Below are positions 1-64,000 of a stretch of DNA of 64,000 nucleotides, one piece after another; position 1 is the stretch's first letter, and each line of letters begins with the position of its first letter. The stretch is taken from positions 6,513 to 70,512 of the forward strand of contig JANXVU010000089.1 in NCBI GenBank assembly GCA_025351485.1. The letters are read 5' to 3'. The translations under genes and the position numbers were made by a program. The notes below the pieces were generated by a model. The model searched no databases. It saw only the letters and a list, made by a program, of their open reading frames with translations, and was not told the origin of the DNA. This stretch comes from Candidatus Eiseniibacteriota bacterium (GTDB taxonomy: Bacteria; Eisenbacteria; RBG-16-71-46; JACRLI01).

Positions 1-534
1 GACAACTCCACCGTGCTCAAGCGACTGGGCCTGGAGCCGAAGAAGTACGCCGCCCTCACGCTCCACCGCCCCGCGAACGTGGACGACGAGAAATCGCTGG
101 GCGCGCTGCTGGATGCCATCGGACAACTGCCCGCCGAGCTTCCCGTGGTGTTCCCGGTGCATCCCCGCACGCGCGAACGCCTGGCCGCTTACGCCGCGGC
201 CGGCCCCGCCAACCTGCGCCTGCTGGATCCGCTCGGCTACCTGGACTTCATGAAGCTCATCAAGGACGCCCGCCTGGTGCTGACCGATTCCGGGGGCATC
301 CAGGAGGAGACCACCGTCCTCGGAGTTCCATGCCTCACGCTCCGGTCCAACACCGAGAGGCCGGTGACCGTCACCGAAGGAACCAACATCCTGGTGGGCA
401 GCGACACCGCTCTCATGTTGGAGGAGTGCCGCAAGATCCTGGCTGGCCAGGGCAAGCAAGGCCGGATCCCCCGGCTGTGGGACGGCCACGCCGCCGAGCG
501 CATTGCCGCGATCCTGGAAAACCAGCTGGCATGA
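1..534 (+). CDS. wecB: UDP-N-acetylglucosamine 2-epimerase (non-hydrolysing), C-terminal fragment; the gene starts upstream of the window
   Basis: The translated frame (…VFPVHPRTRERL…LVLTDSGGIQEETTVLGVPCLTLRSNTERPVTV…) matches the conserved C-terminal half of WecB/MnaA epimerases. The ORF is open to position 1. Confidence 0.8.
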   Translation, partial: DNSTVLKRLGLEPKKYAALTLHRPANVDDEKSLGALLDAIGQLPAELPVVFPVHPRTRERLAAYAAAGPANLRLLDPLGYLDFMKLIKDARLVLTDSGGIQEETTVLGVPCLTLRSNTERPVTVTEGTNILVGSDTALMLEECRKILAGQGKQGRIPRLWDGHAAERIAAILENQLA

Positions 535-1538
535 CCGCACCGGACAGATTCGATGAACTGCGCTGCCCCGGGTGCGCCGGGGCGCTGCTGCGCGCGCAAG
601 ACGCCCTCCAGTGTCCGAACTGTTCCGAGAGCTTTCCCGTGGTGGACGGCATTCCACGCATGCTGCTGCCGCCGCTTCGGGAAGCGCTCCTGGGCGGGGC
701 CGGTGGGGGCTCGGCTTCGGAGCGGCGCAAGGTGGAGACGGCGCTCAGCTTCGGCTACGAGTGGAGCCGGTTCAACACCATGTACGCCGAGTGGGAAAAG
801 TCCTTCCTGGATTACATGCAGCCGCACGGCCGCGAATATTTTTCCGGCAAGAGCGTGCTGGACGCCGGCTGCGGCAGCGGTCGCCATGCCCACTACGCCG
901 CCCGGTTCGGAGCCCGCGTGTGGGCGGCCGACCTGGGCCCGGCGATCGAGGTGGCGCGCCGGAACGCGGGATCGGCGGGGGACATCGCGTTCGTGCAGTC
1001 GGACCTCTACCGGCTGCCCTTCGCGCCCGAGAGTTTCGACATGGTCTACTCGCTGGGGGTGCTGCACCACCTGCCCGATCCCGAGGCCGGCTTCCGGAGC
1101 CTGCTCCGCCTCGTCAAGCCCGGCGGCGAAGTGCAGATCTACCTTTACTGGAAACCCGAGGGCCAGCCGGTCAAGGCCGCCCTGCTCGCCCTGGTCGGCG
1201 GCATGCGCGAGATCACCCGGCGGATGCCGCATCCGCTGTTGCATGCGCTTTCCTACCCGCTGGCGACGGCTGCGTTTCTGTTCTTTGTGTGGCCCTACAA
1301 CTTGCTTCGGGCCATCCCCGCCACCCGCTCCATCGCCGAGAAGCTCCCCATGAAACAGTACGCCGCCTATCCCTTTCGCGTGTGCGTGAACGACCAGTTC
1401 GACCGGTTTTCCGCGCCCATCGAGAACCGCTACACGCAGGGCGAAGTGCGCGGATGGCTCGAGCGGGCGGGGCTCGAGAACATCCAGGTGCTGCCCAACT
1501 TCGGGTGGCTGGGGACGGGCCGCAAGCCGCTGCGCTAG
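531..1538 (+). CDS. Class I SAM-dependent methyltransferase with N-terminal Trm112-like zinc-ribbon (CPGC…CPNC)
   Basis: Motif I VLDAGCGSGRH and the rest of the MTase fold (…SFDMVYSLGVLHHLPDP…) are present. The ATG overlaps the wecB stop (ATGA). The C-terminal portion is hydrophobic. Confidence 0.7.
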   Translation: MTAPDRFDELRCPGCAGALLRAQDALQCPNCSESFPVVDGIPRMLLPPLREALLGGAGGGSASERRKVETALSFGYEWSRFNTMYAEWEKSFLDYMQPHGREYFSGKSVLDAGCGSGRHAHYAARFGARVWAADLGPAIEVARRNAGSAGDIAFVQSDLYRLPFAPESFDMVYSLGVLHHLPDPEAGFRSLLRLVKPGGEVQIYLYWKPEGQPVKAALLALVGGMREITRRMPHPLLHALSYPLATAAFLFFVWPYNLLRAIPATRSIAEKLPMKQYAAYPFRVCVNDQFDRFSAPIENRYTQGEVRGWLERAGLENIQVLPNFGWLGTGRKPLR

Positions 1539-1721
1539 TTCCCCTGGCCCCCCCGGGCGCGGCTTACGGATTCCTACCGTCAGGCGTAGAGTTATGAGCG
1601 TCAGGGAGCGGGGAATTTCAGATTTCTTCCATGCAATCACCGGCACAAGGAGGTCGCCCAGCTGACGTTCCATGCTTTGGGGAACGCTCGTTTCAAGCGA
1701 TGGACCCGAAGAGGACGTGTC

Positions 1722-2411
1722 ATGAACCGATGGCTAGCACTCGCCGCAGTTACTTTCCTCGTGCAGCTTGGCTCCGCTGATCCCGCTCCGGCAGGACCGA
1801 ACGCCGCCGCGTCCGCGCGCATTTACTGGCAGACCGGGATCAACGGCGCCGGGTCGCCCAACAACGGCTCCGCCAGCCCCAATCCCCAGTTCGTGGTTAC
1901 CTGCAAGGGCGTCCAGAATCTTCGCGGGGCCGAAGTGCAAGTATTGCTCAGCGGAGGCTTCGGTCCGCTCACGCCCGCTTGGCAATTTGAGCCGGGAGGA
2001 TGCGCCGAAGGCAGCGCCCAGTTCTACCTGGGCGGGCGGGGCGGTACCTATCCGAATGTGTTTACCGCAACCCCGGCCGTCCCCGGGCTGGTCATCGCCC
2101 AGAACTCGGCTCTGTTCAACACCGGCGACTGTCGCACTCCGCATGGCGTTGAAATGCTCTGGCTCTCCTGCATTGGCGATTCCGGAAGGGTCCGGGATGC
2201 GAGCAAGGAATACGCAGTGTGGGCGGTCCAGTTTGACGCCAACACCCATTCCCCGGTGGATGGAACGCCCTGCCCGCGAGCGCTCGACGACCTGGAAGTC
2301 CAGAACCTGGTCTGCGTCTTCCCGAATTTCAGGATCCCCTGCACGCAGCCCGGTCATGGGGCGGCCATGTCCCTGATCGGCCGATGGAACCGCCGACTAC
2401 GTCCCGTTTGA
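1722..2411 (+). CDS. Secreted hypothetical protein (paralog A of a tandem pair)
   Basis: N-terminal signal peptide MNRWLALAAVTFLVQLGSA. It shares conserved blocks (ARIYWQ…, …CKG…LRG.EVQ…, GGRGG.YPNVF, AVPGL, GDCRT.HG, REYA.W) with the downstream ORF 2523-3185. Confidence 0.55.
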   Translation: MNRWLALAAVTFLVQLGSADPAPAGPNAAASARIYWQTGINGAGSPNNGSASPNPQFVVTCKGVQNLRGAEVQVLLSGGFGPLTPAWQFEPGGCAEGSAQFYLGGRGGTYPNVFTATPAVPGLVIAQNSALFNTGDCRTPHGVEMLWLSCIGDSGRVRDASKEYAVWAVQFDANTHSPVDGTPCPRALDDLEVQNLVCVFPNFRIPCTQPGHGAAMSLIGRWNRRLRPV

Positions 2412-2522
2412 ATCCGGCCATACGCTCCTCATCTGGTCCCTCAACAGTATCGGAGGTTGCGAGTGCTCCGACTGCTTCCCGGTTGTCCCAAAGACGTGGG
2501 GTTGGTTGAGGCGGAGCTATAG

Positions 2523-3185
2523 GTGAGCCGGCCCGGCGGGCCGGGCCGCACCGCGGCTCTGGCCATGCCGCTGTTGCTGGGCGTGGCCGCGTTCGCCCAC
2601 GCCGGCCTCAACGCCGGCGCCGAGGCGCGGCTGTATTGGCAGAGTACATCCAATGGGACAGGGCTGGCCGCGCGAGACAACACTTCCAGCGCACCCAATC
2701 TGCTGGTTACGGTCAAAGGCCTCAAGAGCCTCCGGGGCGTGGAAGTTCAACTCTTCATCAACTCGTTCGACGGTGCAGGAGTTCCAGCCGCCTGGCACAT
2801 GGAATCCGGCGGTTGCGCCGATGGGTTTGCTACCTTCAACCCGGGTGGGCGTGGCGGACTCTATCCGAACGTTTTCAATGATTCGGTCGCTGTACCGGGG
2901 TTGCATGTCGTCGAAAACACCATGCTTCTTGGAACCGGTGATTGTCGCACGCACCACGGGATCGGCCAGTTTCACCTGGCCGCGGTTGGGGAAGCCGGCT
3001 CGGCGAGGAATCCATCCCGGGAATATGCGATCTGGTCGATCAACTTCGATCTAGCCAACTCCACCGACTCCCTCGGCGTTCCCTGTGCCGGTGGGCAGCG
3101 GCGATCTTGTGGGCCCCCGGGGTGTGTGTTTTGGCCCCGCCATCAATCCGTTTTGTGGCGGGGTGCGGGATTTCTACGCGATTGA
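2523..3185 (+). CDS. Secreted hypothetical protein (paralog B), possibly frameshifted with the coding sequence continuing in ORF 3085-3357
   Basis: GTG start, signal peptide (AMPLLLGVAAFAHA), and the same conserved blocks as paralog A. The C-terminal similarity to paralog A (…DDLEVQNLVCVFPNFRI… versus …ADMLDIACLSPGFQDL…) appears in a different frame (3085-3357). Confidence 0.5.
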   Translation: MSRPGGPGRTAALAMPLLLGVAAFAHAGLNAGAEARLYWQSTSNGTGLAARDNTSSAPNLLVTVKGLKSLRGVEVQLFINSFDGAGVPAAWHMESGGCADGFATFNPGGRGGLYPNVFNDSVAVPGLHVVENTMLLGTGDCRTHHGIGQFHLAAVGEAGSARNPSREYAIWSINFDLANSTDSLGVPCAGGQRRSCGPPGCVFWPRHQSVLWRGAGFLRD

Positions 3186-3524
3186 ACCCATCGATGGGGC
3201 GGATATGCTGGACATCGCCTGCCTGTCGCCGGGATTCCAGGACCTGACATGGAATTGGGCGAGCGGGACCTACTCGTATCCTAGGGGCTGCTGCCCATTC
3301 GGCTGCCCTGCTGTCGCACCCACCACCTGGGGGAAGCTCAGGAAAACCTACCACTAGCGCGCCGATCTGCCCCTTGGAACCCCCGGCCGCCCTTGGCGGT
3401 ACCCGATTTGACCGGCCTCCTCTTCTCGCTTCGAAATTTCTTTAAGTTATTTAATTACAATTGTTTAAACATACTCCAAAAACCCATTAGATTCAATTTA
3501 TGTAAGAGTCTCCGCCCCCTGCCG

Positions 3525-3533
3525 TGGTATAAT
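3525..3533 (+). promoter_or_regulatory. Extended -10 promoter element TGGTATAAT inside an AT-rich island, about 100 nt upstream of wza
   Basis: TGnTATAAT matches the extended -10 consensus exactly. It is embedded in an unusually AT-rich 200 nt stretch within a 70% GC genome. Confidence 0.4.
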
Positions 3534-3630
3534 TCCCTCTCTGGAACATCGCTACCGAGCAGGGCTTAACGCGGCCGAGTGGGGCCCGTGCCGGCCCGAA
3601 ATCCGTGCCCCCTCGGAGGTCATCCGCCTC

Positions 3631-5190
3631 TTGCGTTCCATCCGATCCAGCTTCCTCGCGTGGCTCCTGGTATTTTCATCCGTCCTCCTTGGCTCGCGCC
3701 CGGCCGGCGCCGCGGGCGTGTTCAGCGCGTCCGAAGAGCGGCCGGCCCCAAGGGAGCCGCTGCCGTCCATGCCGCTGGATCGTGCTCTCGATCCCCTCAC
3801 CTACCGGCTGGGGCCGGGGGACCAGCTGGGGCTCAGCGCCGGTGGGATTTCCGATTTCAACGTGAACCTCACCGTGAGCCCCGAAGGCACCATCCGCGTG
3901 CCCAACCTGGGAGTTCGCCGGGTGGCGGGGCAGACCCTGGAGTCCACGCGGCGCATGATCGCCGCCGACCTGCAGAAGTTCTTCACCCGGGGGCCGGTCG
4001 AGGTGGTGCTGCTGCGCCCGCGCAGCTACAAGGTGGTGGTCGCGGGAGATCTCGATCGCCCCGGCACGGTGGTGCTGGCGGGTCCGGGCCGCGTGTACGA
4101 CGCCATCTCGCTTGCAGGCGGACTGCGCGGCAGCCCGCGCCGCAACATCGTGCTGAAGCGCGGCGGCCGCGAGATGCTGCTCGATCTGGTCGCGTTCCAG
4201 CGCCTGGGCGACATCTCGCAGAACCCGATGCTGGAAGACGGCGACGTGCTGGTGGTGCGTGCGCCCCTTGGCGTGGTGCGGATCTACGGCGGCGTGAACT
4301 ACCCCGGCGAATACGAGTACCGTGAGGGCGAAAGCCTGGGCCGGCTGGTGGAGGTGGCGGGCGGGTTCGAGCCTTCGGCCGATACTTCGCGCATCCGGCT
4401 GCTGCGCTTTCGCGGGCCTGAGTCTTCCGATACGCTTACGCTGGGCGCGACTTCCGTGGCCGGTGCCATGACCCTGCGCGACGGGGACCGGGTGTTTATT
4501 TCCCAGGACGCCGGCTTCCACGCGTCGTCCCAGGTCCAGATCTCGGGCCAGGTGCGCCGGCCCGGCATCTACCCGATCGAGACGGGCAGGAGCCGGCTCT
4601 CGGAGATCCTCGCGCTCGCCGGGGGCCTCGCGCCGGACGCGGACTCGGAGCGCGTGGCGCTGCTGCGGCCCACCGAGAACCCGCCCCAGGACACCGCCTA
4701 CGTCAGTTACCTGCTCCGCGGCCAGGACCTGAAGGGCTTCGAGCGCGAGTATGCCAAGATGCGCTCGCGCACCCGCGCCCAGATGTCGCTCCAAGTGAGG
4801 GACGCCCTGCGCTCGCCCGGCTCCTCCGCCGATCCGGTGCTCGTGGACGGCGATATCCTGCTGGTGCCGCGTCAGGCCACCTCCATCCTGGTGCAGGGCG
4901 AAGTGGTCCGGCCCGGCCTGGTGCCGTTCCAGGCGGGGGGCGATCTATCCGTCTACGTGCGCGCCGCGGGCGGATACACCGGCGCGGCCGACAAGGGCAG
5001 CCTGTGGGTGACGCTGGGCACGACCCGGCAGATGGTGCCAGCGTGCGACGCGCCGCCGCTGCGCGCGGGCGACGTGGTGTGGGTGCCCGCGAAGGAGCAC
5101 GGCAACTTCTGGAACACCTTCAAGGACGTGCTGCTGGTGGCGGCCCAGCTCAGCACGCTCTACCTCGTCGTCCACGACGCGACCAAGTGA
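3631..5190 (+). CDS. wza: Polysaccharide export outer-membrane protein (Wza/GumB family, SLBB domains)
   Basis: Signal peptide, then the polysaccharide-export motif (PLTYRLGPGDQLGLS…VSPEGTIRVP…G.T..E) and repeated SLBB-like segments (GDVLVV…, GDRVFI…, GDILLVP…). Confidence 0.8.
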   Translation: MRSIRSSFLAWLLVFSSVLLGSRPAGAAGVFSASEERPAPREPLPSMPLDRALDPLTYRLGPGDQLGLSAGGISDFNVNLTVSPEGTIRVPNLGVRRVAGQTLESTRRMIAADLQKFFTRGPVEVVLLRPRSYKVVVAGDLDRPGTVVLAGPGRVYDAISLAGGLRGSPRRNIVLKRGGREMLLDLVAFQRLGDISQNPMLEDGDVLVVRAPLGVVRIYGGVNYPGEYEYREGESLGRLVEVAGGFEPSADTSRIRLLRFRGPESSDTLTLGATSVAGAMTLRDGDRVFISQDAGFHASSQVQISGQVRRPGIYPIETGRSRLSEILALAGGLAPDADSERVALLRPTENPPQDTAYVSYLLRGQDLKGFEREYAKMRSRTRAQMSLQVRDALRSPGSSADPVLVDGDILLVPRQATSILVQGEVVRPGLVPFQAGGDLSVYVRAAGGYTGAADKGSLWVTLGTTRQMVPACDAPPLRAGDVVWVPAKEHGNFWNTFKDVLLVAAQLSTLYLVVHDATK

Positions 5191-5204
5191 GGGGACAACT
5201 TCCG

Positions 5205-6311
5205 ATGCGGCCTTTCCCGGAACCCGAGCCCCTGCGTTCTTCCCAGTCGTTCACGGCGCTGGTGATGGAGCTGCTGCGCAGCCGCCGGCGCGCCTGGCTC
5301 ACGAACTGGCTGGTGGTGGTGGTGCTGGCCGCCGGGGTGAGCCTGCTGCTGCCCAAGTGGTACGTGGCCACCGCCACGCTGCTTCCGCCCTCCAGCGAGT
5401 CGGACCTGTCGTTTAATTTTTCCATGCTGCTGCGGGGCGGCGACCTCTCCCGCGGGGCGCTTCCGCGCACCACCAGCCCCGAGGACAACTTCACCGCCAT
5501 CCTGACCAGCCGGGCGCTCTCTCGCGCGGCCGTCCAGAAATTCGACCTGGCCGGGGAGTACCACTCGAAGCGCGAGAGCGAGGCCATTGCCGAGTTCGCC
5601 GAACACCTGCACGTCGGGACCACCCGGGAAGGGGTGGTGTTCATCTCGGTGGAGGACCGCTCGGCGCGCCGCGCGGCGGACCTGGCCAACTTCCTGGTGG
5701 ACGAGCTGGACCGCTTCAACAAGGACGTGCGCATGACCGCCGGCAAGAGCGCCCGGCTGTTCGTGGAGACGCGCCTGAAGGAGACCGAGCAGGCGCTTCG
5801 CCGGGCCGAGGACAACTTGAAGGCGCTGGGCGTCCGCGACGCGCTTCCGGTGACCTCCGGATCTTCGGACGCCACGGCCGGCACCGGCGTGATGGCCCAG
5901 CGAATCGCGCTTCAGGTAAGGCTCCAGACATTGCTCCAGACCCAGAGCGAGGGGAGCGAGGAAGTGCGCCGCACCCGCGCCGAGCTGGACGCGCTGGACC
6001 GCGAGCTGCGCCGGCTGCCGCAGAGCGGCACCGAGGCCGCCCGCCTGATCCGGGAGGTCAAGATCCAGGACCAGGTGTATACCTTGCTCACCCAGCAGTT
6101 CGAGGAGGCCAAGGTCCGCGAGCACAAGGACACGCCCACGGTGCAGGTGCTGGACCGCGCCGAGGCGCCCGACCGCAAGGCCCGCCCCAAGAGAGGCCTG
6201 ATCGTGATCGCCGCCGCGCTGCTCGGGCTCGTGGAAAGCACCTTGTGGGTGCTGTACCTGGAGCGCCGCCGCGTGCTTCCGTGGCTGCCGGGCGCGCGGT
6301 CGATTTCTTGA
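5205..6311 (+). CDS. Polysaccharide co-polymerase / chain-length determinant (Wzz/GumC-like), with no kinase domain
   Basis: N-terminal TM helix (WLVVVVLAAGVSLLL), a long coiled-coil periplasmic region and a C-terminal TM helix (GLIVIAAALLGLVESTLWVLY). Architecture and position after wza fit a Wzz-like PCP. Confidence 0.65.
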   Translation: MRPFPEPEPLRSSQSFTALVMELLRSRRRAWLTNWLVVVVLAAGVSLLLPKWYVATATLLPPSSESDLSFNFSMLLRGGDLSRGALPRTTSPEDNFTAILTSRALSRAAVQKFDLAGEYHSKRESEAIAEFAEHLHVGTTREGVVFISVEDRSARRAADLANFLVDELDRFNKDVRMTAGKSARLFVETRLKETEQALRRAEDNLKALGVRDALPVTSGSSDATAGTGVMAQRIALQVRLQTLLQTQSEGSEEVRRTRAELDALDRELRRLPQSGTEAARLIREVKIQDQVYTLLTQQFEEAKVREHKDTPTVQVLDRAEAPDRKARPKRGLIVIAAALLGLVESTLWVLYLERRRVLPWLPGARSIS

Positions 6312-6339
6312 GGGGCTCCGAGCCCTGGAGCATCGACCA

Positions 6340-7740
6340 GTGAGCCAAGTCGCCTCGAGCCGCGAACTGCCTGCATCCCGCGGCCTCCTCGCGGCCTTCC
6401 TGGGCGTGGCGCTGGCGGTCGTGTTTGCCGCCACCGCACCCAGGGGTATCTTCCTGGCGATCGGGGCCGCCGCCGTGTGCATGGCCGCCCTTTCACCGTG
6501 GTGGGGCACGCTGTTCGCAGCCGCCCTGCCGCTCGCCCTGCACGCGGACTTCATCAATCAGTACAAATTGCCTTTCTTCGGTTTCTCGCTCTACCCGCCG
6601 GACGTGGTGGCGCTGCTCCTGCTCTGGGCGCTCGTCATGTTCCACCTCACCGGCGCGCGCTACGGCCGGTCCGCCCGGCCCTCGGCGCTGCTCACCACGT
6701 TTCTCATGTACGCCTACCTGATGGGGGTGGTGGCGCTCTTCCGCGGCCTGGACCGGCGCGAGGTGCTCGCGGACGTGCGCCCGTTCGCGCAGTACGCCGT
6801 GGCGCTGCTCGTGCCCACCATGCTGTGCTCCAGGGAGCGGCTGCGCACGTTGCTGTGGGTGCTGCTGGCGGCCAGCGCGGCGGGCTCGGCGTACGGCGTG
6901 TACCACTCGCTCTCCAATCCCGGCCTGGTGGTCTACTCCCTCAGCCTGGGCTTCGCGCGCCTGACCGGCGGCAGCGAGGGCACGTACGCCCCGATGGCTT
7001 GCTTCGGGATCGCGGTCCTGGCGCTCAGCCGCTCCCGTGGACTGAGGACGATGGCGCTGGTGCAGGTGCCGCTGGCCGCGGCCGCCACCGTGCTCACCTA
7101 TTCCCGGGGTTCGTGGCTGGCCCTGATCGGGGGAGTGCTGGTGGTGGTGGGAGGCGTCGCGCTGCGCAATCCGAAGCGGGTACTCCCGGTGCTCGGCTCG
7201 ATCGCGGCCATGAGCGGGCTGGTGTTCGGCTGGCTGGTGTGGCGCGGCATTCCGCTCGGCGAGGCCGTGGCGGCGCGCAGCTCCGCCGCCGGCGCCGGCC
7301 GGGTGGACCTGGCGGTGGTCCAGCGACTCCTGGAATACCAGCAGGTGGCCTCGGCGTTCCTGGCCAATCCGTTTTTCGGGGCCGGGCCGGGGACGCTCTT
7401 TCACTACTTCATGCCCGGCCGCGGGTGGATGACCACCTCGTACACGCACAACTCGTTCTTCTACATCGCCTCCAAGTGGGGCGGGATCGGAATCGCCCTG
7501 TTCCTGGGCTTCTTCGCGCTTTTCCTGCTGCGCGCCGTCCCGGCGCTGCGGCGGGCGGTGCTGGAAGACCGCGCCGTGGCGCTGCTGGCGCTCAGCTCGG
7601 CGCTGGTCGCCCTGGGCATCAAGGCGCTCAGCACCTGGTTCCTGAACGAGTACACGGTGAGCCTGTGGGTCGGGGTGATGTTCGGCGCGCTGGACTGGAT
7701 GGGCCGGCCGGACCGCGACCTGCCCCCGGAGCTGCGATGA
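6340..7740 (+). CDS. O-antigen ligase/Wzy-like polymerase (multi-pass membrane protein)
   Basis: At least 10 predicted TM helices. Wzy_C/O-antigen-ligase-like loop (…LTYSRGSWLALIGG…). GTG start. Confidence 0.65.
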   Translation: MSQVASSRELPASRGLLAAFLGVALAVVFAATAPRGIFLAIGAAAVCMAALSPWWGTLFAAALPLALHADFINQYKLPFFGFSLYPPDVVALLLLWALVMFHLTGARYGRSARPSALLTTFLMYAYLMGVVALFRGLDRREVLADVRPFAQYAVALLVPTMLCSRERLRTLLWVLLAASAAGSAYGVYHSLSNPGLVVYSLSLGFARLTGGSEGTYAPMACFGIAVLALSRSRGLRTMALVQVPLAAAATVLTYSRGSWLALIGGVLVVVGGVALRNPKRVLPVLGSIAAMSGLVFGWLVWRGIPLGEAVAARSSAAGAGRVDLAVVQRLLEYQQVASAFLANPFFGAGPGTLFHYFMPGRGWMTTSYTHNSFFYIASKWGGIGIALFLGFFALFLLRAVPALRRAVLEDRAVALLALSSALVALGIKALSTWFLNEYTVSLWVGVMFGALDWMGRPDRDLPPELR

Positions 7741-9170
7741 GGCCGGGCTCGCGCCTGGCCCGCAACGTGGGACTGATGTCCGCCTCCGAAGTGGTCATCA
7801 AGCTCTTCACGCTGTCCTTTTTCATGCTCCTGGCACGGCGCCTGGGCGTGGAGGGGATGGGGCGCTGGACCTACGCTTTCACGTTCGTCAGCCTGTTCAT
7901 GAACTTTTTCAATTTTGGCCTGGCCATGCTCTATACCCGGGAAGCCGCCTCCCGGCCGGAGCAGGCGCAGTCGCTGCTGGACCGTTTTCTCCCGCTGCGG
8001 CTCCTGCTGGCGGGGGCCGGGCTGGCGCTGCTCATCCCGGTGGCCATGCTGGGGCGCAAGGCGGCCTCTCCGCTGCTGGTGGGTGTGTTTGGCGTGGCCC
8101 TGGCGGGCTCCCTGCTCAGCGACCTGGTCCGCTCGGTTTTCCGGGCGCGTCAGCGCATGGAGTACGACGCGGCGCTGAATGTTGCCGAGCGCGGCCTGGC
8201 TTCGCTGATGGGCGTGGCTGCCCTGGCGTTGGGGTTCCACGTGCTGGGCACGGCCGCGGCGTGGGCCCTGGGCACGCTCGCGGCCGTGGGGCTCGCGGTG
8301 TTCTGGACCGGCAAGTCCGGCCTGCGCTGGCAGCCCCGGCTGGACCGGGCCGCGGCGGCGGCAATCCTGAAGCAGGCCGCCCCGCTCTTCTTCCTGGGCG
8401 TGCTGGCCACGCTGTACTTTCGCCAGGACGTGCTGTTCCTGAGATGGCTACGTACCGAACACGAGCTGGGGCTCTATGGAGCGGCCTACCGGGTCATCGA
8501 CATGCTGGTGTTCCTGCCGGGGAGCATGGCCCTGGCGTACTTGCCGGCCGCATCCAGCGCGCTGGCGCAATCCCCGGACGTGTTCCGGGCGCTGTGCCGC
8601 CGCTCGCTGGCCATCACCTTCACGCTGAGCGTGCCGCTGGCGGTGGTGCTGTGGTTCCGGGCCGACGACGTGGTCCGGATCCTGTTCGGCCCGCAGTTCG
8701 CGGGGGCCGCGGGCGCGGTGAGGGTGCTGGTCGGAACACTGCTGTTCTTCTTCGCGAACCCGATCCTGGGAAACACCCTGATCGCCGGCAACCTCCAGAA
8801 GCTGCCTGCCATCTCGGTCGGGATCGGCGTGGTGGTGAACGCGGGGCTCAATCTGTTCCTGATTCCGCGCATGGGGATCCTGGGCGCCGCCTGGGCCACG
8901 CTCCTGACCGAGGCCATGCTGTTCCTGGTGCAGGGCGCCTTCGTGGTGACCCGCCTGGTGCCCATGAACCTGTTCGCGCCCATGGCCCGGCCTATCCTTG
9001 CGGGCGCCGGCCTCGCTCTGGTGATGTGGTTGCTGCGCGGCATGCCGTTCTTCGTGGCGCTGGGATTGGCCGTGGCGAGCTACGTCGGCCTCGGGGCCCT
9101 GCTGCGCCTGTGGTCCCGGAGCGAGTTCCTGGCGCTGATCCCTCGCCGCACCGGAGGAGGCCTGCCGTGA
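7737..9170 (+). CDS. wzx: Wzx-type polysaccharide flippase (MOP superfamily)
   Basis: Polytopic membrane protein with the typical PST-family N-terminus (…SEVVIKLFTLSFFMLLARRLGVEGMGRWTY…). ATG overlaps the upstream stop (ATGA). Confidence 0.75.
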   Translation: MRPGSRLARNVGLMSASEVVIKLFTLSFFMLLARRLGVEGMGRWTYAFTFVSLFMNFFNFGLAMLYTREAASRPEQAQSLLDRFLPLRLLLAGAGLALLIPVAMLGRKAASPLLVGVFGVALAGSLLSDLVRSVFRARQRMEYDAALNVAERGLASLMGVAALALGFHVLGTAAAWALGTLAAVGLAVFWTGKSGLRWQPRLDRAAAAAILKQAAPLFFLGVLATLYFRQDVLFLRWLRTEHELGLYGAAYRVIDMLVFLPGSMALAYLPAASSALAQSPDVFRALCRRSLAITFTLSVPLAVVLWFRADDVVRILFGPQFAGAAGAVRVLVGTLLFFFANPILGNTLIAGNLQKLPAISVGIGVVVNAGLNLFLIPRMGILGAAWATLLTEAMLFLVQGAFVVTRLVPMNLFAPMARPILAGAGLALVMWLLRGMPFFVALGLAVASYVGLGALLRLWSRSEFLALIPRRTGGGLP

Positions 9171-10111
9171 AGCCCGAGGTGGCGGTGATCGTGGTGATCT
9201 ATCGGCCCGGCGCGGAACTGGATACCTGCCTGGCCTCGGTGGAGCGCGAGCTCCGTGAGGTGAGCCACGAGCTGTGGGTGGTGGACAACGCCTCCGGCGA
9301 CGGCTCCCCCGATCGCGTGCGCGGCTCCTTTCCCACCGCGCGCGTGGAACAGATGTCCTCCAACCTGGGTTTTGCTTCCGCCAACAACGTGGCCCTGGAG
9401 CGCTCCGAGGCGGAGGCCTTCTTGCTGATCAATCCCGACGCCGAACTCCTGCCCGGATCGTACGGGGCATTTTGCCGCGCCGCCGCCGAGCATCCCGAGG
9501 CGGGGGCCGTGGCGCCGCAGATCGTGGAAGAGGATGGCAGCATCGCACGCAGCTGCCGCACCGCGCCCTCGGCCCTTTCGCTGTTATGGGAGAACACGCT
9601 GCTCGATTTCGCATTTCCAGGGAACCCGCTGTTCGACGCGCACCGGCTGGGACAATTCGATCACGCGTCGGCGCGCGCGGTGGACGCGGCGAGCGGCGCA
9701 TGCCTGTACGTCCCGCGGTCCTGCGTGCAGCGGGTGGGGGCCATGGACCCAGCATTCTTCATGTACAGCGAGGAAATGGATTGGTGCCGCCGCATGTGGA
9801 AGGCCGGCCTCGCGGTGTGGTTCGATCCTCGCGCGCGCGTGCGGCACCTGGGGCAGCGCAGCAGCGCGAACCATCAGGACATCCTGATCCCCGCGTACTA
9901 TCGAAGCCAGCGGCGCTATTTCAGCAAGCACGGCAGCCCGGCGGCGCGCGTGCTGTTCGGCCCGCTGACCCTGCTGGGAGTGCTGCTCCGGCTGGCGGTA
10001 TTCACCGTGCGCCGCATCTCGGGGCGACTGGACGGCCCGGCGTTCCGTACCCGCGTGCGCGCCTACACCCGCGCCGGCATGGAAGCTTTCGGCGGAGGGG
10101 GCGCCCGATGA
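9167..10111 (+). CDS. Glycosyltransferase family 2
   Basis: GT-A fold motifs (VAVIVVIYRPG…, VVDNASGDGS, and a DxD-like region); 'rhamnosyltransferase-like' GT2 architecture. GTG overlaps the wzx stop. Confidence 0.75.
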   Translation: MKPEVAVIVVIYRPGAELDTCLASVERELREVSHELWVVDNASGDGSPDRVRGSFPTARVEQMSSNLGFASANNVALERSEAEAFLLINPDAELLPGSYGAFCRAAAEHPEAGAVAPQIVEEDGSIARSCRTAPSALSLLWENTLLDFAFPGNPLFDAHRLGQFDHASARAVDAASGACLYVPRSCVQRVGAMDPAFFMYSEEMDWCRRMWKAGLAVWFDPRARVRHLGQRSSANHQDILIPAYYRSQRRYFSKHGSPAARVLFGPLTLLGVLLRLAVFTVRRISGRLDGPAFRTRVRAYTRAGMEAFGGGGAR

Positions 10112-11412
10112 GACTGTTGCTGATCGCCTACTACTTTCCGCCCTGCGGCGGCGCCGCGGCGCTGCGTGCGCTCCACTGGGCCAAGTACCTTCCGCAGCAC
10201 GGGCTGGACCTGACCGTGATCGCGCCCGAGGACGGCGTCTACCCCATGCAGGACGGGACGCTGCTCGGCTCCATCCCTGCCGGGGTCGCGGTGCACCGGG
10301 TGCGGGGTTTCACTCCCAGCGCCCACCCGGCCCTGCGCAGGGTGCGCGGCGGCTCGTTTTCCGAGGGAGGAGTCGCGCACGATGGCCTGCTTCGCCGCGC
10401 CCTGCGCGGGGTGCGCGATCTGTTCTTTGTGCCGGATGAGTTCGTGGGATTCGTGCCGGCGTCGGTCCGTCGCGCGCTGGAGTTGCACGCGGAGCGGCCG
10501 TTCGACGTGGTGCTTACGCTTTCGCATCCGCTCAGCGTGCATCTCGCGGGGCTGGAACTGAAGCGCCGCCTGGGCATTCCCTGGGCCACCGAGTTCGGGG
10601 ACCCGTGGACCGAGAACTGGCAGGCTTCGGGGCGAAGTTTATCCAGGAAGGTACTGGAGCCGCGCATGGAGCGTTCCGTGCTGACCGAATGCTGCCTGGC
10701 CGTGGCCACCACCGAGGGCCTGCGCGACCGCTGGCGCTCGCGCTTTCCGCAGCTCGATCCGGAGCGCTTCCAGGCCGTGCCCATCGGATACGACGAGGCG
10801 GGCTTTGCCGGGCTCCAGCCGGAGCGCCATGACCGCTGGACGCTGGGCTACGCGGGCGCTCTGTACCACGACCGCCGCGCCGACTCCTTCCTGGAAGGGT
10901 TGGGTCGCTACCTGGAGCGTCAGCCCGCGGAGCGAGAAGCGATCCGCGTCGTCTTCATCGGCGCCAAGGACGAGCCCAACAAGCGCTCCTTCCGCGAAGC
11001 GGTGGAGCGCCACCGGCTGGAGGGCGTGGTGGAGGACCTGGGCTTTCGCTCGCATCGCGAGGCGTTGGCCATGCTCATCGGTTCCGATGCGCTCCTTTAC
11101 GTGGGCGGCTTGCCGCCCGAAGGCGATCTGACCGTGCAATCCAAGGTCTACGAGTACCTGCGGGCGTGGAAGCCGGTGCTGGCCATCTCGCGCGAGGTGG
11201 AGGCGCTGCGCATCCTGAGGCGCGGCCCCGGAGTGTTCCGGGCCGACCAGAGCGATCCCCAGGGCGCCTGCCTCGCCATCGCCCAGATTCGAGCTGCCAC
11301 GCCCCGGCAGAACCTTCCGGCCGCGGCCCGCGACTACGAGGTCGCCGCCCTGGCCGGACGCCTGGCAGGTTACCTGCGCCGCCACGCCGTGCCTTCGGAG
11401 GCCCGCCCATGA
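10108..11412 (+). CDS. Glycosyltransferase (GT4-like, N-terminal YYFPP motif)
   Basis: N-terminus MRLLLIAYYFPPCGGAAALRALHWAKYL is typical of the GT4/'Glyco_trans_4_4' N-domain. It is translationally coupled (ATGA) on both sides. Confidence 0.6.
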   Translation: MRLLLIAYYFPPCGGAAALRALHWAKYLPQHGLDLTVIAPEDGVYPMQDGTLLGSIPAGVAVHRVRGFTPSAHPALRRVRGGSFSEGGVAHDGLLRRALRGVRDLFFVPDEFVGFVPASVRRALELHAERPFDVVLTLSHPLSVHLAGLELKRRLGIPWATEFGDPWTENWQASGRSLSRKVLEPRMERSVLTECCLAVATTEGLRDRWRSRFPQLDPERFQAVPIGYDEAGFAGLQPERHDRWTLGYAGALYHDRRADSFLEGLGRYLERQPAEREAIRVVFIGAKDEPNKRSFREAVERHRLEGVVEDLGFRSHREALAMLIGSDALLYVGGLPPEGDLTVQSKVYEYLRAWKPVLAISREVEALRILRRGPGVFRADQSDPQGACLAIAQIRAATPRQNLPAAARDYEVAALAGRLAGYLRRHAVPSEARP

Positions 11413-12512
11413 ACCCCGTGAAACTCGGCATCGTCCTGGTGTCCGCGCGTCCCGGTGGCACCGAACTTTCGGTGCTGCGGCTGTTGCGCGCCCTGGACCC
11501 CGCCTGTTTCGAGCCGCACGTGTGCGTGCTCACTGGGGAGGGCCCGCTGGTGGCCGACTACCGCGCGGCGGGTTTACCGGTCACGGTGCTGGGCGCCGAC
11601 CGGGGCCCGGGACTGCTCAAGATGCTCGGCCTGCGCGACTGGATCCGCCGCACCGATCCCGACCTCCTCCACGGCTTTCTTTACGCCGGCAACCTGCTGG
11701 TGCGCGCTTTCGGGCGCGAGGGGCGTAAGCGGCCCGTGGTGGTCTCGATTCACGGGATCGAAGAGTGGCGCGCGCCCATCCTGGACGCCCTGGAGCGCCC
11801 GACGTGGGCGCGCGCGGACGCCGTGCTGGCCAACTCGCAAGCCGCCCGCAAAGTGATGCTACGGAAGTTCGGGAGCGGCGTCCCGGTCCACGTGGTGCGC
11901 AACGGCAGCGACCCCATGCCGCGGCCCGCGCGCGAGGTGGCCCGCGCCCGGCTCGGCCTGCCTGGCGGCCCGCTGGCCTTGTGCGTGGCGAATTTCATCC
12001 GCTACAAGCGCCACCTGGAACTCATATTCGCATTCCAGCAGGTGCGGCTGGCCGTGCCTTCGGCGCGACTCGTGCTCACCAGCGAGGGTCCGGAGCGGGC
12101 GCGCTGCGAGCGCTCGGCGCGGGAACTCGGCATCCAGGACGCCGTGCTGTTCCTGGGCCGGCAGTCGGATCTTTCGATGCTGTATGCCGCCTGCGACGTG
12201 GTGACGCTCGCCTCCAGCGAAGAGAGCTATCCCGGCGTGCTGCTGGAAGCCGCGTGGGCCGGCCGGCCGGTGGTGGCCACCGCCGTGGGCGGGGTGCCGG
12301 AGCTGGTCGTGGAAGGCGTGACCGGGCATCTGGTCCCGCCGCTGGAAGCGCGCCCGATGGCCCAGGCGCTGATCGGGATCCTCGAGGACCGCGAACGTCG
12401 CGAAGCCATGGGCGAGGCGGCGCTCAGCCGCGCCCGGAAGCATTTCACCATGGCCGAGGAAGCGCGCCTGACGACGGAGTTCTACGACGCGGTGATGGAG
12501 GGCCGGGCCTGA
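11409..12512 (+). CDS. Glycosyltransferase family 4 (group 1)
   Basis: C-terminal GT-B motif (…CDVVTLASSEESYPGVLLEAAWAGRPVVATAVGGVPELVVEGVTG…) with the EX7E-like signature. Confidence 0.75.
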   Translation: MNPVKLGIVLVSARPGGTELSVLRLLRALDPACFEPHVCVLTGEGPLVADYRAAGLPVTVLGADRGPGLLKMLGLRDWIRRTDPDLLHGFLYAGNLLVRAFGREGRKRPVVVSIHGIEEWRAPILDALERPTWARADAVLANSQAARKVMLRKFGSGVPVHVVRNGSDPMPRPAREVARARLGLPGGPLALCVANFIRYKRHLELIFAFQQVRLAVPSARLVLTSEGPERARCERSARELGIQDAVLFLGRQSDLSMLYAACDVVTLASSEESYPGVLLEAAWAGRPVVATAVGGVPELVVEGVTGHLVPPLEARPMAQALIGILEDRERREAMGEAALSRARKHFTMAEEARLTTEFYDAVMEGRA

Positions 12513-15500
12513 TGTGCGGAATCGCGGGCATTTACACGCCGGGCCGACCGGTGGAAGAGGGCGCGCTGCACGCGATGCTCTCCAGGCTGCAGCACCGCGG
12601 TCCCGACGACGAGGGCGCCCACTTTTCTCCGGGTCTCGCGATGGGCGCGCGGCGCCTTTCCATCATCGACATCGCCGGCGGCCACCAGCCGATGGAGGCC
12701 GGCGAAGGGATCACCGTTTCCCAGAACGGCGAGATCTACAACTTCCCGGAGTTGCGCGAGGAGCTGGAACGCGCCGGAGAACGGTTCCGTACCCGGTCCG
12801 ACACCGAAGTGATCGGGAGGCTTTACCGCGCGCGCGGCCCGCAGGGCTTCACCCGGCTCTCGGGGATGTTCGCGGCCGCGGTCTTCGACGCGCGCTCGGG
12901 AGAGCTGGCGCTGGCGCGCGACCGCTCCGGCATCAAGCCGCTCTACGTGGCGGAGATCCCGGGTGGCATCGCGTACGCCTCGGAACTCTCGGCGCTGCTC
13001 GCATCCGGATTGGTGCAGGCCTCGCCCAACCCGGAGGCGCTGCGCTCCTTTGCCATGTTCGGCTTCATCGCCGGCGGGCCGTCGTCCATCCACGGGGTGG
13101 AGCGGCTCGCTCCCGGCGAGTGCCTGGTGTTCGGCCCCCAGGGCAGCCGGCGCTCCCGCTTTGCCGCGGCCTACGAGCCACGCGTGGGCGCTCCGGCCGG
13201 CGTGCCTGGAACACCGGATGTGCTCGCGCGCCTGAGCTCCTCGGTGGAGCGCCACATGCTGAGCGACGTCCCGGTGGGAGTATTCCTGTCGGGCGGGCTC
13301 GACTCCTCTGCCATCGTGGCCACGCTGGCCGGCCGCGGGGTGCGGGTGCGCACCTTTTCAATCGGCCCGGAAGGCGGGGCGCACCTGGACGAGCGTCCCC
13401 TGGCGCGCCGGGTGGCGGACCGCTTTCACATGGAGCACCACTCGGTGGCGCTGGCGACGCCCAACGAGGCTTCCATGCGCGAGCTGGCGAGGGCCTTCGA
13501 CGAGCCGTTCGCCGACTCCTCGGCGTTCGCCACGCTGCAGTTGTCGAGGCTCGCGCGGCAGTTCGTCACGGTGGCCCTGTCCGGCACCGGGGGCGACGAG
13601 ACGCTCTCGGGCTACGAGCGCTACGGCCTGCCGGCCATGCTCCGCCGGGCACGGGTGCTTCCGCCGCACCTGGCCGGGCAGCTCTCCCGGGGGATCGACC
13701 GGCTTCGCCCCAACCGCCGCAGCGCCCAGGGCGAGCTGATGCTGCGGGCCCAGAAGCTGCTCTCGGCGCGTTCCCGCCGCCGCCCGGCGCACGGCTACGT
13801 GGAGAGCGTGGCGGTCTCGCGAAACCTGTGGGGCCCGCTTTTCCATGGCACGCGCGCCGAGGGCGAGGAGCTGGTGGAGCGGCTGCTGGAAGAGGTGGGC
13901 CTCGCCGGCCGGCCGTTCGATTCCGCCTTCGGGCCGGCGTTCGACCATCGCATGTACTTGCCTGACGATCTGCTGGTGAAGGAGGACCGCGCCTCCATGG
14001 CAGTCTCCCTGGAGTCGCGCGTGCCGTTTCTGGACGTGGATTGGCTGCGCTGGACCGAGCAGATCGGGGAAGGGCGCAAGCGCCCTGGCGGCCGCCCCAA
14101 GGGCATCCTGAGGGACGCCATGGCGGATCTGCTTCCGCCTTCGATCACCGCGCGCCCCAAGCACGGCTTCGCCATGCCCGTCTCGGGATGGATGCGCTCG
14201 GAATCCATGCGCTGGGTGGAGGACCTGTTCCAGCCCGGCGGAGTGGAGACCGGTCTCGACCTGCGAGAGGCCCGCTCCCGTTTCCTGGACCACCGCGCCG
14301 GGCGGCTGGAGGCCGGGGAGGAGCTGTGGGCCGCCGCCATGATCCAGCTGTGGGCAAGCGAGCACGTGGCCCAGGCCTCGCCGGGCCTGGCCCCTGAAAT
14401 CTCCGCCATGCCTCTGCCGCCGGGACCCCCGGCTCCGTTCCGCGTGGCTCCCGCGCGGGCCAGCCGGGTCAGGGTGGTTCGAATCATCAGCCGCATGAAC
14501 GTGGGCGGGCCCGCCATCCACGTGAGCCTGCTCACTTCGGGCCTGCAGGAGTTCGGCTTCGACACCATGCTGGTGCGCGGCCAGGAAGGCCCGCACGAGG
14601 GCAGCATGGACGACGTGGCCCGGCGCTACCGGGTGACCCCGGTGAGCGTGCCCGGGTTGCGGCGCGAGATGCAGCCCATGGACGATGCACGCGCCCTGAT
14701 GAGCCTGGTGGAGCTGCTGCGCCGCGAGCGCCCGGACATCGTGCACACCCACACCAGCAAGGCCGGCATGCTGGGCCGGATCGCGGCCGCCCGGGTGGGC
14801 GTTCCGATCGTGCTGCACACCTTCCACGGGCACGTGCTGGACGGCTACTTCAACCCCATCATGGTGCGCGGGATCATGGCGGTGGAGCGCCAGCTGGCAC
14901 GCCGCAGCACCCGGCTGATCGCCGTCAGCCAGGCCACCCTGGAAGACATGGTCGGGATCGGCATCCCACGGGAAAAGCTGGTGCACATACCGCTGGGCCT
15001 ACCCATCGACGACCTGTTCCAGGTTGAGCGGGGCCGCGGAAACTTCCGGGCCTCCATCGGGGTTCCTACAGGAGTACCCCTCATCGGCATCCTGGCGCGG
15101 CTGGCCGAGGTCAAGCGGCACGAGATCTTCCTCAAGGCGGCCGCCCTGCTCAAAATGCGCGACCCCTACATGCACTTTGCCGTGGTGGGCGGCGGCGACC
15201 GAGAATGGGAGCTCCGGCGGCAAGCCGTTCGGCTGGGACTCGGGCAATCAGTCCATTTCACTGGGTTCCGACGGGACCTGGGGGAGGTGCTCTCGGACCT
15301 CGATGTGAGCGTCCTGTGCTCCCGCAGCGAGGGCCTGCCGGTGGCCCTGATCGAGTCCATGGCGGCCTCCCTCCCCGTGGTGGCCAGCGAGGTGGGCGGG
15401 GTACGCGAGTTGCTAGGGAATGACGAGGCCGGGCTGCTGGTCCGGTCCGAGGACCCCGAGGGACTGGCCTCTTCCGTCTACCGCCTGCTCAAGGACCGGG

Positions 15501-15631
15501 ACCTTCGCGCCCGGCTGACCGCCGCGGGCCGGCTCCGGGCCGAGCGCTACCGCGAGCGCCGGCTGCTGGTGGACATGGCCTCCCTTTACCACGAATTGCT
15601 GGGTTCCCGGACACCCCCCCGGTCCATGTAA
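12512..15631 (+). CDS. Fusion protein: asparagine synthetase (glutamine-hydrolysing)-like amidotransferase (N-terminal, about 620 aa) + GT4 glycosyltransferase (C-terminal, about 400 aa)
   Basis: N-terminus MCGIAGIY… carries the Ntn Cys2 and the AsnB PP-loop (VGVFLSGGLDSS). After a Pro-rich linker (…MPLPPGPPAPF…) comes a complete GT4 domain (…HTHTSKAGMLGR… EGLPVALIESMAASLPVVASEVGGVRELL…). No stop codon separates the two halves in the given sequence. Confidence 0.65.
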   Translation: MCGIAGIYTPGRPVEEGALHAMLSRLQHRGPDDEGAHFSPGLAMGARRLSIIDIAGGHQPMEAGEGITVSQNGEIYNFPELREELERAGERFRTRSDTEVIGRLYRARGPQGFTRLSGMFAAAVFDARSGELALARDRSGIKPLYVAEIPGGIAYASELSALLASGLVQASPNPEALRSFAMFGFIAGGPSSIHGVERLAPGECLVFGPQGSRRSRFAAAYEPRVGAPAGVPGTPDVLARLSSSVERHMLSDVPVGVFLSGGLDSSAIVATLAGRGVRVRTFSIGPEGGAHLDERPLARRVADRFHMEHHSVALATPNEASMRELARAFDEPFADSSAFATLQLSRLARQFVTVALSGTGGDETLSGYERYGLPAMLRRARVLPPHLAGQLSRGIDRLRPNRRSAQGELMLRAQKLLSARSRRRPAHGYVESVAVSRNLWGPLFHGTRAEGEELVERLLEEVGLAGRPFDSAFGPAFDHRMYLPDDLLVKEDRASMAVSLESRVPFLDVDWLRWTEQIGEGRKRPGGRPKGILRDAMADLLPPSITARPKHGFAMPVSGWMRSESMRWVEDLFQPGGVETGLDLREARSRFLDHRAGRLEAGEELWAAAMIQLWASEHVAQASPGLAPEISAMPLPPGPPAPFRVAPARASRVRVVRIISRMNVGGPAIHVSLLTSGLQEFGFDTMLVRGQEGPHEGSMDDVARRYRVTPVSVPGLRREMQPMDDARALMSLVELLRRERPDIVHTHTSKAGMLGRIAAARVGVPIVLHTFHGHVLDGYFNPIMVRGIMAVERQLARRSTRLIAVSQATLEDMVGIGIPREKLVHIPLGLPIDDLFQVERGRGNFRASIGVPTGVPLIGILARLAEVKRHEIFLKAAALLKMRDPYMHFAVVGGGDREWELRRQAVRLGLGQSVHFTGFRRDLGEVLSDLDVSVLCSRSEGLPVALIESMAASLPVVASEVGGVRELLGNDEAGLLVRSEDPEGLASSVYRLLKDRDLRARLTAAGRLRAERYRERRLLVDMASLYHELLGSRTPPRSM

Positions 15632-15640
15632 TTGGCAGTC

Positions 15641-15669
15641 TTGACAGGACTTTTGCCTTGTCGGTATGG
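15641..15669 (+). promoter_or_regulatory. Sigma-70-like promoter candidate TTGACA-N17-TATGGT upstream of the epimerase/dehydratase gene
   Basis: Perfect -35 hexamer TTGACA (15641-15646), 17 nt spacer, -10 TATGGT (15664-15669), about 100 nt upstream of the ATG at 15766. An AGGAGC RBS precedes the start codon. Confidence 0.4.
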
Positions 15670-15765
15670 TGCCCGGACGGTGTGCAAGGTCGGGCAGACG
15701 CCCCATTCGTGGCCCCCGGCCCCGGGCATCGGAAGGATTTCCCAAGCGCTAGGAGCGGTGAACCC

Positions 15766-16749
15766 ATGCGGATTTTGGTGACCGGCGGAGCCGGTTTCAT
15801 AGGATCACACCTGGTCGAAAGCCTGCTGGCCCGCGGTGACGAGGTGTGGGCTTTGGACGACCTGTCCACGGGTCGCCTCTCGAATTGTGCCTCATTTGAG
15901 AAGAATTCCCGGTTCCATTTCGTCAAGGGCACCGCCACCGAGATGGCCACGGTGGCCCCGCTGGTGGACGGTGTGGACCAGGTGTTCCACCTGGCCGCGG
16001 CCGTGGGCGTCAAGTACGTGGTGGAGCACCCGCTGCAGTCCCTGATCACCAACATCCGGGGCGCCGAGGTGGTGCTGGAAGCCGCCGCCAAAAAGGGCAC
16101 CCGGACCATCATGTTTTCCAGCTCCGAGGTGTACGGCAAGGGCACCGGCGCCCCGCTCCGGGAGGATGACGACCAGCTCCTGGGTCCGACTTCCATTTCC
16201 CGCTGGAGCTATGCCACCGGCAAGGCCGTGGACGAGTTCCTGGCATTCGCCTACTGGGCGGAAAAGCGGCTCCCGGTGGTGATCGTGCGCTGCTTCAACA
16301 CCTGCGGCCCCCGACAGAGGGGGGAGTACGGCATGGTGATCCCGCGCTTCATCGAGTCCTCGCTGCGCGGAGAGCCGATCTCGGTGTACGGCACCGGCGA
16401 GCAGAGCCGCTGCTTTTCCTACGTGGGGGATGTGGTGCGCGGGGTGCTGATGCTGGCCGACGATCCGGCCACCAGCGGTCAGGTGTTCAACATCGGCACC
16501 ACCGAAGAGATCAACGTGATGAACTTGGCCCGCAAGATCAAGGATCTCACCCGCTCCGAATCCCCGATCATCACTATTCCCTATGAGGAAGTGTACGGAA
16601 AGGCGTTCGAGGACATGAACAAGCGGGTGCCGGACCTGGCCAAGATCCACTCGTACGTGGGCTACACCCCGGAAGTGTCCCTGGAAGAGCTGCTGAAGAA
16701 GACCATCGCCGAGGTGGCGAGCCAGCTGGGGATCAAAGCGCCGGCGTAG
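15766..16749 (+). CDS. NAD-dependent nucleotide-sugar epimerase/dehydratase (UDP-glucuronate decarboxylase / UDP-glucose 4-epimerase family)
   Basis: Rossmann motif VTGGAGFIGSHL and catalytic YxxxK (YATGKAV). Overall SDR-extended family architecture. Confidence 0.85.
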   Translation: MRILVTGGAGFIGSHLVESLLARGDEVWALDDLSTGRLSNCASFEKNSRFHFVKGTATEMATVAPLVDGVDQVFHLAAAVGVKYVVEHPLQSLITNIRGAEVVLEAAAKKGTRTIMFSSSEVYGKGTGAPLREDDDQLLGPTSISRWSYATGKAVDEFLAFAYWAEKRLPVVIVRCFNTCGPRQRGEYGMVIPRFIESSLRGEPISVYGTGEQSRCFSYVGDVVRGVLMLADDPATSGQVFNIGTTEEINVMNLARKIKDLTRSESPIITIPYEEVYGKAFEDMNKRVPDLAKIHSYVGYTPEVSLEELLKKTIAEVASQLGIKAPA

Positions 16750-16954
16750 CTCCGGGAAATCGAAAGGCGAGGCGGCTCGAGTAGAAGAGGCCGTTCTCCA
16801 ATGAGAACCAGCACCCCAGGGCCGGGACGGCTTTGGGGTGTTGTTGTTTGGGGGGATGGAGTGAATCAGAAGAGGGGAGCGCAAACGAAGATGGCGCTGC
16901 GAGTGGGGAAGCTTACGCCTCGCCCCCGCGCCGCCCTCCAGCTAATATCCCCCC

Positions 16955-19945
16955 ATGATCGATACCGGCACCCGGCTTGGCCCCTACGTCGTCGTCCGCC
17001 GCCTCGGAGCGGGGGGGATGGGCGAGGTCTATTTGGCCAGCGACCCGCGCCTGGAGCGCGAGGTCGCGATCAAGGTCCTGCCGTTCGAGTTCTCCTTCGA
17101 CCCTGAACTCCTGGAGCGCTTTCAGCGCGAAGCCAAGCTGCTGGCTTCGGTGAACCACCCCAACATTGCCACCATCTACGGGCTGGAAGAAGGCGTCGGG
17201 GGCGTGCGTTGCCTGATCATGGAGCGCATCGAGGGCGTGACCCTCACCGAGCGCATCATGCTCAAGCCGATGCCGGTGGAAGCGGCCCTGGACATGGCGG
17301 TGCAGCTGGCCGAGGCACTGGAGGCGGCCCACGAGCGGGGCGTGATCCACCGCGACCTCAAGCCCAGCAACGTGATGATCACTCCGCGCGGGCAGGTCAA
17401 GGTGCTGGATTTTGGCCTGGCCAAGCGCTCCGACGATCTGGCCGACCAGGCGGCGAGGTCGGTCCTGGACGCCGGAAACCTGGGGGAGGACGACGCGCCC
17501 ATGGGGCTCACCCTGGCCGGCGACGTGCTGGGCACTCCCGGCTACATGAGCCCCGAGCAGATCCTGGCCCTGCCGCAGGACCTTCGCACCGACATCTTTT
17601 CTTTCGGCAGCGTGCTGTACGAGTGCCTCACGCGCAAAGCCGCCTTCCCCGGCAAGGGCACGCTGGAAATCACCGCGGCCACGGTGCACGACGAGCCCGA
17701 CTGGCAGGCGCTACCGGCGGAGCCTCGCGCAAAGCTCAAGCAAATCCTCTCGGACTGCCTTGAAAAGGACCCCGAGAAACGTCCCCCCAACATGGGGTTG
17801 GTGCGCGCGGCGCTGCGCGAGATGCTGGCGCCCGCCGCGGCCGTGGCGGTGGCGGCCCCGGTGGCCGCGCCCAACAATCTGCCGAGGCAGATCTCGAGCT
17901 TCGTGGGCCGCGAGGAAGAGGCCTCGAGCTGCGCTGCGCTTCTGCTGGAATCCCGCCTGCTCACGCTGACCGGCCCGGGCGGCTGCGGGAAGACCCGCCT
18001 AGCGCTCAACGTGGCCGAACGGTTCCTTCCTCAGAACACCGGCGGGACCTGGTTCGTGGACCTGGCGCCACTCTCCGAACCCAAGCGCGTTCCGCAGGCG
18101 CTGGCCGCCGCGCTGGGAGTGCGCGAGGAAACCGGGCGCGAACTGGTGGCGCAGCTGGCCGAGCACCTGGGCGCTCAGCCCACGCTGGTGGTGCTGGACA
18201 ACTGCGAGCACCTGCTGGAGGCGTGCGCCGCCCTGGTGAGCGTGCTGCTGGACGCCTGCCAGGGCGTGCGAGTCCTGGCCACCAGCCGGGAAGCGCTGGG
18301 CCTGGGCGGGGAACAGACCTACGTGGTGCCGTCGCTTTCGGTGCCCGATCCGCGGCGCGCGGCCAACGCCGCCGCGGTCATGGCATCCTCGGCAGGCCGG
18401 CTCTTCGCCGAGCGGGCCTCGCTGGTCAACGCATCCTTCGAGGTCAACGAATCCAACGCCCGGGGCGTCGCGGAAATATTGCAGCGGCTGGATGGAATCC
18501 CGCTCGCCATCGAGCTGGCCGCCGCGCGCATCAAGCTGCTCTCGGTGGACCAGATCCGCGCCAAGCTGGACGACCGCTTCCGGCTGCTCACATCCGGTAG
18601 CCGCGACGCGCTGCCGCGCCAGCAGACGCTGCGGGCCACCATCCAGTGGAGCTACGACCAGCTGGTAGAAGAAGAGCAGCGGCTCATGCGCGCCCTGTCG
18701 GTGTTCGTGGGCGGCTGGACGCTGGAGGCGGCCACGGCCATCTGCGGGGAAGACCTGGACGAGTTCGAAGTGCTGGACACCATCGGCCGGCTGGCCGACA
18801 AGTCGCTGGTGGTCGTCGAGCGATCCGCGTCCGCGGACGCCCGGTACCGGTTCCTGGAAACCGTGCGCCAGTACGCGCAGGGCGAGCGCGAGGCGAAAAA
18901 GGAAAGCCCGGCCCTGCGGGCCCGGCACCTCTCGTACTTCCTGGCGCTGGCCGAGCAGGCCGCGCCGCTCCTGCGCGGGGGGAAGCAGTCCGAGTGGCTC
19001 GCCCGGCTCGATTCGGACAATGCCAATCTGCTGGCGGCGCATGTCTGGTGCGGCGAGCCGCCGGAGCACGTGGAAGAGGACCTGCGCCTGGTGGGCGCCC
19101 TGTGGCGGTTCTGGTACAACCGGGGACACTTCCGAGACGGCAGCGAGGCGCTGCACGCCGCGCTCTCGCGCCCCGGCGCCGAGCGGGCGGGCGCGCTGCG
19201 CGCCGGCGCGCTGGGGGCCGCGGCCGGCATGGCGTTTCTCCAGAGCGAATTCGACCGGTCGCGGTTGCTCTACGAGGAGCTGGCCCGGTTGTGCGAGGAG
19301 CTCGGCGACCGCCTGGGGCTGGCCCGTGCGTTCAACGGGCTGGGCATCGTGGCGTTGGCCATGCAGGACTACCGGGCCGCGGAGCAGGACTTCGAGAAGG
19401 CCCTCGCGATCTACCGGGAGCTCGGGGACCAGGCCAACGCCGCGGTGGCCCTGGGAAACCTGGGCAACGTGTCGCTGGAAGAGGGCGATTACTCGGCGGC
19501 CGGTCCCCGGATCGAGGCGGCGCTGGAACTGGCCCGCACCCTCGGCGACGAGCAGGGCGTGGCCAAGGCCTACCTCAACGGGGCGATGGTGTGCACCCAC
19601 TCCGGCAATCCGGATGGTGCGCGCGAACGGTTGCGCGCCGGACTGCCGCTGGTGCTGCAACTGGGGGAGCGGCGCTATGCCGCCTACGCCCTGGAGACTT
19701 CCGCCGAACTGGCGGCGCTTCTATCCGAGCATCCCCTGGCGGCACGCCTCAGCGGGGCCGCGGCGGGGCTGCGCGAAGAGCTGGGAGCGCCCCTTCCGGA
19801 AACGGAAATGGAAAAGCACGAGCTGGCCATGCAACTCGTGCGTGAGGGCCTGGGCGGGGACGGCTTTGCCCGGGAATGGAACGAGGGCCGCTCCATGAAC
19901 TATGAAGCGGCCCTCGATTCGGTGCTGCGCTGGCTATCCGGCTGA
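16955..19945 (+). CDS. Multidomain Ser/Thr protein kinase – P-loop NTPase (AAA/NB-ARC-like) – TPR repeat signalling protein
   Basis: Hanks kinase motifs: GAGGMGEVY, AIK, HRDLKPSNV, DFG, SPE. A P-loop (LTGPGGCGKTRLA) follows at about residue 340, and the C-terminal half holds multiple TPR-like repeats. Confidence 0.8.
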   Translation: MIDTGTRLGPYVVVRRLGAGGMGEVYLASDPRLEREVAIKVLPFEFSFDPELLERFQREAKLLASVNHPNIATIYGLEEGVGGVRCLIMERIEGVTLTERIMLKPMPVEAALDMAVQLAEALEAAHERGVIHRDLKPSNVMITPRGQVKVLDFGLAKRSDDLADQAARSVLDAGNLGEDDAPMGLTLAGDVLGTPGYMSPEQILALPQDLRTDIFSFGSVLYECLTRKAAFPGKGTLEITAATVHDEPDWQALPAEPRAKLKQILSDCLEKDPEKRPPNMGLVRAALREMLAPAAAVAVAAPVAAPNNLPRQISSFVGREEEASSCAALLLESRLLTLTGPGGCGKTRLALNVAERFLPQNTGGTWFVDLAPLSEPKRVPQALAAALGVREETGRELVAQLAEHLGAQPTLVVLDNCEHLLEACAALVSVLLDACQGVRVLATSREALGLGGEQTYVVPSLSVPDPRRAANAAAVMASSAGRLFAERASLVNASFEVNESNARGVAEILQRLDGIPLAIELAAARIKLLSVDQIRAKLDDRFRLLTSGSRDALPRQQTLRATIQWSYDQLVEEEQRLMRALSVFVGGWTLEAATAICGEDLDEFEVLDTIGRLADKSLVVVERSASADARYRFLETVRQYAQGEREAKKESPALRARHLSYFLALAEQAAPLLRGGKQSEWLARLDSDNANLLAAHVWCGEPPEHVEEDLRLVGALWRFWYNRGHFRDGSEALHAALSRPGAERAGALRAGALGAAAGMAFLQSEFDRSRLLYEELARLCEELGDRLGLARAFNGLGIVALAMQDYRAAEQDFEKALAIYRELGDQANAAVALGNLGNVSLEEGDYSAAGPRIEAALELARTLGDEQGVAKAYLNGAMVCTHSGNPDGARERLRAGLPLVLQLGERRYAAYALETSAELAALLSEHPLAARLSGAAAGLREELGAPLPETEMEKHELAMQLVREGLGGDGFAREWNEGRSMNYEAALDSVLRWLSG

Positions 19946-19960
19946 TCCCGCGGATTCGGG

Positions 19961-21055
19961 CTAGCGGTAGGCTCTCTTCAGGCTTCCCCACGAGGTCGGC
20001 TTGGACGGCGTGGTAAGGCACTGTCCCGGACCGATCAGCCCGTTGTTGAAGTCCCCGAGCAGTTGGATCAGGTCCAGGCCCACGCCCTCCGGCAGGAAAT
20101 CGGTTCCCACCGGCGGCACGACGCGGGGTCCGATCAGGGCGTCGGCGTCCCGGATCGCCTGCCGGATGTTCGCGGGCACACTTGCTCCGTTGAAAAGATT
20201 CAGCTTGGCCGCGATCAGCTGATGGGCCAGCGCGATGAGCGTGGCCGAAGGGTCGACGATGACGGCCTGCCCCAGGCTGCCGTTGACCGGCACGGGCCGC
20301 ACCGGCTCGCTGATACCCGAGGGCTTGGTCAGGATGTTCTGCGTCTGGGTCTTGGTGTAGGTAATGCTTCCGAGCGGCATCTGCCAGGCAACCGTGTCCA
20401 CCGCCTGCGGGCGCGGGTTCGAGCCCAGGCGGGAGCGCTGCGGCAGCGGCATGTCGTCGTCGTCCCCATCGTCGTCGCCGGGCGGGATCTGCGGCCACTT
20501 GCTGGGATCGATCGCCCACTGGGTGCGGTTGAACGTGCAGTTGGTCTGGGCCATGGTGCGCTGGCGCGACATCGGAGACAGCGGCGAAGCCGCCTGGCCC
20601 TGCACGTCGAGCGCGTACGCCGTAAACACGTACGCCTCTCCGGGAGTCAGTTCGTTGGGAGCGTTGGAAATCACGCCGCTCTCGTCGTACAGGTCGCCGA
20701 TCTCCACCATGCCCGACGCGTTCGGGCCCAGTAGGAACGTCGTGTACTGGCCGCCGTACACGTGAATCAAGGGCGCTCCCACGAAGTACGCTTCGCCCTG
20801 GCGCGGGTCGGGCGCGGCGCTGAACCACTGCAAGCCATTGTTCGCAAAGTCGGAGTACTTCATCCACCAGACTCCAAAACCGGCCGGCGCGCCGGAGGCG
20901 CCCGCGGTCACGGTCATGACCACTTTGCCGTGGCCCGCGCGCACCATGCTGAGAGCGGGCGTATCGAGCGCCGGGAGCTGGGCCCAGCCGAACGAGGCGG
21001 TGACCGCAAGGATGGCCACGGAGGCCATAAAGATCTTCAAGATATGAGCTTTCAC
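19961..21055 (-). CDS. Secreted hypothetical protein
   Basis: Signal peptide (MASVAILAVTASFGWAQ). No recognisable catalytic motifs. Contains an acidic run DDDGDDDD. Confidence 0.5.
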   Translation of the reverse strand: MKAHILKIFMASVAILAVTASFGWAQLPALDTPALSMVRAGHGKVVMTVTAGASGAPAGFGVWWMKYSDFANNGLQWFSAAPDPRQGEAYFVGAPLIHVYGGQYTTFLLGPNASGMVEIGDLYDESGVISNAPNELTPGEAYVFTAYALDVQGQAASPLSPMSRQRTMAQTNCTFNRTQWAIDPSKWPQIPPGDDDGDDDDMPLPQRSRLGSNPRPQAVDTVAWQMPLGSITYTKTQTQNILTKPSGISEPVRPVPVNGSLGQAVIVDPSATLIALAHQLIAAKLNLFNGASVPANIRQAIRDADALIGPRVVPPVGTDFLPEGVGLDLIQLLGDFNNGLIGPGQCLTTPSKPTSWGSLKRAYR

Positions 21056-21189
21056 GTCTTCCTCCGGATTGAATTGGATGGATATTGGAAACGTGGCTTG
21101 GAATTGACGGCGGCCGTTATCGATTGTTTCGCGATTATAGTATGGGCGCAGGTCGCCCGGGGGTCAAGAGAATAGCGGCTGAAACAGGC

Positions 21190-21651
21190 CTATTCCCAGC
21201 GGTGGTAGGCCGGATGACCTTCCTTGACCGCTACGAACGTGCCCCGGCAGGTGGCGGTGACCACGCCGCCCGAAGACAGGGTAGCTTCCACCACGGCGCG
21301 GTCTTCCGTGGATTCCACCACTTTGGCCCGGATCTCGAGCGGCACCCGGCTCGGGGTGGGCCGCTTGAACTTCACGTGAAAGTCGGCGGTCACGGTGCTG
21401 GGTGGGGCGTCCTGGCCGGCCTTGTTCATCAGGTGCCAGGCGGCGGTCCAGTTGCTGTGGCAATCCAGGAGCGCCCCGCAGATACCCCCGTTGACCACGC
21501 CGTCAAAGGCTTCGTGGTACTTCTCGGGCTGCCAAGAGCACACCAGCTCCTCGCCCTCGGGAAAGCTGCGGATCCGAAGGCCCCTCCCGTTGGCCGGGCC
21601 GCAACCGAAGCACCGGTTGTTGGGCGCGTACTGCTCTTGGACGGATTTCAT
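21190..21651 (-). CDS. PaaI/YbgC-type hotdog-fold thioesterase
   Basis: Zinc-ribbon-like CFGCGP motif, then hotdog-fold signature (…HGGAL… analogue: GVVNGGICGALLD). About 153 aa. Start chosen at the internal ATG 21651. Confidence 0.65.
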   Translation of the reverse strand: MKSVQEQYAPNNRCFGCGPANGRGLRIRSFPEGEELVCSWQPEKYHEAFDGVVNGGICGALLDCHSNWTAAWHLMNKAGQDAPPSTVTADFHVKFKRPTPSRVPLEIRAKVVESTEDRAVVEATLSSGGVVTATCRGTFVAVKEGHPAYHRWE

Positions 21652-21743
21652 GAGACGGAGGGTATGACGGGAGGCCTGCCGGGGGCAAGCGAAGAGGGGC
21701 GGCCGGTGGGCCGCCCCTCGAGACTGCGCTTCGTCTGCCGGGC

Positions 21744-22499
21744 CTACTTGTACTTCTTGCGCAGGTCGGTGTAGGTCATGTGGATCACCGGCGTGATGCC
21801 GATGGCATGGACCTCGAACACCAGGTCGTTGAAGTCGTTGTCGGTCTGGCTGCAGCACGGCGTCGGGTTCGGGCCGCTGTCCAGGTCCTCGAAGCACACC
21901 AGCCAGGTGTTGGGCTGGTGCTTGATGACCGAGATGTCGAACACGAGCGCCTGCACGTCGCCGTCGAAGGGCGCGTGGACGGCGACGCCGTTCGGGCCCT
22001 TGTCGTTGAAGAACCGGTTGGTGAAGAAGAGCTCGGGCTCCGGGGCGTTGGTGGCGTTGCCCGTGCCGTTCGGGTTCATGTAGAAGCCGAAATGCGTGTG
22101 GGCGCCCGAAAAATTGACGCTCTTGACCGCGCCCGGATTGGCCGGCCCGTCGAACACCACGCCGTCGTGGATGTTGTCGTTCAGGAGGCTCGCCGGCTTG
22201 ACGCCGGTTTCAAGGTACCAGCCAACCGTGTTGCGGTCGCGGTTCCCGGCGACTTCCTTCACCAGCAGGGATGAGAACCCGGCGTCCGACCAGTAGAACG
22301 GATCGGGCTGGAACGGGTGCGCGCCAATGAAGTCGGTCGTGATGTGAATTCCCGGCCCGTACACGGCGTCAACGATGCTCTGAAGATCGTTTCCGGCGCC
22401 GTCCCACGAGGTGCCGAATACCACCGTCACCGGGGACACGGCCTGCGCAACACCCGCAGTCAAGATGAGTGCAAGGAAGATCGCGGTAGCAGTGCGCAT
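21744..22499 (-). CDS. Secreted protein, DUF4114-like C-terminal domain
   Basis: Signal peptide (MRTATAIFLALILTAGVAQA). C-terminal motif …FEDLDSG…DNDFNDLVFEV is characteristic of DUF4114. Confidence 0.55.
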   Translation of the reverse strand: MRTATAIFLALILTAGVAQAVSPVTVVFGTSWDGAGNDLQSIVDAVYGPGIHITTDFIGAHPFQPDPFYWSDAGFSSLLVKEVAGNRDRNTVGWYLETGVKPASLLNDNIHDGVVFDGPANPGAVKSVNFSGAHTHFGFYMNPNGTGNATNAPEPELFFTNRFFNDKGPNGVAVHAPFDGDVQALVFDISVIKHQPNTWLVCFEDLDSGPNPTPCCSQTDNDFNDLVFEVHAIGITPVIHMTYTDLRKKYK

Positions 22500-22798
22500 T
22501 CAAAATCTCCTGGGCCATGTGGGGGCCGAAATAAAATTAAAAGAACACGGGACCCCGCAGCACTCGAGCCGCGGCGCACCCTGAACCTGTTCTTCAAGTG
22601 TTTGTAAATGTACGTTATTCCAGGGCAACTGTCAATGGTTTACTTGCAAATACTTCTATCAGCATTCATTTCAGTATAGGCGCATATTTGCATTGATTTC
22701 TTCCCCCAAAGAGCCCCCCTTGCCCCGGCTGCCGGTCGGTGCTAACTTCCAATCTTTCATAGTCTAACCGCCTTCAGTCCCTAGCTTTTGGAGATGCC

Positions 22799-24799
22799 AT
22801 GCCTCGCAAGCGTCCGATGCAGCTCGATGACCTGTTTCGCCTTCGGGCCCTTGGCCGGGTCGCGATGTCGCCGGACGGGCGACAGGTGGCCTTCGAAGTG
22901 AAGAGATTCGATTCCTCCGAAAACCAGAATTTCACGCAGCTGATGCTGGTCGATGCCGATGGCACGCAGATACGTCCGCTCACCGATGGCAAGCACAACG
23001 ACCACCACCCGCGCTGGTCGCCCGACGGCACCCGCCTGGGCTTTCTCTCCGACCGGGACAAGGGCACCACCCTGTGGGTGCTGTCCATGGCGGGCGGCGA
23101 GCCGGAGCGCATCACCGAGCCCGACGGCTCAGTGAAGGACTTTGCCTGGTCGCCCGACGGGCGCCGGCTGGCTCTCACCTGGCAGGCCATGAGCGAACGC
23201 GAGATCCTGGAGCGCGACGGCAAGACCGACCAGATCAAGAAGGGCCCCCAGTTCAAGCACATCACGCGGCTGTTCCACAAACTGGACGGCGCGGGCTGGT
23301 GGAACGGGAACTACACCCACGTGTACGTGGTGCCCGCCGCGGGCGGCCGCATGAAGGCGCTCACGACCGGGGAATTCGACCACTCCGAGCCCACCTGGAG
23401 CCCCGACGGCACGCGGGTCTCGTTCGTCTCCAACCGCGACGAGAATCGCGACGTGTACCTGGAAAAGTCCGACATCTACGTGGTCAGCCCCAAAGGCGGC
23501 CGCGCGCGCCGGGTGACCCTGAAGGAAGGCAGCGCCCGATCCCATTCCTGGTCGCCCGATGGCAAGACCATCGCATTCGTCGGGGACTCCGCACGGCTGG
23601 GACAGGGATGGAAGCACAACACCCGCATCTGGCTGGTGCCGTCCCGGGGCGGGGCTCCGACCGAGCTCAACCGGGAATTGGACACCGACTGCATGAACAT
23701 GACCCTCGGGGACGTGGCCTCGGCCGGCTTCGAAGCCATGGCCCCGATCTGGACCGAGGACGGCTCGCGGGTCTACTTCCAGGCCAGCATCCAGGGTGCG
23801 GTGGTGCTGCTCAGCCGCTCGGTCAAGCGCCGCGAGGCCCGGATCGAGCTGGCCGGCGACATCAACCTGATGTACGCGCATCGCTGCGGAAACTCCGGCC
23901 CCATGGCGCTGGCGATCGGCGAGTCCACCAATCCCGGCGACGTGTTCCTGTTCGATCCTGCCAAGCCGGGCCGCGCCCGCCGCCTGACCCGTCTCAACGC
24001 CGCCCTGTTCGAAAAGATCGAGGTGGTGGAGCCCCAGGCTTTCCAGGTGAAGTCGGGCGCCGCCACGGTGAACGGCTGGGTGCTCAAGCCGCCCGGATTC
24101 CGCAAGGGCCGGCGCTACCCGGCCATCATGGAGGTCCACGGTGGGCCGCACGCGCAGTACGGCTACTCGTTCTTCCACGAGCTGCAGTGGCTGGCGGCCC
24201 AGGGCTACGTGGTGGTCTACTCCAATCCACGGGGCAGCACCAGCTACGGGCTCAAGTACCGCAACTGCATCCAGGCCGCCTGGGGAAACCTGGACTACAA
24301 GGACTGCATGAAGGTGGCCGACTGGATCTCCTCCCGATCCTACGTGGACCGCAAGCGGGTGGGCCTGACCGGTGGCTCCTACGGCGGCTATATGACCAAC
24401 TGGATGGTGAGCCACACCGACCGGTTCCGCGCGGCGGTGACCCAGCGCAGCGTGTACAACATGGAGTCCATGTTCGGCACCAGCGACGTGGGATACCTCT
24501 TCGAGTGGGAGTTCGGCGGGAACCCGTGGCGAAATGTGAAGGCCCTGCGCCGGCAGTCGCCCTACACGTTCGCGAAGAACATCCGCACCCCGCTCCTGAT
24601 CGAGCACGAGGAACAGGACTATCGTTGCCCGATCGAGCAGGGCGAACAGCTGTTCACGGCGCTCAAGCTGCTGGGGCGCGAAGTCGAGATGGTGCGCTTC
24701 GAGGGCGAGTCTCATGGACTCTCCCGCGGCGGCCGGCCCCAGAACCGGGCCGAGCGGCTGCGCCGCATCAAGGGCTGGTTCGACAAGCACATGCGGTGA
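22799..24799 (+). CDS. S9 family serine peptidase (prolyl oligopeptidase/acylaminoacyl-peptidase-like; beta-propeller + alpha/beta-hydrolase)
   Basis: N-terminal WD40-like propeller repeats (…SPDG…). C-terminal catalytic nucleophile motif GGSYGGYM plus the Asp/His region (…EEQDYRCP… ESHG…). Confidence 0.85.
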   Translation: MPRKRPMQLDDLFRLRALGRVAMSPDGRQVAFEVKRFDSSENQNFTQLMLVDADGTQIRPLTDGKHNDHHPRWSPDGTRLGFLSDRDKGTTLWVLSMAGGEPERITEPDGSVKDFAWSPDGRRLALTWQAMSEREILERDGKTDQIKKGPQFKHITRLFHKLDGAGWWNGNYTHVYVVPAAGGRMKALTTGEFDHSEPTWSPDGTRVSFVSNRDENRDVYLEKSDIYVVSPKGGRARRVTLKEGSARSHSWSPDGKTIAFVGDSARLGQGWKHNTRIWLVPSRGGAPTELNRELDTDCMNMTLGDVASAGFEAMAPIWTEDGSRVYFQASIQGAVVLLSRSVKRREARIELAGDINLMYAHRCGNSGPMALAIGESTNPGDVFLFDPAKPGRARRLTRLNAALFEKIEVVEPQAFQVKSGAATVNGWVLKPPGFRKGRRYPAIMEVHGGPHAQYGYSFFHELQWLAAQGYVVVYSNPRGSTSYGLKYRNCIQAAWGNLDYKDCMKVADWISSRSYVDRKRVGLTGGSYGGYMTNWMVSHTDRFRAAVTQRSVYNMESMFGTSDVGYLFEWEFGGNPWRNVKALRRQSPYTFAKNIRTPLLIEHEEQDYRCPIEQGEQLFTALKLLGREVEMVRFEGESHGLSRGGRPQNRAERLRRIKGWFDKHMR

Positions 24800-25266
24800 A
24801 GAAGCTTCCTCCCAGGCATCTGCGGCCCTCGGTCCGGCCGCTCCCCGAGCAACAGGGCGATGGGGCCCGCTGGAATCCGGTGGGCCGGTGGCTGCGCCGC
24901 GAGGGTTCCGGCGCGCCGGAGGCCCTGGCGGAGTGGAGCGAGCGATGGGACGAACTCGAGTCCCTGATTCTCCGGGTCTATCGCTCCGACCGGGCCGAGC
25001 CCGGGGACGAATCGGAGTTCCTGGCGCTGCGGATGTGGCTGTGGGATCGCTACCCGTCGTGGTCGGAATGGCTCGAGCCGCTGTGGCGCGAGTCCAGGGA
25101 AGCGGGGGAGCCGTGCTCGCAGGATCCGTTCGACCGGTTGCTCCGAATGGCGAGCGCCTCGGACTTCCGCGGCAACTGGGAAGCGCTGCAGGCGCTGCCG
25201 CCCGCGCGCGAAGCGCTGAATCGGCTGCTCCTGGAGGGCCCGGCCCGGCCCCCGGAGGCTCCATGA
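24796..25266 (+). CDS. Hypothetical protein (about 157 aa)
   Basis: GTG overlapping the peptidase stop (GTGA). W/E-rich sequence with no recognisable domain. Coding status uncertain. Confidence 0.3.
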   Translation: MKKLPPRHLRPSVRPLPEQQGDGARWNPVGRWLRREGSGAPEALAEWSERWDELESLILRVYRSDRAEPGDESEFLALRMWLWDRYPSWSEWLEPLWRESREAGEPCSQDPFDRLLRMASASDFRGNWEALQALPPAREALNRLLLEGPARPPEAP

Positions 25267-25350
25267 CCGGGGCGCCGGAAGCGTTGTATTTGGCCATGCG
25301 GCTGTGCTAGTCTTCATGTTTGCGCCCAAACCGGGCTCGCCCCACCCCTT

Positions 25351-26367
25351 ATGTGGCCTTTGCTTAAGTCCTTAGGCGTTGCCCTCGCGGGGGCGGCTGT
25401 CCTTACACCTGTCGCCCGTAAGTTATCTTGGCACTTGGGCTTCCTGGATCAGCCGGCAGCCCGGAAAGTGCACGTCAAGGTCACCCCCCTTCTGGGTGGG
25501 GCTGCCGTGGCGGCGGGCATGTTCCTCGCACTGGCGGTTGCTCCAGGCTTTCCGGCGGGCACAAGACCGGGGCCAGGCACCTGGCTGGGGCTTTTGTGCG
25601 CCCTGTTTTTGGGGTTGTGGGACGATCGACGGGGCATGGGACCCATGCCCAAGATGGCCGGGCAGCTCCTGGTGGGCGCGTGCCTGCTGATGGATGGGTT
25701 TTCGGCTCCGGTGTTCGGATGGGCGCCGGCCAACGCGGCCGTGACGCTCTTCTGGGTCGTCGCCCTGATGAACGCCGTCAATTTTCTGGACAATATGGAC
25801 GGGATCGCCGCGGGGATCGGGGCAGTGGCGGGGTTGGGATTTGCGGCGCTCGGGCTGGTGACGGGGCGCATGACGGAAGCGCTGCTGGGGACGGCACTCG
25901 CCGGCGCGTGCGCGGGCTTCCTGTTCTTCAATTTCAGTCCGGCTTCCATATTTCTGGGGGATGCCGGCAGCCTCCTGGTGGGGGCCACGCTGGCGCGGCT
26001 CTCCCTGGGCGCCGCGGATTCGGGACGTGGGGCGAGCGGCGTGCTGGCCGCCCTCATCGTGCTGGCCTACCCGGTGTTCGACATCACGTTCGTGACGTCG
26101 GTGCGCCTGCTGGAAGGGCGCAAGGTCTACCAGGGCGGACGGGACCACTCGTCGCACCGGTTCGACCGGCTCCTGAAGAATGGCCGCCGCACCGCCCTGG
26201 CCGTGTACCTGCTGAGCGCGCTTCTCTCGGTCGCCGGCTGGACGGCATATTCTTCGGCCCGCGTGGGCGTGGCATGGCTCGTCACGGCGATGGTGTTGCT
26301 GTTCTTTGTCGGGCTGGGGTTATCCCTGGCCCGAGTACCCGTTGGATCCCCCGGAAAGGGAGCCTGA
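25351..26367 (+). CDS. Polyprenyl-phosphate sugar-1-phosphate transferase (WecA/MraY family, 'glycosyltransferase family 4' in Pfam sense): candidate priming enzyme
   Basis: Multi-pass membrane protein with the family motifs …NAVNFLDNMDGIAAG… and …FLGDAGS…. Confidence 0.8.
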   Translation: MWPLLKSLGVALAGAAVLTPVARKLSWHLGFLDQPAARKVHVKVTPLLGGAAVAAGMFLALAVAPGFPAGTRPGPGTWLGLLCALFLGLWDDRRGMGPMPKMAGQLLVGACLLMDGFSAPVFGWAPANAAVTLFWVVALMNAVNFLDNMDGIAAGIGAVAGLGFAALGLVTGRMTEALLGTALAGACAGFLFFNFSPASIFLGDAGSLLVGATLARLSLGAADSGRGASGVLAALIVLAYPVFDITFVTSVRLLEGRKVYQGGRDHSSHRFDRLLKNGRRTALAVYLLSALLSVAGWTAYSSARVGVAWLVTAMVLLFFVGLGLSLARVPVGSPGKGA

Positions 26368-26372
26368 TCTCG

Positions 26373-26612
26373 ATGGATGCGAACTCCGAACTGATTTTGT
26401 TCATGGCCAGGAACCTGGTCGAAGAGCCCGCCGAAGTGAAAGTCAGCCGGCAGGAGCGCGAAAGAGGCGTGGTGTACGAGCTGCAGGTGGGAGCTCGCGA
26501 CCTGGGCAAGGTCATCGGCCGCAACGGCAAGACGGCCCGCTCCATGCGCGCGGTGCTGAGCGCGTTCCTCTCCAAGTCCGGAGAGCGGGCGCAGCTCGAA
26601 ATCCAGGGTTGA
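26373..26612 (+). CDS. KH-domain RNA-binding protein (UPF0109/YlqC-like)
   Basis: 79 aa with the KH GxxG motif (VIGRNGKTARSMRAV). Sits in the usual position upstream of rimM-trmD-rplS. Confidence 0.75.
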   Translation: MDANSELILFMARNLVEEPAEVKVSRQERERGVVYELQVGARDLGKVIGRNGKTARSMRAVLSAFLSKSGERAQLEIQG

Positions 26613-27157
26613 TCTCCCCGGACGATTATCTGTCCGTGGGCGTGGTGACGCGTTCTCACGGCCTCAAGGGTGAGGTGGTGGTGGACACCGAGCCCGGCGC
26701 GACCGACTTTCTCACGGCGCTCCCGCCGCTCTGGATCCTGGACGGTGAAGAGCCCGTCCGGCTGGAGCTGAAGAAGATCCAGCAGGTGAGCCGCCGGTTC
26801 GTGTTCCGGTTCGAGGGCTACCGCAAGCGCGAGGTGGGCGACCGGCTGATCGGCAAGCGCCTGTGGGCCAAACGGTCCGACCTGGAAATGCCCGAGGGGG
26901 CCTACGCCGTCCATGACCTGCTCGGGATCGCGGTGCGGCTCGAGGACGGCGCCGCGCTTGGAACGCTCGCGGACGTGCTTCTGACCGGGGCCAACGACGT
27001 GTACGTGGTTCGCGGCGAGCGCGGCGAATGGTACCTGCCGGCCACCGACCAGGTGGTGCTGGAAATGGACCTGGAGGCGCGCACCATGACCGTGAAGCTC
27101 CTGCCCGGGATGGAGCCGCAGACACCGACCGGGGCAGCCGGGACCGATGGCGAATGA
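26609..27157 (+). CDS. rimM: 16S rRNA processing protein RimM
   Basis: Motifs …VGVVTRSHGLKGEVVV… and the PRC-barrel C-terminus. Candidate TTG start overlaps the KH-gene stop; the exact start is uncertain. Confidence 0.7.
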   Translation: MISPDDYLSVGVVTRSHGLKGEVVVDTEPGATDFLTALPPLWILDGEEPVRLELKKIQQVSRRFVFRFEGYRKREVGDRLIGKRLWAKRSDLEMPEGAYAVHDLLGIAVRLEDGAALGTLADVLLTGANDVYVVRGERGEWYLPATDQVVLEMDLEARTMTVKLLPGMEPQTPTGAAGTDGE

Positions 27158-27899
27158 AACAGCGAGGCCGCTCCGGATCTCCGTCGTGACGATCTTTCCG
27201 GAGCTGGTAAAGGCTTTTTCGAGCGAAGGCGTGCTGCGCCTGGCGGTGGAAAAAGGCGCCATGGAGATCCACCCGGTGGACCTCCGCGATTTCACGCACG
27301 ATCGGCACCGCACCGTGGACGACTCGCCCTTTGGCGGCGGCCCCGGAATGGTGCTCAAGCCCGAGCCCTTGTTCGATGCGCTGGAGAGCCTGCCGGAGGA
27401 GTCGCGCCGGCGGATCATTCTGTTGAGCCCCCAGGGGCGTACGTTCCACCAGGAGCGGGCCCGGGAGCTGGCCGAGGGCGGGGACTTCACCATGATCGCC
27501 GGGCACTACAAGGCCCTGGACGAGCGGGTGGTGGAGCACTTCCAGCCAGAGGAACTGTCGCTGGGCGACTACGTGCTCTCGGGTGGGGAGATGGCGGCCG
27601 GCGTGGTCATGGACTGCGTCGCGCGGCTGTTGCCGGGAGTTCTGAACGATTTTGACAGCGCGGCCGGGGATTCCTTCTACGAAGGCCTTCTCGACTGCGC
27701 CTACTACACCCGTCCCGCGGAATTTCGCGGAATGCGGGCTCCCGAGGTGCTGCTTTCGGGCAATCACGCCCTGATCGAGCGGCACCGAAGGAAGGAAGCG
27801 TTACGCCGAACACTGGAACGGCGGCCGGATCTGCTTGAATCCAGAAAACTGACCCCGGAGGAGAGGCGGTTGCTCGCGGAGATCCGCGGCGGGCAGTAG
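27147..27899 (+). CDS. trmD: tRNA (guanine37-N1)-methyltransferase
   Basis: SPOUT-fold TrmD signature (…[12 protein letters not shown]… [10 protein letters not shown]… LSGGE…). Confidence 0.9.
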
Positions 27900-27931
27900 C
27901 AGCGCCTCGTGCACTAAGGAGAGAGAGAGTC

Positions 27932-28357
27932 ATGGAACTCGTCAAGACGGTTGAAAGCCCGCACTACCAGAAGCACTTCTCGGAATTCGGCCCGGGGGAC
28001 ACGATCAAGGTCCACGTGCGCGTGATCGAGGGTGAAAAAGAGCGTTCGCAGATTTTCCAGGGCATCGTTTCGAACCGGCGTGGCGGTGGTCTTTCGGAGA
28101 CCTTCACCGTGCGCAAGATGAGCCTGGGCGTCGGGGTCGAGCGAATTTTCCCGATCCACTCGCCGAGCATCGCGCGCATCGAACTGGTCCGCAAGGGCAA
28201 GGTCCGCCGCGCCAAGCTGTACTACCTGCGCAAGCAGAAGACCGACCGCCTGTCCGCCTCGCGCGAGACGCTGGTGCGCGAGACTTCCCAGGCGTCCAAG
28301 AAGGTCAAGAAGGTCGAAGTCCCGGTCACGCCGGACGGCGAGGCCGTTCCGGAGTAG
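27932..28357 (+). CDS. rplS: 50S ribosomal protein L19 (with a short basic C-terminal extension)
   Basis: Conserved L19 core (…[28 protein letters not shown]… SPSI… [17 protein letters not shown]…). Confidence 0.9.
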
Positions 28358-28367
28358 CGGAAAAGCC

Positions 28368-29051
28368 ATGGCCAGCGCGGGAAAGGATTCCCGTTCCGCC
28401 GGCGGGCCACGGCCCGCCCGGACGGCCGATGCGCGGTACGCCTACGAGCGCGAGCTCGCGGGAAGCCCATCGGGCCTGGTGTGCGGAGTGGACGAGGCCG
28501 GACGGGGACCCCTGGCCGGTCCGGTGGTGGCCGCCGCGGTGATCCTGCGGCCCGAGTGCCGGCTGAGCGCCCGGGTGACCGATTCCAAGATGCTGGACCT
28601 CCCGGGGCGGAGGCGCGCGATGGATGAAATCGCCGCCTCCGCCCTGTCTTTTTGCTGGCGCGCCATTTCGGCCGCCCACATCGACCGGATCAATATCCGG
28701 CAGGCCAGTTTCGCGGCCATGCGCGGCGCGGTGGAAGGGTTGGGCCTCCTGCCCGACGTGATCGTCACCGACGGCGAGCCCTGCCCCGGAATGCCGGCGC
28801 GCACGGTCGGTTTTCCCAGGGCCGACTTTCTGGTGCCCGCGGTTTCCGCCGCGAGCGTCGTGGCCAAGCTGGTCCGCGACGTGATCATGGAAGACCTGGC
28901 CCGGCTCCACCCCGAGTTCGGCTTCGAGCGCCACAAGGGCTACCCCACGCCCGAGCACCTGGCGGCGCTGCGGCTCCACGGTCCATGCCGCGAACACCGC
29001 CGGAGCTACGCGCCGGTGCGCGAGTGCGTGGAGCTGACCCTGGGTCTGTAG
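28368..29051 (+). CDS. rnhB: Ribonuclease HII
   Basis: Catalytic DEAGRGPLAGPVV motif and the SK…DS…KGY region. Confidence 0.85.
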   Translation: MASAGKDSRSAGGPRPARTADARYAYERELAGSPSGLVCGVDEAGRGPLAGPVVAAAVILRPECRLSARVTDSKMLDLPGRRRAMDEIAASALSFCWRAISAAHIDRINIRQASFAAMRGAVEGLGLLPDVIVTDGEPCPGMPARTVGFPRADFLVPAVSAASVVAKLVRDVIMEDLARLHPEFGFERHKGYPTPEHLAALRLHGPCREHRRSYAPVRECVELTLGL

Positions 29052-29137
29052 CGGTTCACGGCAGAGCTGCCGCGCCCCTCAATCCTGCAACACCGTGCAC
29101 GGCCCCTCGAGTTCCTCCCCCGCACGAAAGTCCCATC

Positions 29138-29506
29138 ATGGACAGGCAACACACCGGCCGGGCGGCCGAGGACCTGGCGCTGGCCTACCTGACGCTTCGG
29201 GGCTACGCGTTCCTGGCGCGCGGATTTCGCTCCGGCAAGGCGGAAGTGGATCTGGTCATGCAGGACGATCAGACGGTTGTATTCGTGGAGGTGAAGTACC
29301 GCGGCCCGGGCTCGCTCGGACGGAGCTCCGAGGTGGTGCATGCGGGCCAGCGGTCCCGGATCGAGTCCGCGGCCGCGGACTGGCTGGCACGGTTCGGGCT
29401 CGCGGACGCGCGGTTTGACGTGGTGGCGATCGACGACGGTCCGGGAGGGCTGCGCCTGGCGCACCATCGCGGGGCATTCGGGGCGAGCGGAAGGAGGCCC
29501 GGCTGA
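29138..29506 (+). CDS. yraN: YraN-family (UPF0102) endonuclease-like protein
   Basis: Conserved …GEVDLV…V.VEVK.R… core. Usual position after rnhB. Confidence 0.7.
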   Translation: MDRQHTGRAAEDLALAYLTLRGYAFLARGFRSGKAEVDLVMQDDQTVVFVEVKYRGPGSLGRSSEVVHAGQRSRIESAAADWLARFGLADARFDVVAIDDGPGGLRLAHHRGAFGASGRRPG

Positions 29507-29848
29507 CCGCAGGGCACAAGAAGAGCGCCCGCAAAGGGTTCCCCGCGGGCGCCGTGAATCCAGAGATCCTGGTGCTCTCTAGCCAGGTGGTAGTCCCGGG
29601 ACCGCTTCAGGAATCTCCCGAAGGAGTTTCACACCACGGCCGCGAAAAGGACCCCGACACAAGAGTTCGTTAGCCCAAGATCAATCGGACGACACGGGCG
29701 CGGCAGGGAATCCTCCCCGGGCGCTCGGATCCGGGCCCGTACCGGCCCCGGCTGCATCTCCCCCACCCATTTCACACCTATGCCCTGCATATCGGCACGC
29801 CCGGCGCGACCTTGAGTGAAAAATGCTTCGTCCGCGGAGGTTTTCCGG

Positions 29849-30763
29849 TTATCGGCTCCAGCTCAACGCCAGTCGCGCCGTGCCTTTCTCCGACTGGATC
29901 CCGTTGAGCCTGGAGGCCAACGGGAGTTGCACGATCAGGTCCAGGGTGAGCGGGGCCAGCGCGGTGCACCGGACGCTGGGAGTGAGGAACAGCACCCCGC
30001 CGCCGGTGTTGGGATCCCGGCCGTCCGGCCCGGTCAGGTCAAAGTCGGCGACCCGGCCATTCAACTCCGCGGCCAGCTGCCACTCGGGGCTGAGGGCGCG
30101 CGCATAGCCGGCGTTGAAGAGAGCGGCATTCCCGTAGTGGTAGCCGTGGGAGTTGGTGGCGTTGAACCGGCCGAGCAGACTGACGCTGAGCGCGGCCCGG
30201 CCCTCGATGTGGTCCAGGGCAAGTCCCAGCGACCACGCCGCGGCTCCCGTTCCGGGCTGCAGGTGGGCATCCAGGCGGCCGCCGTCGTCGTCCATGGCCT
30301 CGTTGGAGCCGGTCGGCAGAGTCACCGATCCGGTCAGGGCCAGCGCCCCGGTTCGCTGCATCAGACCCTCGAAGGAAGAGATGTCCAGCCGGGCCTGAAG
30401 ATCCGCGTCCCCAAAGCCGTGGCTGCGGGCCTCGCTGTCCGGCTCGCCCTGCGGGGAGCGGGTATTGCTCTTGATCGCGTACGGCGCGCGGGCCCGAAAG
30501 CTCCAGCGCTGGTCGGGCCGGAACAGGACGAACGCCGCCAGCCGGTGCTCGCGCTGCGACTCCTCGCCCGGTCCGTCGTCCAGCGCATTGGACTTGGACA
30601 GATACTGGTCCTCGAACCCGTAGCTCCACCCGGGCTCACCGGAGCCGAGCAGGTAACCGGCCGGCGTGGGGCTTCCGCACAGGCACTGGCTGCACGCCCG
30701 GGTGGTTCCGGGCGCAGCCAGCGCCAGTGCCGCCAGAGCAGCGGCCAGCATATGGCGTTGCAT
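29849..30763 (-). CDS. Putative outer-membrane beta-barrel protein (transporter/'MetA-pathway'-like), hypothetical
   Basis: Signal peptide (MQRHMLAAALAALALAAPG). Alternating amphipathic strands and a C-terminal aromatic residue (…LALSWSR end). Confidence 0.45.
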   Translation of the reverse strand: MQRHMLAAALAALALAAPGTTRACSQCLCGSPTPAGYLLGSGEPGWSYGFEDQYLSKSNALDDGPGEESQREHRLAAFVLFRPDQRWSFRARAPYAIKSNTRSPQGEPDSEARSHGFGDADLQARLDISSFEGLMQRTGALALTGSVTLPTGSNEAMDDDGGRLDAHLQPGTGAAAWSLGLALDHIEGRAALSVSLLGRFNATNSHGYHYGNAALFNAGYARALSPEWQLAAELNGRVADFDLTGPDGRDPNTGGGVLFLTPSVRCTALAPLTLDLIVQLPLASRLNGIQSEKGTARLALSWSR

Positions 30764-30921
30764 GATGTGTCCTCCTGGATCCACGCCGGGGCCACCTCGG
30801 ACGGACGTTGCGGGCGGGGAAAGTTAACCCCGGGAGCATAACGCCGCCCGCGGCGATCGTCCCTAGCGCGCGCCCGAAACGACCTTGAGGACGTAACGCC
30901 GCTCTGCCACACTGCCCAGTC

Positions 30922-32064
30922 ATGCCTCCTCGCAAGATATTAGTCCTGCACGCGTCCGCGGGAGCCGGCCACACCCAGGCGGCCATGGGCGTGGCCGACG
31001 CCCTCGGGGCCCAGGATCCGTCCCTGGAAGTGATCGTGGCCGACACGCTGCAGTTTTCCACCACCATGTTTCGACGCGGCTACGTGGCGTCCTACAACAG
31101 CATGGTTCGGCGCGCCCCGGGACTGTGGGGGTTCCTGTACGCCAGGACCGCCAATCGCCGGATCGACCGCATCACCACGCCGCCGCGGCTCACGTTCGAC
31201 AAGCTGAGCGTGCGCCGGATGAAGGACTTCCTGAAGCGCGAGCGGCCCGATGCCGTGGTGTCCACCCACTTCCTGCCGCTGGCCCTTCTTTCGGACCTCC
31301 GGATGAACCACCCCGACCAGTTTCCGTGGCCCCTCTACTGCGTGATCACCGATTTTACCGCCCACCCGTTCTGGGTGGTGGAGGGGATCCATCGCTACTT
31401 CGTTTCCTCCGACAACGTGGTGGATGAACTCGCCGAGCAGGACGTGCCACGGGAAAAAGTGGTGGTTACCGGGATCCCTGTGAATCCCCGGTTCGCGCTC
31501 CGCGGAAACCAGGCGGAGGCCCGCGCCCGAGTGGGGCTTCACACCGACCGTCCGACGGTCCTGGTGATGGGCGGAGGAGTCGGGATGGGGCGCCTCGGAG
31601 AGGTCGTGGAACGGGTGCTGAACGCCGGGCCGGAGTACCAGTGCATCGCGGTGTGCGGCCGGAACGCGCGGCTCCGCCGCTCGCTCCAGGCGCGCTACGA
31701 GGACGCGGAGGAGCGGGACGGCCGCATCGCCATTCGCGGCTTCGTCAAGGACGTGGACCGGCTCATGGACGCGGCCTTGCTGGTGATCAGCAAGGCCGGC
31801 GGCCTGACCAGTTCCGAGACCCTGGCCAAGGGCCTGCCCATGCTGATCCTGGATCCGATTCCCGGCCAGGAGGAACACAACTGCAACTTCCTGGAGCGGG
31901 TCGGCGCCGGGATACGCCTCAAGAGCGTGGACGAGGTGGGCGAGCGAGTGAGAGAGGTGCTGGGGCCGGACGGGCGCTGGAAGGACATGTCGAAGGCGGC
32001 CGAGGGCGCCGGGCGTCCGCTGGCGGCGGAGACGGTGGCCCGACTGGTGCTGGCGGGGCCCTAG
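30922..32064 (+). CDS. Monoglycosyl-diacylglycerol synthase-like glycosyltransferase (GT28/MGDG-synthase/UgtP family)
   Basis: N-terminal MGDG_synth-like domain (…ILVLHASAGAGH…) and C-terminal GT-B motif (…VISKAGGLTSSETLAKGLPMLILDPIPGQEEHN…). Confidence 0.75.
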   Translation: MPPRKILVLHASAGAGHTQAAMGVADALGAQDPSLEVIVADTLQFSTTMFRRGYVASYNSMVRRAPGLWGFLYARTANRRIDRITTPPRLTFDKLSVRRMKDFLKRERPDAVVSTHFLPLALLSDLRMNHPDQFPWPLYCVITDFTAHPFWVVEGIHRYFVSSDNVVDELAEQDVPREKVVVTGIPVNPRFALRGNQAEARARVGLHTDRPTVLVMGGGVGMGRLGEVVERVLNAGPEYQCIAVCGRNARLRRSLQARYEDAEERDGRIAIRGFVKDVDRLMDAALLVISKAGGLTSSETLAKGLPMLILDPIPGQEEHNCNFLERVGAGIRLKSVDEVGERVREVLGPDGRWKDMSKAAEGAGRPLAAETVARLVLAGP

Positions 32065-32727
32065 ATGGAACATCCCATGCCCGTGAAGCCCATATCCGAC
32101 GGCGCGCCGGGGCGCGAAGATCTCCGCCGCCGCGGCCGGGCGTTGGAATGGCTCACGCTGCTCTTTTGCGCGGTGGAAGCGGGCGTGGGGATCTTCGAGG
32201 GGCGGGCTTCTTCCAGCGTGGCGCTGCTCGGCTTCGGATTGCAGAGCCTGATCGAAGGGGCCTCCGGGGCCACCATCCTGTGGCGCCTTCGCGGCGGGCA
32301 GGCGGGGGGCGGCCGCGCCAGTGAACTGCGCGCGCTCCGGCTGATCGGGTTCTCGCTGCTGGCGGTGGCGGCCTACATCCTGTGGGAGGCCGTCCGGGAC
32401 TTGTACTTGAGCGAACGTCCGGGCCACAGCGTGGTGGGCATCGCGCTCGCGGTTTTCTCGCTGGTGTCCATGCCGCTGCTGGCCCACGCCAAGCGGGCGG
32501 TGGCCCGCGGGCTGCACAGCGCCGCCATGCGCGCCGACGCGGTGCACACCGACGTCTGCACCTGGCAGGCCGCGATCATGCTCGCGGGCCTGGGTCTTCA
32601 CGTGGGCCTGGGGTGGTGGTGGGCGGACCCGGTGGCCGCGCTGCTGATGGTGCCGCTCATCGCGCGCGAGGGTGTCCGCGCGCTGCGGGGCGAGAGCTGC
32701 GGTTGCGTGGAATGTATCGACGACTAA
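32065..32727 (+). CDS. Cation-diffusion-facilitator-like membrane protein (transmembrane domain only)
   Basis: CDF TM2/TM5-like motifs (…AMRADAVHTDVCTW…). About 220 aa with no cytoplasmic C-terminal domain. The ATG directly abuts the upstream stop. Confidence 0.45.
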   Translation: MEHPMPVKPISDGAPGREDLRRRGRALEWLTLLFCAVEAGVGIFEGRASSSVALLGFGLQSLIEGASGATILWRLRGGQAGGGRASELRALRLIGFSLLAVAAYILWEAVRDLYLSERPGHSVVGIALAVFSLVSMPLLAHAKRAVARGLHSAAMRADAVHTDVCTWQAAIMLAGLGLHVGLGWWWADPVAALLMVPLIAREGVRALRGESCGCVECIDD

Positions 32728-32731
32728 GCGG

Positions 32732-34663
32732 CTAGTAGCTTCCGGAGGACGAATCCGGCGGCGCGTCGGACGAAGAGTCCGAGGCCTCCGTCGGCGGCGT
32801 TTCCTGCTCGGGGGCCGGGGCCGGCTCCGGCGCCGCCACGGGCTCGGGTAGGGCCGGCTCGGCCGCCACCGGCTCTTCCACCGGCTCCGGCTCCTTCAAT
32901 CCTTCCAGCACCGCCCTGGCCCACGCCGGTGCATTCTTCTTCCGGATGATGCCGCGAAAGCCCCTCGACTCGCTCCGGAGGTCGGGCGATGCCCCGGCCC
33001 TGAAACTGCATGTGATCCCGGTCTCTCCCGAATTGAACGCGCCGCCCCGCGCGGAGTACCGCGCGCCCGGACGCGTCACGCCCTCGGCCAATTCTTCCGC
33101 CGTGCCCGCGCCGCCCGCGATCATCTCGAAGATCTCCTTCACGAACTTGTCGCGGCAGATCTCGGAGACGTTGCCGTTCATGTCCACGAGCCCCCACGGG
33201 TTGGGCTTCTTCTGGCCCACCGGGTGGGTGACGCCATTCGAATTGTCGCTGAACCAGGCGCGCTCGGGGTCCTTGGAGTCGCCCCACGGGTAGCGGGTGC
33301 GGGTGCCGGCGCGGCAGGCGTATTCCCATTCGGCTTCGGACGGGAGCTCGGCGCCCACGGCGTCGCAGTACTTGCGCATTTCGTTCCAGCTCAGGTACAC
33401 CGCCGGGTTTTTTTCACCGCCGTCCAGGGAGATGGCATCGTTCAGGGCGCCGTGGCGGACTTCGATGTCGGTCAGGCCGTGCGGGTCGCGCTCCTTCTTG
33501 GGGGTGGGCATGTAGCGGGACGGCAGCACCTGCGCGCGCACCGAACAGAACTCGCAGCTCTTGTCGTGCCCGGTGTGCTGGGCCAGGAAACGCTCCCAGG
33601 TGATGGGAGTCTTGTCGATCAGGAACGTGTCGAGCGTCACTTCCACGGGCGGCTGTTCGGCCGGTGTGCCGTCCGCATCGCCCATCAGGAACGTGCCGGC
33701 CGGGACCAGCACCATCACCGACCCATCGGTGGTGCGGCGGAACTCCGGCAGGCCCTGCTCGTTCGTCCCCAGCGGCTCCAGGCGCGGGCCGGTCTCCTTG
33801 GCCGGGCCGGCGGCGGCGGTCGACCCGCCCGCTCCAGCCGGGGCGCTCCACGAGCCGGCGCCGATTTCGGGCATGGAACCGGACGAGCCGCCCAGCAGGG
33901 AAGAGAGCTCCGCGAGGCTGCTCATGCGCTGGTCGGGCTCGCGCGCCAGCAGCCTGGAGAGCAGCGCCCGGGCCGCTTCAGGGGCCGGGGACAGGTCGGC
34001 ATCCCGGGTCATGATGGCGGCGATGACCTGGCGCGGCGATCCCGTGAACGGCGGGCGTCCGGTGAGCATTTCGAAAAACACCGCGCCCAGGGAAAAGAGC
34101 GTGGCGCGCGAGCTGGCGCCGATCTCTTCGTATTCCGGAGCGGTGTAGGCCGAGAGCGTGAAGTTGGGGGGCAGCTTGCGAGTGGCGAACAGCGACGGCA
34201 GGAAGTAGTCGTCCAGCTTGGCGCCGTCATCCCGCAGGCACACCGCGTCCGGGTACAGCACCGGCATCGGGACGCCGCGGTCTTCCATGGTCTTCAGGGC
34301 CCGCGCCAGGTCGCGCAGGTAGCCCAGCGCCGCGTCAGCCCCCAGCGATCCGCCGGAGGCGATCCGGTCGCGCAGGGTGGTGCCCGCGGCTTCGGTCACC
34401 ACCAGCAGATCGCCGCCCTCGCTGTCGTTCAGCTTGAAATCCAGGATGCCCAGGAGCCCCACGGAAAAGGGCTCCGCGATGGTCTCCAGGTCCGAGGTCT
34501 GCGGGGAATGTTCCGGTGAAACCGACTTCAGGCTCGCCTTGACCCCGGACTGGCCGCGCACGCTGTACTGTTCGTAGATCTCGTTGCGGCGCAGCCCCAG
34601 CTCGACGGTCCAATCGCCGAGCGGGCTCTTGTCGGGGCTGTAGCGAAACCCGTCGCTAGACAA
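32732..34663 (-). CDS. Pseudokinase-like domain fused to a formylglycine-generating-enzyme (FGE/SUMF1) family domain
   Basis: The N-terminal about 270 aa has a kinase-like fold with an APE motif, but the Gly-loop, VAIK Lys, HRD and DFG motifs are degenerate. The C-terminal about 250 aa match the FGE-sulfatase domain (…FLMGD… NPWGL.DM.GNV.E…). It overlaps the upstream ClpB/V-like gene by 8 nt, so the two are probably co-transcribed. Confidence 0.65.
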   Translation of the reverse strand: MSSDGFRYSPDKSPLGDWTVELGLRRNEIYEQYSVRGQSGVKASLKSVSPEHSPQTSDLETIAEPFSVGLLGILDFKLNDSEGGDLLVVTEAAGTTLRDRIASGGSLGADAALGYLRDLARALKTMEDRGVPMPVLYPDAVCLRDDGAKLDDYFLPSLFATRKLPPNFTLSAYTAPEYEEIGASSRATLFSLGAVFFEMLTGRPPFTGSPRQVIAAIMTRDADLSPAPEAARALLSRLLAREPDQRMSSLAELSSLLGGSSGSMPEIGAGSWSAPAGAGGSTAAAGPAKETGPRLEPLGTNEQGLPEFRRTTDGSVMVLVPAGTFLMGDADGTPAEQPPVEVTLDTFLIDKTPITWERFLAQHTGHDKSCEFCSVRAQVLPSRYMPTPKKERDPHGLTDIEVRHGALNDAISLDGGEKNPAVYLSWNEMRKYCDAVGAELPSEAEWEYACRAGTRTRYPWGDSKDPERAWFSDNSNGVTHPVGQKKPNPWGLVDMNGNVSEICRDKFVKEIFEMIAGGAGTAEELAEGVTRPGARYSARGGAFNSGETGITCSFRAGASPDLRSESRGFRGIIRKKNAPAWARAVLEGLKEPEPVEEPVAAEPALPEPVAAPEPAPAPEQETPPTEASDSSSDAPPDSSSGSY

Positions 34664-37163
34664 GCTTCACCACCACCTGTCCGTTCTCGGCGGTCACCAG
34701 GGCCTTTTTCCCCTCGGTCGAGTCCTCGCCGATCAGCAGGCGCGCCAGCGGGCTCATCACGCGCTCGTCGATCACTCGCGCCACCGGGCGGGCGCCCATC
34801 TCCGGGTCGTAGCCGTCGTGGGCCAGGATGTCGCGGGCGTCCTTGCTGATCTCGAACTTCACGCTCTGCTCGTCGAGCAGCTTCTGCACACCCTTGAGCT
34901 GCAGATCCACGATCTTGCCCACCTGCGGCTCGGTCAGCTGGTGGTAGACCACCAGCTTGTCGAAACGGTTGAGCAGCTCGGGACGCAGCCCCGCGCCGAT
35001 GAGCCGCTCGCGCAGTTCCTTGTCGTCCACCTGGACGCCGCGGGCGTCGTGCTCCGCGATCCAGGTGCCCGAGAGGTTGCTGGTCAGGATCACCACGGTG
35101 TTGGAAAAGTCCACCAGCCGGCTCTGCCCATCGGTGAGGCGCCCGTCGTCCAATACTTGCAGGAGCGGGTCCAATACCTGGGGATGCGCTTTTTCGATTT
35201 CGTCGAACAGGATCACCGAGTACGGCCGGCGCAGCACCGCGTTGGTGAGCGCGCCGCCGGCTTCGTAGCCAACGTAGCCCGGCGGGGGGCCAGTCATGCG
35301 CTGCACGGTGTGCTCGCCCTTGAACTCGGACATGTCGAACCGGATCATGGCCTTCTCGTCGTTGAACAGGAAGGCGGCCAGCGCCTTGGCCAGCTCGGTC
35401 TTTCCGGTGCCGGTCGGTCCCAGGAACAGGAAACGTCCCACCGGCAGGTTCTTCTTCTTCAGCCCGGTCCGCCCGCGCCGCACCGCGTCGCCCACCGCGG
35501 CCACCGCGTCCTCCTGGCCGATCACGCGCTCGTGCAGGTACTCTTCGATGTGCTGCAGCCGCTCTCGCTCGTCGCCCATCATGCGGTGCACCGGGATGCC
35601 GGTGCGGATGGAAACGCGGCGCGCCACTTCCACGTCGGTCACTTCCTTTTTCAAATCCGCGATGTGGCGGAGCATCTCCTTGTGGAGATTTTCAGCGGCC
35701 ACGTCCTCTTTGATCAGCCCGCGGTCGCGCAGGGCCCGCTCCAACTGCTGCACCGGTCCCTCGGGGGGCTCCACGCCGTCGGGGCCGGCCACGGGGGGGG
35801 CGGCTCCGCTTTCCAGCGCCGGCTTGGCCAGCTCGGCCATCTCGCACAGGATCCGCACGTCGGCCGCGGCCTCGTCCAGCAGGTCCACGGCCTTGTCGGG
35901 CAGGAAGCGGTCCGGGATGAACTTCTTGGACAGCTTCACCGCCGAGTCCAGCGCGCCCTCGGCGATGGTGACGCCGTGGTGCTTCTCGTACTTGGGCTTC
36001 ACGCCCTTCATGATCTTCAGGCACGCCTCGAAATCCGGTTCCTCGATGTCCACTCGCACGAACCGGCGCGCGAATGCCGCGTCGGCCTCGATGTGCTTGC
36101 GGTACTCGCCCACCGTGGTCGCGCCCAGCACCCGCAGCTCGCCACGCGCCAGGGCGGGCTTCAGGATGTTGGCCGCGTCCATGCCGCCGCCGCCGCCGCC
36201 GGCGCCCAGCAGCATGTGGATCTCGTCTACAAACAGCACCACGTTGCTCTGGGCGGCGAGGTCCGCGAGCAGCTTCTTGAGCCGCTCCTCGAACTCGCCC
36301 TTGTACTTGGCGCCGGCCACCATGCCGGACAGGTCCAGCGCCAGCACCCGGGCGCCCTGCAGGAAGCTGGGCACGGTCTTCTGGACGATCGCCAGTGCCA
36401 GGCCCTCGGTGATGGCGGTCTTGCCCACGCCGGGCTCTCCGACCAGCACCGCGTTGTTCTTGCGGCGCCGGGCGAGCACCTCGATGGTCATCAGGATCTC
36501 TTTTTCGCGCGCGATCACCGGGTCGAAATGGCCCAGGCGGGCCTCGGCGGTGATGTCCTGGCAGTAGAGGACCGTGCTGGAAGCTCCGCCCGCGCGGGCG
36601 CCGCCTGGGGCCGCGCCCTCGGCCGCGCCTCCGCCTGAGGCTTCGCCGCCCACCATGGCGGCAGTGCTGCGGATCCTGGTGATGGCGTCCTTCACTCCCT
36701 TGGCCTTTAAGCCGATGGCATCGCGGGTCGCCGCGGGGATTCCGCCATCCCCGGAACACAGGGCTATGAGCAGATGCTCCTCGCCCACCTCCCGGTCCTC
36801 CAGCACCCCGCGCTCGGTTTCCGCCACCTCCAGCGCGCCGCTGAGGGCCGTGGAGACAGGCGGATCGAACGCCGGGCGCGAGGGTCGGTCCTCGTCATCC
36901 AGGCATTCTTCCACGATGGCGCGCGTGAGCACGATGTCCTTGCCCATCTGCGAGAAGATCTCAGGAAGAATGCCGTCCTCGGGCACCAGCAGCGAGAAGA
37001 ACAGGTGCAGCGGGTGCACCTCGGAGTGCCCGTGCTCCTTGGCGATCTCCTTGGCGCGGGCCAGTGCATCGGAAGCGCGTGGGCTCCAGCGGGTAATCGG
37101 CATGGTTGGGACTTCCCCCGGGAAGATTATGGTCAAGGGCGCGCGTAAGCCGCGCAGAGGCAC
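34656..37163 (-). CDS. ClpB/ClpV-family double-ring AAA+ ATPase (candidate T6SS TssH/ClpV; short middle domain)
   Basis: Clp N-domain, two AAA modules (GEPGVGKTAI… and FLFLGPTGTGKTELAKA…), sensor/ClpB_D2-small region. The inter-NBD M-domain is only about 75 aa, shorter than in canonical ClpB. It lies about 6 kb from the tssBC block. Confidence 0.8.
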   Translation of the reverse strand: MPLRGLRAPLTIIFPGEVPTMPITRWSPRASDALARAKEIAKEHGHSEVHPLHLFFSLLVPEDGILPEIFSQMGKDIVLTRAIVEECLDDEDRPSRPAFDPPVSTALSGALEVAETERGVLEDREVGEEHLLIALCSGDGGIPAATRDAIGLKAKGVKDAITRIRSTAAMVGGEASGGGAAEGAAPGGARAGGASSTVLYCQDITAEARLGHFDPVIAREKEILMTIEVLARRRKNNAVLVGEPGVGKTAITEGLALAIVQKTVPSFLQGARVLALDLSGMVAGAKYKGEFEERLKKLLADLAAQSNVVLFVDEIHMLLGAGGGGGGMDAANILKPALARGELRVLGATTVGEYRKHIEADAAFARRFVRVDIEEPDFEACLKIMKGVKPKYEKHHGVTIAEGALDSAVKLSKKFIPDRFLPDKAVDLLDEAAADVRILCEMAELAKPALESGAAPPVAGPDGVEPPEGPVQQLERALRDRGLIKEDVAAENLHKEMLRHIADLKKEVTDVEVARRVSIRTGIPVHRMMGDERERLQHIEEYLHERVIGQEDAVAAVGDAVRRGRTGLKKKNLPVGRFLFLGPTGTGKTELAKALAAFLFNDEKAMIRFDMSEFKGEHTVQRMTGPPPGYVGYEAGGALTNAVLRRPYSVILFDEIEKAHPQVLDPLLQVLDDGRLTDGQSRLVDFSNTVVILTSNLSGTWIAEHDARGVQVDDKELRERLIGAGLRPELLNRFDKLVVYHQLTEPQVGKIVDLQLKGVQKLLDEQSVKFEISKDARDILAHDGYDPEMGARPVARVIDERVMSPLARLLIGEDSTEGKKALVTAENGQVVVKLV

Positions 37164-37312
37164 ATCCGAGGCATTGTAGGGCCCCCGGGGAGGCCGGTCA
37201 AATGGTGGAGTGGCCCCGGATCGGAGGTTGCAGACGCGGCCGGGAAGGCCCTACACTGCCAATCCAGATTCCGGACCCCAAATGTTCCGATTCCAATCAA
37301 GAGGAGGTCGCC

Positions 37313-37753
37313 GTGGCAGTCAATCTGAACGTACCCCTGGTGGCCACGATCAGCCATGCCAAGAGCTGGCACGCCGCCGCGAGCATGGTGAACTTCTACT
37401 TCCGCCCCGGAGCCCGGTTCTGGTCCCCGGACCAGGAAGGCGCCGGCGGCGGGGTCATCGACAACGAGGACTTCGTCCTGGCCCGCAAGCAGGGCCTGAT
37501 GCCGTTCTACTTCACCGGCAAGTGGGAGCCCAAGCTGATCGAAAGCGTGCTGCTCTCTCGCGGCCCCATGTGGTGCGTGGGCCGGTGGTACGGGCCGGTG
37601 GGCGTGATCGTCATCACCGGAGTGGACGGCGACCGCATATTCTTCAACGATCCGGTCGAGCCGGCGGTCAAGGCCGAGAAGATCACCTGGTTCAACCAGA
37701 ACCTGGCCCGCCAGGCCAACGCCGTCATGGTCAAGGATCCCTCCTCGCTGTAG
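37313..37753 (+). CDS. Small hypothetical protein with a Peptidase_C39-like (papain-fold) C-terminal signature; catalytic residues not clearly conserved
   Basis: Strong RBS GAGGAGG, then GTG. The motif …GVIVITGVDGDRIFFNDP… resembles the '…HYVVVTGYDxxxVYVNDP' block of C39-like peptidases. Coding potential (GC3) is good. Confidence 0.4.
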   Translation: MAVNLNVPLVATISHAKSWHAAASMVNFYFRPGARFWSPDQEGAGGGVIDNEDFVLARKQGLMPFYFTGKWEPKLIESVLLSRGPMWCVGRWYGPVGVIVITGVDGDRIFFNDPVEPAVKAEKITWFNQNLARQANAVMVKDPSSL

Positions 37754-37810
37754 GCGGGACCGGTTCGCCCCATGTCCTTGGATCACCTGATCTCCGGGAG
37801 GGAAACCCCA

Positions 37811-38466
37811 TGAGCGAACACCTTGCCGCGCCCGGCGAGTGCCTGGCGAGCCTCAGCGAGACGTTCGGCTTTCCGGACTTCCACACCATCCTGGACCACC
37901 CGGAAAACAGCGCGCTCAAGACCGCCCGCCCCAATCCCAACATGCTGGTGCCGGGCGACCTGGTGCATATTCCCGACCCGGCGCCCAAGAAGGCCAGCCT
38001 TTCGGAAGACCTGCAGCACGAGATCCGGATCAAGCAGCCGGAGGCCCGCTTCAAGCTCAAGCTGATGGATGACCAGGGAGTGGTGTTCGCGGGAAAGAAG
38101 TTCAACCTGAAGATCGGCTCCACCGAGATCACCGGGAACACCGACGGCGACGGGATGATCAACGAGATCATCCCGCCGGGGTTGACTTCGGGCGAACTGA
38201 CCTTCTTTCCCGAGGGGCGCGATGACGTGCTGGAGGGCTACTTGATCCCGCTCAGCCTGGGGAATCTCAGACCTCCCGATACCACCGACGGCCAGAAGAT
38301 GCGTCTCCAGAATCTGGGCTACCCGATCGGCCCCCTGGGAACGACCGTGGACGAGAGGACCCAGCGCGGCATTCGCATGTTCCAGCGCGACCAGGCCCTG
38401 ACTGCCAACGCCACGCTGGACGCTCCCACCACGGCCAAGCTCAAGCAAGTCCACGACGGCAACTGA
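37811..38466 (+). CDS. LysM domain + peptidoglycan-binding (PG_binding_1-like) domain protein, paralog 1
   Basis: N-terminal LysM-like segment (…GECLASLSETFGF…ILDHPENSALKTARPNPNMLVPGDLVHIPD). C-terminal PG_binding_1-like segment (…RLQNLGYPIGPLGTTVDERTQRGIRMFQRDQALTANATLDAPTTAKL). GGAGGG RBS. Confidence 0.6.
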
Positions 38467-38484
38467 CCCGAGGATTCGAGGCGC

Positions 38485-38961
38485 ATGCCATCCTTCGCGC
38501 GATCCAGCCCAGGAACCAACCACCACAACACCCTGATCCTGCCCCGGGTGAAAGTCTTCTTTCAGCGGTTTCCCGGCACCCTGGGAAGCGACGCGGACCG
38601 GGGTATCGCCAACGTGCCCTTCGTGTTCAAAGTGGACGGCCGCCTGGTGGGCAAGGGAACGACCGCCGCGGACGGGAGCATCACCGTGTTCACCCTGCCG
38701 GCGGTGGGGCTCGCGGTGCTCAATATTTTCGGCACGGACTACAACCTGATCCGGGTGCCGCTCGAGCCGGCCCCGGATATCGCCGGCGCCCAGCGCAGGT
38801 TGCAGCTCCTGGGCTACATGTCCGCCTCGGTCACGAATACGCTGGAGATCAATGCCGGCGAGGCGCTCTTCCAGTTCCAGGCAGACAACCCGCCGCTCGA
38901 CCCGCAGGGCGACCTGCCGGATCCGACCACCACCAAGCTCAAATCGGTTTTCGGGGAATAG
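38485..38961 (+). CDS. Hypothetical protein with a C-terminal PG_binding_1-like domain
   Basis: C-terminus …AQRRLQLLGYMSASVTNTLEINAGEALFQFQADNPPLDPQGDLPDPTTTKL fits the peptidoglycan-binding repeat consensus. The middle region resembles that of the LysM paralogs. Confidence 0.45.
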   Translation: MPSFARSSPGTNHHNTLILPRVKVFFQRFPGTLGSDADRGIANVPFVFKVDGRLVGKGTTAADGSITVFTLPAVGLAVLNIFGTDYNLIRVPLEPAPDIAGAQRRLQLLGYMSASVTNTLEINAGEALFQFQADNPPLDPQGDLPDPTTTKLKSVFGE

Positions 38962-38964
38962 GCC

Positions 38965-40065
38965 ATGACGATCGACATCACTTATCACAAGCGCAAGCGG
39001 CTCAGCCTGGTGCGGTTCTCCCGCGCCACCACGGGCAACCCGGTGATCGACAAGCCCGATCCGGATACCCGCGGGTTCGCCACGCCGGAGTTTGGCGCGG
39101 TGTTGCCGGTGACGGAGAACAAGACCGTGTTCGTGCGGCTGAATCGCGACAACGTGGACCCGGGCGCCGACCTGTTCGTGAAGTCTTCGGACGAGACCAT
39201 CTTCACCGTGGCGGGCCTCACCGGGGGCAAACTTCCCACCGGCGCGACGCAGGACATCCAGGTGGCGGCCAAGGGGGGCGGCACGCCCAAGAAGGCCTCG
39301 CTGGAGGTGCGGTTCGGGGCCCTCGACGGACCGATCATTTCGAAACTCGCGGTGTTCGTGTTCATCAAGCGCACCCTGCGGATCACCCCGCACAACCTGA
39401 GCATCAAGTCGGCCTCCGCGGCCGCGATCCCCAGCGCCGTGGACATCAATTCGGTGATCGGCCTGGTGCGGGCCATCTGGGCGCAGTGCGGCCTGGAGCT
39501 CACCGTTTCGGCCACCGTGACGGATGCGCATACTTTCGCGGTTGCCGGCCGGGTGGGCCGGGGCATTGAGCGGAACAAGGTCCTGAGCGCCCGATTCATC
39601 CCCAACACCATCAACGCCTATTTTGCGCACCAGCTGGAAGGATCCACCCCCGGAACGCTGGGCCTTGGATTCAGCCGAAAATTCATCACCGACAACGGGT
39701 TGCCCAACCCGGGCATCCTCCTTGGGGACGGGAACGTGGCGGGAACCGACCGGAGCACCGACAACATGTGGCTGGCCAACGACCTGGCCCACGAGATCGG
39801 ACACTTCCTGAGGCTCGACCACACCGAGAGGAAGGAGCCGCCCGACAATCGCACCGACCTGTGGTCCAGGCGCCGGCTCATGCACAATTTCAACACCCAG
39901 GGCAGTTCCGGCGACTTCCACGACCAGGTTGGATACGGGGACCGCGCGCCCGGCGACGTGCGGCGCGGCTGCTTCGTGAGCATGAAGGACCTGTCGCAAC
40001 TCACGACCGACGGCGAGGTCGCCGTGGTGCGCAGCACCATCGAGTCCGCGGCCGGGCCCTACTGA
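38965..40065 (+). CDS. Metzincin-like zinc metallopeptidase (HEIGHFLRLDH motif): candidate secreted effector/toxin
   Basis: HExxH…H zinc-binding motif at residue about 290 (HEIGHFLRLDH) with a downstream Met (…RRRLMHNF…). No signal peptide. Sits between the ClpV-like and PAAR/tssB genes. Confidence 0.55.
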   Translation: MTIDITYHKRKRLSLVRFSRATTGNPVIDKPDPDTRGFATPEFGAVLPVTENKTVFVRLNRDNVDPGADLFVKSSDETIFTVAGLTGGKLPTGATQDIQVAAKGGGTPKKASLEVRFGALDGPIISKLAVFVFIKRTLRITPHNLSIKSASAAAIPSAVDINSVIGLVRAIWAQCGLELTVSATVTDAHTFAVAGRVGRGIERNKVLSARFIPNTINAYFAHQLEGSTPGTLGLGFSRKFITDNGLPNPGILLGDGNVAGTDRSTDNMWLANDLAHEIGHFLRLDHTERKEPPDNRTDLWSRRRLMHNFNTQGSSGDFHDQVGYGDRAPGDVRRGCFVSMKDLSQLTTDGEVAVVRSTIESAAGPY

Positions 40066-40087
40066 GCCCGAGGGAGAGGGGATCGAA

Positions 40088-40855
40088 ATGTCCACGCTGG
40101 TCGAACTGGTCCGAGCCAAGGACTACACCGCCTGCCTCGCCGTGCGCGAGGAGGGAGCGGCTGCCGTGCCCGCGCTGCTCGGGTTTGCCAACGACCGCGA
40201 CCCCGAAGTGCGCGAGCTTGCGCTTCACTGCCTGGACGAGATCGGGGGACCGGAGGCCGAACGCGCTTTCTGCGTGGGGCTCCTGGATCGAGACGCCCAG
40301 GTGCGCTCGGCGGCCATGAAGGGCGCCGGCCACCACTGCACCACGGCTTCGGTGGAGGCCCTGAATCACGCCTACGAGCAGAGCCCGGAGCCGGTGGTGC
40401 GCGAAAACGTGATGCTCATCCTGGGCGCGCTGCCGGGCATGGAAGCCGCGAAGCTGCGGGGCCGCTGGGAGCGCGAGAAGCTGCCGCTGGCCCACGACGG
40501 CGGGCGCGCCGCGATGGCCCGGCTCGGGGATCCGAAGGCCCAGGAAGAGTTTTCGGCGCGGCTCCTGGCTTCGGCCGGGACCGAGCGCGTCCGGCTCTTC
40601 GAATACGCGGGCTTCATCCGCCAGCCGTTCTTGCTGAAAACGCTCCTGCCGATCCTGGACGATGGTTCGGATGGGATCCGGATCGGCGCCGATGGAGTCA
40701 CGGAATGTCCCTACGCCCTGAAGTTCCGCGACATGGCCGTCAACCTGGCCGCCGCCATCAGCGGTCAGCGGTTCAGTTTCGAGATCCGGCCCAACATCAA
40801 CTACACCGACTCCCAGGTGTCCGAAGTCCGGCAGTACCTCGCCGGGCTGCGATGA
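40088..40855 (+). CDS. HEAT-repeat (PBS-lyase-type) protein, cytoplasmic paralog
   Basis: Repeated …DPEVRELALHCL… / …DAQVRSAAMKG… HEAT-like units. Shares a C-terminal block (…IRIGADG…) with the next gene. Confidence 0.55.
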   Translation: MSTLVELVRAKDYTACLAVREEGAAAVPALLGFANDRDPEVRELALHCLDEIGGPEAERAFCVGLLDRDAQVRSAAMKGAGHHCTTASVEALNHAYEQSPEPVVRENVMLILGALPGMEAAKLRGRWEREKLPLAHDGGRAAMARLGDPKAQEEFSARLLASAGTERVRLFEYAGFIRQPFLLKTLLPILDDGSDGIRIGADGVTECPYALKFRDMAVNLAAAISGQRFSFEIRPNINYTDSQVSEVRQYLAGLR

Positions 40856-41742
40856 GCCCGCGGGGCCGGCTCGCGCTGCTGGCGGCCATCGCCCTCGGGC
40901 TGGCCGCCTGCGGCGCATCTCCGCGCGGGGCCTCCGCCCCGAATTCCTCGCCCGCCCGCGTCTCCTCCGACAGCCTGCTCCAGTCGATCGAGGCCAAGGT
41001 CCGCGCGCACGACTACTCCGCGCAGAACGACGCGCGGGGACTCGGCGACGGGGCCTTTCCGCTGCTGGCGCGGCTCGCCACGGACCGCGATCCCGACGCC
41101 CGATCGCTGGCGCTGCTGTGCCTCGAGAGCGCTGGCGGTAGCCGCGGTGGCCGGGTGCTGGGTGCGGCGCTGAACGATTCTTCCGCCGACGTTCGCATGG
41201 TCGCCTCCCAGGCGCTGGGCCGGCGCCCATTCCCGGACGCCCTGCCGTACCTGCTATCCGCCGTACGAACGTCGGCCGATCCCGCGATCCGACGCAACTG
41301 CGCGCTGGCGGCGGGAATGATTCCCGGGGCCAGCGCCTCGAAGCTGCGCGAGAGCAGCCGCGCCGAGAAGGATCCCGATGTGCAAATGGCCCTGGTCCAG
41401 GCGCGCGCGCGCCTTGGCGACGGGGAAGCGCGCCGGGAGTTCCAGGCCGGGCTCACGTCCGCCCAGGGCCAGGTCCGCGTTTTATGGCTGGAACGCTGCA
41501 GGTACGTCGGAGAGCCCTGGGTTCTGTCCCCGCTGGCGCCATGGCTGGACGATACGCACCCCGCGGTGCGCATCGGGGCCGACGGCCTTCCGGGCCCGCA
41601 GTACCTTCGCGTGTGCGACGTGGTGATCAACCTGGCGGCTGAATTAGGGAAGCCCAGGTGGAGTTTCAAGACCGGGCCGGCGAAGAACTATTCGGAGGAA
41701 GAACGTAAGGAAGCCCGGCGGGTCCTGGGCTCCATTCGTTGA
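40852..41742 (+). CDS. HEAT-repeat lipoprotein (paralog of the preceding gene)
   Basis: Signal peptide with lipobox (LALLAAIALGLAACG). HEAT-like repeats (…DPDARSLALLCL…, …SADVRMVASQAL…, …DPAIRRNCALAAG…). ATGA overlap with the upstream gene. Confidence 0.55.
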   Translation: MSPRGRLALLAAIALGLAACGASPRGASAPNSSPARVSSDSLLQSIEAKVRAHDYSAQNDARGLGDGAFPLLARLATDRDPDARSLALLCLESAGGSRGGRVLGAALNDSSADVRMVASQALGRRPFPDALPYLLSAVRTSADPAIRRNCALAAGMIPGASASKLRESSRAEKDPDVQMALVQARARLGDGEARREFQAGLTSAQGQVRVLWLERCRYVGEPWVLSPLAPWLDDTHPAVRIGADGLPGPQYLRVCDVVINLAAELGKPRWSFKTGPAKNYSEEERKEARRVLGSIR

Positions 41743-41773
41743 GGACCGATCGCCTCCGGAGGGTGGAGACGAC

Positions 41774-41808
41774 AAAGAGGCCGGGGCCCAGGGGGCACCG
41801 GCCTCTTT
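41774..41808. terminator. Bidirectional stem-loop (11 bp perfect stem AAAGAGGCCGG / CCGGCCTCTTT) between convergent genes
   Basis: A perfect inverted repeat can be read directly. It lies between the + strand HEAT lipoprotein gene and the - strand DUF1795-like gene. Confidence 0.5.
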
Positions 41809-41843
41809 CGTGTCGTGGGAGCGCCGCTGCTGCGAAGTCGCGG

Positions 41844-42320
41844 CTACTTCAAAGAAATCGTGAACGCCTTGACGATCTCGTCGAACTGCTCCTCCAGCCG
41901 CGCGAAGGCCGATTCCGGGGCGCTGGCGGTGATGATGAACATCACCGGGTCCTTGTAGACGTACCACTGCGCCTGGCGCACGACCACGTCCTTGGGGTTC
42001 TTCCAGGCGTACTGGACGTAGTTTGCGGAGCGCCCCGCGAGGCTGCGGCGCTCCTTCTTGATCTCCTTGTAGTCGGGCAGCTGGCCCTGCAGATCGAGCA
42101 TCAGTCCCTGCGCGAAGCCTTCCACATCCTTGAGCCCGGGAATATTGTCCTGGGTCACGGCCAGCGAGGGCTGCATGTCCTGGATGGTCTCCGGGAGCGC
42201 CGCCAGGTAGACGGAGCGGTCGGTCCAGCCTTCGGGCAGGGCCATCTTGAAACATGCGCCCCTGAGCTCGGGAATCACGGGCTTGGTGGGCGGGTGCGCG
42301 GGCGCCTTGGCATCGGCCAT
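41844..42320 (-). CDS. DUF1795/DcrB-like protein: candidate Eag-type T6SS effector chaperone
   Basis: About 158 aa. Pattern …VYLAALPE…LAVTQDNIP… …YVQYAWKNP… …FIITASAPESAF… resembles the DUF1795 fold. Located immediately downstream of a PAAR protein that carries hydrophobic segments. Confidence 0.5.
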   Translation of the reverse strand: MADAKAPAHPPTKPVIPELRGACFKMALPEGWTDRSVYLAALPETIQDMQPSLAVTQDNIPGLKDVEGFAQGLMLDLQGQLPDYKEIKKERRSLAGRSANYVQYAWKNPKDVVVRQAQWYVYKDPVMFIITASAPESAFARLEEQFDEIVKAFTISLK

Positions 42321-42330
42321 GGAATCTCCG

Positions 42331-43017
42331 TTAGGACTCGACGGTCCAGGAATCCTTGTCGAGGTCGGTCAGTGTGAGTTCGCAGTTGCCGGCGGGCAGG
42401 CCGAATTCCACCACCATGCCGTCGTTCCGCGAGTGGCCCTTGCGGATCTTGCCGTCGGGCAGTTTCAAGTCGTAGGCCACGGCCACGGCGGGGTCTCCGC
42501 TTGCCAGGGTCAGCTTGGCCTTGAAGAAGTGGCGCTGCATGGGGCAGGGGGGTGGCGGTCCGAGCCCGCCGCCGGCAGCCGCCCCGGCTGTTCCGGCCGC
42601 ACACACCGGGGCCGCGCCCGCCAGGGCGCCGCTCACCGCGCTCGAAGGGATCGCGGCGAGATCCAGGAGCCCCAGCAGAATGGCGACGAGCGCCATGAGC
42701 ATGTCCAGGATGGAAACCCCGATGTCCCCGATCAGGACGGCCGGAAATCCCATCACGATGGTCCCGCCGTGCCCGTGCAGGCTGGTCATGCGGGCGGCCG
42801 GCATGCCGCCGAAGAATACTCCCATGGATCCCATCATGATGGGCGCGGGCGGGCCCGTGGCGCACGCGCACATGCCGCCCACCACGGCCGCAGGCTGGCC
42901 CCCGATCATGACCGTCGGGCACCCCGGCGGCATGACGACGCCGCCCACGTGGGGCACCAGCACGGTGAACATCGGGCACACGTGGGGATCGCCAACTCGA
43001 GCGGCGGGGAATCCCAT
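42331..43017 (-). CDS. PAAR-domain protein with hydrophobic (TM-like) region and small C-terminal domain: candidate T6SS spike-tip/effector
   Basis: PAAR-like repeats (…ARVGDPHVCPM… GCPTVMIGGQPAAVVGGMCAC… GGMPAARMTSLHGHGG… VLIGD). Then a hydrophobic stretch (…SILDMLMALVAILLGLLDLAAIP…) and an about 70 aa C-terminal domain. Confidence 0.65.
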   Translation of the reverse strand: MGFPAARVGDPHVCPMFTVLVPHVGGVVMPPGCPTVMIGGQPAAVVGGMCACATGPPAPIMMGSMGVFFGGMPAARMTSLHGHGGTIVMGFPAVLIGDIGVSILDMLMALVAILLGLLDLAAIPSSAVSGALAGAAPVCAAGTAGAAAGGGLGPPPPCPMQRHFFKAKLTLASGDPAVAVAYDLKLPDGKIRKGHSRNDGMVVEFGLPAGNCELTLTDLDKDSWTVES

Positions 43018-43304
43018 GGGGCGCTTCCTCCGGGTGAGTGCGGGGTCAGGATCGGAAAATTACTTCGCCTAGACTGCACCAAATCGGGCCGGACTGCAAC
43101 GGCGCGTTCGGCCGATTCCGGGGGGCCGGGGCCGGGCAACAGGCGGATCAAAAATAAATCGTCAACCCACCCCCTATATAGAATGATCCCGCGATTTGTC
43201 GCTTGGCAAAGACGGGCCGCTGCCTTACGTTCACCCCCTGTAAAATTGTCCTATATCCAGCCTCGCGGCTGGTGCGTTCGAGCCCGCAACCACGGAGGAG
43301 TATC

Positions 43305-43754
43305 GTGCCGAAGCAGAAATTCATCGGCGCTCAGCACGAGCGAGAAGCGGATCTCACCATGGGGGTGGAGATCCTCGACACGAACAAGACCCTTTTCGTC
43401 GCGGCCATGAATGAGCAGGCCGGAGACAACCCCGAGCCGATCCAGTGCCGGACCATGGGCGAGGTGTTCGACACCTTCAAGCCCAAGGTCGAGATCACCG
43501 TGGAAGGCGAGGACGGAGCCAACTCGGACGCCGAGATCAAGTTCAACCGTGTGGGCGACTTCCTGCCGGAATCCGTCATCGAGCAGTCCCCGGAACTTCG
43601 CGCGCAGCACACCGAGCTCCTGCTGCTCAAGGACCTCATGAACCAGCTGCGCAACAACAAGAGCCTGCGCAAGGCGGTGGACTCTCCCGACCGGGAAGTT
43701 CTCATCAAGGGTATCCAGGCGGCGCGCGCGGCCATCGGCGTGAAGGAGAGCTAG
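43305..43754 (+). CDS. tssB: T6SS contractile sheath small subunit TssB (VipA-like)
   Basis: About 150 aa, GGAGGAG RBS + GTG. Sits immediately upstream of the large sheath subunit. Sequence features are typical of TssB (…KQKFIGAQ…EREADLTMGVEILD…). Confidence 0.75.
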   Translation: MPKQKFIGAQHEREADLTMGVEILDTNKTLFVAAMNEQAGDNPEPIQCRTMGEVFDTFKPKVEITVEGEDGANSDAEIKFNRVGDFLPESVIEQSPELRAQHTELLLLKDLMNQLRNNKSLRKAVDSPDREVLIKGIQAARAAIGVKES

Positions 43755-43757
43755 TCC

Positions 43758-45179
43758 ATGGCAAACGAACAGGAACGCGCGCAAGAGCAGGCCGGAGCGG
43801 CCTACGCGGAACCGGCCAAGCCGGAAGACTTCACCTCGCAGCTCGCGGAGCTCAACGCTCCCAAGGCGGCGGGCAAGGCCGACGCCGCCATCGCGTGGCT
43901 GGGCAAGGCCATGCCGAGCGCTTCGGTGGAGGGCGCCAAGCTTCCGCCCATCGATCTGCTGGACCCGACCAAGAAGAAGCAGTACGAGGACCTGGTCAGG
44001 AACAAGAACTTTTCCGAGACCAAGGACCTGCTCGCCAAGCGGCTGAACGTCTGGAACGGCGCGCTCACGTCCTCCGAGGACCTTGAGACCCTCATCGAGA
44101 ACACCCAGCAGCGGCTGGAGAAGCTCGAGGAGCTGCTGAACAAGAACCTCAAGAAGGCGTTCGAGGTGATCCGCCCGCTGGAGACCAACTACCGCGCCGT
44201 GGACGGGTTCTTCATGAACGCCGCCGTGGAGGCGGGCGACAAGGTCGAGGTGAGCTTCCTGAACGCCTCCGCCGAGCAACTCCTGAACCCCGACGACCGC
44301 TCCATCTTCGAGGAAGGCCTTGCCGGCGCCATCCAGACGCGTTTCCGCGACTGGACGCTGAAGGAGACCTACTCGAACCTGTGCGTGCCGGGCTGGGTCG
44401 GCACGGTCCAGAACATCGACCGGCTGGGAATCCTGGGATCGCAGAACAAGGTCCAGGTGTTCTCGGACGCCGAGAACTACGAGAGCTTCAAGCAGCTCCA
44501 GGACAACCTGGACCAGCGGGCGTTCGAAGGCCTGCGTGGCGCCGGCCTGGAAAAGCAGTACGTCTCCCTGTTCGGCAACTGGCTGCTCGGGCGCAAGAAG
44601 TACGACTGGGAAGAAGACGACCTGTGGCTGCCGCCGTCGGCGCTGATGACCGGCGTGGTCTACAAGACCGACGAGACCAAGGGCATCCAGGAGGCCGCGG
44701 CCGGTTACCGCAAGGGCAAGATCCAGGGCTCGACCGGCGTGCGTTTCCGCGTCGATCGTCCCACCGGCGGCAAGATGCTGTTCCAGTACGGAGTCAGCCC
44801 GGTGGTGGACTGGGACGGCTACCCGATCGCCATGGGCGACGCCAACCTCTCGAGCAAGGAAGGCGTGGACGCTTACCCGCGCATCCGGACCGAGGACTGG
44901 CTGCTCAAGAACGTGTGCCACTACCTGAACAAGCAGGCCTACCAGAACATCACCGACACGTTCCGTTCGGCGGTGAAGGCCGACCTGCACGACTTCCTTT
45001 CCAAGTGCACCGGCCCGGACAGCGAAGTGAAGAGCTTCGACATCCAGGTGCAGGCCACCCCGGAAATGGAAAAGCGGCACGAAGTGGACGTGGTGCTGAC
45101 GGTGAAGTTCCAGAACTCGGTGCGTTCGTTCAACGTGAAGGTCAAGGAGGCCGACGCCCAGGTCCAGCAGGGCGCTTAG
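43758..45179 (+). CDS. tssC: T6SS contractile sheath large subunit TssC (VipB-like)
   Basis: 473 aa with the typical TssC length and conserved C-terminal sheath-domain blocks (…GYPIAMGDANLS…, …DVVLTVKFQNSV…). The tssB-tssC pairing is T6SS-specific. Confidence 0.8.
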   Translation: MANEQERAQEQAGAAYAEPAKPEDFTSQLAELNAPKAAGKADAAIAWLGKAMPSASVEGAKLPPIDLLDPTKKKQYEDLVRNKNFSETKDLLAKRLNVWNGALTSSEDLETLIENTQQRLEKLEELLNKNLKKAFEVIRPLETNYRAVDGFFMNAAVEAGDKVEVSFLNASAEQLLNPDDRSIFEEGLAGAIQTRFRDWTLKETYSNLCVPGWVGTVQNIDRLGILGSQNKVQVFSDAENYESFKQLQDNLDQRAFEGLRGAGLEKQYVSLFGNWLLGRKKYDWEEDDLWLPPSALMTGVVYKTDETKGIQEAAAGYRKGKIQGSTGVRFRVDRPTGGKMLFQYGVSPVVDWDGYPIAMGDANLSSKEGVDAYPRIRTEDWLLKNVCHYLNKQAYQNITDTFRSAVKADLHDFLSKCTGPDSEVKSFDIQVQATPEMEKRHEVDVVLTVKFQNSVRSFNVKVKEADAQVQQGA

Positions 45180-45256
45180 CCGGATTTCCATCGAACGTCC
45201 TCGGGTCCGCGGGTTGCCGCGGGCCTTCAAGGCAACCGTAACTCCAGGGAGCAATC

Positions 45257-45655
45257 ATGGCGCAGGAACCCAAGCTCAAGGTGGATGGAACCGCGGTTCC
45301 CAACCTGCTCTCGGTCTCCTACGGCCTCCGGGCCGGCGTGGACCGTGACGGGCGTCCCACCCGCATGCTCATCTTCGACGGAATCACCATTCGCCGAATC
45401 GGCGATGCCAAGACGACCCTCGCCAACTGGGCGAAGGACCCCAAGGAAAAGAACCGCAAGAGCGGGGAGATCGAGTTCTTCGGGGACGCCGGCAAGGCCA
45501 TCAAGAAACTGACCTGGAAGAACGGGTTCGTGAAGCACTACGACCTCCGTTACAATCCCGAGGCTGACCATGTGGAAGAGACTGTCGTGATCCAGGCCGA
45601 AGAGATCAACTCCGGCGGGATGAAGATCGAATGCCACTGGGCCGACAAGCAATAG
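45257..45655 (+). CDS. hcp: Hcp-like inner tube protein (paralog 1)
   Basis: 132 aa, located between tssC and vgrG. Sequence is β-rich, similar in size to Hcp family members. Assignment rests mainly on size and synteny. Confidence 0.55.
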   Translation: MAQEPKLKVDGTAVPNLLSVSYGLRAGVDRDGRPTRMLIFDGITIRRIGDAKTTLANWAKDPKEKNRKSGEIEFFGDAGKAIKKLTWKNGFVKHYDLRYNPEADHVEETVVIQAEEINSGGMKIECHWADKQ

Positions 45656-45669
45656 CGGAGGAATAGAAC

Positions 45670-46089
45670 ATGCCGATTCGTCAAATCAAGGTGGAGATCG
45701 ACGGCAAGCACATTTCCAACGTGCTCGCCGTGGACTACGGCCTGGAAGTGAGCCACGACGCCGACGGCAGCCCGAGCGATGCCCGCCCGCGCCTTGCCCG
45801 CATCTGCGTCACCCGCAAGACCGATGATTCGACGCAGCTGGGGGACTGGGCCTGCAAGCCCTTCCGCGGCCACTTCAAGTCCGGCAAGATCAGCTTCTTC
45901 GCGCCGGACGAAGAGACCAAGGTGCAGTCCACCATGTCATGGACCGATGGGTTCGTGACCCTGTACCGCGAATGGGTGCCGGACGTGCAGACGCACCGCG
46001 GGGATCCGATGGTGGAGTACATCGAGATCTCGGCCCAGAAGATCAAGATCAACGATACGGAAGTGGACGCGGACACCTGGACCACCTAG
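45670..46089 (+). CDS. hcp: Hcp-like inner tube protein (paralog 2, divergent)
   Basis: 139 aa. Shares the N-terminal pattern (…I.V.IDG…VS..YGL…) with paralog 1. GGAGGA RBS. Confidence 0.5.
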   Translation: MPIRQIKVEIDGKHISNVLAVDYGLEVSHDADGSPSDARPRLARICVTRKTDDSTQLGDWACKPFRGHFKSGKISFFAPDEETKVQSTMSWTDGFVTLYREWVPDVQTHRGDPMVEYIEISAQKIKINDTEVDADTWTT

Positions 46090-46189
46090 CCGAGGTGGCC
46101 CACGGAGGCTGATCGCGGAGTCGTCCGATGGGGCGTGCGCTTGATCCGGCGCACGCCCCGTCCGATTTTTTGAGGCCGGGAGAAAAATC

Positions 46190-48151
46190 ATGTCAGCGCA
46201 TGCGGATATCGACGTCAAGATCGGCGGCAAGACCGCCGTCGACCTGGGAATCAAGCTCGGGCGGCTGGTGCTGAATGAAGCCCTCGGGGCGCACGCCACG
46301 TTCTCCCTGGAGTGCCACGCGCTGGACGAGGGCCAGGCCGTGCAGGTTTCGGGCAGCCAAGCCAAGCTGGACGACCTGTTCAAGCAGCTGGGCAAGGACC
46401 TGGAGATCACCGTCCTGTCGCCCGACCGAAACACCACCCGCCATTCGCTGCAGTTCGTCGGCCTGGTCACCGACGTGCACAGCCAGCGCCTGCGCGGGGG
46501 CGGCTATACGGTGTTCCTGGACGGCAAGAGCCACACCATCCTGATGGACATGGAAACCCACTACCGGTACGGCCCGCTGGACGACTCTGCCCGCCACCTG
46601 CGCACCTTCCTTGAAGTGATCACCGGCGAGTACGGAACCCTGTGCGCCCTGCAACTCAGCGCCAACCCGGTGGTGGACTACGGCATGCAGTCGGCCGAGA
46701 CCGATTTCAATTTCGTGAACCGCCTGGCTCAGCGCGAAAAGGCGTGGTGCTTCTACGACGGCGTGAAACTCCAGATCACCGACCAGCTCCCGTCCCAGGT
46801 GGTGGATCTGACCATGGGCCCGAACCAGGCCGAGGACGCCCTGGACGCATTCCGCATCCGCACCGCTCTGGCGGTGGGCTCCGTGGGCGTGGCCACCGAG
46901 GACTGGAAGACCGGAACGTTCATGGCGGTCAAGACCGACACCCTGGCGCTGCCGGCGGCCATCCACCCGTGGGCGCAGCAGACCCGCTCGGTGTACGAGG
47001 CCAAGAAGACCCACATCCAGGCCGAGTTCGCCGAGCGGCACATGGCCAGCCAGAGCGAGCTCGAGGGATACCTCACCGCCCGCAAGGCCGCGTGGGCCAG
47101 TCACCTGGTCCAGGTCGAGGGCAACTCGTCCAACGCCGACGTGCGGATCGCGCGCAAGGTCAACCTGACCGCCCTGGGCGTGGGCCAGGCCTCCAAGTAC
47201 GTGGTCTCGAGCGTGTCCCACACCATGGACATCTTCCGGGGCACCTACGAGAACCACTTCGAGGCGTTCCCCGAGGAGGGCGCGACCCCGCGCCAGTCCC
47301 ATCACCGCGAGCAGGCGCTGGAACTGTGCGAAGCCCGGGTGATGACCCAGGGCGACGACGACCACGTGGGCCAGGTGCAGGTGCAGTTCTTCGGCGCCGG
47401 CCAGCGCGGCCAGATGTGGGCCCGGGTGGCCCAGCCCATCGCGGGCAAGGGCGCGGGCATGTTCGTGATCCCCGAGACCGGCGACAGCGTGATGGTCTCG
47501 TTCCTGGACGGCGATCCCAGCCGGCCCGTGGTGGTGGGCAGCGTCTATCGCGGCCAGGCCGCGGGCAAGCCCAAGACCTGGGACGACGTGGACAACGTCG
47601 CCAAGAACACCAAGAAGATCTGGCACACCCGCAGCGGCCACAAGATCGTGTTCGAGGACGACCCGGACGGCAGCAAGACCGACGGGACCATCCTGATCAT
47701 CACCGGCGACGGCAAGAACGAGATCAAGCTCACCGGCAAGGGCGGAACCGAAAAGATCGAGATCCGCACCAAGGGCAACATCGCGATCGGCGCCGACGGT
47801 TCGATCAGCATGAGCGCCGGGGGTGATATCCACCTGGAAGCCGGCGGCGAAATCGGGCTCAAGTCCAAGAAGAAGACCACCGTGGACGCGACCGAGGACG
47901 CGATCGTGAAGTCCAAGAAGAACATCACCTTGAGTGCGACCGAGGACGGCAAGTTCGAGGCCACCAAGAACCTGGAGCTTTCGGCCACGCTGAAGCTGGC
48001 TGCTTCGGGAAAGACGGGCGCCAAGGTGTCCACGCCCGCGCAGCTGGAGGTTTCGGGAACGGCGTCGGCCAAGCTCTCCGGCGGGACCGGTTCGGTCACC
48101 TGCGATCCGGCCGGAGTGACGGCCATGGGCCCGATGATCAAGCTGAACTAG
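46190..48151 (+). CDS. vgrG: VgrG spike protein (gp27/gp5-like, with C-terminal β-helix repeats)
   Basis: Phage baseplate-V/gp5 OB-fold signature (…VIPETGDSVMVSFLDGDPSRPVVVGSVY…). N-terminal gp27-like region. C-terminal repetitive β-helix (…KIEIRTKGNIAIGADGSISMSAGGDIHLEAGGEIGLKSKK…). Confidence 0.85.
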   Translation: MSAHADIDVKIGGKTAVDLGIKLGRLVLNEALGAHATFSLECHALDEGQAVQVSGSQAKLDDLFKQLGKDLEITVLSPDRNTTRHSLQFVGLVTDVHSQRLRGGGYTVFLDGKSHTILMDMETHYRYGPLDDSARHLRTFLEVITGEYGTLCALQLSANPVVDYGMQSAETDFNFVNRLAQREKAWCFYDGVKLQITDQLPSQVVDLTMGPNQAEDALDAFRIRTALAVGSVGVATEDWKTGTFMAVKTDTLALPAAIHPWAQQTRSVYEAKKTHIQAEFAERHMASQSELEGYLTARKAAWASHLVQVEGNSSNADVRIARKVNLTALGVGQASKYVVSSVSHTMDIFRGTYENHFEAFPEEGATPRQSHHREQALELCEARVMTQGDDDHVGQVQVQFFGAGQRGQMWARVAQPIAGKGAGMFVIPETGDSVMVSFLDGDPSRPVVVGSVYRGQAAGKPKTWDDVDNVAKNTKKIWHTRSGHKIVFEDDPDGSKTDGTILIITGDGKNEIKLTGKGGTEKIEIRTKGNIAIGADGSISMSAGGDIHLEAGGEIGLKSKKKTTVDATEDAIVKSKKNITLSATEDGKFEATKNLELSATLKLAASGKTGAKVSTPAQLEVSGTASAKLSGGTGSVTCDPAGVTAMGPMIKLN

Positions 48152-48170
48152 GCCGGGGTCCGCGAGTTCG

Positions 48171-49031
48171 ATGGCCCTTCCATTCCCGGTCCGGCGGTCC
48201 ATGTCCGGCGGCGCCGGCGGTTCGGCGCTGCCGCCCCTGCGTCTGCCCTTCACCATCGTGAGCACCGCCTCCAGCGGGCGCGCGCCCGCCGCGGGCCGGC
48301 GCAGCTGGGGCAACCGGCTGGGGCTCTGGTGGACCGATGCCGAGGAGGGCGAACCGGGCGTGGTGGTGACCGGCCTGCTGCCGCACGGGCCCGCATCCGC
48401 GGGCGGCGCGGTCAAGGTTGGCGACCTGGTGGTGGAAGTGGAAGGGGCGCGCGTCACGACCCTGGGAGACATCACCCGTTTTCTGGAAAACCAGGGCCCC
48501 GGACCGCTCCGCATGACCGTCAAGCGCGGCCCGCACGAGGAGCACACGGTGGTGCTGGACGTCCCGCCCGAGCCCGGAGAGGCCGCCGCGTCTGCCGCGG
48601 GGCCCGCCGGGGGCTACTCGGCCCGTGTTCCCACGACCGACCTCCTCGACTCGCTCAAGCGCAACATCGAGTGGATCCTGGGCAACCCGGTGCAGAGCGA
48701 GATCACCCACCCGGGAGTCTCCGCCGATCCCGAATTTGGCTGCCTGGGGGCGGACCTTGAATTCAGCCTGCGCACGGTGGGCCTGTCGGAAATCCGAAAC
48801 GCCATCGTGCAGTGCGAGCCCCGGCTCAAGGAAGTGGAAGTGGAGTCGGCCGAGTTCGAGGTGCGCGAAGAGGGCGAGGTCTCGCTCAAGCCGGGGATCC
48901 GCGTTCACGCCCTGATGTCCGGCACCGGGGAAAAGATCAAGATCGAATTGGAAGTCGCGGGCCTGGCCCGGGCGCGGTTCACCAACCGCCGCCGCACATC
49001 GGTGGAAGACGCGGGACTGGAGGGGCGGTAG
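48171..49031 (+). CDS. tssE: PDZ domain fused to gp25-like baseplate wedge protein (TssE-like)
   Basis: The N-terminal about 140 aa contain a PDZ-like fold (…GVVVTGLLPHGPASAGGAVKVGDLVVEVEGARVTTLGDI…). The C-terminal about 130 aa match the GPW/gp25 family (…LLDSLKRNIEWILGNPVQSEI…AIVQCEPRL…). High GC3 across both parts. Confidence 0.6.
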   Translation: MALPFPVRRSMSGGAGGSALPPLRLPFTIVSTASSGRAPAAGRRSWGNRLGLWWTDAEEGEPGVVVTGLLPHGPASAGGAVKVGDLVVEVEGARVTTLGDITRFLENQGPGPLRMTVKRGPHEEHTVVLDVPPEPGEAAASAAGPAGGYSARVPTTDLLDSLKRNIEWILGNPVQSEITHPGVSADPEFGCLGADLEFSLRTVGLSEIRNAIVQCEPRLKEVEVESAEFEVREEGEVSLKPGIRVHALMSGTGEKIKIELEVAGLARARFTNRRRTSVEDAGLEGR

Positions 49032-50759
49032 ATGGCGAGTGGATCCATGAGCCGAGGATGGGGCTGGCTCAAGCCCGAGGAGCGCGACTTTGAGGCCGTG
49101 CTCCGGCGGCTGCACAAGGAAGCCTCCGAATCCATCCCCGGCCTTTCGCCCGACCCCAAGCAGGCCGACCCGGTGATCGTGATGCTCCTGCGCGCGTTCG
49201 CGCGCGAATACGTGGAGCTCTACCATCTGCTGGACGACTCGGTGGGCATGGCCTACCGAACCCTGGTTTCCCGCCTGGTGGCGTTCCCGCACGCTCCCGA
49301 GCCCGCCACCACCGCCCTGCAGCTGGTGGTGAAGGACGCCGGCGCCAAGGTGCCGATCGACTTCGAGGCCATCTCCTCCCAGCCCGTGATCCTGGCAGGC
49401 AGGCGCAGCGTGCAGGCCCACTTTTCGCCCTACGACGAGGGCGTGGTGTCCAGCTTCGAAGCGGGACCGGTGGCGCTGGTGGAGCCTTCGGGCGTGGCCT
49501 GGCGGATGAGCCTGAACCCCAATGAGACTTCCGCGGGCCGCTGGCAGGCGCCGCCTCGCAACTACGCTTCGCTGTTCCTGGCCCTGGATTCACCCTCGCC
49601 CTCGGCCACCGACCCGGTCACGGTGTTCGTGCACGGGGGCGACCGCGCGGTGCAGCAGTGCCTGTGGTCGCGCTGGGTGATTCCGGCCTCCCAGGGGGGG
49701 CCGGCCATCCGGATCCACGACAACGTGCCGGAGCCGTTCGTGCCGGGGAAGGTGTTCTACGAGGGCGCCCCGTTCGAGCCCCCGATGTTCACCTTCCGCA
49801 GCGACGCGCGGCGCATCCGCAGCCCCTACGAGCCGCAGTTCGTGAAGGTCGGCGGCGAGGCGCTGCTCTCCCAGGCGTGCCCGTTCCCCAGGGAACTGGG
49901 GTCCCCGGGAGTGGCGCTTTCGCAGCCCCACGGCACGCGCCACTGGGTGCGGGTCGACCTGCCGCCCGACGTGGACCTGACGGCGCTGCGGCAGGTGCGC
50001 TTCGCCACCAATGCCGTGCTGGCCGCCAACCGCGAGCTGCGCACCTCGGGCGCGATCAACGTGGACGCCACACCCATCCACACCTGGCTCTTCCCCGAGA
50101 CCGTCGATTTCGATTCGCTGCTGCGCCTGGAACGGGTGATCGACCTGAAGTCGGGGCACCTGTACCAGTCGTCGGACTCGCACGAAGGCCTGGAGTCCCC
50201 GCGCGCCTACCGCCTGGTGGAGTGGCTGGACGGCGAGCGGCGGGCGCTCAAGGTGGAATTGCTGAACCGCGAGGACACTCCGCGGGCGAGCCAGGTGGAA
50301 ATCGTGTACTCGCTCACGCTGGGCACGGCCGCCAACGGGCTGGAGCCGGGCACGATCAGCCAGGTGTTCACGCCGCCCCAGGTGTTTCCGGGTCTCCTGT
50401 CCGTCAATAACCTGGTCCCGGCGATCGGCGGACGCCCGGCGCGCACCGCGGACCTGCAGGAAGACGAACTCCGCGCCGCGCTGCGCCACCGCGGCCGCAC
50501 GGTGGTCGCGAGCGACTACCTGGAGTCCGCGCGCGCGTTCGATCCGGATCGCGTCACGTCCGTTTCCCTGGGCCGGGGCGTGGCCCGTGGCCCGCGGGGG
50601 CTCCGCAGCACGGTGCGCCTGGACGTGGAGCTGAACGCCGCGGCGTTCGTAAGCGCCATGGAGCGCGAGTCGTTCCGTCTGCGCCTCGAAGGCTACCTGC
50701 AAGACCGGTCTGCGATGGGCGAGTGCGTCGAGGTGCGGCTGGCCGGAGGGCCCGCTTGA
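49032..50759 (+). CDS. tssF: Baseplate protein TssF-like (gp6-like)
   Basis: 575 aa. The N-terminal block (…DPVIVMLLRAFAREYVELYHLLDDS…) fits the TssF N-terminal consensus. Position after tssE. Confidence 0.6.
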   Translation: MASGSMSRGWGWLKPEERDFEAVLRRLHKEASESIPGLSPDPKQADPVIVMLLRAFAREYVELYHLLDDSVGMAYRTLVSRLVAFPHAPEPATTALQLVVKDAGAKVPIDFEAISSQPVILAGRRSVQAHFSPYDEGVVSSFEAGPVALVEPSGVAWRMSLNPNETSAGRWQAPPRNYASLFLALDSPSPSATDPVTVFVHGGDRAVQQCLWSRWVIPASQGGPAIRIHDNVPEPFVPGKVFYEGAPFEPPMFTFRSDARRIRSPYEPQFVKVGGEALLSQACPFPRELGSPGVALSQPHGTRHWVRVDLPPDVDLTALRQVRFATNAVLAANRELRTSGAINVDATPIHTWLFPETVDFDSLLRLERVIDLKSGHLYQSSDSHEGLESPRAYRLVEWLDGERRALKVELLNREDTPRASQVEIVYSLTLGTAANGLEPGTISQVFTPPQVFPGLLSVNNLVPAIGGRPARTADLQEDELRAALRHRGRTVVASDYLESARAFDPDRVTSVSLGRGVARGPRGLRSTVRLDVELNAAAFVSAMERESFRLRLEGYLQDRSAMGECVEVRLAGGPA

Positions 50760-51787
50760 CCGCCGCCCTTCAACTGATCATGCCGGACCTGCTGGCCGAG
50801 CGGCCGGGGGATGCGGTGGAGAGTGCGATCCTGTCCCTGGTGGAGATGGGCGCAGACCGCCAGCAGATCGAACTCATCCCGGTGGGCATCTTTCGCCGCT
50901 ACCGCGGCCAGCTGCTGGGCTTCTACCCCGCGCTGGGCGTCGAGGTCCGGCAGGGCGACACCATCCGCCTCTACGTGGCCGAGCGGGGCCTGGCCGACCG
51001 GCTGCCCGAGGGGCTGCTCGCCCCGCTCCCCGACGAGGGCCGGCCCGAAAGCGTGTTCGACACCCAGAACGGCGGGATCATTCCTCCGACCGGGTGGGAG
51101 GCGCCTCCGGATGGGGCGCCGGGGCAGGGCTACGACCCGGAGGAACTGTTCCACCGCCAGCTGGACGGCGGCCGCAAGCTGCTTCGCCTGCTGGACCGGG
51201 CGCTGCGACGGGCCCGCCGGGACGTGATCTTGCAGCGGCAGTCGCTGAAGTTCCTGGTCAATGATCCTCGATTTGCCCGGAACCTCCTGGGCCTCCTGCA
51301 CCTGGAGGCGCTGGATTCGGGGGATGCGGCGGCCGTTTATGCAGCGGCCTCGCTGGCGGGCTTCCAGGACGCCGTGGGCACGCTGGAAGAGGCTGCCGCC
51401 TTCCTGGCCCAGCTGTTCCAGGTGGAGGTGCGGGCCGAGGAGGCCCGCGCGGGAATGCTGCCCATTCCCAAGCCGCTGCACATGAAGCTCGGCGGCCCCA
51501 ATGCCCGGCTGGGGCAGGGCAGCGTGCCGGGACGGAACTTCCGCGACCCCCGGCCGGCGGTCAAGCTGCTCGTGGGCCCCATGGGCGCCGAAAATGCCGC
51601 GCGCCGCTACCGGGACGAGTGGGCCCGGCGCTCGTTCGAAAACGCGGCCGCTGCCATGGTGCCGGCTTCCCGACCTTTCAAGGTGATCTATGACGTGGTC
51701 CGGGAGGAGCGCAAGGCGCGCCCCGGGCTTCTGCCGCACGCGCTGCTGGGGCAGACGATGTACCTGGGACGCCCCCGAACCGCCTGA
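50756..51787 (+). CDS. tssG: Baseplate protein TssG-like
   Basis: About 340 aa, translationally coupled to tssF (candidate TTG overlapping TGA). Assignment rests on size and synteny; sequence is weakly diagnostic. Confidence 0.45.
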   Translation: MTAALQLIMPDLLAERPGDAVESAILSLVEMGADRQQIELIPVGIFRRYRGQLLGFYPALGVEVRQGDTIRLYVAERGLADRLPEGLLAPLPDEGRPESVFDTQNGGIIPPTGWEAPPDGAPGQGYDPEELFHRQLDGGRKLLRLLDRALRRARRDVILQRQSLKFLVNDPRFARNLLGLLHLEALDSGDAAAVYAAASLAGFQDAVGTLEEAAAFLAQLFQVEVRAEEARAGMLPIPKPLHMKLGGPNARLGQGSVPGRNFRDPRPAVKLLVGPMGAENAARRYRDEWARRSFENAAAAMVPASRPFKVIYDVVREERKARPGLLPHALLGQTMYLGRPRTA

Positions 51788-51901
51788 CCGGACGCGCGGG
51801 GCACGAGTCCTGCACAACCGCCGGACGGTGTGGTAGAGTCCTGCTGGAATTGATCTTTCCCCGCCCGGCGGGGACCTAACCCAACGGAGAAATTGAGGCC
51901 C

Positions 51902-53335
51902 ATGCCCTTCGATCGCCGCGGATCCGTGAACTGGCAGGACGGGATGCTCATTGAATCGTCCCACCTCACGGCCGAGACGGAGTTCCTGCGTTCCCTGGCG
52001 GCCCGCTCCGCCCGGACCGCCCTGGGTTCGTTCGGCCTGTACGCCGACCCGGGCGAGACCGCCCCGCTGGACTTGCAAGTAAGCGCCTCCGGCGGGGAGT
52101 GCACGGCCGAGCTGCGCCGCTTCCGTGGATTTTTTCCGGACGGCACCTGGGTGGACTTCGACTCGCCCGAGGCCGGCACGGTGCTCGGCCGCACCATGCT
52201 GGAAGGCTCCGGCCCCAGCTCGGTGGGTGTGTTCCTGTACGCGCACGAGGATGAATTCCTGGGGATCGGCGAGCCCGACCCCGCCGACGACCCGCCGCGC
52301 AGCCCCTACCGGCTTCCCCGCCTGGAGCTCCGGCTCGGCGAGGACCCCAAATGGCCCCGGGGACGCAGCCTGCGCCTGGCCACCGTGCAGGTGAACGGAG
52401 GCGTCGCCGTGATGGATGGCGCGCACGTGCCGCCGTCCGCCACGCTGGCCTCGTGGCCGGCGCTGCGGGAGCTGGGGGAGCGCTACGGCGAATACCTGGA
52501 GCGGTGGCGCCGGCTGGCGATCGGCAACTTCATCACGCTGCTTCCCATCGCCACGGCGCCCGCGGGCGGGCTGGGGCGCGAGATCGCCTACGCCAAGCGC
52601 GAAACGGCTTTCCAGCTGGCGGTCGAGATTTCCCGCAACCAGTCGGCCCAGCCGCTGCTCACCCGGGTGGGATCGCCCGCCGAGTGGTTCGCCTCGGTGC
52701 AGACCAACGCCCGCCTGATCGCGACGCTGCTGGAGCTGAACCGCGACCTGGCCGGAGCCATGCAGGACGGCGCCAATTTTGCAGCGGCCATGGGCACGCT
52801 GCGCGACACCTCCACGTTCGACGTGTACCAGGAATCGCTGCGGGCGATGGTCCAGCAGGTGGAAGTGTTCATCGACGCGGTGGAGACGCTCCTGACCGGT
52901 CTGTTCGAGGCGCGCGAGGGCGAGAAGGACGTGCTGCGCTACCGCGACAAGGAGTACGCGTTCACTCCGTACGCCAAGAGAGTGTACCGGCGCGAGTCCG
53001 ACCGCGAATACCTCGAGATCCAGGGGCTCTCGGCCTCCGAGGTGGAGGACTACGTCGTGCTCATGAAGGGCGGCATCGGCGCGGCGGTACGCAAGTCGCC
53101 GCCCAACACCCACGTGGGGCCCAACGAGCGCTCCACCTGGCCCCAGGCCGACCCGGCGTTCGTCGACCACACCTTCATGGACGGCGCGGCCCTGTTTCAC
53201 CCCCATGGATTCCAGCCGCAGCGCGAGATCAACCGCCTGACCCTTATCTGCATCGGCGGCGGCGACCTCTCGATCTTCGAGCAGGGCGATGACCAGGACG
53301 TGCGAGTGTTCATTCGCAGGAAGGCGAGTTCGTAG
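51902..53335 (+). CDS. tssK: Baseplate protein TssK-like
   Basis: About 477 aa. The N-terminus …VNWQDGMLIESSHL… resembles the TssK 'W.EGM.L.PQHFQ' start. Position after tssG. Confidence 0.55.
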   Translation: MPFDRRGSVNWQDGMLIESSHLTAETEFLRSLAARSARTALGSFGLYADPGETAPLDLQVSASGGECTAELRRFRGFFPDGTWVDFDSPEAGTVLGRTMLEGSGPSSVGVFLYAHEDEFLGIGEPDPADDPPRSPYRLPRLELRLGEDPKWPRGRSLRLATVQVNGGVAVMDGAHVPPSATLASWPALRELGERYGEYLERWRRLAIGNFITLLPIATAPAGGLGREIAYAKRETAFQLAVEISRNQSAQPLLTRVGSPAEWFASVQTNARLIATLLELNRDLAGAMQDGANFAAAMGTLRDTSTFDVYQESLRAMVQQVEVFIDAVETLLTGLFEAREGEKDVLRYRDKEYAFTPYAKRVYRRESDREYLEIQGLSASEVEDYVVLMKGGIGAAVRKSPPNTHVGPNERSTWPQADPAFVDHTFMDGAALFHPHGFQPQREINRLTLICIGGGDLSIFEQGDDQDVRVFIRRKASS

Positions 53336-53343
53336 GACCACCT

Positions 53344-54288
53344 ATGCCCACGCTAGTCGAAAACATCGACAACCTGTTTGCGGAGATCGGCGCGCTCGAA
53401 AAGGGCGGCGCCTTTTCCCCGGATTCGTTCAACCAGAACCTGAAGGGCATCCTTTCGGCGTTCGAGCTGCTCCGCAACCAGCAGGAGCTGGGCTCGATGG
53501 CCGACGACGCCCTGTACACGCGCATCCGCGAGGTGGAGCCCACCGAGTCGCAGCTGCGCTTCCTGACCTCCCACATCCTGGGGATGTACCTGGAAGCGTG
53601 GGCCCACGGACCTTCGGGCTACCGCCGCTCCTACCAGGACCTGCTGCGCTTCCGGCCCGACGACGCGCGAGTGGACGGCGACTTCATCGAGATCGTGCTC
53701 ATGCCGCGCCTGCTGGTGCTGCGCGACCTGGGCGGCCAGGCCGACCTGGGCTACCACCTGTTGATGCACCTGGCCGACTATCTGCAAACGTTCGGCGCTC
53801 CCTCCGGCCTGCCCGCCAGGCCCACGCGCGCCGACCTGGAGGCGATGGGCCCGTCCAGGCTGCTGCTGGGTTTCGCGCGGCGCCGGCTGGCGTTCCCGGG
53901 CAAGCGCCTGGTGGACATGCCGGACGCCTGGGAATACGGGCTGGCCCGCGAAAAGTACTTCGAGTCGCTGCGGGTCCGGGGCAAGAAGCTGCAGCTGGAC
54001 CTGGAAGCCTACCTGCTCCGGCTGGACCTGCTGAGCAAAGTGCCCTGGTGGAAGCGCCTGCTGGATGCCATCGGGCGCTTCTTCCGCGCGATCGGCACGT
54101 GGCTGGGAGCCAGGCTGGAAAAGCTGCCGGCCGGCGGAGTGTTCTGGTCGGCGTTCTGGGTGGTTTTTTCGCTCGCGGTGATGGTGGGCGTGACCCTGCT
54201 GTGGCTCTCCTTCTATGAACATCGCCTGCGGGACTTCCGCGGCAAGGGCCTGAACGCGCAGACGCGCGACATGGAGGTGGTCAAGTGA
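53344..54288 (+). CDS. Cytoplasmic protein with single C-terminal TM anchor: candidate TssL/DotU-like membrane-complex component
   Basis: 314 aa. One predicted TM helix near the C-terminus (…GVFWSAFWVVFSLAVMVGVTLLWLSF…) with a short tail. Topology and position after tssK resemble TssL; there is no sequence-level proof. Confidence 0.35.
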   Translation: MPTLVENIDNLFAEIGALEKGGAFSPDSFNQNLKGILSAFELLRNQQELGSMADDALYTRIREVEPTESQLRFLTSHILGMYLEAWAHGPSGYRRSYQDLLRFRPDDARVDGDFIEIVLMPRLLVLRDLGGQADLGYHLLMHLADYLQTFGAPSGLPARPTRADLEAMGPSRLLLGFARRRLAFPGKRLVDMPDAWEYGLAREKYFESLRVRGKKLQLDLEAYLLRLDLLSKVPWWKRLLDAIGRFFRAIGTWLGARLEKLPAGGVFWSAFWVVFSLAVMVGVTLLWLSFYEHRLRDFRGKGLNAQTRDMEVVK

Positions 54289-56528
54289 GCGGCTTGATTG
54301 GAACCTTCATGGCCAACGCGCAGAATGCCGCCGACACCGCCAAGCAGGCGCGCGAAATGGGCAAGAACGCCAGGAAGACCCAGGACGGGCGGCGCATCTA
54401 CAAGATCGCCTGCCTGGGCCACGCCCGCAGCGGCAAGACCACCTACTGGAGCGTGTTCCACGAGGCCAGCCGCGGCCGCATGGACGAATTCAACATCCAG
54501 ACGGGCGACAACACCACCGCGGCCTACCTGGTGCGGCAGCGGGAAGCCATGCAGTCGGGCGCGTTCTACATCCCCGCGCCCGGCGAAAAACCCGCCGACT
54601 ACGAGCCGGGGTATCCGCCCGAATCCGACCTGCTGGTGAATCTGTTGTTCATGGCGCGCGAAGGCGGCGGCCGCGAGATTCCGATCATGGTGCAGGACTA
54701 TCCGGGACGGGCCATCAGCATCGAGGACACCGATGGGCGCGCCCAGGAAGTGGTGGAATTTCTCAAGGGCGCGGACGGGATCCTGTTCTTCGTGGACGCC
54801 TACTCCACCCGCGAAAGCCCGCACAAACTCACCGAGCAGCTGCTGGGATTCAACTCGCTTCTGAAGCACCTCGAGGACCGGCACGGCCGCATCAACAGGC
54901 CGGTGGGCCTGGTGCTGACCAAGGCGGACATGCTGGACGAGTACCGGCCGGCCAACCCGTCGGAGCTCATCTCGGACGCCGACCAGCGCCGCCGTGGCGA
55001 GATCTACAGCAAGTTCCTGGCGCAGCTCCTGAAGGGCAACGTGTTCGCCCAGGACGCCGCGTGGAAGACCCGCGTGGAAAAGACGCTCACGCGACTTCGC
55101 TCGTTCGCCGACGCGCTGCTCAAGAAGACCCAGGCCACCCAGTTCTTCGTGGTCTCGGCGGTCGGCGACAAGCGCCGGAGGCCCATCGAGCCCGCCGCGG
55201 CCGGGGACAGCATCGCCAACACCAGCATGGCCGCCAGCAGCAGCTCCATGGCGTTTGCCGTGGGGCGCCACGAGACCGGCATGGAAGAGCCGCTGCGCTG
55301 GATGATCCACCAGCTCCTGGTCAAGAACCAGGTGCGCAAGGCCGACCGGCTGCGCAACGGCGCCCTGGCGGCCGCGGCCGTCTACTCGCTCGCCCTGACG
55401 CTTCCGTTCCTGCTCTACCTGGGATGCGCGGTGCCGCGCCTGGAGGCAGACCTGCGCAAGGAGCCGCTGCCGGCCCTGCAGATCCTTAAGGACACCCGGG
55501 GGTTCGAGGAGAACCACCTGGTGAAGCTGTGGTCGGTGATGACCCGCCACCACGATTTCCTGCCGTCCGCGCAGGCCATTCGCACCCGGGTGGCCGACCG
55601 GGTGGTGGAAGAGGGCCGCAACGCGCTCCTGACCGTGCTCAGCCACAACAAGGCACGCGGCGTGAACCCGGACCCGGAAGCTTCGGAGTTCTGCTCCCGG
55701 TGGGGGTTCTTCCTGGAGACCTGCACCCAGGAGCTCCGGGATTCCACGGCCGACTACCGCGACTCGCGGGCCAAGATGTACTGCCTGCGAAAGGTCTTCA
55801 TCCAGGCCGGCACCAACTTCAAGCTGGCCAGCACCAACGACCGGCGCGACGCGTTCCTGAACCTGACGCGCCTCGCCGGCACCCAGTTGTGCATGGAGGA
55901 TACGGTCAAGCTGGCGGCCCAGGCCCTGGCCGACGGCATCACCAAGGACGACCGGATCGCCCCGGCCCCGGTGCCCAGCGCTGCGGCCGGCGGCGGCGGT
56001 GGCGGTGGCGGGCCCTCGCTCAAGGACTCCTACAACACCGCGGTGGCCCAGTTCGGGCCGGGCAGCCCGCCGGAGTCGCGCGTCAGCCTGAAGCTGATTT
56101 CGGACCTGGAAGGCCTGCTCGCCTCGCGCTACCCCCACGACGCCGTGTCGGTGGAGGTGGAAAAACGGATCCACGCCTACCTCTCGGCGGTGGAGAAGTT
56201 CAAGAACGGCACGCCGCTCAAGCTCAAGGTCACGCAGCTGTCCAGCCCGGCGCGGCTCAAGCTTCCGGAAGTCAGCGGGGAGAGGGAGTACCTGCCGGAC
56301 GACGAGATCTCGATCCCTCGCTGGAAGCTGAACAGCAAGGTGCGGTTCGTGTTCTACGCCAACCTGAACTCCGCGCCGCTGGTGCTGGACGACCTGGTGG
56401 GCAAGCAGAACCAGCCGCTGCAGGTGAACCTGCCGGCCAAGGCCGGAGGCAACGTGGTGTTCCAGTTCGAGGTCAGCTCGCCGCCGGTGACGGATGAAAC
56501 CGTGCCGCCGCTGTCGAAGATTCCCTAG
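54285..56528 (+). CDS. P-loop GTPase/NTPase domain membrane protein (747 aa): possible non-canonical TssM-like component
   Basis: Walker A (ACLGHARSGKTTYW) at residue about 40, Walker B-like (ILFFVDA) and NKxD-like (LVLTKAD). One predicted TM at about residue 385 (…AAAVYSLALTLPFLLYLGCAV…) followed by about 350 aa. The GTG start overlaps the upstream stop (GTGA). Confidence 0.55.
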   Translation: MSGLIGTFMANAQNAADTAKQAREMGKNARKTQDGRRIYKIACLGHARSGKTTYWSVFHEASRGRMDEFNIQTGDNTTAAYLVRQREAMQSGAFYIPAPGEKPADYEPGYPPESDLLVNLLFMAREGGGREIPIMVQDYPGRAISIEDTDGRAQEVVEFLKGADGILFFVDAYSTRESPHKLTEQLLGFNSLLKHLEDRHGRINRPVGLVLTKADMLDEYRPANPSELISDADQRRRGEIYSKFLAQLLKGNVFAQDAAWKTRVEKTLTRLRSFADALLKKTQATQFFVVSAVGDKRRRPIEPAAAGDSIANTSMAASSSSMAFAVGRHETGMEEPLRWMIHQLLVKNQVRKADRLRNGALAAAAVYSLALTLPFLLYLGCAVPRLEADLRKEPLPALQILKDTRGFEENHLVKLWSVMTRHHDFLPSAQAIRTRVADRVVEEGRNALLTVLSHNKARGVNPDPEASEFCSRWGFFLETCTQELRDSTADYRDSRAKMYCLRKVFIQAGTNFKLASTNDRRDAFLNLTRLAGTQLCMEDTVKLAAQALADGITKDDRIAPAPVPSAAAGGGGGGGGPSLKDSYNTAVAQFGPGSPPESRVSLKLISDLEGLLASRYPHDAVSVEVEKRIHAYLSAVEKFKNGTPLKLKVTQLSSPARLKLPEVSGEREYLPDDEISIPRWKLNSKVRFVFYANLNSAPLVLDDLVGKQNQPLQVNLPAKAGGNVVFQFEVSSPPVTDETVPPLSKIP

Positions 56529-56581
56529 CGGGACTGCGCGACCGGGTGGGAAGGCCGTCTCCGGACCTTCATGAAAGTAGA

Positions 56582-56618
56582 AGAGGAGCCTTCCACCAGG
56601 AAGGCTCCTCTCTTTTTG
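56582..56618 (+). terminator. Rho-independent terminator (13 bp stem AGAGGAGCCTTCC / GGAAGGCTCCTCT, loop ACCA, T-run)
   Basis: Perfect hairpin followed by CTTTTT. It sits 54 nt after the stop of the P-loop protein gene and closes the tssB…cluster transcription unit. Confidence 0.7.
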
Positions 56619-56652
56619 CATCCCGGCGAATACGCCGGGCCGATCCTTGAAA

Positions 56653-57151
56653 CTACCAGCGCGCCGACTTGGTCACTTCGATGTTCAGGTCCGAGCCTTC
56701 GCCCGGCGTGCTGCTGTCGTGCCAGATCAGGAAGCCCAGGAGCGGCGGAAGCAGCAGCTTCTTGATGATGCTCGCGCTCTGGCTCTTGGCGATCCCCGCG
56801 GCCGGGTCGGCCAGGTGGGCCGGCACCACCACGTGCTTGCCCTTGTACATGAACGTGAACTGGGTGACGTCGAACTTGGCTCCGTCCCCCGTCTTTTCGC
56901 CCATCTTCAGCGTGATGAAGCCCGCCACTCCGGCGGCCAGCACCGGGGGGCCCTTGGGGTCGGCCTGGAAGGCCTCCGGCAGGGTGACCGAGATCGTGTC
57001 GCCATTGGAGTTCGAGCCCGAAATTCCGTACCCCAGGCGCACCTTGAAGGAATCGCCTTCGCGCAGCGCGGCGGCGCCGGCAACCACCGACAGGACCGAC
57101 GATGCGGCCAGGGAAACTGCTACCACCAAGCTCAGGGTTTTTCTCATCCAT
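56653..57151 (-). CDS. Secreted hypothetical protein (about 166 aa)
   Basis: Signal peptide (MRKTLSLVVAVSLAASSVLSVVAGAAA) with no lipobox Cys. No recognisable domain. Confidence 0.45.
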
Positions 57152-57211
57152 GCCTCCGGGGTGACGTTCAAAGGCCGCGTGCTCCGGCCGGGTTGACCTT
57201 CCTTGTATCCG

Positions 57212-58501
57212 CTATTTCCTGGTCGTGGCGCCCTTGCGGCCGGGAGCCAGGCGATTCTTCCCGGGGGACTTCACGCCGCCCCGGGAGTGGGCGCCGTTCC
57301 TGCCGCCGTTCTTCGTTTCCGCCAGCTTCGCCGGTTTGCCGTGGCCGTGCTCCCGCCAGCTGGTGGGGTAGCCCTGGTCGTCGTACTTGAGGGCCGCGGC
57401 CGTCATGTGCAGCGGCTGGAACGTGTCCAGCATCACCGCCAGTTCCTCGGTGGACTCCTTGCCCAGGGATGCTTCCACGGTGCCCGGGTGCGGACCGTGG
57501 GGGATGCCCTGCGGGTGCACCGTGAAGGACGCCACGTCGATGCCGCGCCGGCTCATGAAGTTGCCGTTCACGTAATAGATGATCTCGTCGCTGTCGATGT
57601 TGCTGTGGTTGTAGGGCACCGGGATGGACAGCGGGTGGTAGTCGTACTTGCGCGGGCAGAACGAGCAAACCACGAAGTTGTGCCCTTCGAAGTTCTGGTG
57701 CACCGGGGGCGGCTGGTGGATCCGACCGGTGATCGGCTCGAAATCCTCGATGTTGAAGATCCACGGGTACAGATAGCCGTCCCAGCCCACCACGTCGAGA
57801 GGGTGGAAGTCGAAGTGGTAGGACGTGAGCTCGTCGCGGGCTTTCACCCGCACCTCGTATTCGCCCTTTTCCACGTGGGTCTCGAGCTTCTCGGGGCGGC
57901 GGAAGTCGCGCTCGCAGAACGGCGAGTGCTCCATCTGCTGGCCATAGGGGTTGCGGTAGCGCCGGGGCGTCTCGATCTGGCTGACCGATTCGATCACCAG
58001 CCAGCGCTGCTCGCCCTTGTCGGCCACCACCTTGTAGGTCGTGCCGCGCGGAAGGATCACGTAGTCGCCTTCGCGGTAGGGCAGCGTGCCGAATACCGTC
58101 TCGAACCGCCCGGTTCCCTGGTGGATGAAGTAGAGCTCGTCACCCATGCCGTTGCGGTAGAAGTAGTCCATGGGCCGGGCCGGGCGGCAGATGCCCATGT
58201 TCACATCGGTGTTCCACAGCAGCACCTCCCGCGCCTCGATGGGGTCGCCCATGGCCTTCACCGGCCTGGTGAGCAGGTGGTGGTGCCGGAGCGGCTCGCG
58301 CGGGGCGAGCTGGACGGTCATGTCGCGCACGTCGCCGATCCGCTGGACCATGGTGGGCGGGTTGTGGTGATAGAGCAGGGAACTCATGCCGGAGAAGCCC
58401 TTGCTTCCCATGAGTTGCTCGCTGAACAGCTTGCCGTCCGGCCGGCGGAACTGGGTGTGCCGCTTGTGCGGGATCAGGCCGAGTGAATGGTACATGGGCA
58501 T
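57212..58501 (-). CDS. hmgA: Homogentisate 1,2-dioxygenase (with a basic C-terminal tail)
   Basis: Conserved HGD cupin motifs (…NGMGDELYFIHQGTG…, …PHGPHPG…, …FESVSQIETPRRYRNPYGQ…). Confidence 0.85.
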   Translation of the reverse strand: MPMYHSLGLIPHKRHTQFRRPDGKLFSEQLMGSKGFSGMSSLLYHHNPPTMVQRIGDVRDMTVQLAPREPLRHHHLLTRPVKAMGDPIEAREVLLWNTDVNMGICRPARPMDYFYRNGMGDELYFIHQGTGRFETVFGTLPYREGDYVILPRGTTYKVVADKGEQRWLVIESVSQIETPRRYRNPYGQQMEHSPFCERDFRRPEKLETHVEKGEYEVRVKARDELTSYHFDFHPLDVVGWDGYLYPWIFNIEDFEPITGRIHQPPPVHQNFEGHNFVVCSFCPRKYDYHPLSIPVPYNHSNIDSDEIIYYVNGNFMSRRGIDVASFTVHPQGIPHGPHPGTVEASLGKESTEELAVMLDTFQPLHMTAAALKYDDQGYPTSWREHGHGKPAKLAETKNGGRNGAHSRGGVKSPGKNRLAPGRKGATTRK

Positions 58502-58576
58502 GGAACGCACTCCGACTTTCTTTGGGGCCGCTGCCGCGGGCCCGCTCCGGGAACGAATGGCGCGACGGCCGCGCCG

Positions 58577-59671
58577 CTAAAGATTTCCGCGCAGGGCCTG
58601 CTCGCGCTCGATCGCTTCGAACAGCGCCTTGAAGTTGCCCTTGCCGAAACCACGGCTGCCCTTGCGTTCGATCACTTCGAAGAAGAGCGTGGGACGGTCC
58701 TCCACCGGCTTGGTGAACAGCTGCAGCAGGTAGCCTTCCTCGTCTCGGTCCAGCAGGATGCCCAGTTTTTCCAGGTCCTTGAGGTCTTCGTCGATCTTGC
58801 CCGCGCGCAGCGGCAGGTCGTCGTAGTACTCCTTGGGCACGCGCAGGAATTCCACGCCCGAATCCTTGAGCCCCGAGACCGTCTGCACGACGTCGTTGGT
58901 GAGCATGGCGATGTGCTGGGCGCCCGGGCCGTTGTAGAATTCGAGATACTCGTCGATCTGCGACTTGCGCTTGCCCTCGGCAGGCTCGTTGATCGGGAAC
59001 TTGATCGAGCCGGAGCCGTCCGACATGACCTTGGACATCAGGGCCGAGTACTCGGTGGAGATGTCCTTGTCCTCGAAGCTCTGGAACTGCGAAAAGCCCA
59101 TCACGTCGCGGTAGAAATCCACCCAGTGGTTCATCTTGCCCAGCTCCACGTTGCCCACGATGTGGTCCACGCGCAGCAGGCCGTGCCCGCCGTTGCCCAC
59201 GGAGCGCGCCTCGAAGCCGGGGGCAAACGCGCCCTTGTAGTTCCGGCGCTCCACGAAGGTGTGGATGGTATCGCCGTAGGTGTGGATGGCGGAGGTCTTG
59301 TAGACGCCGTGGTCGTCCTTCACCTCGCGCGGCTCGGAGGCGGGCCTGGCGCCGCGCTTGACCGTCTCCTTGAAGGCGGATTCGGCGTCGTCCACCCACA
59401 GGGCGATGTCGCGCACCCCGTCGCCGTGGCGGGCGACGTGGTCGGCGATCGGGCCCTCCGAGCGGATCGGGCTGGTGAGGACGAAGCGGATCTTGCCCTG
59501 CTCCATCAGGTAGCAGGCGCGGTCCCGGACGCCGGTTTCGGGGCCCAGGTAGCCGGTCAGCTTGAAGCCGAAGGCATTGCGGTAAAAGTGGGAGGCCTGC
59601 TTGGCGTTGCCCACCCAGAATTCGAGGTGATCGATGCCCTTCAACTGCAAGAAATCGCCGTGGTTCGACAT
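58577..59671 (-). CDS. hppD: 4-hydroxyphenylpyruvate dioxygenase
   Basis: Two VOC/glyoxalase-like modules with the HPPD iron-ligand regions (…IDHLEFWV…, …[18 protein letters not shown]…, …[10 protein letters not shown]…, C-terminal …[14 protein letters not shown]…). Confidence 0.9.
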
Positions 59672-59751
59672 GGGTCCTCCGGGAGAAATATGGCTGGATT
59701 CCCTGCGAGATTAGGGGCGAAAGACTTGGAAATCAAGGCCCCTCGGAGGCT

Positions 59752-60408
59752 TCAGCTGCCGTGGACGTCCCGCAGCTTGTTCCGGGTCACGGGGCCGGCC
59801 ACCCCGTCCACCTTGAGGCCGTGGTCGCACTGGAATTCCTCGATGGCCGAGTGGAGCCTGCGTTCGTCCACCTTGTCCCCGGGGCCCGCCTTTTCCGCCA
59901 GGCCCGCGTCGTAGCCCAGATTATTGAGCCGGGCCACCATGCCGGACGGGGTGTCCGGGGGATCCAGGTGCCCGACCCGGATCGGAAGCTCGATCTGCAG
60001 GGCGGGAAAGACAATCGAGCCGACCTCGGCTTCCACCGGGATCACCAGTTCCACCTGGCCCTTGCCGTCGGTGGTGACCTCGCGCGGCTCGCCGCCCACG
60101 GCAATCTTGCCCTTGGCGCTCGCGATGGGCTTCAGGTTCCAGTCCTGAAAGACCAGCCGCAGGTGGAGCTCTACCCGGTGGACCTTGAACTTGTGCTGCT
60201 GGCCGGTCTTGAGCGAGACGACCTTCTGGCGCTTCGGATCGGGAATAAACACCACGTCCCCGGGCGCCAGCACGTTGGGATTCTGCCGAAGGGAGCGCAG
60301 GTTCGAGTTCTGGGGATGGTCCCAGATGGGGTTGATGCCGTCGAACCCGTGGCTCTTGGCGATGCGGGAGAGGTGCTCGCCCTGCTGGACGGTGTGGCTG
60401 GCCGACAT
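59752..60408 (-). CDS. LysM domain + PG_binding_1-like domain protein, paralog 2 (homolog of 37811-38466)
   Basis: N-terminal LysM (…HTVQQGEHLSRIAKSHGF…IWDHPQNSNLRSLRQNPNVLAPGDVVFIPD) and C-terminal peptidoglycan-binding repeat (…RLNNLGYDAGL…FQCDHGLKVDGVAGPVTRNKL). Same architecture as the protein at 37.8 kb. Confidence 0.6.
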   Translation of the reverse strand: MSASHTVQQGEHLSRIAKSHGFDGINPIWDHPQNSNLRSLRQNPNVLAPGDVVFIPDPKRQKVVSLKTGQQHKFKVHRVELHLRLVFQDWNLKPIASAKGKIAVGGEPREVTTDGKGQVELVIPVEAEVGSIVFPALQIELPIRVGHLDPPDTPSGMVARLNNLGYDAGLAEKAGPGDKVDERRLHSAIEEFQCDHGLKVDGVAGPVTRNKLRDVHGS

Positions 60409-60597
60409 GCCGCTATGCCTCCTGGAAGGGAAGTCCCGCTGGGGTCCGTGAATGAGCCGTCAGGGTATCGGACTTTCCCTTTTCCGGCAACAGGGTGGGA
60501 GAGACCTGGGTGGCAGAGACCGGCCGCGCCGCGGGAACGCGCCGCCGCGCCCGGGATTCGATTGACCTGTCCCTTCGCGTCCCGCGATAATGCCGCC

Positions 60598-61650
60598 ATG
60601 ACAAATGCCCGCCGTTCCGCCGCCCGCTCCCTTCGACTGCTCCTGCCTGCCGCCCTGGCCACCTTGGCGGCCACCTTCGCACTTGCCCTCGCCGGATGCG
60701 GCAGCAGCTCGACCATTCAGCTCGTGTACGGTTTTGTGAATTCCTTCCACGGCCGCGGCCACGAGGCCGACAGCCTGGACCTGCCGACCACCGTGCTGCC
60801 GCTGATGCGGGACGATATCCTGGTCCGCGAAGTGTGGGTGGGAGAGGCGGGCAAGGGCCGCGTGTCGCGGTTCGACTTCCAGGGCGACTTCATCAAGTCC
60901 TTCAGCCTCCAGGGGCCGTCACCGTCGCCTCGAGGCATGACGCTGGGTCGGGACTTGCTCATCTACATCGCGATCGACGATCCGAACCAGCCCGGAAACC
61001 CGGGTCGCATCGCGGCAACGGACACCTCCGGCGCCGTCCTGCGCAGCATTCCACTCGATCCGAAATTCGAGCCCCGGGGCATCGCGGCCACCCAGGGGCT
61101 GCTGTTCGTGACCGAAGTCCATCGCGAGGCCTCCCACGGAGGCGGCCAGGTGGAAGTGTTCAGCGAGACCGGTAACCGCCTGGGAGTGTTCGGGCGGGGA
61201 GGATCGGACTCCCTGGTCTCTCCGCTCGGGATCGCGGCACGGGATTCCTCGATCTGGGTGTGCGACCCGGAGGCCCAGAAGATTCGCGAGTATCGTCCCG
61301 ACGGCCGGCTGGTTTCCACGTTCGGCTCGCCCGGCCTGGCCGGGGAGAAAGGCAAGTGGAACCATCCCCGCAACGTGGCCGTCACCGACGACCGGCACCT
61401 GCTGGTGGTGGACCAGGGGAATTCGAGGGTGCAGGAATACACCGCGGGGGGAGTCTACGTGACGCAGTTCGGGGCGGCCCAGGTGGGCAATCCCGCCACT
61501 TTCGGCATCGACGCCATCGGCGCCGGAGGGTCCAGCATCTACGGTGAATTTCTGTATGTGAGCGAGATCCAATCCAATCGGATCTACGTGGTGCTACGGC
61601 AGTACATCCGCGGCTCGGCCAAGGCGCGGCTCCTGAGTCCCGCTCCCTAG
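60598..61650 (+). CDS. NHL-repeat β-propeller lipoprotein
   Basis: Lipobox (LALAGCGSS). Repeated NHL-like units (…PRGIAAT…LFVTE…, …PLGIAARDSSIWVCD…, …PRNVAVTDDRHLLVVDQGNSRVQEY…). Confidence 0.6.
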   Translation: MTNARRSAARSLRLLLPAALATLAATFALALAGCGSSSTIQLVYGFVNSFHGRGHEADSLDLPTTVLPLMRDDILVREVWVGEAGKGRVSRFDFQGDFIKSFSLQGPSPSPRGMTLGRDLLIYIAIDDPNQPGNPGRIAATDTSGAVLRSIPLDPKFEPRGIAATQGLLFVTEVHREASHGGGQVEVFSETGNRLGVFGRGGSDSLVSPLGIAARDSSIWVCDPEAQKIREYRPDGRLVSTFGSPGLAGEKGKWNHPRNVAVTDDRHLLVVDQGNSRVQEYTAGGVYVTQFGAAQVGNPATFGIDAIGAGGSSIYGEFLYVSEIQSNRIYVVLRQYIRGSAKARLLSPAP

Positions 61651-62318
61651 CGGCCCGGGGCCGTGGCGGCCGCTCCCGCGGGCGCCGGCGTTCCGAAGTG
61701 CCGGGTCAGGGCCCGGCTCACAGCCACCGCGATCCTGCCCGCCTGCGGGTCGCGGTTTCCATCCGGGCGAACCATGATCCGAACCTCGGGAACATCCATT
61801 TGCCCGTGCTCGCGCGCGCCGGAGGTGCCCGGCGGGTGGAGCGTCGCGCGCAGGTCCAGCGCCAGTTCCGCGCTCAGGCAGGCGGCCGCGCGCGCCGCGG
61901 AGCTGTCTCCCAGGGAGCTGCTCACCAGGGGCGCAACCGCCGGAGCGTTCGAGGGTTCCAGGCACAGCATCAGGTCGGCCGGCGGGGCGTCGGGCGCGCG
62001 GAAAGCCTCCGGGGATTCCACGGACGCGCCGGACTCTTCCAGTACGCTCTTCAGCCACACGCCCAGGCTGGGCCCAGCCTGTCCCGGGGCGTAGGGCAGC
62101 TGCGAAGCGAGGACGATGCGGCGCCCCTTCAGCGCGCCGGCCGGGATGCGCGGCAGCGCGGAGAACGCGGGGGTGGCCGGCGCGGGGCGCTGGGGCGCCC
62201 AGGTGAAGGCCCAGCCCAGCGCGCCTCCGAGCAGCAGCCACACGAAGGCGGCCTGGGCTCGGCGGAGCGGCGAATTGCGGCGGCGCTCCAGCAGATGTCG
62301 GCGTGCGTAGGGGTTCAT
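61647..62318 (-). CDS. Hypothetical membrane-anchored protein
   Basis: Internal ATG, followed by one N-terminal TM/signal-anchor (AAFVWLLLGGALGWAF). No domain recognised. Confidence 0.35.
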   Translation of the reverse strand: MNPYARRHLLERRRNSPLRRAQAAFVWLLLGGALGWAFTWAPQRPAPATPAFSALPRIPAGALKGRRIVLASQLPYAPGQAGPSLGVWLKSVLEESGASVESPEAFRAPDAPPADLMLCLEPSNAPAVAPLVSSSLGDSSAARAAACLSAELALDLRATLHPPGTSGAREHGQMDVPEVRIMVRPDGNRDPQAGRIAVAVSRALTRHFGTPAPAGAAATAPGR

Positions 62319-62325
62319 GGCAGGT

Positions 62326-63891
62326 TCAGGCAGCCTCTCGCGGTTCTTCCAGCAAACGGAAACGCCGCAGCTTCTCGTTGAGGGATGCGGCCTCGGTTCC
62401 AAGCGTGCGCGATGCGTCCGCGGCCCAGCCGGCGGACATCGCCGTGTTCTGCGCGATCACCGCGATGTTCTCGATCTTGCTCGCGATCTCGCGGGTGGTG
62501 TCCGCCTGCTCCTGGCTGGCCCGGGCGATCGTCTCGATCTGGCCTTCCACGCCGTTGCTCAGGCGACTGATGTCTTCCAGGCTCTCGCACGCCTCGCGCG
62601 CCAGCGCATGGCGGGAGGACTCGGCAGCCTCGCGCCCCGATTCCATGGCCGTGATCACCTCGGAGGTGCCGTGCTGCACCGCGGCCACCCGTTCCCCGAT
62701 CTCCTTGGTGGCCTGGCGCGTGCGCTCGGCCAGCTTGCGAACCTCGTCGGCGACCACCGCGAAACCCCGGCCCTGGTCGCCTGCGCGCGCCGCCTCGATG
62801 GCCGCGTTCAGGGCCAGCAGGTTGGTCTGGTCGGCGATTTCCTCGATGACGTCCACCACCGCGCCGATCCGGTCGGAGTGGGATCCCAGGTCGATCAGGA
62901 TCACCGACATCCGCGCCACCGCGTCGGCGCTGCGGCTCATGATTTCCGAAGCGTTGCGCACCACCTCCAGCCCCATGCTGGCGGCCTCGCGCGACTCGCG
63001 CGACATTTCCAGGGTCTCCTGGAGCCGGCGCGAGGTCTCCTGGGCGGTGCGGGCCATCTGTTCCACCGAGGCGGAAACGTCCGCGCTGGCCTCCGCCTGC
63101 GCGTGCGCGCCGTCGCCCATGATGCCGCAACTGTTGGCGATTTCCTGCACCGCCGCCCGCACGTCCGAGCCTGCGCGGCCCACCTCGGCCAGGGCCGAGG
63201 AGACGTCGCGGGCCATGGTGTTGATCGCGGTGGAGAGCAGATAGGTTTCCCGGCTGGTGGTCGCGTGGCTCCGCCCGGTGAAGTCGCCCTGGGCCATCTT
63301 CGTGAGGCGGCCCACGACATCCTCCACCGGCCGGCTCATGAAGCGCCCGAGCACCAGTGCGGCCAGCATGCCCATGGCGAGCAGCAGCAGGGAGGCCAGG
63401 GCGGTCAGGCGCCGGTATTCCGAAACAGTGACCTCCGCCTGCCGGGTGGACAGGGCCACCACGATCGATCCGGCGGGCGCGCCCTGGTACACGATGGGCT
63501 GGCTGGCGCGGACCTCCCCATGGCCTTGGCGCAGTGCCGGCGGAGAAGCGGTGGCGGGTCGAGTCATCGGGACGTCCGCGGGAACGCGGCCCACGCTGGC
63601 GATCTGGATCCCGTGCGAATCGAAGAGCTGCGCGAACACCAGGTCCCGCTGGCTTTCCAGGCCGTGCAGCGCCTGCAATCCCGCCTCGGCATCGCACCGC
63701 GCGCTGACCGGGCCGATGCACGCGGCGATGGCATCTGCGAGCGCGCTGGCGCGTGCCTCGAGCGCGGCCTCGGCCGGTTGTCCGAGCTTCTCAGGGAGCA
63801 GCGCGGTGGCGAGCACGGCAAACGTGACCAGCACCGCGACCGTGCACACCAGGAACTGCACGCGCAGAGGCATCCGGCGCAGCCCGGCCAT
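62326..63891 (-). CDS. Methyl-accepting chemotaxis protein (two TM helices, periplasmic sensor, HAMP, MCP signalling domain)
   Basis: Highly conserved MCP signalling hairpin (…[40 protein letters not shown]…) and a HAMP-like region after TM2. The start could be the ATG at 63891 or upstream. Confidence 0.8.
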
Positions 63892-64000
63892 GGGCGGGGA
63901 TTCGTGCCGGAATTCCGGGCGCGGCCCGGCGCCATGATGTTGGGCATCATGGGCGGGCCGGCCGGCGTCCTGCAATCTGGGACGTGCGTTTCGGATTGGG

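Follow-up and report, generated by a model that had tools for sequence, protein, structure and literature searches.

A PAAR–transthyretin-like spike-tip gene paired with a putative Eag-type chaperone gene beside a T6SSiii-like cluster of Candidatus Eiseniibacteriota

In a 64,000-nucleotide stretch of a Candidatus Eiseniibacteriota genome (hereafter, the window), a gene for a PAAR protein with a C-terminal extension lies next to a gene for a DcrB/DUF1795 (Eag-like) protein. The current definition of Eag chaperones comes from proteobacterial prePAAR effectors, each of which unites an N-terminal transmembrane domain (TMD), a split PAAR domain and a toxin on one chain. The locus raises the question of whether an Eag-type partnership operates here, on which part of the PAAR protein it would act, and what the C-terminal extension is for. 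The initial annotation had read the pair as a known T6SS cargo module, with an Eag chaperone stabilizing the transmembrane regions of a PAAR effector, and its overall reading is supported, with the departures described below.

Positions 41844-43017 contain exactly two open reading frames, both on the minus strand and in the same orientation (Table 1). Each starts with ATG behind its own ribosome-binding site (GGAGGA for PAAR and GGAGA for DcrB), the second begins 10 nt downstream of the first, and both have a coding-type GC3 of 0.86-0.87. The identical PAAR protein occurs on 10 contigs, and because the identical pair is found together on several independent metagenome contigs, the two frames are not assembly artefacts. 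Pfam confirmed both proposed family assignments: the first protein matches PAAR_motif at 3e-19 (score 69.5 bits, cutoff 27; residues 22-88), and the adjacent protein of about 158 aa matches PF08786 at 2.8e-14 (score 53.7 bits, cutoff 27.2; residues 26-151). The reported position beside tssB, on the opposite strand, is also correct, with tssB divergent and approximately 290-340 bp away. The operon is encoded together with sheath and VgrG genes (tssB, tssC, two hcp and vgrG within 3.2 kb) of a T6SSiii-like cluster, whose core gene boundaries (43305..48151) are also supported by gene calls on identical contigs. TrmD neighbours place the genome probably in Candidatus Eisenbacteria. Simple scans for terminators and promoters of the operon were empty, including a sigma-70 scan of the divergent intergenic region. 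By eye, a GC-rich hairpin can be seen 3' of the DcrB stop codon.

Table 1. Features of the PAAR–DcrB operon, the T6SS cluster and the convergent neighbouring operon, in window coordinates.
Feature	Coordinates	Strand	Basis or remark
Convergent neighbouring operon, candidate cargo/immunity module	37202..41742	+	Pfam, translations
Peptidase_C70 gene	37202-37753	+	
LysM-like/TTR-like/PG_binding_1 gene	37810-38466	+	
TTR-like/PGB-like gene	38485-38961	+	
Metzincin-like HEIGHFLRLDH protein gene	38965-40065	+	
HEAT gene	40088-40855	+	
HEAT lipoprotein gene	40852-41742	+	
DcrB/DUF1795 (Eag-like) gene, putative chaperone	41844..42320	-	158 aa
PAAR-linker-TTR gene (spike-tip protein with C-terminal extension)	42331..43017	-	228 aa
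TTR/prealbumin/CnaB-like beta-sandwich, residues ~158-228	42334..42546	-	Homologue Pfam, model, Foldseek
Ala/Gly/Pro-rich flexible linker, residues 123-157, small-xxx-small motif (PSSAVSGALAGAAP)	42547..42651	-	Composition, pLDDT
Hydrophobic helix, residues 99-122 (IGVSILDMLMALVAILLGLLDLAA)	42652..42723	-	Kyte-Doolittle, Hessa, AlphaFold2
PAAR domain, residues 1-97, unsplit, from the N-terminus (MGFPAARVGDPHVCP...)	42727..43017	-	Pfam, model, Foldseek
Divergent intergenic region, PAAR operon/tssB, presumed promoters	43018..43304	.	Sequence read
tssB	43305 or 43359 to 43754	+	Pfam T6SS_VipA
tssC	43758-45179	+	TssC PF17541 2.7e-52
hcp	45257-45655	+	TssD PF17642
hcp	45670-46089	+	TssD PF17642
vgrG	46190-48151	+	Phage_GPD + Phage_base_V

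The identity of the PAAR domain rests on several concordant results. Its closest PDB sequence matches are SalCis10 (1.9e-20) and the T6SS PAAR 8gra_J (2.1e-15), a 222-aa protein that aligns over the PAAR domain only. AlphaFold2 modelled the domain at pLDDT 93-98, and Foldseek matched the model to the c1882 PAAR 4jiw_D (E 1.6e-4, TMt 0.80). Residues H12, C14, H23, C52 and H83 are invariant among 60 homologues; both the PAAR cone fold and its conserved His/Cys metal ligands are present. The prePAAR signature AARxxDxxxH was not found in the protein by regular expression (the N-terminus reads AARVGDPHVC), nor was the class II motif GxxxxGxxLxGxxxD, and no TMD precedes the PAAR domain, residues 99-122 being the sole hydrophobic region. 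Assignment to the class II prePAAR effectors was rejected, since the motif, the N-terminal TMD and a toxin domain are all missing. [quoted passage not shown] The designation as a known Eag–PAAR module thus stands as regards the HMM matches and the adjacency, but the arrangement is non-canonical, with the PAAR domain unsplit.

Directly behind the PAAR cone, the hydrophobic stretch noted previously was recovered, with a maximal 19-residue Kyte-Doolittle mean of 2.47. It does not form a globular core, again as proposed: AlphaFold2 gives an isolated helix at residues 103-121 (pLDDT ~72-74) followed by a disordered segment (pLDDT < 50 at residues 124-153). The linker at 123-157 is composed largely of small residues and proline (A11, G8 and P6 among 35 residues), with several small-xxx-small-xxx-small runs, and its small-xxx-small motif is conserved in the clade, being common to P0002, P0003, P0005-P0008 and P0031. 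The claim of a TM-like segment holds for the window protein, where the Hessa dG sum over residues 99-117 is +0.11 kcal/mol, borderline for membrane insertion. It does not extend to the nearest relatives, which here contain acidic residues or are merely Ala/Gly-rich; TM-grade hydrophobicity is not kept in P0002 and P0003 (Hessa +4.6 and +2.7). The segment is therefore convincingly TM-like only in the window protein and weaker in close relatives; given the Asp/Glu in the helix of the latter, it may be amphipathic and not span a membrane.

The second protein of the operon resembles Eag chaperones more closely than other solved structures. Its best solved relative is EagT6/PA0094 (6xrf/1tu1; E 1.3e-5), SciW matches weakly (E 0.4-0.9), and no NCBIfam model matched. 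Residues Q80-L81 align with Q65-L66 of EagT6 and are invariant in five orthologues, and EagT6 Q58 is replaced by Leu. In EagT6, the knob residue L66 is critical for TMD binding (PMC7773334, PMC12881460). The N-terminal region reaches a Kyte-Doolittle mean of only 0.77 (15-residue window), with no hydrophobic N-terminus; judged by this hydropathy, the protein is predicted to lack a signal peptide and a lipobox and to be cytoplasmic, which sets it apart from periplasmic DcrB. The DUF1795 fold is shared by a broad family whose members include periplasmic DcrB and PsbP-like proteins.

Comparative evidence was drawn from the surroundings of PAAR homologues. Direct searches with the DcrB protein yielded too few sequences (none by scanning genome contigs, and only two by word-indexed homologue search), so its subfamily was gathered from these loci. 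Scanning metagenomes with the family alignment mainly recovered orphan PAARs of ~96 aa, with only three new PAAR-TTR loci (L014, L017 and L023), and a TssC scan of genome contigs gave two loci, both ending just upstream of tssB and offering no PAAR context. The PAAR-TTR family comes mostly from Bacteroidota-type T6SSiii loci.

Within this collection, the PAAR gene has a DcrB gene directly beside it in six distinct PAAR-TTR loci and in three loci lacking the TTR domain (L043, L082 and L093), and all nine have a Gly/Ala-rich hydrophobic stretch right behind an unsplit PAAR. The C-termini seen on DcrB-linked PAARs are predicted to be non-toxic, either the TTR adaptor or a tail rich in Q/A. The adjacency is retained at 44-81% PAAR identity, with overlaps of 4 or 16 nt in relatives in place of the 10-nt gap of the window, and with reversed gene order in L010. 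At five PAAR-TTR loci with hydrophilic linkers, no DcrB gene was seen, and DUF4123 genes occur near such hydrophilic-linker homologues. Overall, in a small sample of about 14 informative loci, DcrB adjacency tracks the hydrophobic Gly/Ala-rich post-PAAR segment, though without cleanly separating the two groups, as the hydrophobicity of P0031 (with DcrB) is 1.12 and that of P0030 (without DcrB) 1.18. L011, whose linker has a value of 2.09, has no DcrB gene downstream, the side that was covered. Whether the accessory protein is DUF1795 or DUF4123 seems to go with the type of linker.

This correlation points to the hydrophobic tether as the probable client of the DcrB protein, and comparison with EagT6-Tse6 of Pseudomonas aeruginosa, a class II prePAAR system, is consistent with it. 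Both systems place a DUF1795 gene beside a PAAR with a post-PAAR hydrophobic region, share GxxxG/A-type small-residue motifs in that region, and combine a conserved knob leucine with a cytoplasmic chaperone, predicted as such in our case. The window differs in lacking the prePAAR motif, the N-terminal TMD and the GxxxxGxxLxGxxxD motif, in its unsplit PAAR, in a TTR-like sandwich that replaces the toxin, in having no adjacent immunity gene, and in a T6SSiii-like host system in a non-proteobacterial genome. The prePAAR effectors known to date come predominantly from 15 proteobacterial genera (PMC7773334).

If a chaperone attends the tether, the tether itself might be the payload, that is, a PAAR-borne membrane-inserting or pore-forming element that DcrB keeps soluble, with the TTR domain serving for decoration or surface binding. 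The borderline insertability of the helix, the clade-conserved small-xxx-small motifs and the presence of the DcrB gene behind a hydrophobic stretch regardless of the C-terminal domain (L043, L082 and L093) all suit this idea, as does the view that Eag-bound TMDs enter target membranes (PMC7773334). We consider it unlikely, however: orthologues 81% and 66% identical do not keep the hydrophobicity of this segment and carry several Asp/Glu in it, no gene for a small membrane-protein immunity factor adjoins (the next genes are convergent), and the domain best conserved after PAAR across the whole family, hydrophilic-linker members included, is the TTR domain.

The initial annotation left the C-terminal domain (CTD) as either a small toxin or an adaptor. 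The C-terminal sequence that it quoted is present, and AlphaFold2 renders residues ~160-228 as a compact unit at pLDDT 90-97; a model of the CTD alone has five strands and a pLDDT of 84.8. For the CTD of the window protein itself, Pfam gave no match at E up to 1, and a PDB sequence search with linker plus CTD gave no meaningful match. It aligns throughout, however, with homologues matching CarboxypepD_reg, SpaA and Big_1; among 39 aligned homologous CTDs, CarboxypepD_reg is matched by 23 (best 5.3e-6) and SpaA by 22. The best Foldseek matches are CnaB2 8bdw (TMq 0.68), chain 6sjl_A of a VgrG/Tle1 complex in second place, and BcpA, although the E-values obtained with this small domain are weak (0.05-0.5). 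Sequence identity to VgrG TTR domains is ~19-20%. A profile search for the CTD collected 16,281 representatives, many of which contain multiple repeats; the domain is tandemly repeated in P0020 and P0033 and reaches dozens of copies in giant proteins.

From homologues and models, the CTD is best described as a probable TTR/prealbumin/CnaB-like sandwich, and an adaptor role is favoured over a toxin. C-terminal toxins are frequent on PAAR proteins, and in the absence of a Pfam match the CTD could be taken for one, with DcrB as its chaperone and an immunity gene located elsewhere. Against this stand the Pfam matches of its homologues, the five-strand sandwich fold and the tandem-repeat character of the family, on which the toxin assignment was rejected. 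Moreover, near-invariance is confined to Gly, Tyr and Cys positions, the domain type also occurs in phage-tail-hub-like proteins, and no immunity gene was found downstream on the strand of the operon. A toxic CTD is thus very improbable; of the two options first offered, the adaptor is the one retained, with the qualification that this domain belongs to a very widespread repeat family.

A carrier function has precedent. PAAR proteins with a C-terminal transthyretin-like domain have been proposed as effector carriers, within the classes of Shneider et al. 2013 and Zhang et al. 2012 (PMC5471719), and the window protein shares the order of an N-terminal PAAR and a C-terminal TTR-like domain with this class as described, adding to it the hydrophobic Gly/Ala tether and the DUF1795 gene. 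The TTR domains of VgrG proteins bind Tle1, PldA and PldB (PMC5471719, PMC7043769, PMC10715212); examples include EAEC VgrG1-Tle1, P. aeruginosa VgrG4b-PldA and VgrG5-PldB, and VgrG2b (PMC10715212, PMC7043769, PMC7376260). These spikes likewise present a small beta-sandwich on a flexible linker, but in three copies borne on VgrG, as opposed to the single PAAR-borne copy per spike in the window, whose VgrG has no TTR domain by Pfam. DUF4123 (Tap/Tec) loading offers a further parallel, in that a separately encoded effector would be loaded by a PAAR without a toxin together with an accessory protein; beside the window PAAR, the accessory protein is DUF1795, with no DUF4123.

The same fold might instead serve for target recognition or structural decoration, for instance on wall or surface glycans in the manner of phage-tail Ig-like domains. 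Its occurrence on DNA_circ_N/Dit-like hub proteins and in giant adhesin-like repeat proteins would fit, as would neighbouring proteins that join it to LysM and PG_binding_1 modules. Yet effector binding is the sole experimentally defined role of T6SS spike TTR domains (PMC10715212, PMC7043769), and stand-alone CTD proteins lie within effector-type operons (L036), for which reasons we give the decorative function little weight. Such stand-alone proteins, of ~130 aa, are found beside VgrG or an orphan PAAR, which links them with PAAR-TTR proteins by fusion or fission.

Candidate cargo is encoded in the convergent operon that faces the PAAR–DcrB pair, and this module also adjoins PAAR in L005, L006 and L036. 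A protein with a LysM-like N-terminus follows PAAR or PAAR-DcrB in L007, L008, L009 and L011 (in L009, directly after PAAR-DcrB), and has a homologue in the adjacent operon of the window. These LysM-like proteins are not specific to PAARs with a fused CTD, because they also accompany orphan PAARs that have none (L036 and L057). The 158-aa product of 38485-38961 was examined as a second DcrB and rejected, as it has no Pfam match and appears by eye to be TTR-like plus PG_binding-like.

Given this company, DcrB could serve one of the other effectors (LysM/PG-binding or metzincin-like) as adaptor, chaperone or immunity protein and merely be co-transcribed with PAAR. In L009 and the P0008 locus it does lie between PAAR and a PG_binding_1 protein, and the breadth of the DUF1795 fold, periplasmic members included, leaves room for other functions. 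Nevertheless, the PAAR–DcrB adjacency occurs with no following LysM/PGB gene in the window, L005, L006, L010, L043, L082 and L093, while LysM-type neighbours occur without DcrB in L007, L008, L011, L036 and L057. The EagT6-type knob leucine is kept, and a protein predicted to be cytoplasmic would not provide the periplasmic immunity that peptidoglycan-targeting effectors require. A role in the service of another effector consequently seems improbable.

On balance, the operon probably encodes a spike tip with a private Eag-type chaperone, in which the linker is shielded and the TTR domain docks cargo. The PAAR cone would cap the trimer of the VgrG encoded 3 kb away, with the hydrophobic helix, the disordered Ala/Gly/Pro tether and the TTR-like sandwich of ~70 residues extending beyond it. 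We infer that the DcrB protein, translated beside PAAR, shields the hydrophobic tether in the cytoplasm of the producing cell up to spike loading and firing, and that the sandwich may act as a docking or adaptor module for separate cargo effectors, as on VgrG and some PAARs. The most likely cargo would be the neighbouring LysM-like/TTR-like/PG_binding_1 proteins and the metzincin-like peptidase, with the HEAT-repeat proteins as candidate immunity factors. A bolder version of this model, which we advance only tentatively, is that the Gly/Ala-zipper tether, once chaperoned, moves the TTR-docked LysM-like/PG-binding and metzincin-like cargo across a membrane in trans, so that TMD-assisted delivery and the toxin would be split over separate polypeptides. 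Eag would then have been recruited outside prePAAR proteins, to a toxin-less, unsplit PAAR-TTR of a T6SSiii-like system in a phylum that is neither Bacteroidota nor proteobacterial.

In itself, the locus is a modest variation on a known theme of cargo loading, and should the chaperone model fail, it would be an ordinary PAAR-TTR spike tip whose annotation is still correct. If the model is confirmed, the rules by which Eag clients are searched for would widen, and the operon would offer a compact natural case for separating chaperone, tether and cargo dock by experiment. The conserved set of LysM-like, PG-binding and metzincin-like proteins would, in addition, become candidate T6SSiii cargo. 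The pairing seen here, with an intact PAAR, a hydrophobic element behind it, non-toxic C-termini and T6SSiii-type systems outside Proteobacteria, suggests that the partnership between Eag proteins and hydrophobic segments is older and more modular than the prePAAR paradigm.

The two ORFs at 41844-43017 lie on the same strand with a gap of 10 nt, each is preceded by a GGAG-type ribosome-binding site, and the codon-position GC of both follows the pattern of real genes in a window of 65-70% GC. The first matches Pfam PAAR_motif (E 3e-19, 69.5 bits, residues 22-88) and the second DcrB/DUF1795, PF08786 (E 2.8e-14, 53.7 bits, residues 26-151), both far over the curated cutoffs, bearing out the PAAR and DUF1795-like pair proposed in the initial annotation. 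Several independent metagenome contigs carry identical PAAR and DcrB-like proteins side by side. [quoted passage not shown] Downstream of the DcrB-like gene there is no same-strand gene, and the neighbouring operon is convergent. The earlier observation is confirmed in every particular; the domain identities and operon structure are established, the domain assignments with high confidence.

Features of the window and of compared loci (P, homologous proteins; L, loci from other contigs; CTD, C-terminal domain)
Feature	Location	Strand	Details
PAAR protein	42331-43017	-	228 aa
DcrB-like protein	41844-42320	-	158 aa
Peptidase_C70 (AvrRpt2-like) protein	in operon 37202-41742	+	
218-aa protein	37810-38466	+	LysM-like N-terminus, weak CTD-type match, PG_binding_1
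158-aa protein	in operon 37202-41742	+	TTR-like and PG_binding-like by eye
366-aa protein	in operon 37202-41742	+	metzincin-spaced motif HEIGHFLRLDH; no Pfam family
Two HEAT-repeat proteins	in operon 37202-41742	+	second with lipoprotein-type signal peptide (LGLAAC)
P0002	L005		DcrB gene adjoins PAAR gene; PAAR 81% identical
P0003	L006		DcrB gene adjoins PAAR gene; PAAR 66% identical
P0008	P0008 locus		DcrB gene adjoins PAAR gene, 16-nt overlap; PAAR 44% identical
P0007	L009		DcrB gene adjoins PAAR gene, 4-nt overlap
P0031	L010		DcrB gene adjoins PAAR gene, order reversed
PAAR protein, DcrB gene just upstream	L043 568-1398		unassigned C-terminal domain
PAAR protein, DcrB gene just upstream	L082 3995-5152		~250-residue Gln/Ala-rich low-complexity tail
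PAAR protein, DcrB gene just upstream	L093 2419-3507		~250-residue Gln/Ala-rich low-complexity tail
Stand-alone TTR-like protein	L057 3800-4201		CTD profile E 1e-27 to 1e-31 (range over three)
Stand-alone TTR-like protein	L036 219-608		same range
Stand-alone TTR-like protein	L023 3800-4195		same range

The pairing had been taken for a known T6SS cargo module; it is Eag-like but departs from the canonical Eag module. Canonical Eag clients carry a prePAAR motif (AARxxDxxxH) completing a split PAAR domain, N-terminal transmembrane domains (TMDs) and a toxin domain; class II clients have an additional GxxxxGxxLxGxxxD motif, and the clients are predominantly proteobacterial (PMC7773334). Neither motif occurs in the window's PAAR protein, whose N-terminus reads AARVGDPHVC. 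In contrast to those clients, its PAAR domain is unsplit, its sole hydrophobic region is C-terminal to that domain, and it has no toxin domain. Residues 1-97 form a complete PAAR domain (model pLDDT 93-98) that superposes on the E. coli c1882 PAAR with a Foldseek TMt of 0.80; the best solved sequence relatives are SalCis10, a CIS PAAR (1.9e-20), and the T6SS PAAR 8gra_J (2.1e-15).

The hydrophobic segment spans residues 99-122 (IGVSILDMLMALVAILLGLLDLAA), with a Kyte-Doolittle maximum of 2.47 in a 19-residue window and a summed Hessa dG of +0.11 kcal/mol, borderline for insertion. AlphaFold2 models a lone helix (103-121, pLDDT ~73) packed into neither globular domain. The hydrophobic stretch noted in the initial annotation is present. 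Its TM-like quality, however, is particular to the window's protein: in the 81% and 66% identical orthologues the helix contains several Asp/Glu and the Hessa sums rise to +4.6 and +2.7, respectively. The linker that follows (residues 124-153, pLDDT <50) consists of Ala, Gly and Pro with several small-xxx-small runs. Bacteroidota linkers in the homologue alignment show three short motifs that recur immediately ahead of the TTR-like (transthyretin-like) domain, AA(K/Q)RG(T/A)PFCE(V/I/M)CE, AAxxG(D/E)xxAERT(N/D) and GAEEGxxxVHKHN (e.g., P0021, P0022, P0064; P0053, P0059, P0103; P0041, P0046, P0054), and are otherwise variable.

The best solved relative of the DcrB-like protein is the Eag chaperone EagT6/PA0094 (1.3e-5), with weak matches to SciW. 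When it is aligned with EagT6 and four orthologues, Q80-L81 falls at the position of EagT6 Q65-L66, and the pair is invariant. In EagT6, L66 acts as a 'knob' occupying the GxxxG/A 'hole' in the bound TMD, and the stability of the complex depends critically on it (PMC7773334, PMC12881460). Because an N-terminal hydrophobic stretch is absent from the DcrB-like protein, it is predicted to be cytoplasmic like Eag proteins. E. coli DcrB, in contrast, is a periplasmic lipoprotein.

In a sample of ~14 loci, the DcrB gene tracks the hydrophobic segment and not the TTR domain, and the chaperone reading draws its principal support from this. The proteins with an adjoining DcrB gene, P0002, P0003, P0008, P0007 and P0031, and only these, share a hydrophobic or Ala/Gly-rich post-PAAR stretch with a conserved (S/A)AV(S/A)GAxAGA element, whereas no DcrB gene lies in the fetched flanks of PAAR-TTR loci with hydrophilic linkers (L007, L008, L017, L023 and the P0030 locus); DUF4123 adaptor genes lie near two of them. 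Kyte-Doolittle values overlap marginally between loci with a DcrB gene (1.12) and those lacking one (1.18), and L011 reaches 2.09 with no DcrB gene on the downstream side, the side covered. A metagenome scan added L043, L082 and L093, in which the DcrB gene lies 7-31 nt upstream and a Gly/Ala-rich hydrophobic stretch comes right after an unsplit PAAR, with quite different C-termini; these may represent another Eag-associated, non-prePAAR PAAR class.

The CTD (residues ~160-228) is modelled as a five-strand beta domain (pLDDT 90-97 in the full-length model, 84.8 alone). The full-length protein has homologues of ~205-240 aa built on the same three-part plan, many of them from Bacteroidota (Chitinophagaceae, Puia, Ferruginibacter); across 60 aligned sequences conservation covers the PAAR domain and CTD but not the linker. 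Pfam returns no match for the window's CTD itself. Among 39 aligned homologous CTDs, 23 match CarboxypepD_reg (best 5.3e-6) and 22 the SpaA 'prealbumin-like fold', others matching Big_1, Invasin_D3 or SdrD_B. Foldseek searches of the PDB with the CTD model returned CnaB2 (TMq 0.68-0.70), BcpA CnaB domains (0.73) and SpyCatcher, and the VgrG chain from the VgrG-Tle1 complex 6sjl ranks second; probabilities are 0.97-1.0 with weak E-values (0.05-0.5), as expected for a domain of only 70 residues. By the profile matches of its homologues and by its model, the CTD is a predicted TTR/prealbumin-like sandwich. With an E-value limit of 1e-3, its profile retrieves 16,281 cluster representatives. The best-scoring ones repeat the domain in tandem, up to dozens of times, and some of them are phage-tail hub-like proteins; the PAAR proteins P0020 and P0033 carry several copies. 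Such spread and repetition is typical of a module with a generic binding or structural role. The initial annotation had left a small toxin or an adaptor as alternatives; the homologue families, the CnaB/TTR-like fold, the tandem copies and an alignment in which no invariant residue looks catalytic (near-invariance is limited to Gly, Tyr and Cys) argue strongly against a toxin, and what stands is a TTR-like module of the effector-carrier type that may dock cargo. PAAR classes with a C-terminal TTR have already been proposed as effector carriers, and VgrG TTR domains bind Tle1, PldA and PldB experimentally (PMC5471719, PMC7043769, PMC10715212, PMC7376260).

The TTR-like module also occurs alone, in ~130-aa proteins with a disordered acidic/lysine-rich N-terminus. 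Their genes adjoin vgrG and/or an orphan PAAR, lying between vgrG and PAAR in L057 and L023, so these proteins are a split version of the fused protein. This fusion/fission pattern ties the module functionally to the PAAR tip and to an effector-like gene set whose products are candidate cargo. In the window, the candidate cargo operon (37202-41742), with an effector/immunity-like gene set kept in L005 and L006, converges on the PAAR-DcrB operon. Its 218-aa product is 30% identical (1e-28) to that of the gene directly after PAAR-DcrB in L009, and the same LysM-like N-terminus directly follows the PAAR gene in L007 (931 aa), L008 and L011, with differing C-termini (PG_binding_1, Metallophos or no recognised domain). 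In L036 a single operon encodes, in order, a stand-alone CTD protein, LysM-like protein, 158-aa homologue (2e-10), metzincin-like homologue (4e-32, motif conserved), a 306-aa ORF matching the HEAT genes by position only, and orphan PAAR. A second 218-aa LysM-like/PG_binding_1 protein at the far end of the cluster (59752-60408, -) resembles a paralogue of 37810-38466 and is the best LysM-N HMM match (4e-33).

The whole T6SS cluster spans 34656-56528. By profile, its sheath (TssC PF17541) and tube (TssD PF17642) genes are of the Bacteroidota type, despite the high GC, and the nearest named relatives of the window's TrmD are Candidatus Eisenbacteria (76% identity); the cluster is therefore T6SSiii-like yet probably from outside Bacteroidota, and a 2026 review places T6SSiii in that phylum (PMC13584744). 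L012 (DATKKS010000117.1), whose TssC shares 84% identity with that of the window, and the TrmD match P0138 (79%) are labelled Candidatus Saccharimonadales; for a T6SS-bearing genome of high GC this label seems doubtful and probably reflects a mistake in binning or labelling. The baseplate protein TssE (gp25-like; 48171-49031, +) is an unusual-looking fusion of an N-terminal PDZ_6 domain (3.9e-9, residues 65-119) and GPW_gp25 (157-232). Three proteins at 49032-54288 (575, 480 and 314 aa) lack Pfam matches and may be diverged components of the baseplate or membrane complex, and a 747-aa Double-GTPase 2 (DO-GTPase2) protein (54285-56528, +) ends the gene row. Immediately beside clpV, as in the P0008 locus, lies a protein-kinase/FGE-sulfatase-domain fusion (32732-34663, -), possibly a conserved T6SS regulator.

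Comparative genomics and precedent moderately favour a combined model in which the Eag-like protein would shield the hydrophobic tether of the PAAR protein while its TTR-like domain would dock cargo. The novel element would be the pairing of an Eag-type chaperone, within a T6SSiii-like system, with a PAAR-TTR adaptor that has neither a prePAAR motif nor a toxin.

Follow-up and report, generated by a model that had tools for sequence, protein, structure and literature searches.

The window, i.e. the whole 64-kb stretch of DNA analysed here, has a GC content of 68%, and positions 43305-56528 of its plus strand code for TssB, TssC, two Hcp proteins, VgrG, a PDZ::TssE fusion, TssF, TssG, TssK, a 314-aa protein and a membrane GTPase. 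This gene order and the coordinates, proposed in a first-pass annotation, were borne out by Pfam and NCBIfam scans of the open reading frames. The operon has the following features.

43305-43754, plus strand: TssB, small sheath subunit, 149 aa (PF05591 1.8e-9; GTG start)
43758-45179, plus strand: TssC, large sheath subunit, T6SSiii type (PF17541 2.7e-52)
45257-45655, plus strand: Hcp/TssD tube protein 1, 132 aa (PF17642 2.7e-17)
45670-46089, plus strand: Hcp/TssD tube protein 2, 139 aa (PF17642 1.4e-14)
46127-46162, plus strand: intra-operon terminator-like hairpin 3' of hcp2 (15-bp stem with 11 GC pairs, T-run)
46190-48151, plus strand: VgrG/TssI spike (Phage_GPD 4e-12, Phage_base_V 5e-18, TIGR01646 7e-27)
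48171-49031, plus strand: PDZ::TssE fusion (PDZ at aa 55-120, gp25/TssE at aa 149-262)
49032-50759, plus strand: TssF baseplate wedge, very divergent (direct match solely to TIGR02243, 1.8e-5)
50723/50780-51787, plus strand: TssG (PF06996 7.7e-12, TIGR03347 2.7e-10)
51902-53335, plus strand: TssK, divergent baseplate/membrane-complex connector (TIGR03353 5.8e-6 over the N-terminal 190 aa)
53344-54288, plus strand: 314-aa tail-anchored inner-membrane protein with a single TM (hydropathy, AF2 model, synteny)
54285-56528, plus strand: 747-aa membrane GTPase (cytoplasmic G domain, TM, periplasmic domain; TssM-like architecture)
56582-56611, plus strand: intrinsic terminator closing the operon, between convergent genes

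All operon genes lie on the plus strand, with GC3 values of 0.82-0.92, and are tightly or translationally coupled as had been claimed, the gaps ranging from -37 to 105 nt with 0 nt between TssE and TssF. The genes of the 314-aa protein and the GTPase overlap by 4 nt and are therefore probably translationally coupled. The strong terminator expected at 56.58 kb is present, with a 13-bp stem and a T-run, and the hairpin after hcp2 is likely an attenuator dividing the sheath/tube genes from the baseplate genes. We place the TssB start at the GTG at 43305 because the N-terminus MPKQKFIGA is conserved in five homologues (in the related loci L007, L009, L011, L014 and L015), and the true start of TssG is probably the ATG at 50780, since homology with relatives begins at about aa 14-20. 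The window also encodes HPPD.

By sequence, both sheath and tube belong to the T6SSiii type. T6SSi sheath models gave no match to the window sheath, PF17541 and PF17642 matching instead; Hcp1 matched a Bacteroidales TssD structure in the PDB at 1.2e-6, and BLASTP of the window TssC against the E. coli T6SSi TssC was empty. Paired Hcp genes also occur in L003, L004, L007, L009, L011 and L014. Among 72,556 plasmids searched by tblastn, TssC matched Bacteroidota T6SSiii only (10 plasmid loci, 25-30% identity) and none of the plasmid T6SSi loci; 431 plasmid records match E. coli TssM. A neighbour-joining TssC tree, an analysis that the first-pass annotation had proposed, sets the window group, a mid group and L015 against Bacteroidota T6SSiii with bootstrap values of 100/100 for each side and 24-28% identity between the two clades. 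The window TssC falls outside the Bacteroidota clade, and the tree (100% bootstrap) argues that the locus and its relatives form a sister clade to Bacteroidota T6SSiii, far from T6SSi. The idea of a distinct type was thus upheld, but the affinity to T6SSiii had been overlooked.

Some of the baseplate proteins are divergent. The TssE fusion matches PDZ_6 (3.9e-9), GPW_gp25 (7.4e-6) and TIGR03357 (4.3e-5); the PDZ fusion is retained in L003, L004, L007 and L009, and TssE is unfused in L011, L014 and L015. The putative identity of TssF comes solely through a 34% identical protein in L011, which has a weak match to PF05947 (T6SS_TssF). TssK is 22% identical to the T6SSiii TssK of Tenacibaculum (E 4e-10) and has a homologue with a faint PF05936 match in L015; PDB sequence searches with it gave nothing useful. 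The genes tssG and tssK are neighbours with a gap of 105 nt and no gene between them. Searches with Pfam and NCBIfam models, another suggested check, thus match T6SS core genes, and the split sheath, TssK and a neighbouring ClpV sustain the earlier view of a T6SS rather than an eCIS.

The system is larger than had been flagged. The core at 43305-56618 stood, but the upstream genes for ClpV, a PAAR-TM effector and an Eag/DUF1795 chaperone had been overlooked; together with a pseudokinase-FGE gene they extend the system upstream to about 32.7 kb. The flanking features are listed below.

32732-34666, minus strand: fusion of a pseudokinase-like and an FGE-sulfatase domain (Pfam FGE-sulfatase 2e-43; Pkinase, partial, 1.5e-8; start codon uncertain)
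34656-37103, minus strand: TssH/ClpV-type double-AAA+ ATPase (Pfam Clp_N, AAA, AAA_lid_9, AAA_2, ClpB_D2-small)
37810-41742, plus strand: variable cargo-like block with candidate effector and immunity genes
37810-38466, plus strand: PG_binding_1 protein (Pfam/NCBIfam)
38485-38961, plus strand: 158-aa protein, in the cargo-like block
38965-40065, plus strand: 366-aa HExxHxxxxxH metallopeptidase-like protein, in the cargo-like block
40088-40855, plus strand: HEAT protein, in the cargo-like block
40852-41742, plus strand: HEAT lipoprotein (LAAC lipobox), paralogue of the HEAT protein at 40088-40855
41844-42320, minus strand: DcrB/DUF1795-family protein (PF08786 2.8e-14), adjoining the PAAR-TM gene
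42331-43017, minus strand: PAAR spike-tip protein, putative effector (PAAR_motif 3e-19)
56653-57147, minus strand: 164-aa Sec-signal protein without a lipobox (signal peptide visible in the sequence)

The ClpV-type ATPase, transcribed divergently from the tail operon, has a shortened middle domain and matches the models for ClpV1 (TIGR03345, 9e-196) and ClpB (4e-247), both under trusted cut-offs. Its gene stands beside tssB in at least seven related loci (L007, L009, L011, L014, L015, L017 and the P0097 locus). The neighbouring Pkinase-like domain lacks both the HRD and the DFG motif; a homologue of this pseudokinase-FGE protein, 47% identical, adjoins ClpV in L009, and the protein may be a regulator. 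The genes of the 37810-41742 block have no homologues in the related loci, which places the block outside the conserved core; the metallopeptidase, PG-binding and HEAT genes are probably cargo and immunity, and the HEAT lipoprotein and PG-binding proteins were rejected as conserved anchor parts on the same ground. By hydropathy the PAAR protein has a hydrophobic segment at aa 85-131 and a small C-terminal domain; its N-terminus, considered as a prePAAR motif, looks like an ordinary first PAAR repeat. The DUF1795/DcrB protein is a putative chaperone, since its family is that of the Eag-type chaperones, which serve T6SS effectors with transmembrane segments. Downstream of the operon, the 164-aa protein has homologues (33-41% identical) at the same position in L001, L002 and L003; L015 carries a signal-peptide protein of equal size 3' of the GTPase gene, its similarity to the 164-aa protein not being significant, and L004 has no counterpart after the GTPase gene. 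The 164-aa protein may serve the membrane module as a periplasmic accessory. We rejected it as a TssJ analogue: its similarity to E. coli TssJ scored 0.05%, and the full-length L015 alignment was non-significant.

The host is a diderm, with a Wza-type outer-membrane exporter and lipoprotein signals encoded in the window. Models for ImpA_N (TssA), TssJ, TssL, TssM and IcmF gave zero matches among the ORFs scanned across 64 kb, in line with the claim that recognisable TssA, TssJ and canonical TssM are absent. TssN/O/P/Q/R are likewise not detectable in the window, where the TssN, TssO and TssR models match nothing, and no outer-membrane component of a T6SS was identified there. The two membrane proteins encoded after tssK are the candidates for an anchor.

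The 314-aa protein is predicted to consist of an all-helical cytoplasmic part of ~255 aa, a C-terminal TM at aa ~265-290 and a short periplasmic tail (AF2 model, pLDDT 75.8). It has 10 homologue clusters, and in loci carrying all three genes its own is invariably placed between tssK and that of the GTPase. It has no family match in Pfam or NCBIfam, phmmer and hmmsearch against the PDB were empty, with no DotU/TssL similarity, and Foldseek of the model against the PDB gave no matches. In hhalign, its family scored 0.4% against E. coli TssL, 0.1% against a 7-sequence TssL profile, which equals the reversed control, and 0.2% against Tenacibaculum TssN. TssL-type traits are the cytoplasmic helical domain, the single C-terminal TM anchor and the position of the gene beside tssK and an NTPase gene. 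The label 'TssL-like' given earlier therefore holds for topology and gene position, but not for sequence, and a resemblance in fold is not convincing; the protein may be regarded as a positional analogue of TssL.

The GTPase (P0001 is an identical protein) carries the motifs G1 GHARSGKT, G3 DYPG, G4 TKAD and G5 VSAVG, with G1-G5 at aa 45-294, followed by a TM at aa ~359-384 and a predicted periplasmic region of ~360 aa, helical with a C-terminal beta-sandwich. Its family is small: 1.84e9 proteins yielded 64 representatives. G1 and a TM-like hydrophobic segment at aa 325-366 are present in all 42 of the full-length members, G3 in 40/42 and TKxD in 37/42. The sole Pfam assignment of the G domain is PF19993 (DO-GTPase2), a TRAFAC-class GTPase family, with 30.9 bits (cut-off 27), and precomputed matches of the homologues are 'faint'. 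In DO-GTPase conflict systems, paired GTPases occur with a GAP1 partner and with effectors that vary (Kaur et al. 2020, PMC7159879); in contrast, the window and related loci have no second GTPase, GAP1 or conflict effectors, and the context is always a T6SS baseplate operon.

The GTPase has a TssM-type layout, from a cytoplasmic P-loop NTPase through a TM to a large periplasmic C-terminal region. By hydropathy, no TM precedes the G domain, unlike in TssM with its N-terminal hairpin; the IcmF domains PF14331, PF06761 and PF06744 gave no match at E <= 0.01, PDB sequence searches gave nothing useful and no TssM match, and a TssM-like periplasmic fold was not found. The AF2 model of the G domain was poor, and the fold search with it was weak. 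In hhalign, the GTPase family aligned to a TssM NTPase profile at 81.5% (E 1e-5, 155 columns; reversed controls 0.1-0.2%). We rejected this value as proof of specific homology, since a generic control profile of Era/Der/HflX/MnmE scored 95.8%. A G4 extension, [TS][KR]xD-h-h-x-G-[FM], is found in 9/9 TssM and 36/42 GTPase family members, and this extension and a long G4-G5 insert are common to both and found in none of Era, Der, HflX and MnmE. Because the family profile is no more similar to TssM than to generic Era-like GTPases, homology to TssM is plausible but unproven. The claim of an alternative anchor is retained in part: the putative membrane module is distinct, but in view of the G4 motif and the G4-G5 insert the GTPase could be a TssM relative in reduced form and not a wholly alternative anchor.

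The trio of TssK, a ~310-aa tail-anchored protein and a ~740-aa GTPase-TM protein recurs with T6SS tail genes in six independent locus types with GC contents of 50-73%. It was found in L001-L005; in L009, relocated to the opposite strand and 27-34% identical; in L015, at 50% GC and with each component homologous; and in the P0097 locus, where the GTPase is related at E 4.5e-8. In every locus where the membrane pair was seen it adjoins tssK, even after relocation. Together with the TssC sister clade (100%), this bears out the distinct architecture that had been proposed. The mid-group relatives L011 and L014 have no trio within +/-10 kb. They share a TPR protein and a ~400-aa protein with L001 and L003, where a CsgG-like lipoprotein gene lies beside the two; neither the TPR nor the ~400-aa gene occurs anywhere in the 64-kb window. 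L017 is the nearest outgroup by TssC, on a contig that covers too little to include membrane genes. A search of genome contigs with the GTPase-alignment profile yielded one MAG contig labelled Ca. Saccharimonadales, which is probably misbinned, since a diderm system on DNA of 73% GC makes such a label implausible; the labels of relatives' MAGs, Saccharimonadales and Actinomycetia, are implausible for a diderm locus. Among the proteins encoded in L015 is one that bears a T9SS C-terminal domain.

Compared with T6SSi, the order tssK, small tail-anchored inner-membrane protein and P-loop NTPase inner-membrane protein mirrors tssK-tssL-tssM, and TssM likewise has the G4 motif TKxDLxxGF and the long G4-G5 insert. 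However, TssC, TssK and the 314-aa protein have no detectable similarity to E. coli TssC, TssK and TssL, the GTPase has 747 aa versus about 1,140 aa in TssM and lacks its N-terminal TM hairpin, and the window has neither a TssJ lipoprotein nor TssA. The locus is a real T6SS variant, and its putative membrane module is distinct. The variant at 43305-56528 is probably so far undescribed: a literature search turned up neither a report of a DO-GTPase-like anchor in a T6SS nor one of a new subtype.

With a probability of roughly 0.7, we propose that this is a functional chromosomal T6SS of a lineage sister to T6SSiii, in which the 314-aa protein and the GTPase form the membrane platform. The gene content shows a TssB/TssC sheath for a tube of the two Hcp paralogues, a VgrG spike capped by PAAR, a baseplate of TssE/F/G/K and an adjacent ClpV that recycles the sheath. 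Topology, synteny and motifs suggest that the baseplate docks via TssK on the inner-membrane pair, which would fill the role of TssL/TssM in T6SSi or TssNQOPR in T6SSiii. The N-terminal G domain would face the cytoplasm and the helical/beta-sandwich C-terminal part the periplasm; as the G1-G5 motifs are fully conserved, GTP binding or hydrolysis could gate assembly or firing. The module would span the envelope, but the ~360 aa of its periplasmic domain may not suffice to reach the outer membrane by themselves, and spanning probably needs more periplasmic or outer-membrane partners. Candidates are the 164-aa secreted protein and, in relatives, the TPR/~400-aa/CsgG-like set. As cargo, the PAAR-TM effector would be handled by the DUF1795/Eag-type chaperone.

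The two membrane proteins could instead be regulatory or assembly accessories, e.g. a nucleotide checkpoint or a positioning device, with the trans-envelope complex encoded elsewhere, either by the relatives' TPR/~400-aa/CsgG-like genes or by unlinked TssJLM or TssNQOPR. GTPases usually act as switches, the TPR and ~400-aa proteins are common to L001/L003 and to L011/L014, which have no trio within 10 kb, and the window has no outer-membrane component, all of which speak for this; yet the pair stays with tssK wherever seen, both proteins are predicted to be integral to the membrane with the topology of TssL and TssM, and the TPR and ~400-aa genes are missing here, so we regard an accessory role as unlikely. 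Considerably less probable is an ordinary T6SSiii, whose TssN/O/P/Q/R would be too divergent or outside the window and for which the two membrane proteins would be lineage-specific extras. The T6SSiii of Bacteroidota combines TssB-K with a TssN/Q/O/P/R membrane complex, its loci are often split over the genome, and TssO, TssQ and TssR are frequently difficult to recognise (PMC10781749). The window resembles it in sheath/tube type, in several Hcp paralogues, in the lack of TssA/J/L/M and in the similarity of TssB, TssC (28%, E 1e-40), TssK and ClpV to the Tenacibaculum locus. Against this, tssN is nearly ubiquitous between tssK and tssG, which here are adjacent, and T6SSiii was reported in 0 of >20,000 non-Bacteroidota genomes (PMC10781749). 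The T6SSiii membrane complex has no NTPase, the Tenacibaculum TssN has ~5 N-terminal TM segments as opposed to the single C-terminal TM of the 314-aa protein, and the separate TssC clade comes from DNA with a GC content of 68% in the host and 50-73% in relatives.

That the locus encodes an eCIS, a T6SSiv-like machine or a domesticated phage tail without membrane anchoring is the least credible explanation, and we consider it highly improbable. The contractile sheath-tube-baseplate, phage-tail ancestry and lack of TssJLM are shared with T6SSiv/eCIS (Amoebophilus, Afp/PVC-like), in the PDB TssC has a weak match to T4 gp18 (E 0.002) and none to a T6SSi sheath structure, and TssF directly matches a generic baseplate model only. 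Unlike those systems, the window has a split TssB/TssC sheath, TssK, TssG, a conserved adjoining ClpV and a PAAR/Eag-type module, and scans of its ORFs with Pfam and NCBIfam found no tape-measure, tail-terminator or lysis genes.

If the 314-aa/GTPase pair is indeed the membrane platform, it bears on how T6SS anchors arose. T6SS anchors of two kinds are characterised, the TssJLM of Pseudomonadota and the TssNQOPR of Bacteroidota, which may have originated independently or by replacement of one by the other. A T6SSiii-type tail combined with a minimal module of one tail-anchored protein and one single-pass GTPase, whose topology, gene position and G-domain motifs recall TssL/TssM, would be a directly testable intermediate. 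T6SSiii-type tail genes would extend beyond the phylum to which T6SSiii is reported to be restricted, and a Bacteroidota origin is unlikely given the GC content of the relatives. The candidate membrane complex is unusually small; its GTPase is strictly conserved and could control firing through its nucleotide cycle, and standard detection models requiring TssJLM or TssN-R would miss or mis-score such systems. More tentatively, and at somewhat less than even odds, the clade could represent a fifth, unnamed T6SS lineage, sister to T6SSiii, that has kept a reduced ancestral TssM-type NTPase anchor beside tssK. If so, the common ancestor of T6SSi and T6SSiii would already have had a TssM-like GTPase membrane complex, which Bacteroidota later swapped for TssNQOPR, and this would settle the three evolutionary scenarios left open in PMC10781749.

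The window has a GC content of about 68%, and real genes were picked out by their frame-specific GC3. The plus strand at 43305-56528 holds eleven genes, followed by a terminator:

starts at 43305, +, TssB (149 aa; PF05591, 1.8e-9)
+, TssC (PF17541, 2.7e-52)
+, two Hcp/TssD proteins (PF17642, 2.7e-17 and 1.4e-14)
46127-46162, +, terminator-like hairpin between hcp2 and vgrG (15-bp stem with 11 GC pairs, T-run)
+, VgrG (Phage_GPD, Phage_base_V, TIGR01646)
48171-49031, +, PDZ::gp25/TssE fusion (PDZ_6, 3.9e-9; GPW_gp25, 7.4e-6; TIGR03357, 4.3e-5)
+, TssF (sole direct match TIGR02243, 1.8e-5)
+, TssG (PF06996, 7.7e-12)
+, TssK (TIGR03353, 5.8e-6)
+, 314-aa protein with a single C-terminal TM segment
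+, 747-aa protein with a P-loop G domain and a single central TM segment
56582-56611, operon-closing terminator (13-bp GC-rich hairpin with a T-run)

These family assignments bear out the gene order proposed in the first-pass annotation, with sheath, tube, spike and baseplate proteins all matching T6SS or contractile-tail families in HMM searches; TssF additionally shows 34% identity to a relative with a weak T6SS_TssF match. The start coordinate proposed there, 43305, is exact, as it corresponds to a GTG codon and the TssB N-terminus is conserved across five homologues. The tight or translational coupling it described is reflected in an intergenic spacing of -37 to 105 nt, with a 0-nt gap between tssE and tssF and a 4-nt overlap between the 314-aa gene and the GTPase gene, and its strong terminator at 56.58 kb is the closing hairpin. 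The hairpin after hcp2 is stronger than the closing one and probably acts as an attenuator, setting how much sheath and tube is expressed relative to baseplate; the sheath and tube genes would then be expressed above the baseplate and membrane genes. The PDZ domain at the TssE N-terminus is kept in the close relatives of the window locus and in the related locus L009, and is missing from the related loci L011, L014 and L015.

The system extends beyond the interval originally flagged, 43305-56618: further T6SS genes lie upstream and are divergently transcribed. The flanking features are:

1-16749, +, exopolysaccharide cluster (Wza, Wzc, Wzy, flippase, glycosyltransferases)
29536-29712, -, 6S/SsrS RNA (Rfam RF00013, 57.3 bits, full-length model match)
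32732-34666, -, pseudokinase-FGE protein (degenerate kinase domain without HRD or DFG, plus an FGE-sulfatase domain)
34656-37103, divergent from the tail operon, ClpV/TssH-type double-AAA+ ATPase
37810-41742, +, block between ClpV and PAAR with PG-binding, HExxH metallopeptidase-like and HEAT-repeat genes
41844-42320, divergent from the tail operon, DcrB/DUF1795 protein, adjoining the PAAR gene
42331-43017, divergent from the tail operon, PAAR protein with a hydrophobic segment
56653-57147, convergent to the operon, 164-aa Sec-signal protein, a candidate partner of the GTPase periplasmic domain

DcrB/DUF1795 is the Eag chaperone family, which stabilises transmembrane T6SS effectors; paired with this chaperone, the PAAR-TM protein is a likely effector. 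The FGE-sulfatase domain of the pseudokinase-FGE protein is related to GldK/PorK, and its gene lies beside clpV both in the window and in the distant L009 (4896-6776, minus strand); ClpV and TssC are just 59-71% identical between the two loci, yet the adjacency is kept. In the block at 37810-41742, a PG_binding_1 gene is followed by genes for a 158-aa protein whose C-terminus is PG-binding-like, a 366-aa protein bearing the metzincin-like motif HEIGHFLRLDH, and a pair of HEAT-repeat paralogues that includes one lipoprotein (LAAC). The related loci have nothing equivalent, and the block resembles cargo and immunity genes; it plausibly encodes an effector that targets peptidoglycan, along with immunity paralogues for the cytoplasm and the periplasm.

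Members of the exopolysaccharide cluster include a UDP-GlcNAc 2-epimerase, a Wza-like Poly_export/SLBB protein, Wzz/GNVR, a Wzy_C ligase-like protein, a 1288-aa AsnB-GT4 fusion and an epimerase/dehydratase. This export cluster, the housekeeping genes elsewhere in the window (trmD, rnhB) and the 6S RNA together show the locus to be chromosomal and the host a diderm. The 6S RNA gene sits between rnhB and a 311-aa ORF, and 16955-19945 (plus strand) encodes a 996-aa fusion of a Ser/Thr kinase with a STAND/AAA NTPase and TPR repeats.

Judged by sequence, the sheath and tube belong to the Bacteroidota (T6SSiii) type. Their genes match PF17541 and PF17642, T6SSi sheath models gave no match to the sheath genes, Hcp matches solved Bacteroidales TssD structures, and BLASTP detects no similarity of TssC to its E. 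coli T6SSi counterpart. When TssC was searched by tblastn against 72,556 plasmids (431 of these records match E. coli TssM), just ten hits came back, all Bacteroidota T6SSiii TssC at 25-30% identity. Detectable similarity links TssB, TssC, TssK and ClpV to their counterparts in a Tenacibaculum T6SSiii locus. Even so, the system does not fit the definition of T6SSiii: the Tenacibaculum locus has annotated TssN, TssO and TssR, to which the window has no match, and tssG adjoins tssK, whereas in T6SSiii tssN lies between them (PMC10781749). Among more than 20,000 genomes searched, T6SSiii was found in none outside Bacteroidota (PMC10781749).

The phylogeny, a neighbour-joining tree of the single protein TssC (466 columns, rooted on E. 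coli T6SSi), resolves two clades with 100/100 bootstrap each, one comprising Bacteroidota and the group of locus L017, the other the window group, the mid group that includes L011 and L014 (45-50% identity) and L015. Identity is 24-28% between the two clades and 13-17% to T6SSi, placing the window in a clade separate from Bacteroidota T6SSiii and far from T6SSi.

The scan of ORFs in the 64-kb window gave no match to TssA/ImpA_N, TssJ, TssL/DotU or TssM/IcmF, in keeping with the reported absence of TssA, TssJ and a canonical TssM; TssN/O/P/Q/R likewise had no match, and no outer-membrane component of the apparatus was identified there. The scan covers 64 kb of one genome, and TssJLM or TssN-R genes may lie unlinked elsewhere in it. 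What follows tssK in every readable locus is a gene for a tail-anchored protein of about 310 aa, with the GTPase gene directly after it, and T6SSiii-type tail genes accompany this trio wherever the contig reaches far enough. The 747-aa GTPase is rare, with only 7 close clusters among 5.8e9 proteins and, in a set of 1.84e9 representatives, 64 relatives; some 45 of these relatives are 620-840 aa long and have the N-terminal G domain and TM in common. The loci carrying the trio are:

L001-L005: GTPase 40-51% identical
L009: trio relocated upstream of ClpV, on the opposite strand; only 27-34% identical
L015: 50% GC; all components from TssB to the GTPase homologous
locus of P0097, a protein from the homologue searches: GTPase relative at E 4.5e-8

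The mid-group loci L011 and L014 have no trio within ±10 kb. The trio's persistence at this depth, and after being rearranged, is an argument that the 314-aa protein and the GTPase function together with TssK.

The arrangement mirrors tssK-tssL-tssM of T6SSi, in that tssK is followed by a small tail-anchored protein and a large protein whose P-loop domain is cytoplasmic and whose TM leads to a periplasmic region, and homology was examined using E. coli Sakai TssL and TssM with plasmid-borne homologues. The 314-aa protein, whose model (pLDDT 75.8) shows a cytoplasmic domain made entirely of helices and a TM helix at the C-terminus, scored 0.4% and 0.1% against TssL in hhalign, no better than the reversed control, and Foldseek returned no matches; the earlier description 'TssL-like' thus holds for topology and position only, not for sequence.

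The 42 full-length GTPase family members carry G1 (GxxxxGK[ST]) in 42/42, G3 (DYxG) in 40/42, G4 (TKxD) in 37/42 and an FFVSxxG-like G5, then a hydrophobic TM-like segment after the G domain (aa 325-366) and a further 260-490 residues (698 in one outlier). Their profile aligned with a 9-sequence TssM NTPase profile at 81.5% probability (E 1e-5) over 155 columns from G3 to G5, against 0.1-0.2% for reversed controls. A control profile built from the G domains of Era, Der, HflX and MnmE scored higher still (95.8%; TssM itself matched this control at 93.7%), so all that the comparison establishes is that both belong to the Era-like TRAFAC GTPases. Greater specificity comes from a G4 extension, [TS][KR]xD-h-h-x-G-[FM], present in 9/9 TssM and 36/42 family members (for example, TKADLIAGF and TKADLLDGF, respectively), a common aromatic-h-h-S G5 motif, a TM after the G domain in both and a long G4-G5 insert (TssM, 106-113 aa; family, 73-78 aa) where the controls have about 25-31 aa. 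On the other side, the 747-aa protein yielded no IcmF Pfam domain, no sequence match to TssM in the PDB and no TssM periplasmic fold. Taking these motifs and searches together, we consider the chances that the GTPase is specifically homologous to TssM to be evenly balanced. That Pfam places the G domain in DO-GTPase2 (30.9 bits) points to a related TRAFAC family and not to membership of the DO-GTPase conflict systems, which need paired GTPases and a GAP1 partner.

Candidate partners are of two kinds. The 164-aa Sec-signal protein is conserved in L001-L003, and in L015 a signal-peptide protein of similar size follows the GTPase gene. A second candidate set, found in relatives and absent from the 64-kb window, consists of TPR and ~400-aa proteins common to L001/L003 and L011/L014, with a CsgG-like TPR lipoprotein gene beside them in L001/L003. 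The extra genes next to these T6SS loci (L001 8686-17908; L003 12377-21175; L011 17562-21440; L014 17394-21434) are candidate regulatory and outer-membrane parts; those of L001 and L003 include PP2C, three FHA proteins and an FHA-SLT transglycosylase fusion, none of which occurs in the window. The FHA, PP2C and SLT genes, along with the window pseudokinase, hint at phospho-regulation.

Regarding hosts, two relatives come from MAGs labelled Candidatus Saccharimonadales (L005, DATKKS010000117.1) and Actinomycetia (the GTPase-family protein P0039, MCL1592760.1), probably binning errors, as such hosts are implausible for a 73% GC contig and a diderm-type T6SS. In L015 the membrane module is followed by a Big_5 protein whose C-terminus is a T9SS sorting domain (12973-14421, plus strand), which hints that at least this host belongs to the FCB group.

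The finding is thus real and the overall interpretation of the first-pass annotation, a distinct architectural subtype, essentially right: the system combines a T6SSiii-type tail and a sister-clade position in the TssC tree with a conserved putative membrane module, centred on a TssM-like GTPase and corresponding to neither TssJLM nor TssNQOPR. Literature searches found no description of such a variant. The gene content shows a contractile TssBC sheath that surrounds an Hcp tube with a VgrG-PAAR tip, is built on a TssEFGK baseplate and is recycled by ClpV. TssK would dock the baseplate onto an inner-membrane platform of the tail-anchored protein and the GTPase, whose nucleotide state may gate assembly or firing and whose periplasmic domain, probably with partners, would bridge towards the outer membrane.

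Follow-up and report, generated by a model that had tools for sequence, protein, structure and literature searches.

A single open reading frame (ORF) in the window, the 64,000-nucleotide stretch of DNA analyzed here, encodes the TssE subunit of a divergent T6SS as one cytoplasmic polypeptide in which a complete HtrA-type PDZ domain precedes the gp25 core. TssE/gp25 is regarded as a minimal, invariant sheath initiator of contractile injection machines, and the described TssE/gp25 proteins are, to our knowledge, single-domain proteins of ~130 amino acids (aa). We favor, with a probability of roughly 0.55 for the explanation as a whole, a reading in which the TssE core would perform its ordinary job while the PDZ would dock a partner from a clade-specific module; judged from sequence, every baseplate wedge probably acquires one more docking site through the PDZ. 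A PDZ on TssE is an addition not described in the literature searched, and its function is one that we infer. The earlier note had not seen this fusion in described T6SS loci, and our search, which included a 2026 review of T6SS accessory factors, likewise found none.

The ORF ran exactly as the earlier note gave it, from an ATG start, and encoded 286 aa (Table 1). Public gene calls use the ATG at 48201 (276 aa); the upstream ATG at 48171 was also kept in the related locus L018. GC3 was high along the full ORF, 5' end included (0.67 to 1.0), as had been claimed, and the TAG stop codon directly abutted the ATG of tssF (TAGATG). The claim that a PDZ lies upstream of gp25 in one ORF stood, but not its proposed extent of about 140 aa: the PDZ proper covered ~87 aa (aa 45 to 131) and was preceded by a leader of 44 aa. 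No transmembrane (TM) or signal segment was found in PDZ-TssE.

Table 1. Features of PDZ-tssE and of the surrounding T6SS locus, in window positions
Feature	Position	Strand	Basis or remarks
clpV/tssH	34656..37163	-	Clp_N, AAA, AAA_2, ClpB_D2-small
DcrB-like protein	41844-42320	-	PF08786
PAAR protein	42331-43017	-	PF05488
tssB	43203-43754	+	PF05591 VipA; true start probably further downstream
tssC	43758-45179	+	PF17541 TssC, 178.6 bits
two hcp genes	45257-45655 and 45670-46089 (span 45242..46089)	+	PF17642 TssD
vgrG	46190..48151	+	Phage_GPD, Phage_base_V, TIGR01646
PDZ-TssE gene	48171..49031	+	ORF, domain matches, 13 complete fused homologues
N-terminal motif LPPLRLPFTIVST (aa 20-32)	48228..48266	+	conserved among homologues
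PDZ domain, HtrA/PDZ_2 type (aa 45-131)	48303..48563	+	Pfam, PDB profiles, AF2, Foldseek, dN/dS
Putative carboxylate-binding loop and first strand, G-N-R-L-G-L-W-W (aa 47-54)	48309..48332	+	alignment A1
Pro/Ala/Gly linker, 19 aa (aa 132-150)	48564..48620	+	unconserved; pLDDT <50; dN/dS 0.31
gp25/TssE-like core (aa 151-261) with DPEFGC loop and E216-P-R218 motif	48621..48953	+	Pfam, NCBIfam, hhalign
Clade-specific Arg-rich C-terminal helix and tail, 25 aa (aa 262-286)	48954..49028	+	not in sister TssE
tssF-like, 575 aa	49032..50759	+	position; no Pfam match; weak TIGR02243 baseplate match
tssG	50723..51787	+	PF06996, TIGR03347; public gene call starts 50756
TssK-like protein, 477 aa, PDZ-clade-specific	51902..53335	+	TIGR03353, 25.7 bits, aa 12-197
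p314	53344..54288	+	~270 aa cytoplasmic, then one C-terminal hydrophobic segment
p747	54285..56528	+	P-loop (GHARSGKT) DO-GTPase2-like N-domain, PF19993 at 30.9 bits

The domain scan proposed in the earlier note bore out the PDZ, with two profiles of the Pfam PDZ families (PF17820, PF00595, PF13180) above their cut-offs (PDZ_6, 36.5 bits versus 27, aa 65 to 119; PDZ, 31.9 bits versus 23.2, aa 55 to 117), whereas GPW_gp25 (PF04965) fell just under its own (26.1 bits versus 27.2, aa 157 to 232, E = 7.4e-6). Pfam PDZ matches were present in all complete homologues with precomputed domains listed (P0001 to P0008 and P0010), and searches of PDB profiles recovered the PDZs of DegP and site-2 proteases with E values down to 5e-11. 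The AF2 model of the domain had a pLDDT of ~70 to 91 per 10-residue block, mostly above 80, matched the PDZs of HtrA3, DegS, MucD, and HhoA in Foldseek (rmsd of 1.5 to 3.0 Å over 69 to 98 residues), and superposed at 2 to 3 Å on peptide-bound PDZs of HtrA3 and DegS. In alignment A1 of the homologues, the loop and first strand (S45, G47, L50, G51, W53, W54) were invariant, as were L98 and R103 of the groove helix. In tandem PDZ proteins, the counterparts of the predicted loop by alignment were MGLFL/MGVYL; from this alignment, its position, and established knowledge of PDZs, we take R49-L50-G51-L52-W53-W54 to be the x-Phi-G-Phi carboxylate-binding loop, which, like the groove helix, appeared intact by sequence. 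A PDZ domain can cease to bind peptides and act simply in packing. Here, peptide binding is probably retained, because the R-L-G-L-W-W loop and the groove helix were the best conserved parts of the PDZ.

Assignment of the C-terminal half to TssE drew on profile, motif, and positional evidence. NCBIfam TssE (TIGR03357) matched aa 149 to 262 (E = 4.3e-5) at 23.2 bits against an equivalog cut-off of 53.2, and hhalign paired the core with unfused sister TssE proteins, themselves carriers of PF04965, at probabilities of 98.7 to 99.2%. Residues P187, F189, G190, C191, E216, and R218 were invariant in alignment A1, and the DP[ED]FG(C) and E-P-R motifs aligned with the same motifs in T4 gp25 (5iv5_T) and in gp25-like chains of contractile injection systems (CIS), although alignments to the AlgoCIS, Anabaena CIS, and T4 gp25 chains were weak and at motif level (E of 0.11 to 0.9). 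AF2 modeled helices at 158 to 171 and 205 to 215 and strands at 219 to 233, 236 to 249, and 255 to 261 (pLDDT of 76 to 91), a predicted alpha/beta fold whose last element is a three-stranded sheet like that of the sheath "handshake," and Foldseek on BFVD returned baseplate wedge, gpW, and sheath-initiator proteins at probabilities of 0.90 to 0.96 with weak E values. In the window, the TssE gene had vgrG on one side and tssF-tssG on the other, and this placement recurred in nine distinct related loci, with TssE fused in six (L001, L005, L006, L015, L018, L021) and unfused in three (L012, L014, L016).

The fusion is real and no annotation artifact. Were the PDZ part a gene of its own or an erroneous 5' extension, the real TssE would begin near the linker; the gp25 part by itself (~136 aa) has the normal size of a TssE, and the start differs between gene callers (48171 versus 48201). 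We nevertheless hold this to be next to impossible, and it has already been effectively refuted. In 13 of 13 complete homologues among the matches listed (38 to 87% identity), the PDZ and gp25 parts shared one frame with neither an in-frame stop nor a conserved start between them; the intervening stop codon that the earlier note had raised was thus seen in 0 of these 13. The linker, which varied among homologues in both length and sequence, contained no conserved Met, only 19 nt separated the vgrG stop from the PDZ-tssE start, and dN/dS was 0.09 for the PDZ and 0.085 for the gp25 part versus 0.31 for the linker. Translation from the internal ATG (MTVKRG), offered earlier as an alternative start, is implausible: this codon 115 (position 48513) lies within a PDZ beta-strand, Met115 was replaced by L, V, F, or I in homologues, and purifying selection upstream of it (dN/dS of 0.09) was as strong as on gp25.

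A profile search for unfused close relatives, covering 1.84 billion representatives and listing the best 150 matches, a limit beyond which divergent independent fusions may lie, returned the short matches P0017, P0019, and P0041, and a gp25-only profile search returned only P0017 and P0041. When traced to DNA, P0017 and P0041 both proved to be cut off by contig ends, which argues against the artifact and led us to reject them as unfused relatives. The short matches P0018, P0019, and P0022 likewise resemble fragments. This is a very rare family, with at least four full-length clusters at 50% identity in 1.84 billion proteins among the matches listed and one or two loci each in scans of GTDB genomes and JGI metagenomes. 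One relative sits in a MAG labeled Candidatus Saccharimonadales, on a contig that is probably mis-binned.

Within the PDZ clade, the gene order vgrG, PDZ-tssE, tssF, tssG, tssK-like, p314, p747 was kept. In L015 and L021, the order vgrG, PDZ-tssE, tssF ran into a contig end, and L015 carried tssK-like and p314-like genes upstream of the locus, adjoining one another; p314 followed the TssK-like gene in L001, L005, L006, and L010. The tssF-like product was 34% identical to the sister TssF, which itself has a weak PF05947 match. The p314 protein is predicted to be tail anchored with a TssL-like topology, although it had no detectable homology to TssL/DotU, and p747, with one TM segment (aa 361 to 379) and a C-terminal domain of ~370 aa, has a TssM-like topology. 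No matches to TssJLM or TssA were found among the window ORFs scanned. TssN-R gave none in Pfam for the 477-, 314-, 747-, and 172-aa proteins downstream of tssG and none in NCBIfam for the first three, a scan that covered the syntenic candidates, with the 172-aa protein (m172) searched against Pfam only. The PAAR and DcrB-like proteins (41844..43017, minus strand) are likely cargo and immunity; the PAAR protein bears a C-terminal extension, a C70 papain-like peptidase is encoded in the same locus, and the DcrB-like gene recurs in L021.

The PDZ is a derived gain that occurred once, in one small clade, since TssE is of the ordinary kind, unfused and 130 to 142 aa long, in the three sister loci, whose TssC is 47 to 50% identical and whose core genes follow the same order. 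No PDZ gene was found within ±10 kb of the unfused tssE in these loci, and no homologue of the TssK-like protein within the ~10 kb sampled around L012 and L014 (by BLASTP) and L016 (by gene content). In L012 and L014, BLASTP detected no homologue of the TssK-like protein, p314, p747, or m172, and these loci encoded three signal-peptide proteins instead; L016 showed the same downstream gene pattern. The PDZ clade has, besides the PDZ, its own TssK-like protein, tail-anchored protein, and P-loop/TM protein, a co-occurrence that represents a single evolutionary event and is therefore confounded by phylogeny.

Two further segments of PDZ-TssE lie outside its two domains. At the C terminus, where the sister TssE stops at the last beta-strand, AF2 predicted a helix (aa 262 to 283) that the earlier note does not mention, and the tail had zero nonsynonymous changes between the window and L018. 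At the N terminus, the leader motif LPPxRLPFT (aa 20 to 28; P22, L25, and P26 nearly invariant) resembles the N termini of unfused sister TssE proteins (YVKLPFGF, YLVLPLRL), so that it may represent TssE's first beta-strand, moved from its usual place. Carried further, the PDZ would have been inserted into the N-terminal beta-hairpin of TssE, with LPPxRLPFT as displaced strand 1 and ARVPTT as strand 2, and would be a dedicated coupler between the wedge and an undescribed p314/p747 membrane anchor that would define a T6SS subtype distinct from types i to iv, a proposal that we consider unlikely. The hhalign alignment reached into the leader motif (116.8 versus 112.3) with equivocal controls (of 200 column shuffles, 8 equaled or exceeded the actual score, and a reversed control reached 120.8), and a leader-motif HMM gave no significant match to sister TssE (p of 0.03 to 0.18). 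Deleting the PDZ raised the TIGR03357 score from 23.2 to only 26.2 bits; the deleted construct aligned in register with 7aeb_S except through the first strand, and AF2 modeled aa 1 to 42 of PDZ-TssE as disordered.

In the favored reading, the gp25 core would bind the TssF2-TssG wedge via its retained E-x-R motif and nucleate the first sheath ring, and the PDZ, on its flexible 19-aa linker, would be a peptide-docking module. It would take up a partner's free C-terminal tail or exposed beta-strand by beta-strand addition in a groove flanked by the R-L-G-L-W-W loop/strand and the L98/R103 helix, both invariant, and the baseplate would thereby gain six extra tethering sites. The most likely class of partner would be the neighboring clade-specific anchoring or assembly module (the TssK-like protein, p314, or the cytoplasmic P-loop domain of p747), so that the PDZ would provide a contact for wedge assembly or between baseplate and membrane anchor, whose T6SSi counterpart would be direct binding of TssE to TssL. 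TssE of EAEC shows an interaction with TssL's cytosolic domain (reviewed in PMC5924787), and TssN, the T6SSiii membrane hub, is the product of a gene neighboring tssK and brings in TssK (PMC10781749). A search through the conserved C-terminal tails of locus proteins found no ligand: the p747 (...ETVPPLSKIP) and m172 (...K[RK]W) tails were conserved, but their C termini are predicted to be periplasmic; the VgrG tail (...KLN) was conserved to the same degree in the sister clade, which lacks the PDZ; and the C termini of the TssK-like protein, TssB, TssC, TssF, and TssG were neither hydrophobic nor strongly conserved. Against an anchor contact, TssE in known baseplates lies at the sheath-proximal inner face, not obviously on the membrane side.

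That location would suit a PDZ that grips the flexible C-terminal tail of a contractile-tail subunit in the first layer, either TssC (...FNVKVKEaDAQVqqga) or Hcp (...W-T/A), and so reinforces the sheath-baseplate "handshake." TssE adjoins the first sheath/tube ring, and the sheath subunit's C-terminal strand is received by those of gp25/TssE (PMC5924787). Binding by a PDZ would follow the same beta-augmentation principle, and TssC tails do differ between the PDZ clade (DAQ[VL]) and its sister clade (AGNT.V). However, one to four variable residues follow DAQV, leaving the free carboxylate at no fixed distance, Trp-containing Hcp tails occur in the PDZ-less sister clade too, and the homologous sheath of the sister systems nucleates without a PDZ; we therefore regard such a grip as doubtful.

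Still less probable is that the PDZ binds the Arg-rich C-terminal helix or tail of its own or a neighboring TssE, which would close the six-wedge ring or autoinhibit the subunit until assembly. Both the PDZ and the 25-aa extension are missing from sister TssE, which implies their joint gain in one lineage, and L018 and the window show full conservation of the tail, yet the extreme C terminus differs across the family (EDAGLEGR, RDGEDSPR, REGGMRTP, DDADGS) and is acidic or polar, whereas ligands of HtrA-type PDZs are hydrophobic. We attach similarly little credence to cargo loading, along the lines of the earlier note's suggestion of effector tails, in which the PDZ would bring effectors, adaptors, or immunity proteins to the baseplate via their C-terminal tails; of the two versions raised in that note, tails of effectors are less likely than tails of the membrane complex. 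PDZ domains are generic tail binders, and the extended PAAR protein, the DcrB-like protein, and the C70 peptidase lie in the same locus. Nonetheless, L015, in which clpV is directly beside tssB, lacks the cargo-like region found between these genes in the window, even as the PDZ groove is invariant family-wide, and TssE is not a carrier of known T6SS cargo, which goes on VgrG, PAAR, or Hcp.

A conserved domain of peptide-binding type on TssE points to a contact that is made differently, or not at all, elsewhere, and offers a way to look for the docking partner of the baseplate in this divergent T6SS. Although the case comes from a rare uncultured lineage, it bears on how noncanonical T6SSs are anchored, and six wedges that each bear a PDZ would offer natural tethering sites, open to engineering, on a contractile nanomachine.

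Among known systems, TssE, T4 gp25, and P2 gpW (PF04965, TIGR03357) share with the C-terminal half of PDZ-TssE the DP[ED]FGC loop, the E-P-R motif, and a predicted succession of two helices and three long beta-strands, and TssE shares its gene position between vgrG and tssF; they differ from it in lacking the 150 aa added N-terminally (leader, PDZ, and linker) and the 25-aa Arg-rich C-terminal helix. The best sequence and fold matches of the PDZ were those of HtrA/DegP/DegS and site-2 proteases (PF13180, PF17820), with which it shares the x-Phi-G-Phi loop and the GVVVTGL and VGDVI..V.G strands; unlike HtrA, DegP, and DegS, PDZ-TssE has no protease domain, is cytoplasmic rather than periplasmic, and places its PDZ on a subunit of a contractile machine. 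The TssC and Hcp proteins matched PF17541 and PF17642, as in T6SSiii of Bacteroidota (TssB-K plus TssNOPQR), and a membrane protein gene directly follows the tssK-like gene, as tssN does there. In contrast to T6SSiii, this genome is of high GC content (67.7%) and not Bacteroidota-like, a tail-anchored protein and a P-loop/TM protein stand where the scanned downstream proteins gave no TssN-R matches, and TssE carries a PDZ. The same logic of accretion is seen in other domain-extended T6SS core parts, namely, evolved VgrG, Hcp-toxin and PAAR-toxin proteins, and TssL with a peptidoglycan-binding domain (TssL/TagL being an example in the 2026 review); those extensions add toxins or cell wall anchors to spike, tube, and membrane subunits, whereas here a putative peptide-binding scaffold is added to the wedge and sheath initiator.

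PDZ-tssE begins at an ATG 19 nt downstream of the vgrG stop codon, and its TAG stop directly adjoins the ATG of the next gene; the earlier note had this frame right, as it did the high GC3, which holds along the entire ORF. A PDZ domain at amino acids 55 to 119 scored above Pfam gathering (PDZ_6, 36.5 bits versus 27; PDZ, 31.9 versus 23.2), and amino acids 157 to 232 gave a GPW_gp25 match of 26.1 bits (cut-off, 27.2; E = 7.4e-6), with a weak match to TssE TIGR03357 (NCBIfam) at amino acids 149 to 262. The proposed order, PDZ ahead of gp25 in one frame, was borne out, but not the PDZ size of about 140 amino acids: the fold spans about 87 (amino acids 45 to 131). It is preceded by a leader of 44 amino acids, in which the motif LPPxRLPFT is conserved, and followed by an unconserved 19-amino-acid linker, and the protein ends in an Arg-rich, AlphaFold2-predicted helix of 25 amino acids that is missing from ordinary TssE. 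No membrane segment was found in PDZ-TssE.

An annotation artefact as the source of the PDZ part is essentially excluded. A search of 5.8 billion proteins returned 10 homologues of 261 to 289 amino acids (46 to 100% BLASTP identity), 9 with PDZ domains on record, and at least 3 further full-length members were among the matches listed when a profile was run against 1.84 billion cluster representatives. No stop separated the PDZ and gp25 parts in any of 13 complete proteins, all collinear in a joint alignment, and the internal ATG earlier offered as an alternative start (Met115, position 48513) is disfavored, with L, V, F, or I at this position in other members. Two apparently short relatives were rejected as naturally short once traced to DNA, P0017 starting only 65 nt from a contig end and P0041 on the very first base of a 1-kb contig; three more (P0018, P0019, and P0022) look like fragments, their sequences being without a normal start or end. 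Relative to the L018 orthologue (87% identical), the PDZ had a dN/dS of 0.09 and the gp25 part one of 0.085, with a higher value, 0.31, in the linker. Collinearity, the variable Met115, the contig-end cuts, and the matching dN/dS values together indicate that both halves are translated and under equal constraint, and neither of the two findings that the earlier note had named as refuting the fusion was obtained.

An AlphaFold2 model from an 18-sequence input alignment (mean pLDDT, 70.4) gave pLDDT values of about 70 to 91 per 10-residue block in the PDZ (most of which exceeded 80), 76 to 91 in the gp25 core, and below 50 in the leader (1 to 42), the linker (138 to 152), and the DPEFGC loop (184 to 198). 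The modelled PDZ superposed on those of HtrA3, DegS, MucD, and HhoA at 1.5 to 3 Å, and the modelled C-terminal half matched phage baseplate-wedge, gpW, and sheath-initiator models with probabilities of 0.90 to 0.96. Profile searches of PDB sequences aligned the PDZ part with DegP and site-2-protease PDZ domains (E values down to 5e-11) and the C-terminal half with AlgoCIS, Anabaena CIS, and T4 gp25 chains, the latter weakly and at motif level (PxFGC and EPR; E = 0.11 to 0.9).

Features of the window and of the unfused sister loci (window coordinates unless a locus is named)
Feature	Position (strand)	Remarks
Wza-like exporter	3631-5190	polysaccharide cluster
Wzy_C/O-antigen ligase-like gene	6340-7740	polysaccharide cluster
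Asparagine synthase (glutamine-dependent)–GT4 glycosyltransferase fusion	11765-15631 (+)	1288 aa; inside polysaccharide cluster
Epimerase/dehydratase	15658-16749	polysaccharide cluster
TrmD	27147-27899	near 6S RNA
RNase HII	28368-29051	near 6S RNA
6S RNA	29536-29712 (-)	Rfam RF00013, 57.3 bits, full length
Ser/Thr kinase fused to FGE-sulfatase	32732-34663 (-)	upstream part of T6SS locus; adjoins clpV; also L015 2651-4477 (-)
clpV		upstream part of T6SS locus
Papain-like cysteine protease	37106-37753 (+)	AvrRpt2/C70 family, 47.9 bits; between clpV and T6SS structural genes
Two overlapping candidate ORFs	40088-41742 (+)	HEAT repeats; variable region between clpV and tssB
PAAR protein and DcrB-like protein	41844-43017 (-)	upstream part of T6SS locus; PAAR 228 aa with ~140-aa uncharacterised C-terminal extension
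tssB, then tssC		tssC PF17541; 5' of hcp pair
hcp (two)		PF17642; between tssC and vgrG
vgrG		followed consecutively by PDZ-tssE, tssF-like, tssG
PDZ-tssE	48171-49031 (+)	286 aa
tssF-like	49032-50759 (+)	575 aa; no Pfam match; weak TIGR02243 baseplate match
tssG		follows tssF-like
TssK-like	 	477 aa; weak resemblance; 3' of tssG
p314	53344-54288 (+)	314 aa; predicted cytoplasmic; single C-terminal hydrophobic segment; tail-anchored
p747	54285-56528 (+)	747 aa; P-loop GHARSGKT; DO-GTPase2-like, 30.9 bits; one TM; large C-terminal domain
m172	56653-57171 (-)	166-172 aa; N-terminal hydrophobic segment; C-terminal '...IEV..K[RK]W' conserved; also L005, L010
Sister post-tssG genes	L012 17562-20682 (-); L014 17394-20499 (-); L016 9248-12052 (-)	three signal-peptide proteins (~300-390 aa) and a TPR protein

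PDZ-tssE sits within a T6SS locus, on DNA that is chromosomal given the presence of TrmD, RNase HII, and 6S RNA. The TssF-like protein shares 34% identity with TssF of the sister clade, whose PF05947 match is itself weak. In topology p314 resembles TssL and p747 resembles TssM; no homology to either was detected, and the two may form an undescribed T6SS membrane anchor. Both genes also follow the TssK-like gene in L005, L006, and L010. The C-terminal tail of p747 is conserved ('[DE]E[TI][VI]P[PS]L..P'), as is the neighboring small protein m172, predicted to be secreted or membrane-bound. In L005 and L010, PP2C and FHA genes follow the m172 counterpart; they are not at the matching position in the window. 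Upstream, the kinase/FGE-sulfatase fusion may regulate this T6SS, the AvrRpt2/C70 protease is a candidate effector, and the PAAR and DcrB-like genes are likely a toxin/immunity pair; a DcrB-like gene is present in L021, too.

The order from vgrG to p747 was kept in fused loci on sufficiently long contigs; L015 and L021 retained vgrG, PDZ-tssE, and tssF, and L015 carried tssK-like and p314-like genes upstream instead. TssC homologues fell into two tiers: at 67% identity or more (the window, L006, L015, and L021) TssE was fused and 273 to 287 amino acids long, and at 47 to 50% (three independent loci, L012, L014, and L016) it was an ordinary protein of 130 to 142 amino acids with a PF04965 match. 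These sister loci share the window's order (tssB-tssC-hcp-hcp-vgrG-tssE-tssF-tssG), with no PDZ gene and no recognizable TssK within 10 kb. The window's gp25 part aligned with the sister TssE at an hhalign probability of 98.7 to 99.2%, which strongly supports its assignment as TssE even though its Pfam score falls below the cut-off. BLASTP detected no homologues of TssK-like, p314, p747, or m172 at L012 and L014, where three signal-peptide proteins, which may constitute a different envelope complex, take their place; the downstream pattern in L016 is alike. Because sister loci of the same core order carry unfused TssE, the PDZ and C-terminal helix are a derived gain in one small clade whose set of accessory or anchoring genes is different.

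The PDZ may have been inserted within the TssE N-terminal region rather than simply fused to its N terminus. The conserved RLPFTIV of the leader looks like the strand at the N terminus of the sister TssE (KLPFGF, VLPLRL), which there lies immediately before 'GRM..LEDSI'; the counterpart 'ARVPTTDLLDSL' in PDZ-TssE follows the PDZ, and the stretch between PDZ and gp25 core is unconserved. A leader-motif HMM was not significant, the hhalign match to the sister TssE reached into the motif at a score equaled or exceeded by 8 of 200 shuffles and surpassed by a reversed control, and AlphaFold2 left the leader unordered.

With its core intact and E216 and R218 invariant, gp25 would fill its normal role of sheath initiator and wedge component, and the PDZ, on a flexible linker, would add one putative peptide-docking site to each of six wedges. 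The invariant PDZ positions concentrate at the predicted canonical ligand site: S45, G47, L50, G51, W53, and W54, which we take to be the x-Phi-G-Phi loop and first strand, and L98 and R103, presumably of the groove helix. As its partner we tentatively favor a component of the module specific to this clade (the TssK-like protein, p314, or the N-domain of p747), since the module co-occurs with the PDZ, a contact between TssE and the TssL cytosolic domain is reported for EAEC (PMC5924787), and in T6SSiii a membrane hub encoded beside tssK recruits the baseplate (PMC10781749). This proposal is weak: a survey of the C-terminal tails of locus proteins gave no convincing cytoplasmic PDZ ligand, and the co-occurrence represents a single phylogenetic event. 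As rivals to a partner in that module, the PDZ could clamp a TssC or Hcp tail, bind the C-terminal tail that TssE gained along with it, or recruit cargo.

The family is very rare, with 1 locus among 185,579 GTDB species genomes, 2 in the JGI metagenome collection, and at least 4 full-length 50%-identity clusters among the matches listed from 1.84 billion representatives; independent PDZ-gp25 fusions could exist beyond the best 150 profile matches covered. The sole GTDB relative (L009/L006, DATKKS010000117.1) is binned as "Candidatus Saccharimonadales," probably wrongly, since a high-GC T6SS contig is unexpected there. No description of a TssE/gp25-PDZ fusion was found in the T6SS and contractile-injection literature searched or in a 2026 T6SS accessory-factor review. 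PDZ-TssE is best classed as a TssE to which a PDZ has been added, within a divergent system resembling T6SSiii; no counterpart of the Bacteroidota membrane complex was detected among the proteins scanned downstream of tssG.
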